From positions 1-34,218 of IMG/VR virus record IMGVR_UViG_3300006634_000003: a stretch of 34,218 bases of DNA. The stretch is one strand, 5' to 3'. This document shows, piece after piece, positions 1-34,218 of this stretch. This DNA comes from a virus. Below the pieces are notes generated by a model. That model was not told the DNA's origin. It saw nothing but the letters and a program-made list of their open reading frames with translations, and did no database searches. Positions within the stretch are counted from its first letter, which is position 1, and each line of letters opens with the position of its first letter. Both the position numbers and the translations under genes were made by a program.

Positions 1-174
1 AAAAAAGAGTCCGACCAAAGCGTCGTAGAAGCTTTTGAAAACGCAAAGCGGACGACAAAAGAAGCTCCCAGACCTATCTCTGACAAAGGCAAGCGCTCTG
101 CAAACACCCTCTTCATGGAAGATGCAGATGATGAACCGCACAAGATACAGGGCTGGAAGCCCAATACTAAATAA
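1..174 (+). CDS. 3' end of a gene entering from upstream (possibly the portal or head-morphogenesis protein C-terminus)
   Basis: Frame +1 is open from base 1 (KKESDQSVVEAFENAKR...GWKPNTK) to TAA at 172-174. Function is guessed from position upstream of the head genes only. Confidence 0.55.
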   Translation, partial: KKESDQSVVEAFENAKRTTKEAPRPISDKGKRSANTLFMEDADDEPHKIQGWKPNTK

Positions 175-202
175 TCCTTATCCTTATAAATGAGGTAATA
201 AA

Positions 203-451
203 ATGGGTAGAATAGCAGTAATTTCAATGGTAGGAAATTCAGGTGAATACGAGGATGTTGCTATAATTGCACAAGATGATTATGGTGAATTCTCTGTTCA
301 CGGAAGAGATAAAGTTATAAAGAAGAGTCTCGAAAGAGATGTTAAGAAAGGAATCAACTTCAAAGGGCACACATGGAATAAGGACAACCTTATTGATGGG
401 GTGCTCGTCAAATATAACAGACCACCACAAATACAAGTAAGAGAGGATTAA
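203..451 (+). CDS. hypothetical protein (82 aa)
   Basis: ORF with SD-like GAGGT at 192-196; co-oriented in the head operon. Confidence 0.7.
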   Translation: MGRIAVISMVGNSGEYEDVAIIAQDDYGEFSVHGRDKVIKKSLERDVKKGINFKGHTWNKDNLIDGVLVKYNRPPQIQVRED

Positions 452-453
452 AA

Positions 454-702
454 ATGCAACTATGTACAGATGCAGGCATGAGAAGTAATGGAAAACCATT
501 TACCGGACCGGATTATACACAAGCCCCGATAGCACCTCTTCCGATTCAAAACCCATCAAGGGAAGGAAAGGAAGACCCCAATGCTGGCAGGGAGACCGGA
601 AATGTAATTGGTGGAAATGATCGCAATCTCGGTGTACGTACCCAGAAGCCCAACATGAACAGAATGATTGTGGGTACTTTGGGTATTGAACGTATAGATT
701 AA
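454..702 (+). CDS. hypothetical Pro/Gly/Asn-rich protein (82 aa)
   Basis: ORF starts 2 nt after the previous stop; no recognisable motif. Confidence 0.6.
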   Translation: MQLCTDAGMRSNGKPFTGPDYTQAPIAPLPIQNPSREGKEDPNAGRETGNVIGGNDRNLGVRTQKPNMNRMIVGTLGIERID

Positions 703-719
703 TTCACAAGGACAAGGAT

Positions 720-1265
720 ATGAGCTGGCAGGACGTAGAGCTCAAGTACATCTTGGAAATTGACGAGAAATATATCGATGCATTTCCAAAGAAGATGAAA
801 GAAGCCATAAAGATAGGTATTCGTGAAATTGCCAGATTTATCAGGGATCAGTGGAGAGAGAACGTCCATAATTTCGGACTGGAAGTGAGTGGTACAGCAT
901 ATCACTCCATCCGATTCAGAAAGATAAATGATTTCAAATATAAAATCTTTTCCGATGATACGGCTCCGTATCTCAAATATCATGAATGGGGTGCTGGTGT
1001 CAGTCATGAACCAGACCCCCATGATCCTTTCTTTCCACCACCAGATAAAATCAGGCAATGGATTGAGGCTAAAGGTGTTTATGCATATGATGCCAATGGC
1101 AGACTTATAAATTCCAAACGTCTTGCCTTCTTAATTAGTAAAAGCATATTTAAGCGAGGATTATATCCAAAACCATGTTTCAGACCTGCAGTGGCTTCAG
1201 GCGAGCGGGTTTTCCGACAATATATTAATGATGCAATAGCTGAATATTACGGGTTGAAAAAATGA
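720..1265 (+). CDS. HK97 gp10-like virion morphogenesis protein
   Basis: APYLKYHEWG and C-terminal KRGLYPKPCFRPA match the gp10-family pattern (Y..EyG ... G.kp.PF.rPA). Confidence 0.65.
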   Translation: MSWQDVELKYILEIDEKYIDAFPKKMKEAIKIGIREIARFIRDQWRENVHNFGLEVSGTAYHSIRFRKINDFKYKIFSDDTAPYLKYHEWGAGVSHEPDPHDPFFPPPDKIRQWIEAKGVYAYDANGRLINSKRLAFLISKSIFKRGLYPKPCFRPAVASGERVFRQYINDAIAEYYGLKK

Positions 1266-1585
1266 GCGCAGAACAACATACGGTAGGACAGAAAAAGACT
1301 TATTTCAAAAGACAAAAGGGTTGTCTGGGTGAGCGTGGGCTTGGTACCTGCAATGATTGTATAAAAAATTTTCCAGAAATGGCTCTGGGTTGCAAAAATA
1401 TGGGAGATTTCCTTCCTAAGAAGGACTGGAACCGTATCTTCAAGAACAGTCCACTATATAACAAGGATGTCAAACCCCGTCACGAATTATCCGAAGAATG
1501 GTATGAAGATAAACCCATGGGATATAATCGTGCTGGTAAAAAAGTAAACCGTTTTGGACTTCCAATAGGAAGGAACGGTATTTAA
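1262..1585 (+). CDS. hypothetical protein with Cys cluster (107 aa)
   Basis: ATGA overlap with the upstream gene; GCLG..GTCNDC..LGC. Confidence 0.65.
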   Translation: MSAEQHTVGQKKTYFKRQKGCLGERGLGTCNDCIKNFPEMALGCKNMGDFLPKKDWNRIFKNSPLYNKDVKPRHELSEEWYEDKPMGYNRAGKKVNRFGLPIGRNGI

Positions 1586-1650
1586 ATCTTTTCTTTTTTC
1601 AATGTTAAATTCTGATAGCTGTGATTTGTAAATGTTCACATAATTATTAA
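1586..1650 (+). terminator. T-tract terminator followed by AT-rich putative promoter for the protease-capsid operon
   Basis: TTTTCTTTTTT at about 1589-1599 just after the stop. The AT-rich spacer has no SD before ATG 1651, which suggests a leaderless transcript. Confidence 0.4.
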
Positions 1651-3249
1651 ATGCTCAATGTCGATGAAAATACTAGAACTGTTAGTGGCTATGGTACCGT
1701 AGAGATTGTCGATAATCAGGGCGACTACGTACCCATCGATGTTGTTTTGCGCTTAATGGATACCTACATGAACAGGGGCGGTGTGCTTGTCGATACACAT
1801 ACCAACCGCCATGTAGGTAAAATTCTCCATTGGGAACCCAAAGAAAAAAATGGGAAAAATGCTGTCTGGTTACAGGCTCAAATCTTTGATGATTATTCAA
1901 TCGATGATATGATTTGGGATGCTATAAAGGAAGGGCATTATACTGGATTTTCATTTGGGGGCAGGGGTTTGGACAAGCACGTAGTATGCAATGCAGAACA
2001 GGGCTGTTTCAACCATATAGACGACATGGAAATTTGGGAATGGTCAATAGTTCCCAAGCCTGCTAACAAAGAATCGACTATAGACAAATTCAATAAATTA
2101 GCAAAAGGTGATAAATTGGCAGATGCCATGATGCCAGTGTTGAACTCAAAAGGAAATATCGAATATATGGAAGTAGAACTTTTACAGAAAGCCGAAAAGG
2201 AAAGTCCTGAAGAAGAAAAAGCATACCTCGAAGAGGATGTTGATCTCGCAGAAGGTGAAGAAGCAGATTGTCCATTGAAAGAGAAAGAAAAGGCAATGGG
2301 TAATCGTGAAATGAATCCTGATTCGGACAGACCTCTTCAATATGATCGAGATGCCAAGCATTCTGAAAGGGTAAAACCCGATAGAAGGAACAGGCGTAAA
2401 TTGAGTTCAACAGAAATAAAAGACGCACGTAATGTAGCCGAAGCTGCTAATGATCCCAAGCAGAATATTGGAAAGGACGACATTCCGGAATATATGATGT
2501 CTGACGGACATAGTGAATCTAGTAAGGCAACTAAACGTGCAATTCGTTACGCTAATAAAGGAGAACAAAACATGACAGTGGATACCGTTGAAATTTTGGT
2601 ACCTATGGAAAAGTCCGATGGGACAGTTTCGTGGGAACCAGTAGTAGCAGACTACGATTACATTCAAAAAGCCGGAAACCGAATGGGTTATCATGGTTTG
2701 AAAGCGCCCAAGAATGATGGATTGCGTGAACGTGGTCCACACCCCGATGATCCGGAATCTGAAAAAGCAGGAGATGAAGTACCAGTGACACCCCCAGCAG
2801 AAGAATCCGATTCCCCGATGAATCAGATACTCAAGAAACTTGAAAGTATTGAGGGCAGGATAACCAAGCTCGAAGGTACCTCCGGACAGCCAGAGATCGA
2901 ATCTGGAGAGACAGAAAAAGCCGAAACCCCAAAGAAGGTAACGCTTCCAGAAGCCGAACAGACAAACGATACTACCCACGCAACTGACGATCATCAGATT
3001 CAGCAGGGCAAATCCAAGACCATGAACAAATCAGAAGAGCTTGCTTCCGTTGTTCAGAATGAACTGCAGAAAGCTGGATATACAGAAACACCCAGACCTG
3101 CAGCACAGTCAGACCAGCCATTCATGGACAATGATGCATCAACCATAAAGGATGTCCTTATGAAATCCGATGAAGGTGGTTTCGACATGCACAAGGCACT
3201 TGCCAACAAATCATTTGATGATCTCAACACCCTCTTTGGAGGAGAATAA
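1651..3249 (+). CDS. prohead protease (XkdF/HK97-type serine peptidase) fused to an acidic scaffold-like region
   Basis: N-domain VSGYGTVEIVDNQGD..DTHTNRHVGK..YTGFSFGG..EWSIVPKPAN is typical of caudoviral prohead proteases. It has a long acidic low-complexity C-terminus and lies directly upstream of the MCP. Confidence 0.85.
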   Translation: MLNVDENTRTVSGYGTVEIVDNQGDYVPIDVVLRLMDTYMNRGGVLVDTHTNRHVGKILHWEPKEKNGKNAVWLQAQIFDDYSIDDMIWDAIKEGHYTGFSFGGRGLDKHVVCNAEQGCFNHIDDMEIWEWSIVPKPANKESTIDKFNKLAKGDKLADAMMPVLNSKGNIEYMEVELLQKAEKESPEEEKAYLEEDVDLAEGEEADCPLKEKEKAMGNREMNPDSDRPLQYDRDAKHSERVKPDRRNRRKLSSTEIKDARNVAEAANDPKQNIGKDDIPEYMMSDGHSESSKATKRAIRYANKGEQNMTVDTVEILVPMEKSDGTVSWEPVVADYDYIQKAGNRMGYHGLKAPKNDGLRERGPHPDDPESEKAGDEVPVTPPAEESDSPMNQILKKLESIEGRITKLEGTSGQPEIESGETEKAETPKKVTLPEAEQTNDTTHATDDHQIQQGKSKTMNKSEELASVVQNELQKAGYTETPRPAAQSDQPFMDNDASTIKDVLMKSDEGGFDMHKALANKSFDDLNTLFGGE

Positions 3250-3251
3250 AC

Positions 3252-4397
3252 ATGACGTACAGAAACTCAATACAGACAATTGGAGACCTTGAATCCCTCT
3301 ACTATGGAGACCTCTTCTCCAAGCAGTACATGCAGAAAAGCGATGCGCCAATGCTTACTTCCACCTCTGGTATTTACAACCAGATTTATGGTGCAAAGGT
3401 TTGGGTAAACCTGAATCTTGAAGCCAATGCATTTGGTATGTTGAACAAGACTCCTTGGAAACAGTCCGGTTGGAGGCTTATCACAACCCGTGCTCTCGGA
3501 ACTTCTGGAAGCGGTGGAGTTGCTGAAAATGCTGCACTTCCAGATACCACAAAACCCACCTTCAAAGAGGTTGCTACCAAACCCAAGACCGTTGCACACA
3601 CCTTCGACAGTTCCGAAGTCATGCAGTACATGGGTACAGTGGACGATTCCCTTGGAGATGTCATGGGAGTTCTGCGTGAACACATGGCAAAGGAACATGC
3701 AGAACAGATCAATAAGATGCTCCTGAAAGATGCTTCTGCTGAAGCCGCAGCAGCCAGTGGAGACCGTGCTGCAGCCGACATGTACAATATCGAATCCCTT
3801 GACCGTATAGTGTCCAGTGATGCAGAAGAAGACGCATTTGGTGGAACCTATAATGGTTGGTTCGATGTATTCAGCCTTGATAGGGATTCCACAACTGACT
3901 ACGATGCACAGGTCAGCCACAACTCTGGTACAGACCGTTCCTTGTCCTTGTCCCTCATTGATAGTATGTTCACCAACCTGTGGACTGCTGGTGGAAATCC
4001 AAAGGTCATTATGACCGGATATGACTCCCTCATGGCAACCCAACAGCTCTTGCAGGCACAGCAGAGATTCATGGACACCAAGAGAGTAACACCTTCCGTA
4101 AACGGTATTAAAGGTGTAGATGGTGTAGATGCAGGATTCGTTGTTGCAACATACAATGGTGTTCCATTCATACCATCCAAAGACATGTGTCAGGATACCC
4201 TTTCAAGGATGTTCTTCCTCGATACCGACTATCTGGAAATGAGAATTGCAAAACCAACCCAGTATTTCGAGTCCGGTATCCTTTCTGGAGACCCCTTCGG
4301 AATTAACCGTCTTGGTCAGGAAGGACTTTACCGTACAATGGGTGAAGCAACCTGCCAGTGGTTTGGCGTACAGGGTAAGATCAGGGATTTGCAGTAA
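3252..4397 (+). CDS. major capsid protein (HK97 fold), magrovirus/halovirus-like
   Basis: KSDAPMLTSTSGIYNQIYGAKVWVNLNLEANAFGMLNKTPWKQSGWRLIT closely recalls archaeal head-tail virus MCPs (recalled, not searched). Size is 381 aa and it follows the protease. Confidence 0.9.
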   Translation: MTYRNSIQTIGDLESLYYGDLFSKQYMQKSDAPMLTSTSGIYNQIYGAKVWVNLNLEANAFGMLNKTPWKQSGWRLITTRALGTSGSGGVAENAALPDTTKPTFKEVATKPKTVAHTFDSSEVMQYMGTVDDSLGDVMGVLREHMAKEHAEQINKMLLKDASAEAAAASGDRAAADMYNIESLDRIVSSDAEEDAFGGTYNGWFDVFSLDRDSTTDYDAQVSHNSGTDRSLSLSLIDSMFTNLWTAGGNPKVIMTGYDSLMATQQLLQAQQRFMDTKRVTPSVNGIKGVDGVDAGFVVATYNGVPFIPSKDMCQDTLSRMFFLDTDYLEMRIAKPTQYFESGILSGDPFGINRLGQEGLYRTMGEATCQWFGVQGKIRDLQ

Positions 4398-4431
4398 TTG
4401 CATCCCCATCAATCCTTTTTGGAGGATTTAG

Positions 4432-4752
4432 ATGAACGATCCAATAGCGACTGTAAAATATATGGGCACTCTGGATGGGTTAACACATAAGAACCCAATA
4501 ACCGGAAATGTCCATAAATTTGCAGGTAAGAATGTCCCTGCGAAACTGTACGATTCTCGTGATGTCGATTATTACAAGACTAAAAATCATTTCAAGGTAA
4601 CACTTATTGAGAAAAAGGAAGAACCTGCTCCAATTTCTAAAGAAGATACCAAGGAAGACACGAAGAAGAGTGCTCAGACCAGACGTTCCAGTACAGCCCG
4701 AAAGACCAAAGCGAGCAAAACAAAAAGCTCAACGAAGGCTAAAAAGGAGTGA
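4432..4752 (+). CDS. hypothetical protein with very basic Lys/Ser/Thr-rich C-terminal tail
   Basis: SD GGAGG upstream; tail RRSSTARKTKASKTKSSTKAKKE. Confidence 0.75.
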   Translation: MNDPIATVKYMGTLDGLTHKNPITGNVHKFAGKNVPAKLYDSRDVDYYKTKNHFKVTLIEKKEEPAPISKEDTKEDTKKSAQTRRSSTARKTKASKTKSSTKAKKE

Positions 4753-4758
4753 TGACAG

Positions 4759-5025
4759 ATGGCTTTTGCATATGAGGTAACAGACAGAGGTGTATTTGGA
4801 GATAAAAAATACACCAGAGGCACTTATACCAATGCTCTCGGAGATACTGGTGGAGATATAAACACCGGACTCGGACTTTGTGAAATGCTTATACTTCAGC
4901 CCACAGGAGCGTCCGCAATTGCAACTGCACCTGTAGTAAATGAAATCCTGCCTGTAGATGGTTCTGCTGTAACTGTTGTTACTGCAGACGATGAAGATGG
5001 TATGTGGATCGCATTTGGTAACTGA
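4759..5025 (+). CDS. small putative structural (capsid decoration-like) protein
   Basis: SD GGAGTGA; Gly/Thr-rich beta-type 88 aa protein just downstream of the MCP. Confidence 0.6.
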   Translation: MAFAYEVTDRGVFGDKKYTRGTYTNALGDTGGDINTGLGLCEMLILQPTGASAIATAPVVNEILPVDGSAVTVVTADDEDGMWIAFGN

Positions 5026-5050
5026 CTAATGCGATTCTGTTATACCACAA

Positions 5051-5063
5051 TCTTTCTTTTTTT
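5051..5063 (+). terminator. archaeal-type oligo-T terminator
   Basis: TCTTTCTTTTTTT about 25 nt after the stop at 5025, in a 65-nt intergenic gap. Confidence 0.5.
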
Positions 5064-5090
5064 AGAAACTAATATGGAGAACTGATAGCA

Positions 5091-5663
5091 ATGACTATAT
5101 CACTGGTATCTGAAATTTTTACACACGAAGAACTCAAAGACGGAACTGCGGAGGCTTGGATAAACACCCAAGACCCCCAAAATATATCATCTGTAATGCA
5201 AACACAGGCTGGTAATGCTACAGTAACCCTTACCCTTGTATTTGGGGAAGGAATAGGGATAGGAGAAGCATACAACACAGCCATCAATAGTTTAAATGTT
5301 GTAGAAAATGCTCCACTTGATCAGCAGCCACTTGATGAGACACCTCTGAATGCAGTAACTACTGCCCAAACATCTACATATACAACTGTTCTTGATAAGC
5401 AGAGACTTACAGTGATTGTGAATGTTACATCCGGTACAACTGGTGGAACAATTACATTGAAGACCAAGAACAGTGCTGGAATAGCAATTAATGTACCTTT
5501 CATTGACACTGCTGATGATTCAATAAATACATCAAAAGTATGTACTACTGGTTCTTATATACTCAAACTTCCAGCAGATATCACTCTCAAAGACCTTGCA
5601 GTAGATTTGAGTTCTGTTACAGATGGTACATTTACAGTTGATATCCTTGGAGGTGCTCTGTAA
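5091..5663 (+). CDS. hypothetical structural protein (Thr-rich beta protein, 190 aa)
   Basis: SD GGAGA; Thr/Val-rich composition in the virion module. Confidence 0.65.
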   Translation: MTISLVSEIFTHEELKDGTAEAWINTQDPQNISSVMQTQAGNATVTLTLVFGEGIGIGEAYNTAINSLNVVENAPLDQQPLDETPLNAVTTAQTSTYTTVLDKQRLTVIVNVTSGTTGGTITLKTKNSAGIAINVPFIDTADDSINTSKVCTTGSYILKLPADITLKDLAVDLSSVTDGTFTVDILGGAL

Positions 5664-6043
5664 TGACACTTGATATAATAAAACCTGTACCAAAAACTGA
5701 ACAACCAGACATTTCTGGAATTGATTTAGGTGTAATCATAGCAGAAGGTGTAAATTCTGGCGATATTAAAGATTTGCATTCATGCGTGGAATTTGTAAAC
5801 AGTAAAATTGACCCTGATATTGGTGGTAATGAAGTTCAGGGAACATTCAAAAAAGTTGTTAAAGAAGCCAAAGATATGAGTAGTAAAGCCGATAGTATGG
5901 CAAGAAATGGTGCTACTGTTACTGAAATGGCTGCTGAAATCACTGGTGACTATTTCACATTTGACGACATCAAACAAATGAAAATCGAAGTGTATGGAAC
6001 TGTAACTGAATGGAAAAACGCAATGACAACAGATGAGGTATGA
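5663..6043 (+). CDS. hypothetical protein (126 aa)
   Basis: TAATG overlap; SD GGAGGTG. Confidence 0.7.
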   Translation: MTLDIIKPVPKTEQPDISGIDLGVIIAEGVNSGDIKDLHSCVEFVNSKIDPDIGGNEVQGTFKKVVKEAKDMSSKADSMARNGATVTEMAAEITGDYFTFDDIKQMKIEVYGTVTEWKNAMTTDEV

Positions 6044-6049
6044 TAGCCT

Positions 6050-6697
6050 ATGCCTCGTCTTACGCTTCCAAGTGAAAGTTGTTGTTTTAGATTAGATTCA
6101 GACTATGGATATCGACAGCAGTTCCCGATGACATTCAATGATGTTGGATTAAGTGATGATGGGTTTGAGTTTAATGGGAGTAGTAGTGAAATAACTACTA
6201 TATCGGGAGAATCGGTTGTTGGAAAAAGAATAGTATCTGAATTTTCAATTATAACAAAAATAAACCCAATTGAACAGCCACGTGGTCAACATGATTACAA
6301 TTGCGTAATATTTGATTTACGTAAGAATATGACTAATAGTGTTCCAGATTCTTTTAATGAAATTGCATTGTATATACGGTATGAAGATATGTATGTTAGA
6401 TGTTGTGATGAATATATACCAGTGTCAGAATCATATCCGATTTCTGAAATTGAAATAGCAATAACTGTAAAAAATAACTTATGTAGTATATACAAAAATG
6501 GCAATTTATTTATTGAGAAAACAATCAACAATGATTGGCTAATAGACTCAACAGTATTCTACATTGGTAGAGTGGGTGCGGACATAGATAAATTAAATTT
6601 CATGGGTTCTATGCGGTTTTTGGATATGTACAATCGTGCATTAACACCACAAGAAATATTTGACAAGTATCAGCGTAGCACCTTCCTACTGGAGTGA
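6050..6697 (+). CDS. LamG/concanavalin A-like domain protein 1
   Basis: FEFNG..FSIITKINP..IYKNG..FYIGR..FMGSMRFLDMYNRALTPQEI. Confidence 0.8.
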   Translation: MPRLTLPSESCCFRLDSDYGYRQQFPMTFNDVGLSDDGFEFNGSSSEITTISGESVVGKRIVSEFSIITKINPIEQPRGQHDYNCVIFDLRKNMTNSVPDSFNEIALYIRYEDMYVRCCDEYIPVSESYPISEIEIAITVKNNLCSIYKNGNLFIEKTINNDWLIDSTVFYIGRVGADIDKLNFMGSMRFLDMYNRALTPQEIFDKYQRSTFLLE

Positions 6698-6703
6698 TTA
6701 AGG

Positions 6704-7351
6704 ATGTCTAAAATAACACCTTATGCCCACATTAAATGCAACGGTAACGCAAACGACATTAGTGGCAATGATAATCACGGTACAGTTTACGGTGCGTCAT
6801 TAACTGATGATAGATTTGGTCATCCTAATTCTGCTTACAATTTCGATGGTACAGATGATTACATAGAGTTACCACACGTATTATCTGGGGCTAACAGGTT
6901 TACTATTGTATGTTGGGTTAAAACAACACAACAGACAAGCGGCAGTTTTCGATACACTGACCCTGTAATATTGGGTACTGGACAGTTGACTGGTATCAGT
7001 GCAGATTTCCTGATAACAAATTATAATGGTAATTTTGCATGGTTAGATGAGTTTTACACATCGAGAGTATCACATGACACAGGTGAATTCATTGCTGACG
7101 GAATGTGGCATCAATTAATCGTTGTCAGAAATGGTGAAAATCTTTACTTCTATCTTGACGGTGTTAATGTAGGCGAAAATAGTACTGGTTCAAATACAGT
7201 TAGAGACAGTCCAATATATTTAGGACACTCGGATGGTACGTTATACTACGATGGTATGATTGATGACGTAAGAATTTACAACCAACCACTTACACCGACA
7301 CAGGTTGATTACATTTACACAATGACTAAACGGAAATATGGGAGAAGATGA
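6704..7351 (+). CDS. LamG/concanavalin A-like domain protein 2
   Basis: GNANDISGNDNHG..DRFGHPNSAYNFDG..WHQLIVV..YLDG..GMIDDVRIYNQPLT. Confidence 0.9.
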   Translation: MSKITPYAHIKCNGNANDISGNDNHGTVYGASLTDDRFGHPNSAYNFDGTDDYIELPHVLSGANRFTIVCWVKTTQQTSGSFRYTDPVILGTGQLTGISADFLITNYNGNFAWLDEFYTSRVSHDTGEFIADGMWHQLIVVRNGENLYFYLDGVNVGENSTGSNTVRDSPIYLGHSDGTLYYDGMIDDVRIYNQPLTPTQVDYIYTMTKRKYGRR

Positions 7352-7388
7352 TAATAATGATTAAAATTAATTACGGAGTTGTTGCGTA

Positions 7389-8150
7389 ATGGCACGTTCA
7401 CTCGAAGAATTACGTGAATATCTCGTTGGGGAATGGAATTTCAACTTAAACTTCCTCGACAGTAGCGGGAATGAAAATCATGGAGTTCCTACGGATATTG
7501 AATGGAAACCGACAGCAAGAGGACTGAAACCGTATTTTAGTAGTGGAAGATTTGTTAACTGTGGAAAAACAACCGTTCCAGATACATTTACAATACACAT
7601 GATTGTTAATTTTATGAGTAAGGAACATGCTGAAACTATTGTACATATAAACAATACGCTATGGATTGCATCACGTATTACTGGACACGACATGTATTTC
7701 CAGTTATTTGATAATGATGGCAATGTAGTTGTTGATGAAGGATACGTAAGTATGTATCCAATCGGAAATTATAAAGATAAAACAATTTCGTTCACAGTAA
7801 GTGTTGGTAACAATGAAATGGATTTGTATCTCGATGGTAAACACAAACATACAATCAATATAACAGGTGATATAAACCCAAATGAAAATGATTTTTATAT
7901 AGGCAGAAGGCAAAATTCAACATATTGGCATAACGGTTTTATACATCATGTTTCGTATTATAAAAATGTAAAATTCACCGATGATGAAGTCCTTGCACTC
8001 TACAACGAAACCAAAAACGCTGTCGGTGTCCGACCTGCCGAAAGAAGTTTCACTCACCGCCTGCAACCTGACGTAGATGACAACACCGTGTTTGCTACTG
8101 ATATGAGTACCAAGAACAGCGATGGTACACTCATGGATTTAAGTTGGTGA
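7389..8150 (+). CDS. LamG-like domain protein 3; ends in the first strands of a second LamG domain
   Basis: LVGEWNF..DSSGNENHG..LYLDG..FYIGRR..GFIHHVSYY; C-terminus TLMDLSW*. Confidence 0.8.
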   Translation: MARSLEELREYLVGEWNFNLNFLDSSGNENHGVPTDIEWKPTARGLKPYFSSGRFVNCGKTTVPDTFTIHMIVNFMSKEHAETIVHINNTLWIASRITGHDMYFQLFDNDGNVVVDEGYVSMYPIGNYKDKTISFTVSVGNNEMDLYLDGKHKHTINITGDINPNENDFYIGRRQNSTYWHNGFIHHVSYYKNVKFTDDEVLALYNETKNAVGVRPAERSFTHRLQPDVDDNTVFATDMSTKNSDGTLMDLSW

Positions 8151-8154
8151 TATA

Positions 8155-8958
8155 ATGGGGAATAATCATGCTACTATCTATGGGGCTACTCGTTCAGGTG
8201 GATACCTAACAGACGGACTAAGGATGAATGGATCGAATAACTATCTGGGAATTGGTGACACAGAAACAGATATTAAAACAATTGAACTTATTGTACAATG
8301 TTCTTCTGATACAGAATATTTGATTGATTTGAATGGAACTGCAAATATAGATGTATCGAGTGGTATGATCAGAGCAAACAATATAGCAAATCCAACCGTA
8401 TATATTAATGGGGAAGAAAATAGTGCAATAACCGAAGACAAAATAAATCACGTAGTTGTTACAACTGAGACTCCAGTAACGGCATCATCAGTTGAAATTG
8501 GTAAAGTTGGAAGTAATTATGGGAATTTAGTGATATTGCAGGGTGCTCTTGATAGCAGTGCTCTTACACTTACGCAAATCAAATCCAGATTCAACTCACT
8601 GGCAACCCTACCACTCTACACATTCGATGCCAGCAAGTATCCGACAAGTGACGGCTGGACAGCAAATGTACCATACTCAAGCATGTCTATAACATCTGGT
8701 GAGTTCTCATTTACAGATAATGGTCAATTGCAATGCGACAGTGCAGGTTCATTTTCACTTCGCAATTCACATCCCTTCGATGCTGATGAATACATCAAAC
8801 TGACAATCAACGGTACTGAATATGCAGGTACAGGTAGCATAACTCAAGGTAATGTTACAGTAGCAATTACTCAGAGCAGTACCAAAATAGATGTTGATAT
8901 GGGTACTAGTGATTTAATTGATGGTATTGACATACAATTCAGAGAACCTGTGGAGTGA
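8155..8958 (+). CDS. LamG-like domain protein 4; begins mid-domain
   Basis: Starts MGNNHATIYGAT..GLRMNGSNNYL..YINGEE..NHVVVT; SD GGTGA 4 nt upstream. Confidence 0.7.
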   Translation: MGNNHATIYGATRSGGYLTDGLRMNGSNNYLGIGDTETDIKTIELIVQCSSDTEYLIDLNGTANIDVSSGMIRANNIANPTVYINGEENSAITEDKINHVVVTTETPVTASSVEIGKVGSNYGNLVILQGALDSSALTLTQIKSRFNSLATLPLYTFDASKYPTSDGWTANVPYSSMSITSGEFSFTDNGQLQCDSAGSFSLRNSHPFDADEYIKLTINGTEYAGTGSITQGNVTVAITQSSTKIDVDMGTSDLIDGIDIQFREPVE

Positions 8959-8962
8959 GAAC

Positions 8963-9499
8963 ATGGTTGACTACGAACTCAAAAAATTTAAGGGAAAGAT
9001 ACTCCTTATGTGTCAGTCCAATGCTAAAGATATAAAAGAACACACAGGCATTACGACACAAAAGATTCAGAAACTTGACGACAAGATACGTCAATTTGAA
9101 AAGAACGATAAAATAAGAAAGGAGATCGTCAATCAAACCAGAAATCATCTAGGTGAACTCCAGAATTTTAATAAAAGGATGGATGAAATGTACGAAGAAA
9201 TGGAGAATTTTGTAAAGAAAATGAGAGAAAAGACTTCCAAACTGGAGACCAATAATTCCAAAACCGATGAAAGAGTCCTTTTCCTTGGTAATCAAATAAA
9301 GAAAGCAAAAGAACAATCCGCAGAAGAGAAAAAAATTCTTGAAAAGCGGATTGATGGGGATTACGCCAGAGTGGTAGAAGAACTACAGGAAATAAAAACC
9401 CTCATCAAGGATATGGAAAGGGAAAATATAAAATGGAGAGAGGGACATCTCCAGACACATGAAGAGAACAAAGGAATTCTAAAGAGGATATTCAAATGA
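8963..9499 (+). CDS. coiled-coil protein (178 aa)
   Basis: Start reassigned from 8918 to ATG 8963 on the basis of SD GGAGTGA; heptad-like K/E-rich sequence. Confidence 0.75.
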   Translation: MVDYELKKFKGKILLMCQSNAKDIKEHTGITTQKIQKLDDKIRQFEKNDKIRKEIVNQTRNHLGELQNFNKRMDEMYEEMENFVKKMREKTSKLETNNSKTDERVLFLGNQIKKAKEQSAEEKKILEKRIDGDYARVVEELQEIKTLIKDMERENIKWREGHLQTHEENKGILKRIFK

Positions 9500-9708
9500 T
9501 AAATTTTGATGTAAACACCGTTGTAATGGTAACTGTTGCTATAAGTGGATGGGCAGTAGCCTTTGGTAAGCACGCATATAATTGGTGGTCTGAAAAGTCC
9601 AAATCTACAAGGGTAAAGATTATTGATGAAATCCAGGAATCTATCAGGGATGGTGTGATTACCAAGGAAGAGGGTTTTGCCATAATCGACGCTGCGACGG
9701 AGAAATAA
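9496..9708 (+). CDS. small single-TM membrane protein (holin-like?)
   Basis: ATGA overlap; N-terminal hydrophobic VVMVTVAISGWAVAFG; C-terminal DGVITKEE. Confidence 0.6.
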   Translation: MINFDVNTVVMVTVAISGWAVAFGKHAYNWWSEKSKSTRVKIIDEIQESIRDGVITKEEGFAIIDAATEK

Positions 9709-9709
9709 A

Positions 9710-10336
9710 ATGGCTGATTATTGTACGGCACAGGATGTAGCAAAATTTATAGGAATAGATGTGGGTGTAGATACTGTTCCGGATACCAGTACAGTAGAAG
9801 AATTTATTGAAGAAAGCGAAGATGAGATTGATTTCTACACCCACCACGCATGGAGAACTGTGAGGAAGGAAAATGAACATTACAACTTTCATGGATTTGT
9901 TGCACAGAGAGAAAGATTTGGAGATTGGTCTGACAGGGCAAGAATTTACCTCAAGAACCGCAATATTCAACAACTCGTCAAGCTCGAAGTCTGGGATGGT
10001 TCTCATTGGGAAGAATTCATCGGGAATTACACCGAAGATCGATATGGAGATTATTGGGTGGACTACGACAGAGGAATTATCCACTTTGCTAACAGATACC
10101 CGTGGAGAATGCGACATTCTATACGAGTGACATACGACTACGGTCTGGACTCCGTGCCTAAAGATATCAAAAGAGCCTGCACATTGCTTACAGCAAGTTA
10201 TATGATACAGCAGGACGACTATTCTGTCCTCTTGCCCGAAGGTACTTCCAACATCCCACCTGTAAATAAAGCCAAGATGTGGGAAGAAAGGGCATACAAA
10301 ATAATGGATAGGCATGTTGAAATTAAATCGTGGTGA
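9710..10336 (+). CDS. head-tail adaptor/connector (SPP1 gp15 / HK97 gp6-like)
   Basis: MADYCTAQDV..IEESEDEIDFYT..IRVTYDYG..VPKDIKRACTLL. Confidence 0.8.
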   Translation: MADYCTAQDVAKFIGIDVGVDTVPDTSTVEEFIEESEDEIDFYTHHAWRTVRKENEHYNFHGFVAQRERFGDWSDRARIYLKNRNIQQLVKLEVWDGSHWEEFIGNYTEDRYGDYWVDYDRGIIHFANRYPWRMRHSIRVTYDYGLDSVPKDIKRACTLLTASYMIQQDDYSVLLPEGTSNIPPVNKAKMWEERAYKIMDRHVEIKSW

Positions 10337-10340
10337 TTAA

Positions 10341-10781
10341 ATGACTTCACCAGATATAGATATTGTAGGAGTCATTCTGGATTTTTTGAATACCAACTGG
10401 AATATAGAAAATTGTCCAAAGCCCATAATCAAGAGGGTTGAAGAAGTCAAACGTATTAATGTAAAAAGTAGTGCTGGATATATCCTGCTCTATGAGAGTT
10501 CCGGACTTCACATTTCCAGAGGCGATGTTCAGTGGGATTCCAGAGATTGGGCAGGTTCCGTATCTGCAGACATTCGTACAGTGAATGGTGTGGATCATGT
10601 AAACCAAATTTATACTGAACTTGACAGACTCTTACTTACCTTGAGGAGGGATGTGACAGGCACGGGATGGCATAAACTTGAGGGTACTGACCGTATGAAT
10701 CTCACTAATAAGGCTGTGGGATTATGGCGGTATGTTGTTGAAATAAAACTTGTTGCACGTAAAAAACTAATAGGAGACTAA
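10341..10781 (+). CDS. putative tail terminator / head-tail joining protein
   Basis: 146 aa, between adaptor and tail tube; SD GGTGA. Confidence 0.55.
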   Translation: MTSPDIDIVGVILDFLNTNWNIENCPKPIIKRVEEVKRINVKSSAGYILLYESSGLHISRGDVQWDSRDWAGSVSADIRTVNGVDHVNQIYTELDRLLLTLRRDVTGTGWHKLEGTDRMNLTNKAVGLWRYVVEIKLVARKKLIGD

Positions 10782-10783
10782 AA

Positions 10784-11800
10784 GTGAGTATATTCAGAAG
10801 TGAGCAATATAGACTTGCTCTAACACCATGTGAAAATGCATTCGGTTATAAAACCGGAACTACAGCATGGGGAGTTGCCGATGGAGCTTATCCGGTTGGA
10901 CTCCTCAAAGGATATGAACCTCCAGACCCCGAAATCGAATGGAAGGATTTCAAACAGATAGGTGTAGCCTCTAGTAGGAACATTGAGACTTTGGTTCAAG
11001 GTCCATTTTCTCTATCCGGCAATATTCCATTCACCATTCAGGATGCCCGTATGATTGCACTGGCATTTGGTTCCGATTCTGTGTCAGGTTCAGCTGATCC
11101 ATATACCCACACAATCAAACCTGCGGACGAACTCCCAAGTTTCGGAGCAGTAGTCTCCAGACTTACATCCGGAGTCGGTAATGATTATAACCGGATTTAT
11201 TCCGGACTCAAAGTTGATCAATTAAGTCTTGCTGCCGAATCTTCCGGAGAGCTCAAAGCTTCGGTTACGGTACAGGGACAGAACGTCACCCAAGACAATG
11301 CTTCCGATGCTCCGGACGTGACTGCCCTTGACGACGAGCCATACTGGTTCTATCAGTCCACCATAACCTTCTGGTCAACAGAAATTGGTAGATTACAATC
11401 CTTCGAAATGACACTTTCCAATAATATTGATGGAAAAAGATACTTCAAGACCGCACCAGTAAATTCGGTTTCTGAACTTCTGGAAGGCGGAAGGCAATTC
11501 TCCCTCAAAGCAGATATCGCAATCGATGATATGACCATATATGATAAACTCATCAATGGCACTAACTTTGATATCTCCCTGTATTTCGAAAGGGCTTCCG
11601 GAGACACCTTAAAGATCAGTTCCGATATTTCCCTTGATATGCAGACCTTAGACGGGGGAGCCAATAACTGTTATATTAGCAAAGCACCACACAGCGTGCC
11701 CGATTCCAATGAAGTGGTCGTACCTGTAGAAATAATCATGAAGAATGCTTATGCAGTAATCGAAAACGATTACGCAACATCATACGTAGCACTCGCATAA
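10784..11800 (+). CDS. major tail tube protein
   Basis: GTG start, SD GGAGA; YTHTIKPADELPSF..YSGLKVDQLSL..QSFEMTLSNN..GGRQFSLKADI; upstream of chaperone and tape measure. Confidence 0.8.
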   Translation: MSIFRSEQYRLALTPCENAFGYKTGTTAWGVADGAYPVGLLKGYEPPDPEIEWKDFKQIGVASSRNIETLVQGPFSLSGNIPFTIQDARMIALAFGSDSVSGSADPYTHTIKPADELPSFGAVVSRLTSGVGNDYNRIYSGLKVDQLSLAAESSGELKASVTVQGQNVTQDNASDAPDVTALDDEPYWFYQSTITFWSTEIGRLQSFEMTLSNNIDGKRYFKTAPVNSVSELLEGGRQFSLKADIAIDDMTIYDKLINGTNFDISLYFERASGDTLKISSDISLDMQTLDGGANNCYISKAPHSVPDSNEVVVPVEIIMKNAYAVIENDYATSYVALA

Positions 11801-11827
11801 ATAAAGTAAAACAAAGTAAGTGATAAT

Positions 11828-12190
11828 ATGAGTGAAGATGTTCAGAAAATGGAAAATGGGATTTTTGCAGATTCCCGTGTCAAGAAAAAACCTTTCTTTT
11901 TTAGAGGAAAGGAGTATGAATTTCAGGTAAAAGAAATTTCCTGGATGGAAAAACAGCGTATTGTATCCAATTGTATGTCTGCCAATAAAAAGGGTATGGG
12001 TATAGATATTGCAAAATACAATAAAGAAATACTCCTGAAAATCCTTGTGGATACTGACGGACTCTTCCGTGTCGATGCCATGGATATTATGAGGCTCTCT
12101 GATGAAATGGGTAATGCCCTCACAGAGCAAATAATCCCCGATGCAGATGATATGGGCGGACTTGACGAGGAAGAGTCAAAAAACTGCTAA
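11828..12190 (+). CDS. tail assembly chaperone (gpG-like)
   Basis: Lies between tube and tape measure; ends over slippery site A AAA AAC. Confidence 0.75.
   Translation: MSEDVQKMENGIFADSRVKKKPFFFRGKEYEFQVKEISWMEKQRIVSNCMSANKKGMGIDIAKYNKEILLKILVDTDGLFRVDAMDIMRLSDEMGNALTEQIIPDADDMGGLDEEESKNC
12178..12184 (+). other. programmed -1 ribosomal frameshift slippery heptamer
   Basis: In-frame tcA AAA AAC tgc taa; the -1 frame reads K-L-L-K-A-M-E-G-E-R into ORF 12196-12387. Confidence 0.75.
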
Positions 12191-12195
12191 AAGCT

Positions 12196-12387
12196 ATGGA
12201 GGGAGAACGTAATGAATTCTCCCATTATATTATTCAATATAATTTAATTACCATGGGTTTTAGAGTAGATGAAATCGAGCGCATGTCCAGTAAGGAAATA
12301 GATATTTATTCTACTATTGGATATCAGCAAAATAAGGATATAAAGAAGCAGACAGAACAACTCAAGGATGTAAACACTGGAGGATAA
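12196..12387 (+). CDS. tail assembly chaperone frameshift extension (gpT-like)
   Basis: In the -1 frame relative to 11828-12190 and open back to the slippery site. Confidence 0.7.
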   Translation: MEGERNEFSHYIIQYNLITMGFRVDEIERMSSKEIDIYSTIGYQQNKDIKKQTEQLKDVNTGG

Positions 12388-12388
12388 T

Positions 12389-13744
12389 ATGTCATTAGAA
12401 GATTTGAATGATGAACTGAAAAAATTGAATTCTCTTTCTAAAGAAGATTTAAAAAACTCCAGTGAGAATGCTCAAGAAAAGAATAAACAAGCCAATGCTG
12501 TAGAAAAACTCACATCCAAATACGAAAAGTATTTCAGGATGATGAATAAATACGTAAGTAAAATTCCTGGATTTGGAAGCGATTCAGGTGGTGAAGCTCC
12601 CCCACCAATAAATACCGGAAATGGTGAAGCCACTGGAGCACCTTCCGGAACACCTGCCAAAACAGATAAGGTAGAAGACAAGAACAAAGACCTGAATCAG
12701 GGTTTGATAAAGCAGGGAGAAATCCTCATGAACGTGAGGGCAAAATGGAAGGAAATGACTGGTGCAGTCATCGGTTCTTTTTATACTCTTGCAAAACTTT
12801 CTCCTCTTTTTGCTTCTTATATCTCGGAATTTGGTGGAGTCCTTGGATATGTCTATGATACAGCAATAATTCCATGGTCTGATGAGATTGAAGGATTACT
12901 TGATAAATTATGGGCAATGGCTGATTGGTTTGATAGCCAATCCGAAACAGTGAAAAAATTTGCTGGTGCAGTAATGATTGCAATTCCAGTCATTACCGGA
13001 ATAGCTGTTGCAGTATCTATATTCTTGGCTACCGTGGGCTCTCTTGCATCCGGTGGAGTAATTTCTGCTGGTATCGGGGCTATAATGGGATTTTTGGGAG
13101 CCATTTCTGTGACTACAGTAGGTATAGTAGCCCTTATTGCAGTCCTTGGATATCTTATAGTTAAATATACTGATTTAGATGAATCATTCGTTAGGTATGT
13201 CAAAAATTGGATTGATAAATTTAAAGAATTCTTTTCTAATGTAAAATCAATTGCAGAATCTATATACAGTATCCTGAAAACTACTTGGGATAAAATGCAT
13301 AACGATACAGAATCCATATGGTATAAAATGTATCAGCCAATCAAAAATTTTGTTGGAAAAGTTAAGGATGCTATTGGTAATCTCATAGATTATATGCCAA
13401 GTTGGTTAATAGGTTCGGATGCTTTTAGTATGAGTAACATAATAGTAAATGCATCTGGTGGTGTGGCAGACTATCTTAGTGATTATGCAGACAGTTATTC
13501 AAATTCTTATGCAACTGGTGGTTCAATCACACAGGATGGAATATATAAACTCCATCAGGGTGAAACTGTAATTCCTGCAAGTCAGAGTTCCAGAAATACC
13601 AACAACACATCAATAACCATTTCGCCCAATGTAACTATAAATGGAAGTATTTCTTCATCCTTGGATATAAGAAAGATTGCAGATGAGATGTCCAGATATT
13701 GGAAAGAAGATATTAAGAAGTACGCAGGAGGTTCTCTTAGATGA
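12389..13744 (+). CDS. tail tape measure protein (451 aa)
   Basis: Helical N-terminus, long Ala/Gly/Ile hydrophobic segment, C-terminal YATGGSITQDGIYKLHQGETVIP motif; follows the chaperones. Confidence 0.8.
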   Translation: MSLEDLNDELKKLNSLSKEDLKNSSENAQEKNKQANAVEKLTSKYEKYFRMMNKYVSKIPGFGSDSGGEAPPPINTGNGEATGAPSGTPAKTDKVEDKNKDLNQGLIKQGEILMNVRAKWKEMTGAVIGSFYTLAKLSPLFASYISEFGGVLGYVYDTAIIPWSDEIEGLLDKLWAMADWFDSQSETVKKFAGAVMIAIPVITGIAVAVSIFLATVGSLASGGVISAGIGAIMGFLGAISVTTVGIVALIAVLGYLIVKYTDLDESFVRYVKNWIDKFKEFFSNVKSIAESIYSILKTTWDKMHNDTESIWYKMYQPIKNFVGKVKDAIGNLIDYMPSWLIGSDAFSMSNIIVNASGGVADYLSDYADSYSNSYATGGSITQDGIYKLHQGETVIPASQSSRNTNNTSITISPNVTINGSISSSLDIRKIADEMSRYWKEDIKKYAGGSLR

Positions 13745-14178
13745 GTAATGGCACATTTCCAGTAGATTTGTGGAACCCAACAGGAACCACAAATTTAAAT
13801 TTGCAGATAGAAAGAGTAGATATAAAATTTACAAGAGAGCCTTTTGAATACAAAAGACAGGAAGTCAGACGTGTAAATGATCGTGGTTTTATGACCACAG
13901 TATTTGTCCTGACTGGCTATTACAGAGGCACAGGAGCTACTCCGGAAGACGCCAAAAACGCCACGGACAACTTTTTGGCTACCATGCAGACCGCTATAAA
14001 GACTTGGTATGACGAAAACGACGGACTATGCCTCTTTCCGTATCGCTGTGGTGATGGAACTCATACCGTGGATGGAAATAATGCTTGGCAGGTAGTAATC
14101 AAAAGTGCAGACTTTGTGGAACATGCTGAATTCAGTAACTTGCTGGAGTACACAATAACTCTGCTGGAGGCACAATGA
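13741..14178 (+). CDS. putative distal tail (Dit-like) protein
   Basis: ATGA overlap; position after TMP; ends LEYTITLLE. Confidence 0.55.
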   Translation: MSNGTFPVDLWNPTGTTNLNLQIERVDIKFTREPFEYKRQEVRRVNDRGFMTTVFVLTGYYRGTGATPEDAKNATDNFLATMQTAIKTWYDENDGLCLFPYRCGDGTHTVDGNNAWQVVIKSADFVEHAEFSNLLEYTITLLEAQ

Positions 14179-16070
14179 GTTATACATTAACAGTAGATGG
14201 TACCTCCTTTGGTGAAGTATATAGATTTTCAGCAAAGAAAGAAAATAATCAGGTCAGTGAAGCCGAAATTGAATGTTATGATTTAGATGCTACACAGGAA
14301 GGCAAAATTGTATACGGTAATTGGGTTGTTCTCAATAATGGCACACGAGACATGTGGAAAGGCATCATCGTTGATTATAAATATGGTGTGGATGGTGATG
14401 TATATCTGCTCAAATGTGAAGGTTTCGAAGTCAAACTCTTCTCCCGTATAAGTTATGACGAAACATCCACTGATGGGAGGATGGAATGGACAAACACATC
14501 TATGAATACAATCATCACTGAACTTATTGATGGGGTAATATCCATAGGTACACTGGATGCAGACCTTCCAGCAATTTCTTTCCGTGCTGAATATGATTCC
14601 ATTCTCGGTGCCCTTTCCGGTCTAGCAAGAATTGCTGGCAAAGACTGGTGGGTTTCCGAATCTGCAGGTATTCTGTATTTTAATATGTCAGACAGAGGTT
14701 CTGCAACTTCCCAGCAAACCTTTACCATGGGTAGTGATTCACACAGGGAAGAAGAAGAACAGAATCTCAATGATGTGTATAATGTATTATATGTCTTGGG
14801 TTATGGAGATGGAATCAATCAATTACGTGGACAAGGATTGGGAGCAGTTACAGACAGAGCCACTTTGAGTGCCGACATAACGGAGACTGATACTTCTTTA
14901 ACTATATCGGACACATCCTTTTTGGGTATTGGAGATACTATTTGGATAGGTAGAGAAAAATGCGAAATTGCAAGTGTGGTTTCTCCTACAGAACTCACCG
15001 TAACCAGAGGTATCAACTCCGATAAGATAAGTCCTTATCCTCATAAATCAGGAATCCTTGTGTACAGTGCTGAATACACGGAGTCCATCCCACAAACATC
15101 CTCATCAATCGACATTAACGGGATTCAGGAAAATCGATATATTGATAGGTCAATTACAGACCAGAATACCATAGATAGACTTGCCGATAAATTAATTCAA
15201 AAATATGAAGATTCCGGAATATCCGGCAAATTTGAATATCTGGGAGATGATTTATCTGCTGATGTGGGTGATGTAATAACCATTGTGGATTATGATGGTT
15301 CATCTACAGAAAGAGTTCTCAAATCTTGGTCATATTCCGAAGAGACTGCAAGTTTTGAAATTGTATATATAAGTAAGGGAGTCTTTGAAGATAAGATTGT
15401 TTCTCTGGAAAAGAATATGGATGTTAACAATCCATACGGTCAGGGTTCCACAAATATTTTCCAGATTCAATCTTACGAAAATTGCGATTCTTCATCGCCC
15501 TTGCACGTACGATTTAGGATACCTGATGATGTTATTGCTATAAATAAAGTATTACTTTCCTTTAAGAGACAGCCCTTTCGTTTGTATTCAAAACAAATAA
15601 CTTCCGATGGTGACCATAACCATAATTCGTATTTTAGTATGGCACCTAAAGGTTCCAGTGATTTTGATCAAGCAAGTGATATTATATATCTAATGGGAGC
15701 AATAGATAGTTATAGTGGTATAATCGTATCTGGTAATGATACTAGTATATCTAAATCAGTTGCCAACGCTACTTCCAATGTTTCCCACACACATCCAATA
15801 CTACTTGGTATAAATAATGACACAGGCTTTTCTACCACTCATGGAGTAATTATAGAAGCTGGAGAAGATGGTAGTGTTACATCTGTTTCTGGTTCTCCAT
15901 TTACAACAGATGAAAATGAAATAAATATACTTTCTCATGTAGGAGAGGCTGGCAAATGGTATGATATAGTATTTACACCAGAACAATATGTTAGTGGTGA
16001 AAATACTTATGATAGGATAATGAGAATAGAAGCCAATGTATATGTGAAATGTTTTATTAGGAGCAATTAA
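14175..16070 (+). CDS. baseplate hub / tail-tip protein (Tal-like) with inserted beta domain
   Basis: Hub-like N-terminal repeats; internal ATLSADITETDTSLTISDTS..IWIGREK..LTVTRG domain common in tail proteins. Confidence 0.65.
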   Translation: MSYTLTVDGTSFGEVYRFSAKKENNQVSEAEIECYDLDATQEGKIVYGNWVVLNNGTRDMWKGIIVDYKYGVDGDVYLLKCEGFEVKLFSRISYDETSTDGRMEWTNTSMNTIITELIDGVISIGTLDADLPAISFRAEYDSILGALSGLARIAGKDWWVSESAGILYFNMSDRGSATSQQTFTMGSDSHREEEEQNLNDVYNVLYVLGYGDGINQLRGQGLGAVTDRATLSADITETDTSLTISDTSFLGIGDTIWIGREKCEIASVVSPTELTVTRGINSDKISPYPHKSGILVYSAEYTESIPQTSSSIDINGIQENRYIDRSITDQNTIDRLADKLIQKYEDSGISGKFEYLGDDLSADVGDVITIVDYDGSSTERVLKSWSYSEETASFEIVYISKGVFEDKIVSLEKNMDVNNPYGQGSTNIFQIQSYENCDSSSPLHVRFRIPDDVIAINKVLLSFKRQPFRLYSKQITSDGDHNHNSYFSMAPKGSSDFDQASDIIYLMGAIDSYSGIIVSGNDTSISKSVANATSNVSHTHPILLGINNDTGFSTTHGVIIEAGEDGSVTSVSGSPFTTDENEINILSHVGEAGKWYDIVFTPEQYVSGENTYDRIMRIEANVYVKCFIRSN

Positions 16071-16071
16071 T

Positions 16072-16419
16072 ATGGCAGTAATACCAAAAAGTAATATAAA
16101 ATTTCCGGATGGTACTTCACTACAGGATGTGTACGATACTATAAATAGCGGTAGCGGTGGTGTCACTGTTTGTACTTCTACTACTAAACCTACATCACCT
16201 TCGGAAGGTGATCTAATTTATGTCACAGATAATGCCGCAGGCAAAGAACTTGAACACTATGATGGAACGGCATGGCAAACAGTAAATGACAATTCCGGGC
16301 TTGTACAGAACCCAATGACTGCTGATTTGGATACAGGTGGCTACAAAATAAAGAATCCGTCTGGTTCAGTTACATTTGAATCAAGTACAGGCGTATTTGT
16401 ATTCCAGAAATCTACATGA
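16072..16419 (+). CDS. small tail-fibre-associated protein
   Basis: TKPTSPSEGDLIYVTD..LEHYDGTAW is a common fibre shaft motif. Confidence 0.6.
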   Translation: MAVIPKSNIKFPDGTSLQDVYDTINSGSGGVTVCTSTTKPTSPSEGDLIYVTDNAAGKELEHYDGTAWQTVNDNSGLVQNPMTADLDTGGYKIKNPSGSVTFESSTGVFVFQKST

Positions 16420-16427
16420 GGTAGCAT

Positions 16428-17921
16428 ATGAGTTACAATGTTAGTATAACTAAAGATACTGATATAGATGAAGCAAATCCCGACACTAATTATGGTTCAG
16501 GTGACCGATTCCATGTTCAGGATTATACAGATAATGAAGAACGAACATTACTTTATTATCCTGTAACATCAATTGATGAATCATCTGGTGTGAAATCCGA
16601 ATTAAAGATGAAACCATCTAATAGAAACTCTACTATCGGTACAGTTACCATATACCAACCAGATAGTTCATGGGATGAATCTACAGTAACATGGAATAAT
16701 AAACCGTCTGTTTCAACTGGTACATTTGGTTTAGAATTCCAAAGTCAAGGGTTGGATAACAGTTTACAATCAGTCGATATAACGCAAATAACATCACGTT
16801 TTTTAGATGGTACATATACAAATAACGGTCTTTATTTTGTATATGAAAGTACTGACCCAAATGATATAGGCTGGTTCTCAAGTGACCAAAGTTCATATAC
16901 ACAGCCATATGTCGAAATAACTGAACATTCTGATTATGGATATAATTATGAGTCACCAACATTTGATGCATACTCCGGTGATGGATTTGGATTTGTATAC
17001 ATAACACTGTATGCATATGTTGACATCGGTTTCACAACACAATCAGGTAATTACCAGACAGAGTTTGATATACGAACTCCTTGGTCATCTACTGTACATA
17101 CTGAATATTTAGATGAAGGCGAAACCGTAACATATACAAATGTCGAAACTGGTTACACTGAGTATTTCAAAGTCGAGTATATGTTTACATCTTACGACAA
17201 TGAAATTGGGTATTTCCCTGTATGTAAGGCATATTGGTATCGTAAATCAGATGATACATATGTTTCAACCGAGAACGGTGATGATGACAACAGTGGCATA
17301 AGTTGGGATTATGCTTATGAAACTATAACTAAGGGTGCATCAGAAGTAGCAGATGGTTCAACCGTTTACATTGATGAAGGAATATACGCAAGTGAAACAA
17401 ATGCATTTCCTGATGGTAAGTCATACAACTTTGAAATCAAAAATGACGCAAGTTACATTGTTGTTTCAGGTGACTCACTTATATCTGGTACAGTTGGTGA
17501 ACCCTTTATGAAAAGTAGTCACACAACTGATATTACTAGGACAGTCATAGACGCTGCACATCCGTTTGCAAATGATGGAACGGTATATAGATTTAATGTA
17601 AATACACAAAATTTTTTTAGTCTGACATTTAGACCAGTTATCGTAAGACCAAATGTTGATACATATGAACTTATATATAGGCATCCAACACAAATCAGTA
17701 TTTCTCCTGAGCCAGAAATGCACTCATTCAACGCTGCTGTGGATGTTAAATCCGGTGATTTATTGGGTATAGTATATTATTCAAATATTTGGTGGGATGA
17801 CGATTGGAGTGATGAAGATTTACGATATATGCTTACTGATTTAACAGAGGATACATTAATAGCGGATTGGAGTCAATTGGGTGGCAAATACATTTCACTA
17901 TCTGCATCCTATGTATACTGA
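16428..17921 (+). CDS. DNRLRE-domain putative receptor-binding / tail adhesin protein
   Basis: TKDTDIDEANPDTNYG..ERTLLYY..WDESTVTWNNKP..VDIT..NNGL..SSDQ..PYVEI matches the DNRLRE pattern; Tyr/Thr/Asp-rich. Confidence 0.75.
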   Translation: MSYNVSITKDTDIDEANPDTNYGSGDRFHVQDYTDNEERTLLYYPVTSIDESSGVKSELKMKPSNRNSTIGTVTIYQPDSSWDESTVTWNNKPSVSTGTFGLEFQSQGLDNSLQSVDITQITSRFLDGTYTNNGLYFVYESTDPNDIGWFSSDQSSYTQPYVEITEHSDYGYNYESPTFDAYSGDGFGFVYITLYAYVDIGFTTQSGNYQTEFDIRTPWSSTVHTEYLDEGETVTYTNVETGYTEYFKVEYMFTSYDNEIGYFPVCKAYWYRKSDDTYVSTENGDDDNSGISWDYAYETITKGASEVADGSTVYIDEGIYASETNAFPDGKSYNFEIKNDASYIVVSGDSLISGTVGEPFMKSSHTTDITRTVIDAAHPFANDGTVYRFNVNTQNFFSLTFRPVIVRPNVDTYELIYRHPTQISISPEPEMHSFNAAVDVKSGDLLGIVYYSNIWWDDDWSDEDLRYMLTDLTEDTLIADWSQLGGKYISLSASYVY

Positions 17922-17930
17922 GGAACAATA

Positions 17931-18089
17931 ATGAATCTTGAACAATACCAGAAGCAATTAGCATATATATTATACCCCACTGTATTCAACAAAAGAGATG
18001 AATACAAACAAATAGCAGACGAATATAATCAGTTAAACGAATGGTTAACGTTTCCTAAACAAAATGAAGCAAAAATTAATTTTGTTTAA
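17931..18089 (+). CDS. small hypothetical protein (52 aa), below the ORF-track cutoff
   Basis: MNLEQYQKQLAYILYPTVFNKRDEYKQIADEYNQLNEWLTFPKQNEAKINFV*; purine-rich GAGGA upstream. Confidence 0.55.
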   Translation: MNLEQYQKQLAYILYPTVFNKRDEYKQIADEYNQLNEWLTFPKQNEAKINFV

Positions 18090-18129
18090 TATAGCAAGAT
18101 TGATATGCCCTAAATTTAACTAATATACA

Positions 18130-18178
18130 TCTTTTTTAATTCATGAAAATTGTATTTTATTTGTGATTATTTAACTTT
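18130..18178 (+). promoter_or_regulatory. T-tract terminator plus putative BRE/TATA promoter for a leaderless peptidase transcript
   Basis: CTTTTTT at 18131-18137; GAAAA then TGTATTTTAT about 20-30 nt upstream of ATG 18179; no SD. Confidence 0.4.
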
Positions 18179-18694
18179 ATGCAATTGATAACTATCGCCA
18201 AAGCTTTGCATGACCTTTCTCTTGCTATGGGTTATGAATGTCCGGTAACAGTTCCAGAATGGGTAAAATTTTCACACCAGAAATTTGATAAAAGAATAAA
18301 TAATAGTGAATTTAGGGAGCTTGTGAGGGAACAACTGGATTCTCTAAATGATATTACTTACTGGTTACCTGACGGGCATTATAAGCTTGTGCATAAAGAA
18401 CATTTTGAACGCTGGCTTGCTCTCAATCCTACCGATAAAAGAAAATATGTAAAGACCGTACACGATTGCGACGATTTCGAATCCATTTTGAGTGGTGATG
18501 TAAATGAATGGGATTCTGATCTTGCCTTTGGCGGTGTGTGGGTAGTTTATAAAAATTCAGACGGTGACTGGTGTGGTCATGCAGTAAACTTTTTTATAGA
18601 TATGGAATATAATATATGGTTTGTCGAACCCCAAACAGACGATATTTTCAGACCACCATCCGGATGGAAAGTTACCAAAATGAGGCTTGGTTAA
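18179..18694 (+). CDS. papain/transglutaminase-like cysteine peptidase (MOA agglutinin C-terminal-like), candidate lysin
   Basis: DCDDFE..GHAVN..WFVEPQTD gives a Cys-His-Glu triad pattern. Confidence 0.7.
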   Translation: MQLITIAKALHDLSLAMGYECPVTVPEWVKFSHQKFDKRINNSEFRELVREQLDSLNDITYWLPDGHYKLVHKEHFERWLALNPTDKRKYVKTVHDCDDFESILSGDVNEWDSDLAFGGVWVVYKNSDGDWCGHAVNFFIDMEYNIWFVEPQTDDIFRPPSGWKVTKMRLG

Positions 18695-18696
18695 GT

Positions 18697-18957
18697 ATGC
18701 AACTTGAGGAAGATGACTCTCTCAAAGAGGCAATTATAAAGATTTCAAGTACCCTTGACCTTATGCGTATGCGGATGGATCAAATTGAAGAAGTGGGTGG
18801 AGATCATGAAATAAGGTTGCGGACAAAGGAATCCGCACCCTGCCCACATCCGGATATTGTGAATCAGGTAACAGCCTTACGTATAAAACAATATGGCATA
18901 ATAATTATTCTAGCAGTAATTATCTATGTAGAATTTGGAATTATGCTTCCAATTTAA
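18697..18957 (+). CDS. coiled-coil plus C-terminal TM protein (XhlA/holin-like)
   Basis: Start reassigned to ATG 18697, just after the peptidase stop; C-terminal YGIIIILAVIIYVEFGIMLPI. Confidence 0.65.
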   Translation: MQLEEDDSLKEAIIKISSTLDLMRMRMDQIEEVGGDHEIRLRTKESAPCPHPDIVNQVTALRIKQYGIIIILAVIIYVEFGIMLPI

Positions 18958-19038
18958 AAAGAGCATATCTTTCTTTTTTGTCCTTATGTTTGGTCTCAAA
19001 GATACAGAAAAAGTTAAGGACGTGGCTCCTCTTGCCCG
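18958..19038. terminator. convergence point of the late (+) and replication (-) transcription units
   Basis: TCTTTCTTTTTTG at about 18968-18980 on +, between convergent stops. Confidence 0.5.
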
Positions 19039-19293
19039 TCAGAGCCATGCGTCAAGGGAGTTCTTGGGCTTCTCCGGAGGTTCCGTCTTGATGGGTGGGG
19101 TATATTGAGGTTCTACATAAAAAGGTTTGGAATTTGAATCTTCGGGTTCAAAAAGGGCAAGGAGGTCGTAACCTGCCATTGTGCCCTTCCCTATAACCTT
19201 GTTCTCATTACCAAGGACATGGAATCTTACGCCATATCCTATCTGTTCCACCACATCTATTCGATTGCCAGTTCTCTTTTCTATGTGAATCAT
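19039..19293 (-). CDS. hypothetical protein (84 aa)
   Basis: ATGA overlap with the upstream helicase gene. Confidence 0.65.
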   Translation of the reverse strand: MIHIEKRTGNRIDVVEQIGYGVRFHVLGNENKVIGKGTMAGYDLLALFEPEDSNSKPFYVEPQYTPPIKTEPPEKPKNSLDAWL

Positions 19294-20594
19294 AATACCA
19301 ATCCAGGCAATAATGCATTAATGTTTGCCTTTTTGGGTTTAATCATTTTCACATTATTACCAACATTCTTTTCTTCAAAGTAATCCTTGTTGATAAGAGA
19401 TTTAATATGTGATCTGGCGGTACTTTCAGAAGTGTGAGTTGCCATGCCAAAGGAAGCCGACATTGCACGCAAACCAACCCAACCACCTTCTGCTGTGGAC
19501 ATCTTCTCGTATTCATCCATCAAAAGCTTGAGGTGTGTCTTCTCTTTCTGAACCCCGTCATCCTTCTGTCTTGTAGAAACTTCAAGGAGTGTGAGGATTG
19601 AAGCCATTGCAGGTTTTATCATAGTTTCATATGCATAGTTGATATCTTCATTTTTGATATTTGTCCTTCCATGCATTACTGCATGGTGACAGGCAATTAC
19701 ATACATTTGATTCTGATATCTAGGCACAAATCCATTATACAACTTCTGGATGGAATGTGAAGAATATATTGCAATATCATACAGGCTACGCACACGATTT
19801 TTCAGGAGTGGTTTTACTCTACTGAAATCAAAGGTAAGTTTCTTGCGTCCTGCGGTCTGAATCTTCTTCAAGTGTTTCATGATCTCATCATCATAATCCA
19901 CAATCTCGGAGTCTTCACCAAGATTATCAATATCCATCTGGGAATTGTTCACCCTGTCCTGATAAGTAAGTTCCTTGGGAACCATGAACATTCTGGGCAG
20001 GAGTCCGGTATGTACGACCAGAGATTCGAATTTTTCAGGCACGTAAGAGGTGAAGAAGAAACTGGAATGTACTGGAAGTTCAATGGGGTCTCCATGAGCA
20101 AGTTTCTTTTTGATAATATTTGATGGTGTGCCTATTGGATTCATTGCCATCTGGAAATACAACTTCATATTTTCATTGTTGTTATTTGTATTCAGCAGGA
20201 CTTCGGCTTCATCGAAATGAATAACATCCGAAGAGGCAAGAATACCTGGGCAATGTTCATATTCAGTTACCTTATCATTATATTCATTGTACTTGGTAAC
20301 CTGTTCTACGGTTCCCAAAAGTGCAGCATCCGTGGCTGCCCCTATCGAATTATGTTCCATACTCAAATCTTTCATGCAATTTACAATATAATCCAGTGCT
20401 ACGGACTTGCCGGAACCCGTATCCATCATTACCCATGGATGTATCCTACAATCTATAATCTGTCCTTTTTTCTTCACGCTCTGATATCTCAAACACTGTC
20501 CAATAATAAGGTGTAGGGCTGCACGCCCGAACAACCTATTATTATATGAATAGTCAGAGAATCTTTTATCCCAATATTCAATAAGTTCATGCAT
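19290..20594 (-). CDS. MCM-like AAA+ ATPase/helicase with C-terminal winged helix
   Basis: Walker A MDTGSGKS, ATDAALLG, Walker B HFDE, Arg finger GLLPRM, sensor-2-like PRYQ. Start reassigned to MHELIEY (20594), overlapping the nrdD stop. Confidence 0.7.
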   Translation of the reverse strand: MHELIEYWDKRFSDYSYNNRLFGRAALHLIIGQCLRYQSVKKKGQIIDCRIHPWVMMDTGSGKSVALDYIVNCMKDLSMEHNSIGAATDAALLGTVEQVTKYNEYNDKVTEYEHCPGILASSDVIHFDEAEVLLNTNNNNENMKLYFQMAMNPIGTPSNIIKKKLAHGDPIELPVHSSFFFTSYVPEKFESLVVHTGLLPRMFMVPKELTYQDRVNNSQMDIDNLGEDSEIVDYDDEIMKHLKKIQTAGRKKLTFDFSRVKPLLKNRVRSLYDIAIYSSHSIQKLYNGFVPRYQNQMYVIACHHAVMHGRTNIKNEDINYAYETMIKPAMASILTLLEVSTRQKDDGVQKEKTHLKLLMDEYEKMSTAEGGWVGLRAMSASFGMATHTSESTARSHIKSLINKDYFEEKNVGNNVKMIKPKKANINALLPGLVL

Positions 20595-22527
20595 CGTATG
20601 TTTCTCCCTCTGTATCGTAATGCTGTCTGTTTTTCCATTCGGTTTCCTTGGATGGATGGTACTTGGATATTCTCTCCACATATCCGGTTATCCTCTGCAT
20701 ATAATCCACAATTTCGGCTCCACATTTCGGGCATTCTTCGTGTTTGCCTATTGTACCATGTTCATTCCTACAAATGGAGAACACTGGAGACAGAGCAAAG
20801 TAACCAAGGTCTGTATTGCACATTTTTATAACAAGGTCTTTCACGCCTTCGGGGTGTGGTGAATTCTCTCCAATGAAGAAGAGCAAGATATTACCACCAT
20901 CACACAATTTATGGAAAGGAGCTTCAGCCATTATCTTCTCTGGCAGGGAAAGTCCATCATCATATGGTACGTGAGTGGCTGGTGCATATTCAAAATCATG
21001 ATCATCCGTTCCGTGGATGGACAGGGATGTCTTGTCGTCTCCATATTCCCGACGTATGTACTTGATATTGCCTCTCACCATGTGATTGTTGGAAGATTCA
21101 TTGGGTGGAGCTTCTATTCCCCATTGTGGAGCATCGGGTTCATCCATCCATGTAGATATTATGTCCTTGGTGAAATGAATAACTGCCTGTGCAAATTCAT
21201 TGCCCTGCTTGCCTTTCAATCCATTCTCGAATCCCATGTGGACAAGCATATCATGCAGGAAGGCTGTGCCTACCAGAAGTCTCCTCTTCTCCGGATCATA
21301 ATATTTGATTCCGGAAGGTGTTTCTTTTGCCAGCCAAGAGTTAATGCCCCATTCATAAATGGAATCCCTTACCATGTCCTGTAGGTTCTCTCCGGTTTCT
21401 TTAATGATCCGAAGCCTGTCGGTCAGAATTGTCATGAATTCCCTTTTCATAGTATCATAGAACAAGGTCTGGTACTTATCCTTATCCATGGTAACTATAT
21501 CACCGAACATTCCAGAATCCAGTTTGGCTTCGGCAATCTTACGGGCTTCATAACCGATAATTGCATAATTCATGGTTATTATCCTGTCGGAACCCGTGCC
21601 CATTTCTCCACCTGACCAAATACCACCCATGGTATCAAACTTGACTCTTACCCTGCAGCATTGGGAAGATACGCAATCTTCATCTCCACCATCTGCCTGC
21701 ATGTAATCCGGAGACAAATTTACAATATACAGAGAACCATTATGAGCCATAGTCTCGAAGGCTTCAGTCCACAATTGAGAATCCCAATCAGAATCAGGTG
21801 TGACTGTGGTGGCGACCAATGGATAGGTAAATGGTATTCCACCCTTCATGCCTTCTCTCAAGATTTCCATGAACACGGAGGCAATAATTTCTGCATATGC
21901 TTGTATACTTACATGGGAGTATGTAATTTTATGATCTTTATTTATTTCATCGTACAACCCTTTATCCCCATCAAATATGACCGGACGGTTTTGCAAGGGT
22001 TTCGGACATTCAAAGCGTATTCCTGTATTGATGAAAGGGGGTTTTCCACCAGTACGGGTTATTTGATTGCAATTGTAAAAGAACTTCTGGAGTTCCTGTT
22101 TGATTTCATTTCTTTCCAGTCTGTCGGCATATGCATAGGGAGCAAGGAACCAGTTCACCCAATCCATGGACTGTGCGCCTGCAAAATGTCCCTGCGAGTA
22201 CATAGCAAAGGAGTATAAGTGGTCGATGGCAGAACCGAGATGGGATGCTGGGTATGCCTTGAGGGTTGGTAAATCCAATCCTGCCGAGAGGGGGATTGTG
22301 GGATCGATACTGTTGCAGTATGGTCCAATCTGGTCTGAATCATGTACATATATCAAACCATCCTCGTGTGCCTGTTTGGCTTCTGGTGAAAGGAAATTAT
22401 TCATTATAAAATTACGTATTTCGTATGAACCAAAAAGGGTCATCATTTGCTGATGACTCCTTGATTCACTGGCATTGGACTTGTCTTCTGCCCCGTACAG
22501 ATATTCTTCAATCGTCAACTTAGTCAT
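20587..22527 (-). CDS. nrdD: anaerobic (class III) ribonucleoside-triphosphate reductase
   Basis: YVHD..PYC, GAQS, QCCR, C-terminal Zn site CRNEH..CPKCG and glycyl-radical motif QRITGY. Confidence 0.93.
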   Translation of the reverse strand: MTKLTIEEYLYGAEDKSNASESRSHQQMMTLFGSYEIRNFIMNNFLSPEAKQAHEDGLIYVHDSDQIGPYCNSIDPTIPLSAGLDLPTLKAYPASHLGSAIDHLYSFAMYSQGHFAGAQSMDWVNWFLAPYAYADRLERNEIKQELQKFFYNCNQITRTGGKPPFINTGIRFECPKPLQNRPVIFDGDKGLYDEINKDHKITYSHVSIQAYAEIIASVFMEILREGMKGGIPFTYPLVATTVTPDSDWDSQLWTEAFETMAHNGSLYIVNLSPDYMQADGGDEDCVSSQCCRVRVKFDTMGGIWSGGEMGTGSDRIITMNYAIIGYEARKIAEAKLDSGMFGDIVTMDKDKYQTLFYDTMKREFMTILTDRLRIIKETGENLQDMVRDSIYEWGINSWLAKETPSGIKYYDPEKRRLLVGTAFLHDMLVHMGFENGLKGKQGNEFAQAVIHFTKDIISTWMDEPDAPQWGIEAPPNESSNNHMVRGNIKYIRREYGDDKTSLSIHGTDDHDFEYAPATHVPYDDGLSLPEKIMAEAPFHKLCDGGNILLFFIGENSPHPEGVKDLVIKMCNTDLGYFALSPVFSICRNEHGTIGKHEECPKCGAEIVDYMQRITGYVERISKYHPSKETEWKNRQHYDTEGETYDA

Positions 22528-23573
22528 TCTTGATTTCTCCTATCTATCATTGCTTGCGGAGATTTACCGGTGCTTATCAGGTCGAATTTAATACCGAAAT
22601 GATCTTCCACATCCTCTATCCACTGCTGGCTTTCAGGACTTAGTTCGGAGTAGGAAGTTGCACCAATGTTCCCCTTAAATAAATAATCTGCGAACATCAG
22701 AGCAAACTTATTCGGCTGATTAATATTCAGGGCTTCCCATATATCTGTCTTGGAAAATTCAAAGACACGACGAACACGGTTGGTGACTGTTGTTCTTTCA
22801 TTTACAGAATCCAGACCGCTCCTTTCACAGACAATACCCCAATCAATTTCATCGGCTCCGGTATCTCCGGAATTTCCGGCTACCCTGATCGGATAAACCC
22901 TCATGACACCCCAGATATCTCCGGCAAGTTTGGGTGAGATTCCACAATCGGAGAAGAATCCAGATACATTACAATCTCTGGAGGTACATTTGGGATAGTG
23001 GTGAGATGTAGTTAAGGACAAATGACACCCCTGCGTGCCTTCAATACATACCTTACCACTCATGGCATGTGCGTTGATAATAGGTATGGTATCACAAATT
23101 GTTGCGAATTGCTTGAGTTCCGGTACTTCATGGGCTTTTCTGACCTTGCCCTGTCTCTGAATCTTTTCTACAGTGCAGGCACCAATACCTTCTTGTGTTG
23201 AACCGATCTTCTGGAACATGCCTTTCTGGGATTCAGCTTCGGCATGACGGTGTTCTCCGACAGTTACCCTACTATCAATAAAGAGCCTGCTACGAATGTC
23301 CGTGATTCCGGCTTCTTCAATCATCTTGATTTCTTTTTCAAGAATGTCTGCTCTGATCATTCCACCTGCGCCAATGACAATTATTATATTGGGATTTATC
23401 CACTGACAGGGAATGGTCTGCATTTTATAATGCTTACCTTTATATGTCAGGGTATGACCAGCTTGCCATGCCCCAACCCTTACGCATGCGTCATACTCAT
23501 TTGCAAGGTGTGCAGATATCTTTCCTTTTCCTTCTGAACCATACTGTAATCCAACTATTGAATCTACTGGCAT
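22524..23573 (-). CDS. purZ: PurZ/PurZ0-like 2-amino-deoxyadenylosuccinate synthetase (adenylosuccinate synthetase superfamily)
   Basis: GLQYGSEGKG (Ser where PurA has catalytic Asp), QAGHT, EGTQG, YPKCTSRD, YPIRVAGNSG, ERTTVTNRVRRVFEFS, MFAD. Confidence 0.8.
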   Translation of the reverse strand: MPVDSIVGLQYGSEGKGKISAHLANEYDACVRVGAWQAGHTLTYKGKHYKMQTIPCQWINPNIIIVIGAGGMIRADILEKEIKMIEEAGITDIRSRLFIDSRVTVGEHRHAEAESQKGMFQKIGSTQEGIGACTVEKIQRQGKVRKAHEVPELKQFATICDTIPIINAHAMSGKVCIEGTQGCHLSLTTSHHYPKCTSRDCNVSGFFSDCGISPKLAGDIWGVMRVYPIRVAGNSGDTGADEIDWGIVCERSGLDSVNERTTVTNRVRRVFEFSKTDIWEALNINQPNKFALMFADYLFKGNIGATSYSELSPESQQWIEDVEDHFGIKFDLISTGKSPQAMIDRRNQE

Positions 23574-23575
23574 TT

Positions 23576-24136
23576 TTACTCTCCGTGTTGTTCTATAATT
23601 TCTCTGATCGCCTGATGAACGTCCATGATTGATTGATTACCATCTACCTTGTGATAAATTGGCATAAGTTGCCTACCAATCATGTAATTCGCCAGCCTCT
23701 CGTACTCTTCTTTTACTCTTTCTTGGAACTCGACCTTGCCATATATATCGTCTTCGGTAACAAACGGGGTACCCGTAAGAATAATCACGATATCTGTTTT
23801 GATATATGAATCAATAAGGTGATTAATCCTGTGTAGCCACTCCTCATCAAGTCCTTCAGCAATACCATAAGCGATGCCTGACTGGTACCACCTGTCGAAG
23901 ATTACCAGACCATCTGTTTGGTTTATCTTATGTTGTGTCTCAATCTTATTCAAGGTCATTAATGCCTGAAAAGACACAGGTTCATAGGGTAGGACTTTAT
24001 TCAGGATTTCCCTGATTACCTTACCACTATAAAAATCCTCATCTGGGTACTTTACTTTTTTGGCTCCCATTCCTACAAGCAAATCTGCCTGTGTGGTCTT
24101 TCCTATTTTATCTGGTCCTTCAATTACTACACGCAT
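23576..24136 (-). CDS. tmk: thymidylate-kinase-family dNMP kinase
   Basis: VIEGPDKIGKTTQ P-loop; KYPD; FDRWYQSGIAYG; VDGNQSIMDV. Confidence 0.9.
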   Translation of the reverse strand: MRVVIEGPDKIGKTTQADLLVGMGAKKVKYPDEDFYSGKVIREILNKVLPYEPVSFQALMTLNKIETQHKINQTDGLVIFDRWYQSGIAYGIAEGLDEEWLHRINHLIDSYIKTDIVIILTGTPFVTEDDIYGKVEFQERVKEEYERLANYMIGRQLMPIYHKVDGNQSIMDVHQAIREIIEQHGE

Positions 24137-24140
24137 ATTA

Positions 24141-24557
24141 TTACCTCTTTATATAATCTGCAAGTCCGGTGGGTGTCAGTAGGAAAGGTACTCCATTAGT
24201 AGTCAGACCGGAGACATAATTGTCCCTTAGGAGTTTACTTTCCCTCATTACTTCTTCCACATAAGCAGGAGTTTTGAATGCTTCAACAGACATAGGCACA
24301 TATACTGTTTTCTCAAAGTTGAATTTTCCATTCATCTTGTACAAGAGGCATTTGATAGGTACTTCGGGTTTCCTCAATTCATCGAAGATGGGTTTTATTC
24401 TATCTTCAACTTGTTTCAAGAAGTAGAAGATTTCTTCATCACCAAAATTTACTGTAGCACCATGAGTATCTGTAACTGTCAGGTGTATGTAGTTGTTTTC
24501 GGGATTGTCATCCCTCATCTTTCCAATGCTCATTTCAATGTTTCCTGATTCTACCAT
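24141..24557 (-). CDS. hypothetical protein (138 aa)
   Basis: SD AGGTGA; in operon. Confidence 0.7.
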   Translation of the reverse strand: MVESGNIEMSIGKMRDDNPENNYIHLTVTDTHGATVNFGDEEIFYFLKQVEDRIKPIFDELRKPEVPIKCLLYKMNGKFNFEKTVYVPMSVEAFKTPAYVEEVMRESKLLRDNYVSGLTTNGVPFLLTPTGLADYIKR

Positions 24558-24562
24558 TTAAA

Positions 24563-24679
24563 TCACCTTTTCGATCTCTTATCTTTATGTCTTCTTTGTC
24601 TTTCGTGGTAGGCTGGTATGTTCGGCTTGATGGGGATGAGGGAGCGTAAAGAGCGTATCTTCTCTTTGCTTTCCAGCAT
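24563..24679 (-). CDS. small basic protein (38 aa), below the ORF-track cutoff
   Basis: MLESKEKIRSLRSLIPIKPNIPAYHERQRRHKDKRSKR*; SD AGGTGAG; its stop is embedded in the next gene's SD. Confidence 0.55.
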   Translation of the reverse strand: MLESKEKIRSLRSLIPIKPNIPAYHERQRRHKDKRSKR

Positions 24680-24711
24680 ATCTCTCACCTTATGCCAGCC
24701 TGCGCTGTGTC

Positions 24712-25674
24712 TTAGTCTTTATATTCATAAGGACAAGGGTTGTCAGGAGTATCTGTACAGTATCCCATATCCTTAATCCTATGACAATTATAACACACCA
24801 TTGCTCTGTCGTATATTATATCTAACTGCCCTTCGGCAATGCAATGATTGTATTTTTCAGGATTCCAGACCTTACTCAAATATTGAGCAATGGCATCCTT
24901 GGAGTATGCAAGTTCTACAAGAGAGGATATAATAATAAAACGTTGCCTGTTGTCCGGATTTGGACCGCACATCATACAATTTTTATTTATATCTTCCTTG
25001 CGTACTTCAATATCATCCAGATCGATGTCTTTGGTATTATGTACCTTGTATTCTTCATCGAACTTGGACAGGTCGATACTCTTGCTTCCCACAAACATTC
25101 CCGAAGACAAGGGTTGTTGTTTTTTCGCCAGCGACCTTAGGGCTTGTAGGTCAAGCTCACGAAATTGTTGATCTGTTAAAGGAATACAAAAACACTGGGC
25201 TCCACCATTCCACGTATTAATCATTCTGACATGCTGGTTGGCATTTACACCTACAGCATCATCTTTCATAATACCAGCATTACTTTGAATGTATTGCATG
25301 GCGTTTTTAATGGAAGCGGTGGGATACTGTATAGGTTTAGAATTGGTGGTGGTACACGACAAAACTATGTGGAGACCGCTTCCAGAAAGAATACGAAGTC
25401 TCTTCACATCATAGTCTTCTAAGAACCTATCGAGTTTACGTGCTTCTTCCAGTGGGTTATACCCTTTATCCGGATCAAAGTCAAATAACAATTTATCAAC
25501 CATTGCGGTCTCATAGACCGGTTTCCCATTATTGAGCCAGCCATAAGAATAAAGTGAAGTGCTTACCATATTGGATTTACCATTATGGGCATTCACGTAA
25601 TCTCTCAATTCTTCCCATGAATGAACTATTCTTCTTTTACGGGAAACTTCTCTGGGAAATGAATTGTATAGCAT
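24712..25674 (-). CDS. priS: archaeo-eukaryotic primase (PriS catalytic domain fused to a PriL-like Cys-rich C-terminal domain)
   Basis: LFDFD (motif I), SGSGLH (motif II), RMINT (motif III); C-terminal C..NPDNRQRF..YNC..I..GYC..CP. Confidence 0.8.
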   Translation of the reverse strand: MLYNSFPREVSRKRRIVHSWEELRDYVNAHNGKSNMVSTSLYSYGWLNNGKPVYETAMVDKLLFDFDPDKGYNPLEEARKLDRFLEDYDVKRLRILSGSGLHIVLSCTTTNSKPIQYPTASIKNAMQYIQSNAGIMKDDAVGVNANQHVRMINTWNGGAQCFCIPLTDQQFRELDLQALRSLAKKQQPLSSGMFVGSKSIDLSKFDEEYKVHNTKDIDLDDIEVRKEDINKNCMMCGPNPDNRQRFIIISSLVELAYSKDAIAQYLSKVWNPEKYNHCIAEGQLDIIYDRAMVCYNCHRIKDMGYCTDTPDNPCPYEYKD

Positions 25675-26441
25675 TATAACATCTTTTCCATTTTCTTTAC
25701 CTTACGCCATTCACTCTTTGAGCAATCCGCTCTGCACTCTTTTTTGTAATCGCACCACTTACAAAGAGGGGTGGGTACTCTTTCAAAGGCTCCCGTTTTG
25801 CGTATCTCCCATGCCTTCTGGATATGTTCGTCTAAACTCTTCCATAAGCGAGGACTGACTTTTTCGAAGAAGAATCCACCTTGCGGATACTTCTCCGACT
25901 CTCCAAGGAATAAAGCTCCAATGTACTCTGCGTCTATCATCCTTGCATAAAAGGCAGTCTCTATCCTGATGTTGGCGAGATTGTCTTTGAATTTCCCACT
26001 TTTGGTATCTATAACTGCTCTGGCACCACATTCTAAATCCCATACTGAATCGAGTGTTCCTATTTCATGATATCTACGTGCAACAACTTCCTGATAGGTA
26101 GGTGTTATATTAAATTTACCTCCAGTCATTCTGCAATAGATACGCATAAAGTTATTCATATAAGGCACATAATATTTGTCATGTTCCGGTAGCCAGTCTT
26201 CCAGTTTATCTACACCCACACGGAACGGATAATTCTTGAAGTTATCAAAAGTTTCCTCTACCAGTGAATGAATATGAGTACCTTTCTCTGCCAGATCATT
26301 TGTGTATTCTATACCAAGTTCATATCTATAATAATATGGCATTGTACACTTTTTTCTGGAAAGTGACATAAATTGTGATTTAGACATAAGGTCGGGGTCT
26401 TTATCATAACCCCTACGTTCTGCAGGTTTTCCAACAATCAT
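25674..26441 (-). CDS. Cas4-like PD-(D/E)XK nuclease with putative 4Fe-4S cluster
   Basis: N-terminal Cys (KKCT), GTHIH, GTLD, IDTKSG, ETAFYA, C-terminal CKWCDYKKEC. Confidence 0.85.
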   Translation of the reverse strand: MIVGKPAERRGYDKDPDLMSKSQFMSLSRKKCTMPYYYRYELGIEYTNDLAEKGTHIHSLVEETFDNFKNYPFRVGVDKLEDWLPEHDKYYVPYMNNFMRIYCRMTGGKFNITPTYQEVVARRYHEIGTLDSVWDLECGARAVIDTKSGKFKDNLANIRIETAFYARMIDAEYIGALFLGESEKYPQGGFFFEKVSPRLWKSLDEHIQKAWEIRKTGAFERVPTPLCKWCDYKKECRADCSKSEWRKVKKMEKML

Positions 26442-26445
26442 AATA

Positions 26446-26868
26446 TCACCTATTTGGATTGTTTTTTTCCATCACGGATATTTTATCCTTAGGTGGCATT
26501 AATATGAATTCATTTACCTTAGATAAAATATTAAGTGTCATGCTTTTATCCGCAAATTCTTCATGTTCTTCACTTAATTCTCTTGATGGTATGCTTACAT
26601 TTGTGATATATACTAATGTGTCTCCATTATATGTTATATCAATATGTTTTTGATTTTCCTTTGAGAATATGTCCAATTTTTTTGTCTCTATATCATAATC
26701 CCATATAATGCCAGCAAAGTGTCTAAAATTAGACATTAATTTAGTAAGTTCCTTTGCTTTTCCCATATAATGTGAATATTCAATAAGTGATTTATTCCAT
26801 TCATCAAAACACTTTGGGTTAGGAGTTTCCAAACAATACATTGCGTATCCAAATTCTGGTGGTATCAT
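26446..26868 (-). CDS. hypothetical protein (140 aa)
   Basis: Start reassigned to MIPPEFG (SD GGAGGT; ATGA overlap with the upstream gene). Confidence 0.65.
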   Translation of the reverse strand: MIPPEFGYAMYCLETPNPKCFDEWNKSLIEYSHYMGKAKELTKLMSNFRHFAGIIWDYDIETKKLDIFSKENQKHIDITYNGDTLVYITNVSIPSRELSEEHEEFADKSMTLNILSKVNEFILMPPKDKISVMEKNNPNR

Positions 26869-27083
26869 AATACTACCTCCATTGTTATTAATGCTGACAA
26901 TATAAAACCAAGGACAAATCCACATGCAAACCAGAGAGCACGCTGTATATTTAAATATTTATACACCATACCGACAACTTTTGCTGGTTCTTCTGTATAG
27001 TATTGTTGCACTATGGTAGCAATATCCGTGTCTTCTCTAATCTCGTACTTTCTTTCATTACATAATTTACATGTTAATTTCAT
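26865..27083 (-). CDS. small CxxC protein with C-terminal TM segment
   Basis: MKLTCKLC..; hydrophobic ALWFACGFVLGFILSALI. Confidence 0.65.
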   Translation of the reverse strand: MKLTCKLCNERKYEIREDTDIATIVQQYYTEEPAKVVGMVYKYLNIQRALWFACGFVLGFILSALITMEVVL

Positions 27084-27271
27084 TTAATATCACTTCCCAT
27101 ATTTTCAATCAACTCTTTATTTGTTTTAGGTTTTGGACAAGGTTCATTCGGCCTATATCTAGATAATAAAGGTTCGCATATCCATTCCCTTGTTATTTTA
27201 TAACCTAAAATACATCTATTAAACTCCAAAGCCTTACAATCATTACAATTTTTCTTTTGTGAGATTTTCAT
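27080..27271 (-). CDS. small Cys-rich hypothetical protein (63 aa)
   Basis: CNDCKA..RCILG..PNEPCPKPKT; ATGA overlaps on both sides. Confidence 0.7.
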   Translation of the reverse strand: MKISQKKNCNDCKALEFNRCILGYKITREWICEPLLSRYRPNEPCPKPKTNKELIENMGSDIK

Positions 27272-27708
27272 TGTATCAACTCTGAAGTCTCATAGATGTT
27301 GCCAACAATGGTTAAATATTCTGTCTTCAGTTCTTCATCCTCTTGGTCGTATATTGGAATCCATTCTCTACCAGTAGGATGTATTAATTCAGGGTATATT
27401 GGATATATTCCTGCACATCCATATCTCCATTCAACTATATATAAAAATGGTTTTATACTACCATTAACTTTTATGTGTCCTTCCCTATCACCATATATTT
27501 TTTCAACAATATCCCCTTCGTAAATCTCCGTGCCATTCTTATCATAAAGTCCTGTAAACGGCATTAATGTCATTTTATGCAGCATTCGTTCTTGAACACA
27601 ATGTGTATCATCACGTAGATAAACTGTATCTGTATGCCATTCAATTCCCACAACTGTCCACATCCCTTTCTCAATTGTATCCCATGCTCTAAACTTAATT
27701 TCTCTCAA
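27268..27708 (-). CDS. yopX: YopX-family protein (copy 1)
   Basis: TTG start, SD GGGGTGA; REIKFRAWD..PFTGLYDKNGTEIYEGDIV..IVGNIYE. Confidence 0.9.
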   Translation of the reverse strand: MREIKFRAWDTIEKGMWTVVGIEWHTDTVYLRDDTHCVQERMLHKMTLMPFTGLYDKNGTEIYEGDIVEKIYGDREGHIKVNGSIKPFLYIVEWRYGCAGIYPIYPELIHPTGREWIPIYDQEDEELKTEYLTIVGNIYETSELIQ

Positions 27709-27998
27709 ATCATCACCCCATAAGTTATATCAATCTCTTTTATATCATAAATTTTTATAAGTGTAGCATCATTAATATAATATTGTTCTTCAATCTGTTC
27801 TCGAAATATTGATGCAGCCTCGTGCATATTTGGGGCAACAATTGTCTTATCGAATTCTTCTGATATTACATTATACATCTTCAATTTGCGCCCTTTATGA
27901 GTAGCATCAGTATCTTTTGTTTTCTCATCTTTCTGCCTCTCAAGATATTTATCATACACATCATTACTCATACGACATACTTTCACATCCCAGTCCAT
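27705..27998 (-). CDS. hypothetical protein (97 aa)
   Basis: In operon; overlaps the YopX start. Confidence 0.6.
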   Translation of the reverse strand: MDWDVKVCRMSNDVYDKYLERQKDEKTKDTDATHKGRKLKMYNVISEEFDKTIVAPNMHEAASIFREQIEEQYYINDATLIKIYDIKEIDITYGVMI

Positions 27999-28001
27999 TG
28001 A

Positions 28002-28097
28002 CTAAACCATATACCCATACTCTTTTACAAGATTCTGGATAAAATTATGTATCTTGCTGTCAATTTCTTTTGATTCATTTACTTTAATATTGCTCAT
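28002..28097 (-). CDS. small hypothetical peptide (31 aa)
   Basis: MSNIKVNESKEIDSKIHNFIQNLVKEYGYMV*; SD GAGTGA; fills the gap between neighbouring ORFs almost exactly. Confidence 0.45.
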   Translation of the reverse strand: MSNIKVNESKEIDSKIHNFIQNLVKEYGYMV

Positions 28098-28101
28098 TCA
28101 A

Positions 28102-28458
28102 TCACTCTTCCCTGTATAGGACGATGGTTGTCATCTTGTCATGTACATATGAAAGTACTTTGCTAATCCCCATTACCGTTGTAACGAAAATCACGGCGAG
28201 TCCTGTCGAAAGAGGAAGGGCTTCAGTAATTGTTCTTTTTGGGATGTTATTTGTGGCAAATATCCACCATATAGAATATATTACTGAATATATGACGAAT
28301 ATAAGCACTAAAGAAAAGGCGATCCCTCTCAAAATACTCCACGGAGTGATGAAAATATCTCTATCAGGTTCTAATCCAGTATATATTCTATAAGAATATA
28401 ACATCTCTTCTCCGAATATTGCTAACAATATGTTTTTAACTTTATCTGCAATTTTCAT
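28102..28458 (-). CDS. membrane protein (2 TM, 118 aa)
   Basis: Hydrophobic GIAFSLVLIFVIYSVIYSIWWIF and LSTGLAVIFVTTVMGI. Confidence 0.7.
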   Translation of the reverse strand: MKIADKVKNILLAIFGEEMLYSYRIYTGLEPDRDIFITPWSILRGIAFSLVLIFVIYSVIYSIWWIFATNNIPKRTITEALPLSTGLAVIFVTTVMGISKVLSYVHDKMTTIVLYREE

Positions 28459-28901
28459 TCAATCAACTCTGGATTTTCGTAGATGTTTCCAATTATTTCT
28501 ACTTCGCCTCGTGAAATATATCCACCTGCACAGGAATCTAATGTGACAAAATCACCGTTGCCTACTTCTACTGCCCACCTGCCACATTCCCATACAACAT
28601 GTCGGATACACCACTGTTTATCATTACCGTTCAATGCTATTTTCACAACATCCCCTTCGTAAATCTCCTTGCCGTTTTTATCACGAAGTCCGGTGAATTG
28701 TCCAATTGTTTCAGGTTTGACTACATGTTTTACAGTACCAACAGCCAATGACTTTGTATCGTCATTATCAATAATCCATGTGTTATGGGGATCTTGTAGA
28801 ACTCCTGAACCGTGCACCATTTTGGATTCAAATTTATGCCGCCCAAAATTTTTCGGCGGTTTTGTCATCGCTCTGAATTTAATTTCTCTCATTTTTTCCA
28901 A
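28455..28901 (-). CDS. yopX: YopX-family protein (copy 2)
   Basis: MREIKFRA..VKPETIGQFTGLRDKNGKEIYEGDVV..EIIGNIYENPELI; the start may be 28892. Confidence 0.9.
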   Translation of the reverse strand: MEKMREIKFRAMTKPPKNFGRHKFESKMVHGSGVLQDPHNTWIIDNDDTKSLAVGTVKHVVKPETIGQFTGLRDKNGKEIYEGDVVKIALNGNDKQWCIRHVVWECGRWAVEVGNGDFVTLDSCAGGYISRGEVEIIGNIYENPELIE

Positions 28902-29190
28902 TCTCCTTCCATGTTTCCAGTGTAAGTTCTACAGAATCCCAGTTTGAAACCGCACGATCATCTATATAAATAGTTGCCCTGGGTTTGTCAAGCAGAATTT
29001 CGTCGTATGGAATATCATGTGCAATAAGAAATCCTATTATCTCGTTGTACCTCTCCACATTATTGGCAGTCCATATAGTTATATGCCAGCCTTCTTCACG
29101 GAGTTTCTGCATCATGGATTTAGAACGTGGGATTAACTCCCACGTATCTTCATCGCAGATTATTCCGTCAAAATCTACAACCGCTCTCAT
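28879..29190 (-). CDS. minimal HAD-superfamily phosphatase
   Basis: Motif I VDFDGII, motif II IWTA, motif III/IV KP..YIDDRA. Confidence 0.85.
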   Translation of the reverse strand: MRAVVDFDGIICDEDTWELIPRSKSMMQKLREEGWHITIWTANNVERYNEIIGFLIAHDIPYDEILLDKPRATIYIDDRAVSNWDSVELTLETWKEIGKNERN

Positions 29191-29196
29191 GTTCCC

Positions 29197-29574
29197 TCAT
29201 ACCTTAATGTTATAATCTTCAAAATCCAGTTTTTCCTTGGACATAATTTCAAGTACAACATCCTCGGTTTCCGTATCAAAATCCCGAATATCAGGATCGA
29301 TTTCACCCATGTCACAACCAATGCGCCTGTGCCGATCTATGTCAGCCAATCCGGCTTCTTTTTTGAGTGCAAATATTTTGCCTTCAATTGGTTGCTTTTT
29401 GACTTTCAGGTCTTCAATTTGCTGGTTGATTTCATCTCTCTGTTCATAAAGGTCAGCGTTATTCTCTTTGAATTCTTGTAATTTGGATTTTACAAGTTCG
29501 CATCTTTTTTGTTCCCTACGCTGTCTGTACAACCTTTTTATGGATTCTCGCTGGTATTTGGGTGTTTTTGCCAT
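29197..29574 (-). CDS. coiled-coil hypothetical protein (125 aa)
   Basis: K/E/R-rich helical ORF; SD GAGGGA. Confidence 0.7.
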   Translation of the reverse strand: MAKTPKYQRESIKRLYRQRREQKRCELVKSKLQEFKENNADLYEQRDEINQQIEDLKVKKQPIEGKIFALKKEAGLADIDRHRRIGCDMGEIDPDIRDFDTETEDVVLEIMSKEKLDFEDYNIKV

Positions 29575-29575
29575 A

Positions 29576-29875
29576 TTATTGCTTCCTTATTGGTTCGAAA
29601 TCTTTGAAAATTTTGAATATTCCATCTTCTGATAAACGTACTTCGGTGTGTCTGGATTCAGTTTCAGATATAAATAAGGTAATTCCTTTCTTATCAACAT
29701 GCAAGAATGGATACCTCTGCTTATTCTCTATCTCTGCCCTCATCACATTCAAACAGTTCTTACAGGTTACTTCATCGGGTTCCTCATTGATGAGGGCTTT
29801 CTCATTTAAATGAGCTCCGCACAATGCAGCACCATTCCTATTCATGTGTACCTTACGTACATGATTGCTAGTCAT
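29576..29875 (-). CDS. hypothetical protein with Zn-finger-like H..CG..C..C motif
   Basis: KVHM..ALCGAH..VTCKNC. Confidence 0.7.
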   Translation of the reverse strand: MTSNHVRKVHMNRNGAALCGAHLNEKALINEEPDEVTCKNCLNVMRAEIENKQRYPFLHVDKKGITLFISETESRHTEVRLSEDGIFKIFKDFEPIRKQ

Positions 29876-29877
29876 AT

Positions 29878-30138
29878 TTAATCTTCCTTCTCCAATGGTT
29901 CAAACGTTTTTCTGCCAATGGTTACCTTCTCCTTGGTTTCTTCTGCAAAGAAATTGAGCACTTTGGCAAGGAAAACTACCTGTTTCTTTTCAATAGCAGT
30001 TTCCCATTTAATATAATCATTTTCCGTCATACCAATAAGTATTTTACCACTATCATCTTCCTTTACAAGAATACTGCGATCTCCATGTCCGGAAGATACC
30101 ATTACCTTGTTCCTATATTCATCTGGATTCATTTTCAT
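29878..30138 (-). CDS. hypothetical protein (86 aa)
   Basis: In operon; ATGA overlap with the upstream Zn-ribbon ORF. Confidence 0.7.
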   Translation of the reverse strand: MKMNPDEYRNKVMVSSGHGDRSILVKEDDSGKILIGMTENDYIKWETAIEKKQVVFLAKVLNFFAEETKEKVTIGRKTFEPLEKED

Positions 30139-30287
30139 TTTCTTTTCTCCGGTTCTTCAAATTCAGTCTTACATTGCCTACATCTATACTTGGGTTGTTT
30201 ACGTACCCTTATGCGGAAATCGGCAGACTTACAGTTTGGGCAGGCAAGTCCGGAACTGTAAAGTTTGCCCTTTCTGAATTTTATCAT
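30135..30287 (-). CDS. small Zn-ribbon (CPxC...YRCxxC) protein, 50 aa, absent from the ORF track
   Basis: MIKFRKGKLYSSGLACPNCKSADFRIRVRKQPKYRCRQCKTEFEEPEKRK*; ATGA overlaps with both polB and the next gene. Confidence 0.75.
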   Translation of the reverse strand: MIKFRKGKLYSSGLACPNCKSADFRIRVRKQPKYRCRQCKTEFEEPEKRK

Positions 30288-32632
30288 GTTAAGAAATCCG
30301 CCAATGATCGCTGTCCTATCAATCCATTAATATCCCAGCCCATGGAGGAATACAAAAATTCCAGCTTTTTCATTGTAGCATCTCTCATTGCTTTATAATC
30401 TACAACTACTCCATCGGGTAGTGATGTATCCTCATCCACGGCAATGTAATTGGCTGGTGGATATTTGGAAGCTACCTTCTTGACCTTCACATAAAAGGGT
30501 TTGGTGCCTTCCTTGAAGTTCGTATTCAGGTTCTCATTTGACCACATGGCTGCAACCGCACGGTAGTAAGATTCCGGATAGGCGTGCAAGGGCTTCTTGA
30601 TTTCTGCCGGAACTCCAATCTCGGTTAATGGATATTGCCCTTTTTCTACCTTCTTCAATTCAGTAGAGTATTTCAAGTCCAATTCCCTCTTGGGCTTATA
30701 ATTCAGAAGGTCAAGGATTAGCTCCTTCTGCAGGTTCCGTGCCAGAGGGGAAGAATCTGAACGAATAGCATCAAAACCCTTCACTTCTAGCGCAGAAGGA
30801 TCATCCTCATCAAAGGTGGTACCGTCAATCCACCAAAGTTTGATGGCGTATCTGGTCTTGCCTGAAAAAATGCCGTTGCGTGCGACCTTTTCAAAGTCAA
30901 TGTTCATTTTTGCATGTTCATATGGTATGTTATATTGGCGTAGATGGAGAGGGAATTTACTATTCAGGTGTTCCTTGACTTCATTGCCGACTTCAATCAA
31001 CTTCTTGAGACTATTGTATTTGGTTACGAAACCTACCGAATCCGTGTGCCCGAATACCCACTGATATCCAAGTTTGTTGACCTCATGTCCGCAGAAGTCA
31101 ATTACACCACGGGTAATGTGTGTTACAGCATTAGCAATCCTTACATCATAAAACTTACAATGCTTGTCGGCTACATCACCATATACCGTGTTAATTGCTA
31201 CCTTGTATGCTTCACGGATTGCATTGGCAACCTTCCATTCTTTGGATTTGTACTTTTCTTTATCTCGCTTCTTGCCCCACTCGTCTTTCTTTTGAAAGAT
31301 ATCTTCAAGGAACGTCACGTATGCTCCCTTACGCACGTGGTGTGGCATGAAGCACGTACCCCCGATATCGATACAATCGTCAAGGGACACGCCTTCTGGG
31401 AGATTGGAGCCATCTTCATTTACCAATGTTTCTACAGACATATTACCGGACATCATGGAGAAGGGATAGGCAGAGGTCAAATCCTCAAATATAACATTCT
31501 CATGAAGTCCTACAACTGGTGGTCGGGGTTCGGCACCTTTTACCTTGCCATGCTCGGAATCGTGGGATGGGTATATGAACTGTGGCATTGCCCTACTCAT
31601 GGCGGTTTCTACCATCTTGCCCGAATACAGGGTGTCTTCCAGATTGCAGCCAAAAATCCTATGGAAGGTAACATGAGAACTCAAGATTGAAAGTTCCCTG
31701 TCAAGGAGCATCATCTTGTCCACATCATGATAATTATACTCCAATACTTCATCCGGATTCCTTGCCCATGCACGAGCAAGATATGCTGCATTCAATCCAT
31801 CATATTTGGCAAGTCCAAGTTCCCTTTCCAGAATATCATTCAGGGAATTTTTAATATATTTGCGCCTCTTCAGTCTCAAATATCCAGCTCTGTAATCAAA
31901 GAGTGCTACTCCTTTAATCTTGGCTTTGGGATTCCCATTAAAGTCCACGTTCACACTTACCGACTTCATTGGACTTATTGGGCTAATGTCAATATTCAAA
32001 GTGTTACACCGTCTGATTATGTAAACAATATCATAACCTAACAGGTTAAACCCTGCAATGACATCCGGACCGAATTTAGCAATATACTTTATCCAAGCAT
32101 TCAACATCTCGGTCTCTGTGGGATACCAGTATTCAATCCTGCCTGCAGTATTGAACTTCTGGGCTTCCTTGATTGATGAGTGAAAGCAGAACTGCACGAC
32201 CTTGCTGGAATGATTGAACTGGAAACCGATTATAATTATAGGCTCCGGTGCATCCATCATATACTTATTCGTGATGGGGGTATTATTGGAAGCTACCTCA
32301 ATATCCAGTCCACAGACCAGAGGATCAGCTTTTTCTTCAAATCCTTCCTCTATTCTATCAATCCAGTATCGTGTGGTAAAGGGAGTCTTGGCTTCGTAGT
32401 GTCTGTCACCACGCAATTTGCCAATATCCTGTGCCATCTTACATTCGACTTTCTTGACTTTCACGCCATCCTTGGCAGTATAAACATCTCCCTCTTTGCA
32501 TCCTTGCGGAGTAGGAACATCTACCGGAAGATAGAAGTAGGGGTGGAAATCCCACACTTCGTAGGACTTGCCTCCCCACGGAAATACTACAATTCCCGAT
32601 CTATCGTTCTTGACAACCTGCTCGATCTGCAT
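30284..32632 (-). CDS. polB: family B DNA polymerase with 3'-5' exonuclease
   Basis: ExoI LDIE, ExoII GFNLLGYD, ExoIII YNYHD; Pol motifs DLTSAYP, KVAINTVYG, FGHTDS, KTRY. Confidence 0.95.
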   Translation of the reverse strand: MQIEQVVKNDRSGIVVFPWGGKSYEVWDFHPYFYLPVDVPTPQGCKEGDVYTAKDGVKVKKVECKMAQDIGKLRGDRHYEAKTPFTTRYWIDRIEEGFEEKADPLVCGLDIEVASNNTPITNKYMMDAPEPIIIIGFQFNHSSKVVQFCFHSSIKEAQKFNTAGRIEYWYPTETEMLNAWIKYIAKFGPDVIAGFNLLGYDIVYIIRRCNTLNIDISPISPMKSVSVNVDFNGNPKAKIKGVALFDYRAGYLRLKRRKYIKNSLNDILERELGLAKYDGLNAAYLARAWARNPDEVLEYNYHDVDKMMLLDRELSILSSHVTFHRIFGCNLEDTLYSGKMVETAMSRAMPQFIYPSHDSEHGKVKGAEPRPPVVGLHENVIFEDLTSAYPFSMMSGNMSVETLVNEDGSNLPEGVSLDDCIDIGGTCFMPHHVRKGAYVTFLEDIFQKKDEWGKKRDKEKYKSKEWKVANAIREAYKVAINTVYGDVADKHCKFYDVRIANAVTHITRGVIDFCGHEVNKLGYQWVFGHTDSVGFVTKYNSLKKLIEVGNEVKEHLNSKFPLHLRQYNIPYEHAKMNIDFEKVARNGIFSGKTRYAIKLWWIDGTTFDEDDPSALEVKGFDAIRSDSSPLARNLQKELILDLLNYKPKRELDLKYSTELKKVEKGQYPLTEIGVPAEIKKPLHAYPESYYRAVAAMWSNENLNTNFKEGTKPFYVKVKKVASKYPPANYIAVDEDTSLPDGVVVDYKAMRDATMKKLEFLYSSMGWDINGLIGQRSLADFLT

Positions 32633-32641
32633 TTTATTTCC

Positions 32642-32806
32642 TCACGCACTTGTAGTATATCCCTGATATGGATATTCTACATTTACAATGGCAACACTGG
32701 CTTCAATGCCATCTTCCTCAAGGGCTTTTTTCAACAATTCCCTGATGTATGCTGGTGCGGTGTTTTCCTCGCCACCTTCTTCTATCCGTAGATCGAAGTA
32801 CATCAT
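32642..32806 (-). CDS. small acidic hypothetical protein (54 aa)
   Basis: Start reassigned to MMYFDL (SD AGGTGA containing the upstream stop). Confidence 0.55.
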   Translation of the reverse strand: MMYFDLRIEEGGEENTAPAYIRELLKKALEEDGIEASVAIVNVEYPYQGYTTSA

Positions 32807-32807
32807 A

Positions 32808-33698
32808 TCACCTTTTGAGGACTTCATTCACTTTGTCTCTCACAAAGGAATCCATCATCTGGAAGTCTGGCATTTCCAGTGTATCATAACAATGCTTACC
32901 CAGCATCTTCTCGAAGGTTGCATAATGCACCTTCTTGCCATCTACCATGTCGGAGTGGAGTTTCACGATATTCTGGGTATCAAATGCCAGATTCTTTTCT
33001 GATCTAATTTCCCTTGCTTTGGCATTGGAATCTGTATCATTTCTCCTTGCAGAATAAATGATATTGATTCCCTTGGAACGCAGAGCATTGAGCTGGAGTA
33101 CCAGATTCTTGTGCTTTTGCTTGATATCCGACCATTCAATGTTACCATCTTGTGCAAGTTCAGTTATGGTCTTACCAGCCATCTGTGCCTGCTGTCTCTT
33201 ACCTTCATATTGAATTTCATCCCAAAAATCGGACATTGATTCAACAGCAACAATAGAACCTTCAGGTACTTCTCCCTCTTCTACCAGATCGCAAAGTTGG
33301 GTTACGAACTTGTTGGTCTGGTCGAGGGTAACTTCTATATCCATTACGCTCTTGTATTCTCCATCTTCCATTACCCTTTTCATCACTACAGGCTCGACCA
33401 CATTGATATCATACTTCGTGTCCGGAAATTCTAGAAGGCTTGTATCCTGTGCTCGAAATTCTGTATCGATAATGAATACCGGAGCTATATTGGCTGCCGA
33501 ACAGATAGTATAAGTCTTGCCATCTCCGGTATCACCATACAGAATCCAGTTCATTCCTTTGAAGATTGTCCTCTTGGTGAAGAATTTCTTCAAGGAATCC
33601 AGCCCCTTCTTGGAAGGAGCCTTGGGTGGATTTTTCTGTGCTTTCTTCTTGGATGTCTTGTCTTCGGATAGTGTGTCCCAATCTGCAGCTGTTGCCAT
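32808..33698 (-). CDS. AAA_24 / Sak4-like RecA-fold ATPase (putative single-strand annealing protein)
   Basis: ILYGDTGDGKT Walker A, FIIDTE, VAVESMSD Walker B-like. Confidence 0.75.
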   Translation of the reverse strand: MATAADWDTLSEDKTSKKKAQKNPPKAPSKKGLDSLKKFFTKRTIFKGMNWILYGDTGDGKTYTICSAANIAPVFIIDTEFRAQDTSLLEFPDTKYDINVVEPVVMKRVMEDGEYKSVMDIEVTLDQTNKFVTQLCDLVEEGEVPEGSIVAVESMSDFWDEIQYEGKRQQAQMAGKTITELAQDGNIEWSDIKQKHKNLVLQLNALRSKGINIIYSARRNDTDSNAKAREIRSEKNLAFDTQNIVKLHSDMVDGKKVHYATFEKMLGKHCYDTLEMPDFQMMDSFVRDKVNEVLKR

Positions 33699-33699
33699 C

Positions 33700-34218
33700 T
33701 TACATCACCGCTACGTATTTTGCGTTGTCGTTGAGTTCGATTTCACCATTCATTACTAATTCTTTCAGGGCATCTTTTACGGATTCAGTGTCGTATCCAT
33801 TGCTGACTGCCTGTTTGACTGCTTCTTCACTGGAAATACCATCTTCTCCAGCGTACATTACGACTTTTACCATCAGGGAAGGTGTGGCAGTCTTGGTCTC
33901 CTGATCATCACCAATGTCGGCAACTTCTTCCTTGTCGTTGGATGCAATTTCTTCATCATCGGGCTGGTTATAATCGATTGCCTGATCAAAATCTTCCACA
34001 TCTTCGGGGTTGTACTTGAATTCAGGTATTGCCCAGATTCCCATTGCGGTCATGGTTGGTCCATAATCTCCTTTGCCCTTCTTGGCAGAGGCAAATACTA
34101 TGATTCTGGACATCTCACCAAAGTCAATTGGTGTGGATTCCGGTACAAAAACATTCTGTCCGTATTCGGTCTCATTGTCCAGTTTAATTGTACGGGAGCC
34201 ACCTGCATTAAGTTCCAT
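33700..34218 (-). CDS. C-terminal part of an RPA/SSB-like protein with acidic linker and terminal winged helix (5'-truncated by the window)
   Basis: OB-fold-like beta segment, acidic linker, then GISSEEAVKQAVSNGYDTESVKDALKELVMNGEI helix-turn-helix; next to a Sak4-like gene. Confidence 0.55.
   Translation of the reverse strand: MELNAGGSRTIKLDNETEYGQNVFVPESTPIDFGEMSRIIVFASAKKGKGDYGPTMTAMGIWAIPEFKYNPEDVEDFDQAIDYNQPDDEEIASNDKEEVADIGDDQETKTATPSLMVKVVMYAGEDGISSEEAVKQAVSNGYDTESVKDALKELVMNGEIELNDNAKYVAVM

What the first reader, a model, noticed from the sequence alone, without database searches (positions are those of the whole stretch)
19290..24679. Translationally coupled dNMP kinase-purZ-nrdD-helicase block forms a near-complete dZTP supply module
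Seen: tmk-like (23576-24136), purZ (2-nt gap), nrdD (ATGA overlap) and the MCM-like gene (overlap) are one tightly coupled unit. Established: Z synthesis needs a dGMP source, PurZ, host PurB, and kinases to reach dZTP, plus removal of dATP. Inference: NrdD supplies dGTP, and the Tmk-family kinase may be the dZMP kinase rather than a dTMP kinase. The dGTP-to-dGMP (MazZ) and dATPase (DatZ) steps have no recognisable gene in this window. They are either elsewhere, replaced by an uncharacterised neighbour (24141-24557, 24563-24679), or absent, which would mean partial substitution.
Basis: partly seen in the sequence, partly recalled or inferred. Interest (0 to 1): 0.75.

Follow-up and report, generated by a model that had tools for sequence, protein, structure and literature searches.

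The report
Kinase–PurZ-like–NrdD–helicase operon in phage
A tightly packed, evolutionarily conserved gene block in an uncultivated virus of anaerobes joins a thymidylate-kinase-type enzyme, a PurZ-like enzyme (the key step towards the unusual DNA base 2-aminoadenine), an oxygen-free ribonucleotide reductase and a helicase-like ATPase. The known enzymes that clear ordinary dATP are missing, and the kinase is more likely a thymidylate kinase than a dedicated "dZMP kinase".

Summary
On the minus strand, a Tmk-family kinase (23576-24136), a Ser-type PurZ-like adenylosuccinate-synthetase homolog (22524-23573), an NrdD without an ATP-cone (20587-22527) and a P-loop helicase-like gene (19290-20594) are joined by a 2-nt gap, an ATGA overlap and an 8-nt overlap. 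The same order recurs in six related metagenomic contigs (PurZ-like 51-63% identical).

- The PurZ-like protein carries the PurZ signature residues. It scores below the curated PurZ cut-off (226 vs 300 bits) and sits in a large Ser-type family that also includes cellular proteins.
- No DatZ, MazZ/MazG, DUF550, Dut or NDT homolog was found. I searched the window in six frames and the tiled 57-kb genome of a relative.
- The neighbour 24141-24557 is an ORFan with no relatives and no confident fold.
- The kinase belongs to a broad phage Tmk subfamily. A 40%-identical member is translationally coupled to a ThyA-like gene, and a relative of this virus also encodes a ThyA-like gene. dTMP is therefore the more likely substrate.

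"Near-complete dZTP module" is overstated. This is a new variant: PurZ-like plus generic dNTP-supply genes in a PolB/PrimPol virus. The scan had already noted the PurZ-like gene and the NrdD on this same window.

The parts
19290..20594 (-). P-loop (Walker A MDTGSGKS, Walker B IHFDEAE) helicase-like ATPase with a predicted C-terminal winged helix. Probable start is ATG 20594 (434 aa); the longest ORF reaches 20681.
   Evidence: No family or PDB sequence hit. ESM look-alikes are viral hypotheticals, 11% with DUF3987. AF2 pLDDT is 55; Foldseek top hits are mostly MCM subunits at E >= 0.012. Orthologs are 49-59% identical in four relatives.
20587..22527 (-). Class III (anaerobic) ribonucleotide reductase NrdD. 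No ATP-cone; glycyl-radical motif RITGY; C-terminal Cys/His cluster.
   Evidence: Pfam PF13597 296 bits over residues 18-637. TIGR02487 scores 287 bits, below its cut-off of 326. Sequence. No radical-SAM activase in the window.
22524..23573 (-). Ser-type short adenylosuccinate-synthetase homolog (PurZ-like, 349 aa).
23576..24136 (-). Thymidylate-kinase-family P-loop dNMP kinase (186 aa).
   Evidence: Pfam PF02223 58.9 bits; phrog_761; TIGR00041 scores 61 bits, below its cut-off of 83. PDB: yeast, vaccinia and Plasmodium TMPKs at E 3e-9 to 2e-7. Subfamily analysis.
24141..24557 (-). ORFan, 138 aa; accessory gene, not part of the conserved core.
   Evidence: No Pfam, PHROG or NCBIfam hit. No homolog in relatives. 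No ESM Atlas hit. AF2 pLDDT is 43.7.
24563..24688 (-). 41-aa ORF (GTG start; 38 aa from ATG 24679). Unconserved, may not be a gene.
24712..25674 (-). PrimPol-like protein (320 aa), conserved upstream neighbour of the block.
   Evidence: Weak LigD_Prim-Pol hit (6e-4) and phrog_16345 primase (2e-6). 45-51% identical orthologs.
25674..26441 (-). PD-(D/E)XK / Cas4-like exonuclease.
30284..32632 (-). Family B DNA polymerase, the only polymerase seen in the window.
   Evidence: Pfam PF00136 and PF03104; phrog_262 at 4e-88.

Best explanation
The stretch is the distal part of the replication operon of an uncultivated tailed-virus lineage of anoxic habitats that replicates with PolB and a PrimPol-like protein. 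It works as a nucleotide-supply unit that is co-transcribed and translationally coupled with replication genes. (1) NrdD, activated by the host's NrdG, reduces NTPs to dNTPs without oxygen. It has no ATP-cone, so presumably no dATP shut-off (inferred). (2) The Ser-type PurZ-like enzyme most likely condenses dGMP with aspartate to give succino-2-aminodeoxyadenylate. Host PurB, GMP kinase and NDK would then carry this to dZTP, giving full or partial replacement of A by 2-aminoadenine (inferred from residues; not shown). (3) The Tmk-family kinase most likely phosphorylates dTMP or a dTMP-like product of the ThyA-like enzyme encoded elsewhere in related genomes. That would supply the pairing partner of Z. 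Activity on purine dNMPs such as dZMP is possible but secondary. (4) The module is not a complete Z cluster. No enzyme for dGTP->dGMP or for dATP removal is encoded in the window or in a nearly complete relative. Exclusion of A, if it happens, must rest on the PolB, on the PurZ-like enzyme's own NTP use, on host enzymes or on unrecognised genes.
For: Tight junctions. No enrichment of promoter- or terminator-like sites inside the block. Gene order is conserved in six related contigs. PurZ-like residues match phiVC8 PurZ F12/S14/T262/P233/W252/F295/Y298 as Y11/S13/T261/P228/W245/F294/Y297; these are the residues named as dGMP 2-amino and ATP contacts in bioRxiv 10.1101/2025.10.22.683976 sec. 4. 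Ser is found in 100% of phage PurZ-group sequences versus Asp in 99% of PurA (PMC12884076). Nearest viral or MAG out-groups of the PurZ-like clade (L010, L097, L100; 42-44% identical) carry a DatZ-like HD gene 1-3 kb downstream. Tmk: member P0134, 40% identical, overlaps a ThyA-like gene (L196), and that ThyA-like is 35% identical to the one in the relative genome (L189:3938-4696). Absence of DatZ, Dut, DUF550, MazG, HD and NDT. NrdD features.
Against: The PurZ-like protein is below the curated cut-offs of both the PurZ model (226/300 bits) and the archaeal-type PurA model (242/368 bits). It keeps Asp296, the guanine-binding Asp of PurA and PurZ0, where ATP-using PurZ has Asn. Ser-type homologs at 33-45% identity are common in cellular genomes, and are the only AdSS homolog in a Nanoarchaeota MAG and a Saccharibacteria MAG. 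Ser therefore does not prove a Z-genome. No known Z phage lacks every dATP/dGTP hydrolase (PMC12884076). The Tmk-PurZ adjacency is conserved, which a pure dTMP role does not explain. The thymine-stacking Phe and the O4-binding Arg of canonical TMPKs are Met and Lys/Gln here. The window is about 61% of the genome, so its own missing 23 kb is unseen.
Confidence: 0.5

Rival explanations
1. One reading: the Tmk-family enzyme is the pathway's dZMP kinase. Tmk-PurZ-NrdD would then be a dedicated dZTP line, with MazZ and DatZ elsewhere or replaced.
For: The 2-nt gap and conserved Tmk-PurZ adjacency hold across 33-46% Tmk divergence. Base-contact residues of canonical TMPK are changed. TMPK-family enzymes can accept purines: Plasmodium TMK phosphorylates dGMP about as well as dTMP (PMC6366710). 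No phage-encoded enzyme for dSMP->dZTP has been reported (PMC8342488; no paper in the library links PurZ with thymidylate kinase). In cellular genomes, Ser/Gly-type AdSS-like genes are repeatedly followed by a dNK-family kinase (11 of 80 loci).
Against: The changed residues are shared by a broad phage Tmk subfamily. Members of it stand without PurZ (L192) or are coupled to a ThyA-like gene (L196). 0 of 80 other viral PurZ-like loci have a Tmk nearby. In L006 and L007 the adjacency is broken by homing-endonuclease insertions. No replacement for MazZ or DatZ was found.
Confidence: 0.2
2. The PurZ-like enzyme does not make Z-DNA. It is a member of the wider Ser-type AdSS family with another purine-interconversion role, for example (d)AMP supply or salvage. 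The block is then an ordinary dNTP-boosting set (RNR + Tmk + AdSS) in a virus with normal A.
For: Below the PurZ cut-off and slightly better to archaeal-type PurA. Equal PDB scores to P. horikoshii PurA and to PurZ-type structures. The GTP-type Asp is retained. Many cellular homologs exist, some as the sole AdSS. The dATP-clearing enzymes that accompany purZ in characterised Z phages are all absent. PolB is used rather than DpoZ.
Against: [quoted passage not shown] Mutating Ser to Asp is reported to abolish selectivity (preprint sec. 4). In my tree the protein falls inside the Ser-type clade spanned by PurZ and PurZ0, next to DatZ-bearing viruses. Its place in a DNA-replication operon next to an RNR argues for a deoxynucleotide substrate.
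Confidence: 0.25

Closest known systems
Phage Z-cluster (purZ-datZ-mazZ/DUF550 with DpoZ; phiVC8, SH-Ab 15497, S-2L)
   Same: A short AdSS homolog with Ser in place of catalytic Asp13, a Thr in the TTVT loop and an F..Y NTP pocket. It is placed inside the replication gene cluster.
   Different: 31-35% identity only. P-loop is SEGKGK rather than STGKGL. Asp296 is kept where PurZ has Asn. No DatZ, no MazZ/DUF550, no PolA-type DpoZ. Neighbours are Tmk and NrdD; the polymerase is family B.
PurZ0 systems of actinophages (Wayne, Ghobes, Pumancara: purZ0 + dutZ/dmtZ/DUF5664 + DpoZ-1)
   Same: Ser-type enzyme with SE(G/A)KG P-loop and the guanine-type Asp retained. Best PDB match is 7vf6, 'PurA-like adenylosuccinate synthetase' (1.6e-39). 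It groups on the PurZ0 side of the tree.
   Different: 31% identity. F294/Y297 where PurZ0 has M/Q. No Dut-like or NDT-like gene, whereas every PurZ0 genome has dutZ (PMC12884076). 41 of 80 other viral PurZ-like loci have a Dut-like gene nearby; this lineage has none.
Phage Tmk + ThyA pairs (thymidylate supply; by analogy T4 gp1/gp42-type kinase plus pyrimidine-modifying synthase; own knowledge)
   Same: The kinase is 40% identical to a phage Tmk that overlaps a ThyA-like gene (L196). A relative of this virus encodes a 35%-identical ThyA-like protein with the catalytic Cys, RSxD and Asn kept.
   Different: Here the kinase is coupled to the PurZ-like gene, not to ThyA. No ThyA is present in the window.
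Class III RNR of phages (T4 NrdD/NrdG; own knowledge)
   Same: NrdD fold and glycyl-radical motif.
   Different: No ATP-cone and no cognate NrdG in the window or in the relative genome.

Membership tests
PurZ (succino-amino-deoxyadenylate synthase) | Catalytic Asp13 of PurA replaced by Ser | tested here: met
   GLQYGSEGKGK, Ser13. Invariant in 23 close homologs and in 170 of 176 family members aligned.
PurZ (succino-amino-deoxyadenylate synthase) | [quoted passage not shown] | tested here: met
   Y11 (Tyr is also found in Bm1 PurZ and PurZ0) and T261; canonical PurA has W and G.
PurZ (succino-amino-deoxyadenylate synthase) | ATP-type donor pocket (phiVC8 F295, Y298; Asn instead of the guanine-binding Asp) | tested here: inconclusive
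   F294 and Y297 are present, but Asp296 is kept as in PurA and PurZ0. The donor cannot be called.
PurZ (succino-amino-deoxyadenylate synthase) | Score above the curated NCBIfam NF038379 cut-off (300 bits) | tested here: not met
   226 bits. The archaeal-type PurA model NF003295 gives 242.5 bits against a cut-off of 368.
PurZ (succino-amino-deoxyadenylate synthase) | Falls in the monophyletic PurZ/PurZ0 group | tested here: inconclusive
   FastTree of 178 sequences rooted on two bacterial PurA. It lies inside the Ser-type clade, apart from both reference groups, beside DPANN-archaeal and DatZ-bearing viral sequences. Node supports are 0.58-0.90. No Asp-type archaeal outgroup was available.
PurZ (succino-amino-deoxyadenylate synthase) | dGMP + Asp -> dSMP activity; dZ in the DNA | not testable with these tools
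   Needs an enzyme assay and nucleoside analysis.
Z-cluster | Co-encoded dATP/dGTP hydrolase (DatZ HD, MazZ MazG, DUF550/DUF5664, DutZ) or DmtZ | tested here: not met
   Six-frame Pfam search of the window found nothing for PF03819, PF13023, PF01966, PF00692, PF04447 or PF05014 at E <= 1. Profiles built from reference DatZ, Dut and DUF550 found nothing in the window, L005, L008, L190, L095 or the tiled 57.2-kb relative genome; best E was 0.085. The window's own missing ~23 kb is unseen.
Thymidylate kinase (Tmk) | Pfam PF02223 over the gathering score; P-loop GxxxxGK(T/S); DR(Y/W) motif | tested here: met
   58.9 bits against 27. GPDKIGKTT and FDRW are invariant in orthologs.
Thymidylate kinase (Tmk) | NCBIfam equivalog TIGR00041 cut-off (83.25 bits) | tested here: not met
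   61 bits.
Thymidylate kinase (Tmk) | Thymine-stacking Phe and O4-binding Arg (yeast F69/R73; numbering from my own knowledge) | tested here: not met
   Met60 (invariant) and Lys/Gln64 in the alignment to 1tmk. The same Q/M/N substitution occurs in subfamily members coupled to ThyA-like genes, so it is not diagnostic of a non-thymine substrate.
NrdD (class III RNR) | NRDD domain and C-terminal glycyl-radical motif | tested here: met
   PF13597 296 bits; RITGY. TIGR02487 scores 287 bits, below its cut-off of 326.
NrdD (class III RNR) | Cognate activase NrdG | tested here: not met
   No radical-SAM match in the window. None among the precomputed Pfam hits of the relative genome.
MCM helicase | MCM AAA+ domain recognisable by sequence or confident fold | tested here: inconclusive
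   No Pfam, PHROG, NCBIfam or PDB sequence hit. Foldseek hits to MCM2-7 and SsoMCM have E 0.012-0.2 on a model with pLDDT 55.

The most novel reading that the evidence does not exclude
A PolB/PrimPol virus lineage of anaerobes, possibly infecting methanogenic or other archaea, makes 2-aminoadenine DNA by a minimal route. That route has a PurZ-like enzyme of a third, PurZ0/PurZ-hybrid type and no known dATP- or dGTP-hydrolase. A phage-encoded Tmk-family kinase that is translationally coupled to PurZ serves both partners of the Z:T pair (dZMP and dTMP). This would be the first virus-encoded step downstream of PurZ and the first Z system independent of DatZ, Dut and DpoZ.
Probability: 0.15. Interest if true: 0.85.

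Novelty: new variant of a known kind. Interest (0 to 1): 0.5.

Why it matters
All characterised Z-genome phages pair PurZ or PurZ0 with enzymes that destroy dATP and provide dGMP, and most have a PolA-type DpoZ. A lineage that keeps a PurZ-signature enzyme locked to a dNMP kinase and an anaerobic RNR, replicates with PolB, and lacks every known pool-editing enzyme leads to one of two conclusions. Either Z-DNA can be made and kept by different means, or Ser-type AdSS enzymes have a wider role in deoxypurine metabolism than Z synthesis. The second would explain their presence in DPANN archaea, CPR bacteria and bacterial dNK/DCD cassettes. Both can be tested with two recombinant enzymes and one DNA composition measurement.

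Tried and rejected
1. A single-sequence scan of IMG/VR with the PurZ-like protein found no relative. An alignment-based scan found 80 loci, all 45% identical or less.

2. The genome search cannot reach the ENA contigs of the close relatives. I tiled one 57.3-kb relative with five encoding-contig look-ups instead.

3. P0003 (24141-24557) as a hidden MazZ or DatZ is rejected. It has no family hits, no ESM Atlas hit, no homolog in relatives and an AF2 pLDDT of 43.7, so no fold search was run.

4. The small genes between Tmk and PurZ in L006 as hydrolase candidates are rejected. They are paralogs of an HNH/EndoVII-like homing-endonuclease family.

5. The word-based homolog search for the kinase found only two proteins. 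The full HMMER search was needed.

6. For the helicase-like protein, PDB phmmer and a profile search returned nothing, and the AF2 model has low confidence.

7. Host test with the helicase-like profile: 2 weak hits in 301 genomes of the class around a MAG labelled Methanosarcinales (genome sizes 0.5-1.2 Mb, so the class may be DPANN-like). There were 0 hits in 301 genomes of the order around the Hespellia MAG. This is inconclusive.

8. Tong et al. 2023 (the PurZ0 paper) is not held. Statements about PurZ0 donor use come from PMC12884076 and the preprint.

9. The promoter/terminator scan gave counts at the level of shuffles and says nothing either way.

Full report
**What the window is.** The window is a whole IMG/VR record of 34,218 bp. 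It is linear and CheckV rates it 61% complete. Positions 1-19,000 carry plus-strand structural genes: prohead protease, SU10-type capsid, LamG proteins, tail tube and a CBM96 fibre. Positions 19,290-34,218 carry a minus-strand replication arm. Its genes, in order of transcription, are listed below.
- An AAA_24/Sak4-like gene.
- PolB.
- A variable stretch with two YopX genes and a small HAD-like gene.
- A PD-(D/E)XK/Cas4-like nuclease.
- A PrimPol-like gene.
- A 41-aa ORF and a 138-aa ORFan.
- A Tmk-like kinase, a PurZ-like enzyme, NrdD and a P-loop helicase-like gene.

**Observation.**
- The junctions are as described: a 2-nt gap between tmk and purZ, an ATGA overlap between purZ and nrdD, and an overlap between nrdD and the next gene.
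- The last gene most plausibly starts at ATG 20594. That start follows a GAGGGAG Shine-Dalgarno sequence, overlaps nrdD by 8 nt and gives 434 aa, which fits the 419-436 aa of its orthologs.
- No intergenic space, and no excess of promoter- or terminator-like sites, interrupts the array.

**Conservation.** The PurZ-like protein has metagenomic relatives at 51-63% identity on contigs of 37-60 kb.
- Five of these contigs were fetched. All show PolB - PD-(D/E)XK - PrimPol-like - Tmk - PurZ-like - NrdD - helicase-like in the same order and with similarly tight junctions.
- A 6.2-kb contig binned to a Hespellia MAG holds the first part of this order.
- The 138-aa and 41-aa ORFs upstream of tmk have no counterpart in any relative. 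The spot between PrimPol-like and PurZ-like is a variable region.
- In L006, L007 and L190 that spot holds HNH/EndoVII-like homing endonucleases with several paralogs per genome. In L006 one of them separates Tmk from PurZ.

**Is the synthetase a PurZ?** Evidence for:
- It has Ser13 where PurA has the catalytic Asp.
- Its Y11, T261, P228, W245, F294 and Y297 match phiVC8 PurZ F12, T262, P233, W252, F295 and Y298. [quoted passage not shown] 4).
- Ser occurs in 100% of phage PurZ-group sequences, against Asp in 99% of PurA (PMC12884076, section on dutZ and dmtZ).

Evidence against a simple call:
- It scores 226 bits against the curated PurZ model (cut-off 300) and 242.5 bits against archaeal-type PurA (cut-off 368).
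- Its PDB matches to 7vf6, Pyrococcus PurA and phiVC8 PurZ are equally good.
- Identity to any cultured-phage protein is 35% or less.
- It keeps Asp296, the guanine-binding Asp of PurA and PurZ0, where ATP-using PurZ has Asn. Its pocket is therefore a hybrid.

Ser-type (and a few Gly-type) short AdSS homologs at 33-45% identity are widespread in cellular assemblies. They occur in DPANN archaea, Patescibacteria, Dehalococcoidia, Actinomycetota and Proteobacteria.
- Three bacterial genomes hold them beside a canonical PurA.
- A Nanoarchaeota MAG and a Saccharibacteria MAG hold only the Ser-type protein.

In a 178-sequence tree the window's lineage lies inside the Ser-type clade and apart from both reference groups. 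It sits next to a DPANN-archaeal group and to viral or MAG contigs (L010, L097, L100) that carry a DatZ-like HD gene 1-3 kb downstream. Supports are moderate, and no Asp-type archaeal outgroup was available. I read the protein as a PurZ-like enzyme of a third type. It probably acts on dGMP, but this is unproven.

**Missing pathway steps.**
- Six-frame Pfam searches of the window found no MazG, HD, HD_3, dUTPase, DUF550 (dATP-dGTP_PPHyd) or NDT domain at E <= 1.
- I tiled 57,162 of 57,310 bp of one relative genome.
- Profiles built from reference DatZ, Dut-like and DUF550 proteins found nothing there, nor in the other relatives. The best E-value was 0.085.
- Neither the precomputed Pfam lists nor my Pfam and PHROG scans of its unknown ORFs show such a fold.
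- By contrast, 41 of 80 other viral PurZ-like loci have a Dut-like gene and at least 36 have a PolA within 10 kb. None of the 80 has a Tmk, NrdD or PolB neighbour.
- The lineage therefore lacks the partners that accompany purZ and purZ0 in all described Z phages (PMC12884076; PMC8342488). 'Near-complete' is not justified.

**The kinase.** It is a TMPK-family protein: Pfam 58.9 bits, with yeast, vaccinia and Plasmodium TMPKs as best PDB matches. It scores below the dTMP-kinase equivalog cut-off (61 against 83 bits).
- In the alignment to yeast TMPK, the thymine-stacking Phe is Met60, invariant in five orthologs. The O4-binding Arg is Lys or Gln.
- A purine substrate is conceivable, because Plasmodium TMK phosphorylates dGMP about as well as dTMP (PMC6366710).
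- A full HMMER search found about 10,800 relatives. The nearest few dozen share the motif FQxL[M/Q/N]..N[K/R], so the odd residues are a subfamily trait.
- Of three subfamily members traced to contigs long enough to judge, P0131 lies in another member of the same PurZ lineage.
- P0133 stands in a phage contig with no PurZ nearby.
- P0134, 40% identical to the window's kinase, overlaps a ThyA-like gene.
- That ThyA-like protein is 35% identical to one encoded in the tiled relative genome. The relative's copy keeps the catalytic Cys, the RSxD motif and the uracil-type Asn.
- The window itself has no ThyA, but the matching region lies outside it.
- The simplest reading is a kinase for dTMP, or for a 5-modified dUMP. 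A dZMP role remains possible but is no longer the best guess.

**NrdD and the helicase-like gene.**
- NrdD has the full NRDD domain and the glycyl-radical motif. It has no ATP-cone and no activase, so it depends on host NrdG and marks an anaerobic host. It supplies all dNTPs, not specifically dGTP.
- The helicase-like protein has Walker A and B motifs and a predicted C-terminal winged helix.
- Sequence methods find nothing for it. A weak model gives mostly MCM subunits at non-significant scores.

**Host.** The host is unresolved.
- YopX genes and the Hespellia bin point to Clostridia.
- The PolB/PrimPol/MCM-like set points to archaea, as do an S-layer (PF07752) domain in L190, a weak disaggregatase repeat in the fibre gene, and the 2/301 versus 0/301 helicase-profile hits.

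**Verdict.** This is a real, conserved, translationally coupled unit and a new variant of PurZ-bearing viruses. The dZTP-module interpretation is partly supported for the synthetase. It is not supported for module completeness, and it is weakened for the kinase.

Noticed in passing
L162:7956-12801, L154:7905-15801, L146:6644-12770, L148:208-5913; also L141, L152, L167, L138, L150, L139, L147: In 11 of 80 cellular genome loci a dNK-family kinase lies within 2.1 kb of the Ser/Gly-type AdSS-like gene, downstream on the same strand in 10 of them. Several phyla share a four-gene cassette: an RNase_H_2 exonuclease-like + AAA_18 fusion, the AdSS-like gene, a dCTP-deaminase-like (DCD) gene and dNK. 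In L154 an Eco57I/MmeI-type methylase follows. This could be a cellular counterpart of the phage Z cluster, or a nucleotide-based defence or modification island.
   Followed up: partly
G003 (Nanoarchaeota MAG, L098) and G004 (Saccharibacteria MAG, L104) versus G001, G002, G005: The Ser-type short AdSS homolog is the only PF00709 match in the two small-genome MAGs. Sinorhizobium, a Dehalococcoidia MAG and Cellulomonas hold it beside a canonical PurA.
   Followed up: partly
L189:3938-4696 (relative genome) and L196:1003-2267: A divergent 240-252-aa ThyA-like protein (PF00303 at about the gathering score; PCF Cys, RSxD and Asn kept) is encoded in a relative of this virus. In another phage contig it is translationally coupled to a Tmk of the same subfamily. 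It could be a thymidylate synthase or a dUMP hydroxymethylase.
   Followed up: partly
L006:8169-8651, L006:9471-10007, L006:18917-19372, L090:3926-4420, L005:5583-6173, L190:7514-7999: A multi-copy HNH/EndoVII-like homing-endonuclease family is scattered through the relatives' genomes. Copies flank the Tmk gene in L006.
   Followed up: yes
window 28879-29190: A 103-aa HAD-like phosphatase (phrog_1238 at 1e-21; weak NCBIfam HAD hits), conserved only in L008. It is the only other hydrolase candidate of nucleotide type in the window, and its substrate is unknown.
   Followed up: no
window 27268-27708 and 28455-28901: Two YopX-family paralogs sit in the variable stretch between the nuclease and PolB. 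They are absent from the relatives.
   Followed up: no
window 16428-17921; L190:14859-15998: The fibre-region proteins carry CBM96 plus a weak disaggregatase repeat (window) and an S-layer PF07752 domain (L190). These may hint at a methanogen-type cell envelope as the receptor.
   Followed up: no
L005:9188-9997; L095:4014-4793: The Tmk ortholog in L005 carries a roughly 90-aa C-terminal extension. The L095 ORF has a roughly 55-aa N-terminal extension, which may be a start-codon artefact. Neither extension has any detectable similarity.
   Followed up: no

What the first reader, a model, noticed from the sequence alone, without database searches (positions are those of the whole stretch)
22524..23573. 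PurZ0-like enzyme in an archaeal tailed virus: candidate 2-aminoadenine (Z) genome outside bacteriophages
Seen: the synthetase reads GLQYGSEGKG, with Ser13 where canonical PurA has the catalytic Asp (GxQWGDEGKG). It also has a short archaeal-type length (349 aa) and the motifs YPIRVAGNSG, YPxCTSR and TTVTxRVRRVFEFS. Established: the Asp-to-Ser/Gly change is the diagnostic of phage PurZ/PurZ0, which convert dGMP + Asp to dSMP en route to dZTP. Recalled from the literature and not verified here: PurZ uses ATP with an NFxN-type motif, while PurZ0 keeps the guanine-specifying Asp and uses GTP. This protein has MFAD, a hybrid of Phe and Asp that points to a GTP-using PurZ0-like or intermediate form. 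It also has QAGH instead of NAGH. Inference: every other gene marks this as an archaeal virus (PolB, AEP, MCM-like, GGTGA SD, halovirus-like MCP). To my knowledge Z-DNA has been shown experimentally only in bacteriophages, so this may be a Z-genome system in the archaeal virosphere.
Basis: partly seen in the sequence, partly recalled or inferred. Interest (0 to 1): 0.95.

Follow-up and report, generated by a model that had tools for sequence, protein, structure and literature searches.

The report
PurZ-type enzyme in archaeal virus
A tailed virus from oil-field and subsurface samples, whose capsid and polymerase match only archaeal viruses, carries a new branch of the enzyme family that some bacteriophages use to replace adenine in their DNA with 2-aminoadenine; the virus may do the same, but this is unproven.

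Summary
ORF 22524-23573(-) is a 349-aa short-type PurA homologue with Ser in place of catalytic Asp13, plus the QAGH, YPIRVAGNSG, TTVTNRVRRV and MFAD motifs.

In a careful ML tree it falls in a 100/100-supported Ser/Gly13 superclade that also holds phage PurZ and PurZ0. That superclade is sister to archaeal Asp13 PurA, not inside it. The protein is in neither the PurZ nor the PurZ0 clade (AU test against a PurZ0 grouping, p = 0.008). It scores below NCBI's cut-offs for both PurZ and archaeal PurA.

Its nearest non-family relatives are phages that carry DatZ-like HD, dGTP-diphosphohydrolase or dUTPase partners, which supports a true PurZ-type function. The retained Asp suggests GTP as the phosphate donor.

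The complete 56.5-kb genome, found in NCBI, has no DatZ or DutZ. It has a Tmk-like kinase, NrdD, ThyA and a weak MazG-like candidate.

An archaeal host is well supported by the capsid, PolB and a related module in a Methanosarcinales-order genome.

One caveat is that Ser13 is not by itself diagnostic. At least 562 cellular genomes carry Ser13 relatives. In DPANN archaea the gene sits among housekeeping genes, and in 4 of 5 genomes checked it is the only PurA homologue.

The earlier scan notes concern only this same window.

The parts
22524..23573 (-). PurZ-type (Ser13) short adenylosuccinate-synthetase homologue. Predicted GTP-dependent dGMP + Asp -> dSMP synthase of a third lineage.
   Evidence: PF00709 E 1.7e-48. 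Residue table. Trees. AU test. NCBIfam scores below both the PurZ and the PurA cut-offs. AF2 model pLDDT 95.5, TM 0.84-0.93 to Pyrococcus horikoshii PurA, PurZ0 and phiVC8 PurZ.
23576..24136 (-). Divergent Tmk-family P-loop (d)NMP kinase, immediately upstream of the PurZ-type gene. Candidate dZMP (or dTMP) kinase.
   Evidence: PF02223 E 6.9e-16. TIGR00041 61 bits, below the 83-bit cut-off. Best solved matches are yeast and vaccinia TMPK. A Tmk-family gene lies directly upstream in L004, L149 and L151 and two small ORFs upstream in L147. Kinase domains are fused to, or in operon with, Ser13 homologues in cells.
20587..22527 (-). Class III anaerobic ribonucleotide reductase NrdD, overlapping the PurZ-type stop codon.
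   Evidence: PF13597 E 6.4e-88. The same position is conserved in all relatives.
19290..20681 (-). Conserved 463-aa replication protein (DUF3987 / SF3-helicase-like). Not a nucleotide-pool enzyme.
   Evidence: Atlas feature hit 0.98 to viral clusters in which 11% carry PF13148. 370 homologues. No Pfam or PHROG hit.
24712..25674 (-). Candidate archaeo-eukaryotic primase-polymerase.
   Evidence: PF21686 LigD_Prim-Pol E 6e-4, 19.8 bits, below the 27.4-bit cut-off. Conserved in relatives at ~50% identity.
30284..32632 (-). Family B DNA polymerase, the only replicase candidate (no PolA/DpoZ).
   Evidence: PF00136 and PF03104. Best phage-collection matches are haloarchaeal tailed viruses, E to 5e-43.
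28879..29190 (-). Minimal (capless) HAD-type phosphatase, 103 aa, with DFDG ... K ... DD motifs. Substrate unknown.
   Evidence: phrog_1238 E 1.2e-21. Weak HAD hits in Pfam and NCBIfam. Sequence read.
3252..4397 (+). HK97-type major capsid protein of the archaeal tailed-virus lineage. Main evidence for host domain.
   Evidence: tblastn: 9 of 9 hits are archaeal viruses (HCTV-1, HVTV-1, HCTV-5, Methanofastidiosa vir519). 55% identity to ~100-kb Tara contigs, one named Poseidoniales. 41% identity to a contig in a Methanosarcinales-order genome.

Best explanation
The gene encodes a PurZ-type enzyme of a previously unnamed third lineage.

It is inferred to condense dGMP with aspartate to give N6-succino-2-amino-2'-deoxyadenylate (dSMP). 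The retained Asp at the guanine-specifying position suggests GTP, not ATP, as phosphate donor.

The gene is carried by a 56.5-kb archaeal tailed virus that probably infects methanogens of the Methanosarcinales.

The inferred pathway is as follows. NrdD supplies dGTP. A pyrophosphohydrolase, possibly the 104-aa MazG-like protein next to ThyA, gives dGMP. The PurZ-type enzyme makes dSMP. Host PurB releases dZMP. The adjacent Tmk-like kinase and host NDK raise it to dZTP. The viral PolB incorporates it.

No dATP-destroying enzyme was found, so substitution of A by Z may be only partial, or it may depend on an unrecognised factor.

Shown here: family placement, active-site residues, gene context and the archaeal-virus affinity. 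Inferred: substrate, phosphate donor, every pathway step and the presence of Z in the DNA.
For: 1. Careful ML tree. The Ser/Gly13 superclade has 100/100 support and a branch of 0.70, and is sister to archaeal Asp13 PurA (99/93). The query sits in a 100/99 clade of 10.
2. That 10-member clade includes phage contig P0049 (HD_3/YfbR-like + dUTPase + ADK kinase). It also includes L007 and L010, whose neighbouring HD proteins hit S-2L DatZ at E 3e-6 and 3e-8.
3. The next viral clade (P0037) has an HD protein plus PF18909 dGTP diphosphohydrolase. P0058 has PolA plus PF18909.
4. 52 of the 80 best IMG/VR relatives have a dUTPase, HD or dGTP-diphosphohydrolase homologue within 10 kb, and 49 have PolA.
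5. Two of the three substrate-contacting residues the S-2L structure paper calls unique to PurZ are present: S23 = Ser and T273 = Thr. The RV-AGNSG loop insert is also present. Asp stands at the Q308/N297 position, as in PurZ0 (PMC8342488).
6. The block Tmk - PurZ-type - NrdD is conserved in four related viruses of 51-63% identity, adjacent in three and with two small ORFs between Tmk and the PurZ-type gene in L147.
7. Canonical guanylate kinase, which finishes the pathway in bacterial hosts, rings in 10 of 10 bacterial controls. It rings in 0 of 4 archaeal controls and in 1 of 31 Methanosarcinales-order genomes. This gives a rationale for a virus-borne kinase.
8. Archaeal virus. A relative carries a Methanosarcinales-type S-layer domain. 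There is a related structural module in a Methanosarcinales-order genome.
Against: 1. No DatZ, DutZ/dUTPase, DUF550 or NUDIX was found in the complete genome, either by stored Pfam hits or by phmmer with phage references.
2. The MazG-like call is weak: Pfam E 0.016, hhalign probability 2%, and a poor single-sequence fold with no structural match.
3. The sister clade (94/78) is made of DPANN cellular genes set among ribosomal, FtsZ and Sec genes. In 4 of 5 of those genomes it is the only PurA homologue. Ser13 enzymes close to this one may therefore have a non-Z role.
4. The base-pocket Asn of NAGH is Gln here, and Y203 is Lys. Both depart from every characterised PurZ and PurZ0.
5. The protein scores below NCBI's PurZ cut-off.
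6. Tmk together with ThyA is an ordinary dTTP module and needs no connection to Z.
7. No biochemical or DNA-composition data exist.
Confidence: 0.55

Rival explanations
1. The enzyme is a nucleotide-salvage or auxiliary metabolic enzyme with no role in DNA modification. It could be a Ser13 variant that still makes adenylosuccinate from IMP, or one that acts on a ribonucleotide such as GMP. It would boost adenine nucleotide supply during infection, as its DPANN cellular relatives may do.
For: The sister clade is made of DPANN cellular genes in housekeeping neighbourhoods. In 4 of 5 of those genomes it is the sole PF00709 member, and PurB is present in 2 of 5. The clade-specific N49Q change is shared with DPANN. 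The virus has no dATP-removing enzyme. The structural model is marginally closest to Pyrococcus PurA (TM 0.90/0.93). The best NCBIfam score is to the archaeal PurA model (242.5 bits).
Against: The catalytic Asp13, which the NAR 2026 paper reports as 99% conserved in its PurA group (PMC12884076), is absent. Gly-to-Thr at S-2L position 273 and the loop insert are PurZ features. Viral relatives inside the same 100/99 clade sit beside DatZ homologues. The protein is far below the PurA equivalog cut-off (368 bits).
Confidence: 0.25
2. The enzyme does convert dGMP to dSMP, but the purpose is to manipulate the nucleotide pool, not to build a Z genome. It might drain dGMP/dGTP, or make 2-aminoadenine nucleotides that poison or evade a host system.
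For: Ser13 homologues occur in non-viral cellular operons that look regulatory or defence-like. One type is IrrE/M78 + Macro-like, then kinase::PurZ-like fusion, then DUF7002. The other is RNaseH-like + DUF429, then PurZ-like, then DCD-like, then dNK. The kinase part of the fusion weakly matches the kinase region of PADLOC's dCTPase defence model (E 5e-7). The virus lacks the dATP-clearing genes that go with full substitution.
Against: No such role is documented for any family member. The gene sits in the virus's replication and nucleotide-supply module, like purZ in known Z phages.
Confidence: 0.12
3. The contig is a bacteriophage, not an archaeal virus, so the finding would be just another phage PurZ relative.
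For: One syntenic 6-kb contig is binned in a Lachnospiraceae (Hespellia) MAG. YopX domains are common in Bacillota phages. SD-like motifs are not specific to either domain.
Against: All 9 MCP hits in the phage collection are archaeal viruses. The best PolB hits are haloarchaeal viruses. The MCP is 55% identical to proteins on ~100-kb marine (Tara) contigs, one named in a Poseidoniales MAG. A related TerL-portal-MCP-lysin module lies in a Methanosarcinales-order genome. A relative carries PF07752, which rang only in Methanosarcina among 14 controls. The Hespellia contig is a short, purely viral fragment.
Confidence: 0.05

Closest known systems
PurZ0 (GTP-dependent dSMP synthase of actinophages; Gordonia phage Archimedes, PDB 7VF6)
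   Same: Ser at the Asp13 position, TTVT with Thr, the RV-AGNSG loop, and a retained guanine-specifying Asp (S/T-M-x-D there, M-F-A-D here). It is the best PDB sequence hit, at E 1.6e-39.
   Different: Only ~31% identical. It forms a separate 100/100 clade, and an exclusive grouping is rejected (AU p = 0.008). PurZ0 phages have PolA plus DutZ/DmtZ, whereas this virus has PolB, NrdD and Tmk and no dUTPase. It has QAGH in place of NAGH.
PurZ (ATP/dATP-dependent; phiVC8 PDB 6FM1, S-2L PDB 7ODX; NCBIfam NF038379)
   Same: Same superclade, the same Ser and Thr substitutions, and the same predicted chemistry.
   Different: It lacks the N-F-x-N/Q adenine-binding motif. It scores 226 bits against a cut-off of 300. 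No datZ-mazZ cluster lies beside it. It is in a separate clade.
Archaeal short PurA (Pyrococcus horikoshii, PDB 5K7X/2D7U; NCBIfam NF003295)
   Same: Same ~340-aa architecture, GTP-type Asp, and the closest overall fold (TM 0.90/0.93).
   Different: PurA has catalytic Asp13, G-T-V-T and no loop insert. The query scores 242.5 bits against a cut-off of 368. It is separated from PurA by a 100/100 branch.
Uncharacterised metagenomic phage PurZ-like genes with DatZ-like or dGTP-diphosphohydrolase neighbours (contigs of P0049, P0037, P0058, L007, L010)
   Same: Nearest relatives outside the virus family (41-44% identity), with P0049, L007 and L010 in the same 100/99 clade. Same motifs.
   Different: Those are bacterial-type phages (DnaG/DnaB, Pol III alpha or PolA) with recognisable dATP- or dGTP-hydrolysing partners, which this virus lacks.
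Archaeal tailed viruses: haloarchaeal HCTV-1/HVTV-1/HCTV-5 group and marine group II 'magroviruses'
   Same: MCP 31-33% identical (haloviruses) and 55% identical (~100-kb marine Tara contigs, one named in a Poseidoniales MAG). PolB is the replicase.
   Different: No halovirus or other archaeal-virus name appears in the 60 listed rows or the ten named organism tallies of the PF00709-type tblastn search (218 records; 15 further organism names not shown). No archaeal-virus paper in the searchable library mentions adenylosuccinate synthetase.

Membership tests
PurZ sensu stricto (NF038379; phiVC8 / S-2L type) | Catalytic Asp13 replaced by Ser | tested here: met
   GSEGKG. Ser aligns with S-2L S23.
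PurZ sensu stricto (NF038379; phiVC8 / S-2L type) | Thr at S-2L position 273 (T-T-V-T where PurA has G-T-V-T), and the loop insertion after the conserved R-V | tested here: met
   ER-TTVT-NR and RV-AGNSGDTG. The feature is taken from PMC8342488.
PurZ sensu stricto (NF038379; phiVC8 / S-2L type) | Adenine-specific donor pocket N-F-x-N/Q (S-2L N305, F306, Q308) | tested here: not met
   M-F-A-D: Asp as in PurA and PurZ0.
PurZ sensu stricto (NF038379; phiVC8 / S-2L type) | Score above NCBIfam's curated cut-off | tested here: not met
   226 bits against a cut-off of 300.
PurZ sensu stricto (NF038379; phiVC8 / S-2L type) | Z-cluster synteny with datZ and mazZ | tested here: not met
   No DatZ homologue in the complete 56.5-kb genome. 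The only candidate is a weak MazG-like ORF far from the gene.
PurZ sensu stricto (NF038379; phiVC8 / S-2L type) | Catalyses dGMP + Asp + NTP -> dSMP; virion DNA contains Z | not testable with these tools
   Needs an enzyme assay and LC-MS of DNA.
PurZ0 (actinophage type) | Ser13 together with a retained guanine-specifying Asp (GTP donor) | tested here: met
   Both residues are present. Donor use itself was not tested.
PurZ0 (actinophage type) | Membership of the PurZ0 clade | tested here: not met
   PurZ0 is a separate 100/100 clade. Holding the virus family together with PurZ0 costs 40.5 lnL, AU p = 0.008.
PurZ0 (actinophage type) | Accompanied by dutZ (all 98 PurZ0 genomes per PMC12884076) and usually dmtZ and PolA | tested here: not met
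   No dUTPase-fold, NDT or PolA gene in the complete genome.
Canonical archaeal adenylosuccinate synthetase PurA (NF003295) | Catalytic Asp13 | tested here: not met
   Ser here; Asp in all 20 archaeal short PurA sequences sampled.
Canonical archaeal adenylosuccinate synthetase PurA (NF003295) | Equivalog score cut-off and clade membership | tested here: not met
   242.5 bits against 368. Outside the PurA clade (99/93), across a 100/100 branch.
Archaeal tailed viruses (Caudoviricetes infecting Archaea) | Hallmark structural and replication genes closest to known archaeal viruses | tested here: met
   MCP: 9 of 9 hits are archaeal viruses. PolB: top hits are haloarchaeal viruses. MCP is 55% identical to proteins on ~100-kb marine (Tara) contigs, one named in a Poseidoniales MAG.
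Archaeal tailed viruses (Caudoviricetes infecting Archaea) | Direct host link (CRISPR spacer, provirus, isolate) | tested here: inconclusive
   No spacer-like match in 250 Methanosarcinales-order genomes. There is a related 23-kb structural module on one contig of such a genome, and a host-type S-layer domain in a relative.

The most novel reading that the evidence does not exclude
An archaeal virus family replicates a 2-aminoadenine-containing genome with a family B polymerase and without any DatZ- or DutZ-type dATP clearance. It uses its own Tmk-like kinase because archaeal hosts lack the bacterial-type guanylate kinase that finishes dZTP synthesis in phage hosts.

Beyond the virus, the hundreds of cellular Ser13 homologues would mean that 2-aminoadenine nucleotide chemistry also operates in cells, in salvage or in defence. 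These homologues include the sole PurA-like gene of many DPANN archaea, the kinase fusions flanked by IrrE/Macro-like and DUF7002 genes, and the operons with DCD-like and dNK genes.
Probability: 0.2. Interest if true: 0.9.

Novelty: new variant of a known kind. Interest (0 to 1): 0.68.

Why it matters
As far as I know and could find in the searchable papers, Z-DNA has been demonstrated only in bacteriophages. If this enzyme works as inferred, the Z pathway extends to viruses of Archaea, with a different replicase (PolB) and a different accessory set (Tmk-like kinase, NrdD, no DatZ). That would show which parts of the pathway are essential.

The finding also bears on the proposed descent of PurZ from archaeal PurA. 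It adds a large third lineage that is sister neither to PurZ nor to PurZ0.

The finding is directly testable. The complete genome is public (GCA_003940385.1, contig RWII01000001.1). Near-identical sequence is present in subsurface samples and many oil-field metagenomes.

The by-product may matter as much. The Ser13 'signature' is widespread in cellular genomes, so annotating every Ser13 PurA homologue as PurZ is unsafe.

Tried and rejected
- **Close viral relatives in IMG/VR, single-protein query.** Nothing found. The alignment query worked.
- **DatZ, MazZ, DutZ and DUF550 references against all ORFs of the virus family (phmmer).** The references came from S-2L, Bm1, QH, ZP6, Archimedes and JeffCo. 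No hit below E 0.1. The same was true with HD and PF18909 references from sister phages.
- **An H...HD...D regex over the complete genome.** Only implausible hits in structural or nuclease genes.
- **AF2 single-sequence model of the MazG-like protein.** pTM 0.35, and Foldseek found no match. hhalign against four MazZ sequences aligned the EExxE...ExADV motifs, but at probability 2%. The MazG-like call therefore stays weak.
- **The 463-aa gene downstream of NrdD as a candidate missing nucleotide enzyme.** It looks like a DUF3987-type replication protein.
- **Spacer-like DNA matches.** The first try used the 'order' of a MAG labelled Methanosarcinales. Its genomes were 0.6-2.1 Mb, which I take to be a DPANN-like group, and it gave only chance-level short hits. 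The second try, on true Methanosarcinales-order genomes, gave no spacer-type match.
- **The G519 genome.** It has no PurZ-type gene and no viral PolB.
- **PADLOC.** No hit for the query.
- **The fold of the query.** It does not discriminate between PurA and PurZ.
- **RNA runs.** No RNA holder is listed for this DNA.
- **Paper searches.** Searches for the assembly accession and for PurZ in archaeal viruses found nothing relevant. Tong et al. 2023 is not held.
Full report
**1. Observation**

The ORF at 22524-23573 on the minus strand is real: 349 aa with an ATG start. It matches Pfam Adenylsucc_synt at E 1.7e-48.

The best solved-structure hits by sequence are nearly tied:
- PurZ0 of Gordonia phage Archimedes (7VF6): 1.6e-39
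- Pyrococcus horikoshii PurA (2D7U/5K7X): 5e-39
- phiVC8 PurZ (6FM1): 7e-38
- S-2L PurZ (7ODX): 1e-22

Ser at the Asp13 position is invariant across 43 homologues of 40-64% identity. All 20 archaeal short PurA and all 17 long PurA sequences that I pulled from genomes have Asp there.

**2. The replicon**

The window is an IMG/VR record that CheckV rates 61% complete. Exact-protein look-ups found the same genome, 100% identical over the overlaps, as a 56,475-bp contig in NCBI assembly GCA_003940385.1. It is circularly permuted relative to the window, and several samples hold ~56.5-kb versions.

The window holds two modules.
- A structural module: prohead protease/scaffold, MCP, LamG-domain proteins, tail tube and a CBM96 fibre protein.
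- A replication and nucleotide module: AAA_24, PolB, two YopX proteins, a minimal HAD phosphatase, a PD-(D/E)XK nuclease, a candidate primase-polymerase (weak, sub-threshold Pfam hit), a Tmk-like kinase, the PurZ-type gene, NrdD and a DUF3987-like protein.

The part of the genome outside the window adds TerL, portal, DUF932, thymidylate synthase ThyA and many small ORFs. Directly downstream of ThyA is a 104-aa ORF with weak MazG and PRA-PH hits (E 0.016 and 0.044) and an EExxE...ExxD motif.

**3. Host domain**

Several lines of evidence point to an archaeal host.
- In 50,697 phage records the MCP hits only nine, all of them archaeal tailed viruses. These are the HCTV-1, HVTV-1 and HCTV-5 group (E to 1e-42) and a Methanofastidiosa virus.
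- The best PolB hits are haloarchaeal tailed viruses.
- In the 5.8-billion-protein set the MCP is 55% identical to proteins on ~100-kb Tara contigs, one of them named in a Poseidoniales MAG. I read these as magrovirus-type contigs.
- A syntenic relative (L151) has a tail-module gene with PF07752. That domain rang only in Methanosarcina acetivorans among 14 control genomes, and in 8 of 41 genomes sampled from the phylum of an Archaeoglobaceae MAG.
- One Methanosarcinales-order genome carries a 23-kb contig with TerL, portal (39%), protease, MCP (41%) and the putative lysin (38%) of this virus type.
- Near-identical DNA occurs in subsurface and oil-field metagenomes from 17 study codes.

I rate an archaeal host at about 0.9 and a Methanosarcinales host at about 0.5. 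No CRISPR-type link was found.

**4. Phylogeny**

I used long PurA as outgroup. Both a quick 85-row tree and a careful 60-row IQ-TREE (LG+C20 PMSF) give the same picture.
- Archaeal Asp13 PurA is one clade (99/93).
- Its sister is a 100/100 superclade (branch 0.70) that holds every Ser13 or Gly13 protein.
- Inside the superclade, PurZ (100/100) and PurZ0 (100/100) are separate clades on an unresolved backbone.
- The query groups with three viruses of its own family (100/96).
- It then falls in a 100/99 clade of ten, with P0017 (same virus family), P0049, L007, L010 and an Actinophytocola gene.
- The sister of that clade is a DPANN cellular clade (94/78).
- Next comes the P0037 phage clade (89/86).

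Forcing the virus family and PurZ0 into one clade costs 40.5 log-likelihood units (AU p = 0.008). 'PurZ0-like' is true of residues, not of descent.

NCBIfam agrees that the protein is neither canonical type. It scores 242.5 bits against the archaeal PurA equivalog (cut-off 368) and 226 bits against the PurZ model (cut-off 300).

**5. Active-site residues**

I mapped the residues onto S-2L numbering from PMC8342488; the table is.
- S23 is Ser and T273 is Thr, where PurA has Gly.
- The insertion after R240-V241 has the PurZ0-like form AGNSG.
- R146, Q190, T132, H52 and R280 are conserved.
- The donor pocket reads M-F-A-D. Asp stands at the Q308/N297 position as in PurZ0 and PurA, so GTP is the likely donor.
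- Two departures are clade-specific. The Asn of NAGH (S-2L N49, part of the base pocket) is Gln, a change shared with the DPANN clade. Y203 is Lys.

The AF2 model is confident (pLDDT 95.5). It superposes about equally on Pyrococcus horikoshii PurA, PurZ0 and phiVC8 PurZ (TM 0.84-0.93), so the fold does not discriminate.

**6. Evidence that this lineage does Z chemistry in viruses**

- The contig of P0049, in the same 100/99 clade, has an HD_3/YfbR-like protein, a dUTPase and an ADK-type kinase near the gene.
- L007 and L010 have HD proteins that hit S-2L DatZ at E 3e-6 and 3e-8.
- P0037 has an HD protein plus PF18909 (dGTP diphosphohydrolase N-terminal domain). P0058 has PolA immediately upstream plus PF18909.
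- Of the 80 best IMG/VR relatives, 50 have a dUTPase homologue, 49 PolA, 11 PF18909-type and 6 DatZ-type within 10 kb.

These are the accessory genes described for Z phages (PMC8342488, PMC12884076).

**7. What is missing here**

None of those accessory genes is detectable in the complete genome of this virus or in its four syntenic relatives. None of the 80 IMG/VR relatives has this virus's PolB, NrdD or MCP.

The virus family is therefore an outlier. Its conserved block is Tmk-like kinase, then PurZ-type, then NrdD.

A recurring link between Ser13 homologues and P-loop nucleotide kinases appears elsewhere too. About half of the cellular homologues are N-terminal kinase fusions (AAA_18/AAA_33/dNK-like). 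Another operon type carries a dNK gene.

Canonical guanylate kinase is cited as the host enzyme that phosphorylates dZMP in bacteria (bioRxiv 10.1101/2025.10.22.683976). It rang in 10 of 10 bacterial controls. It rang in 0 of 4 archaeal controls and in 1 of 31 Methanosarcinales-order genomes. A virus-encoded kinase for dZMP is thus a sensible inference, but it is only an inference. Tmk with ThyA is also a standard dTTP module.

**8. The caveat on 'diagnostic'**

The top 80 all read G-S-E-G-K-G or, in a few cases, G-G-E-G-K-G. Several points follow.
- Bacteria that carry such a gene also have a normal long PurA.
- Two conserved non-viral operons recur.
  - Type 1: IrrE/M78 + Macro-like protein, then kinase::PurZ-like fusion, then DUF7002.
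  - Type 2: RNaseH-like + DUF429 protein, then PurZ-like, then DCD/dUTPase-fold protein, then dNK.
- In DPANN archaea the gene lies among ribosomal protein, FtsZ, SecDF and similar genes. In 4 of 5 genomes checked it is the only PF00709 member.
- The NAR 2026 paper mentions only five 'PurZ-related' cellular sequences, four of them archaeal, taken from Tong et al. 2023.

Ser13 therefore marks a large superfamily in which only the phage PurZ and PurZ0 enzymes have been assayed.

**9. Verdict**

My probability estimates are:

| Reading | Probability |
|---|---|
| Real PurZ-type dSMP synthase | ~0.6 |
| Virion DNA contains some Z | ~0.45-0.5 |
| A is fully replaced by Z | lower, because no dATP-clearing gene is present |

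This is a new variant of a known kind: a third PurZ lineage in a new host domain, with a new accessory set. No archaeal-virus paper in the searchable library mentions adenylosuccinate synthetase.

Noticed in passing
L008-L030 (DPANN MAG contigs; e.g. L008:9977-11152): In Nanoarchaeota, Woesearchaeota and Aenigmatarchaeota MAGs a Ser13 PurA-like gene sits among housekeeping genes (ribosomal proteins, FtsZ, SecDF, an AMP-phosphorylase-like gene). In 4 of 5 genomes checked it is the only PF00709 member, and PurB was found in 2 of 5. Its substrate is unknown. It forms the sister clade of the viral gene.
   Followed up: partly
L025, L035, L045 and others (e.g. L025:7812-11687): A conserved cellular three-gene unit was found in 19-27 of 80 loci across Bacteroidota, Myxococcota, Chloroflexota, Thermoplasmatota and others. 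It consists of an IrrE/Peptidase_M78 + Macro-like protein (~460-540 aa), then a P-loop kinase fused to a Ser13 PurA-like domain (~540 aa), then DUF7002 (~220 aa). It looks like a defence or regulatory module.
   Followed up: partly
L021, L026, L041, L042 and others (e.g. L021:1003-4858; L026:11906-12496): A second conserved cellular operon was found in 17-22 loci (Nitrospira, Dehalococcoidia, Acidobacteriota, Archaeoglobaceae). It consists of an RNaseH-like + DUF429 protein (~530-580 aa), then a Ser13/Gly13 PurA-like gene, then a dCTP-deaminase/dUTPase-fold protein (~300-330 aa), then often a dNK deoxynucleoside kinase. It resembles a Z-cluster but sits in chromosomes.
   Followed up: partly
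L164:10001-11001 (same virus, outside the window): Thymidylate synthase ThyA is followed directly by a 104-aa ORF with weak MazG/PRA-PH similarity and an EExxE...ExxD motif. It is a candidate (d)NTP pyrophosphohydrolase.
   Followed up: partly
L164:7263-8496 (same virus, outside the window): A ~1.2-kb stretch with no called gene lies between divergently oriented small-ORF blocks. It may be a replication origin or control region.
   Followed up: no
G519:C48 (L173 + L174, 23,435 bp): A contig in a Methanosarcinales-order genome carries a related head-tail structural module: TerL, portal 39%, protease 33%, MCP 41% and lysin-like 38% identity. GC is 43%. It carries no PurZ-type gene.
   Followed up: partly
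window 28879-29190 (-): A 103-aa capless HAD-type phosphatase with all four motifs (DFDG, T, K, DD). Small phosphatases of this kind could act on dNMPs. Its role is unknown.
   Followed up: no
A 40-nt stretch at 6761-6800 matched two places ~1.1 kb apart on one contig of a small genome that I take to be DPANN-like (90% and 84% identity). This is probably a shared domain repeat.
   Followed up: no
L005 (JAQVCP010000121.1, 'Hespellia sp.' MAG): This 6.2-kb contig is a fragment of a virus of this family (PD-(D/E)XK nuclease, primase-polymerase-like gene, Tmk, PurZ-type, NrdD in the same order). It is most likely mis-binned into a Lachnospiraceae MAG.
   Followed up: yes
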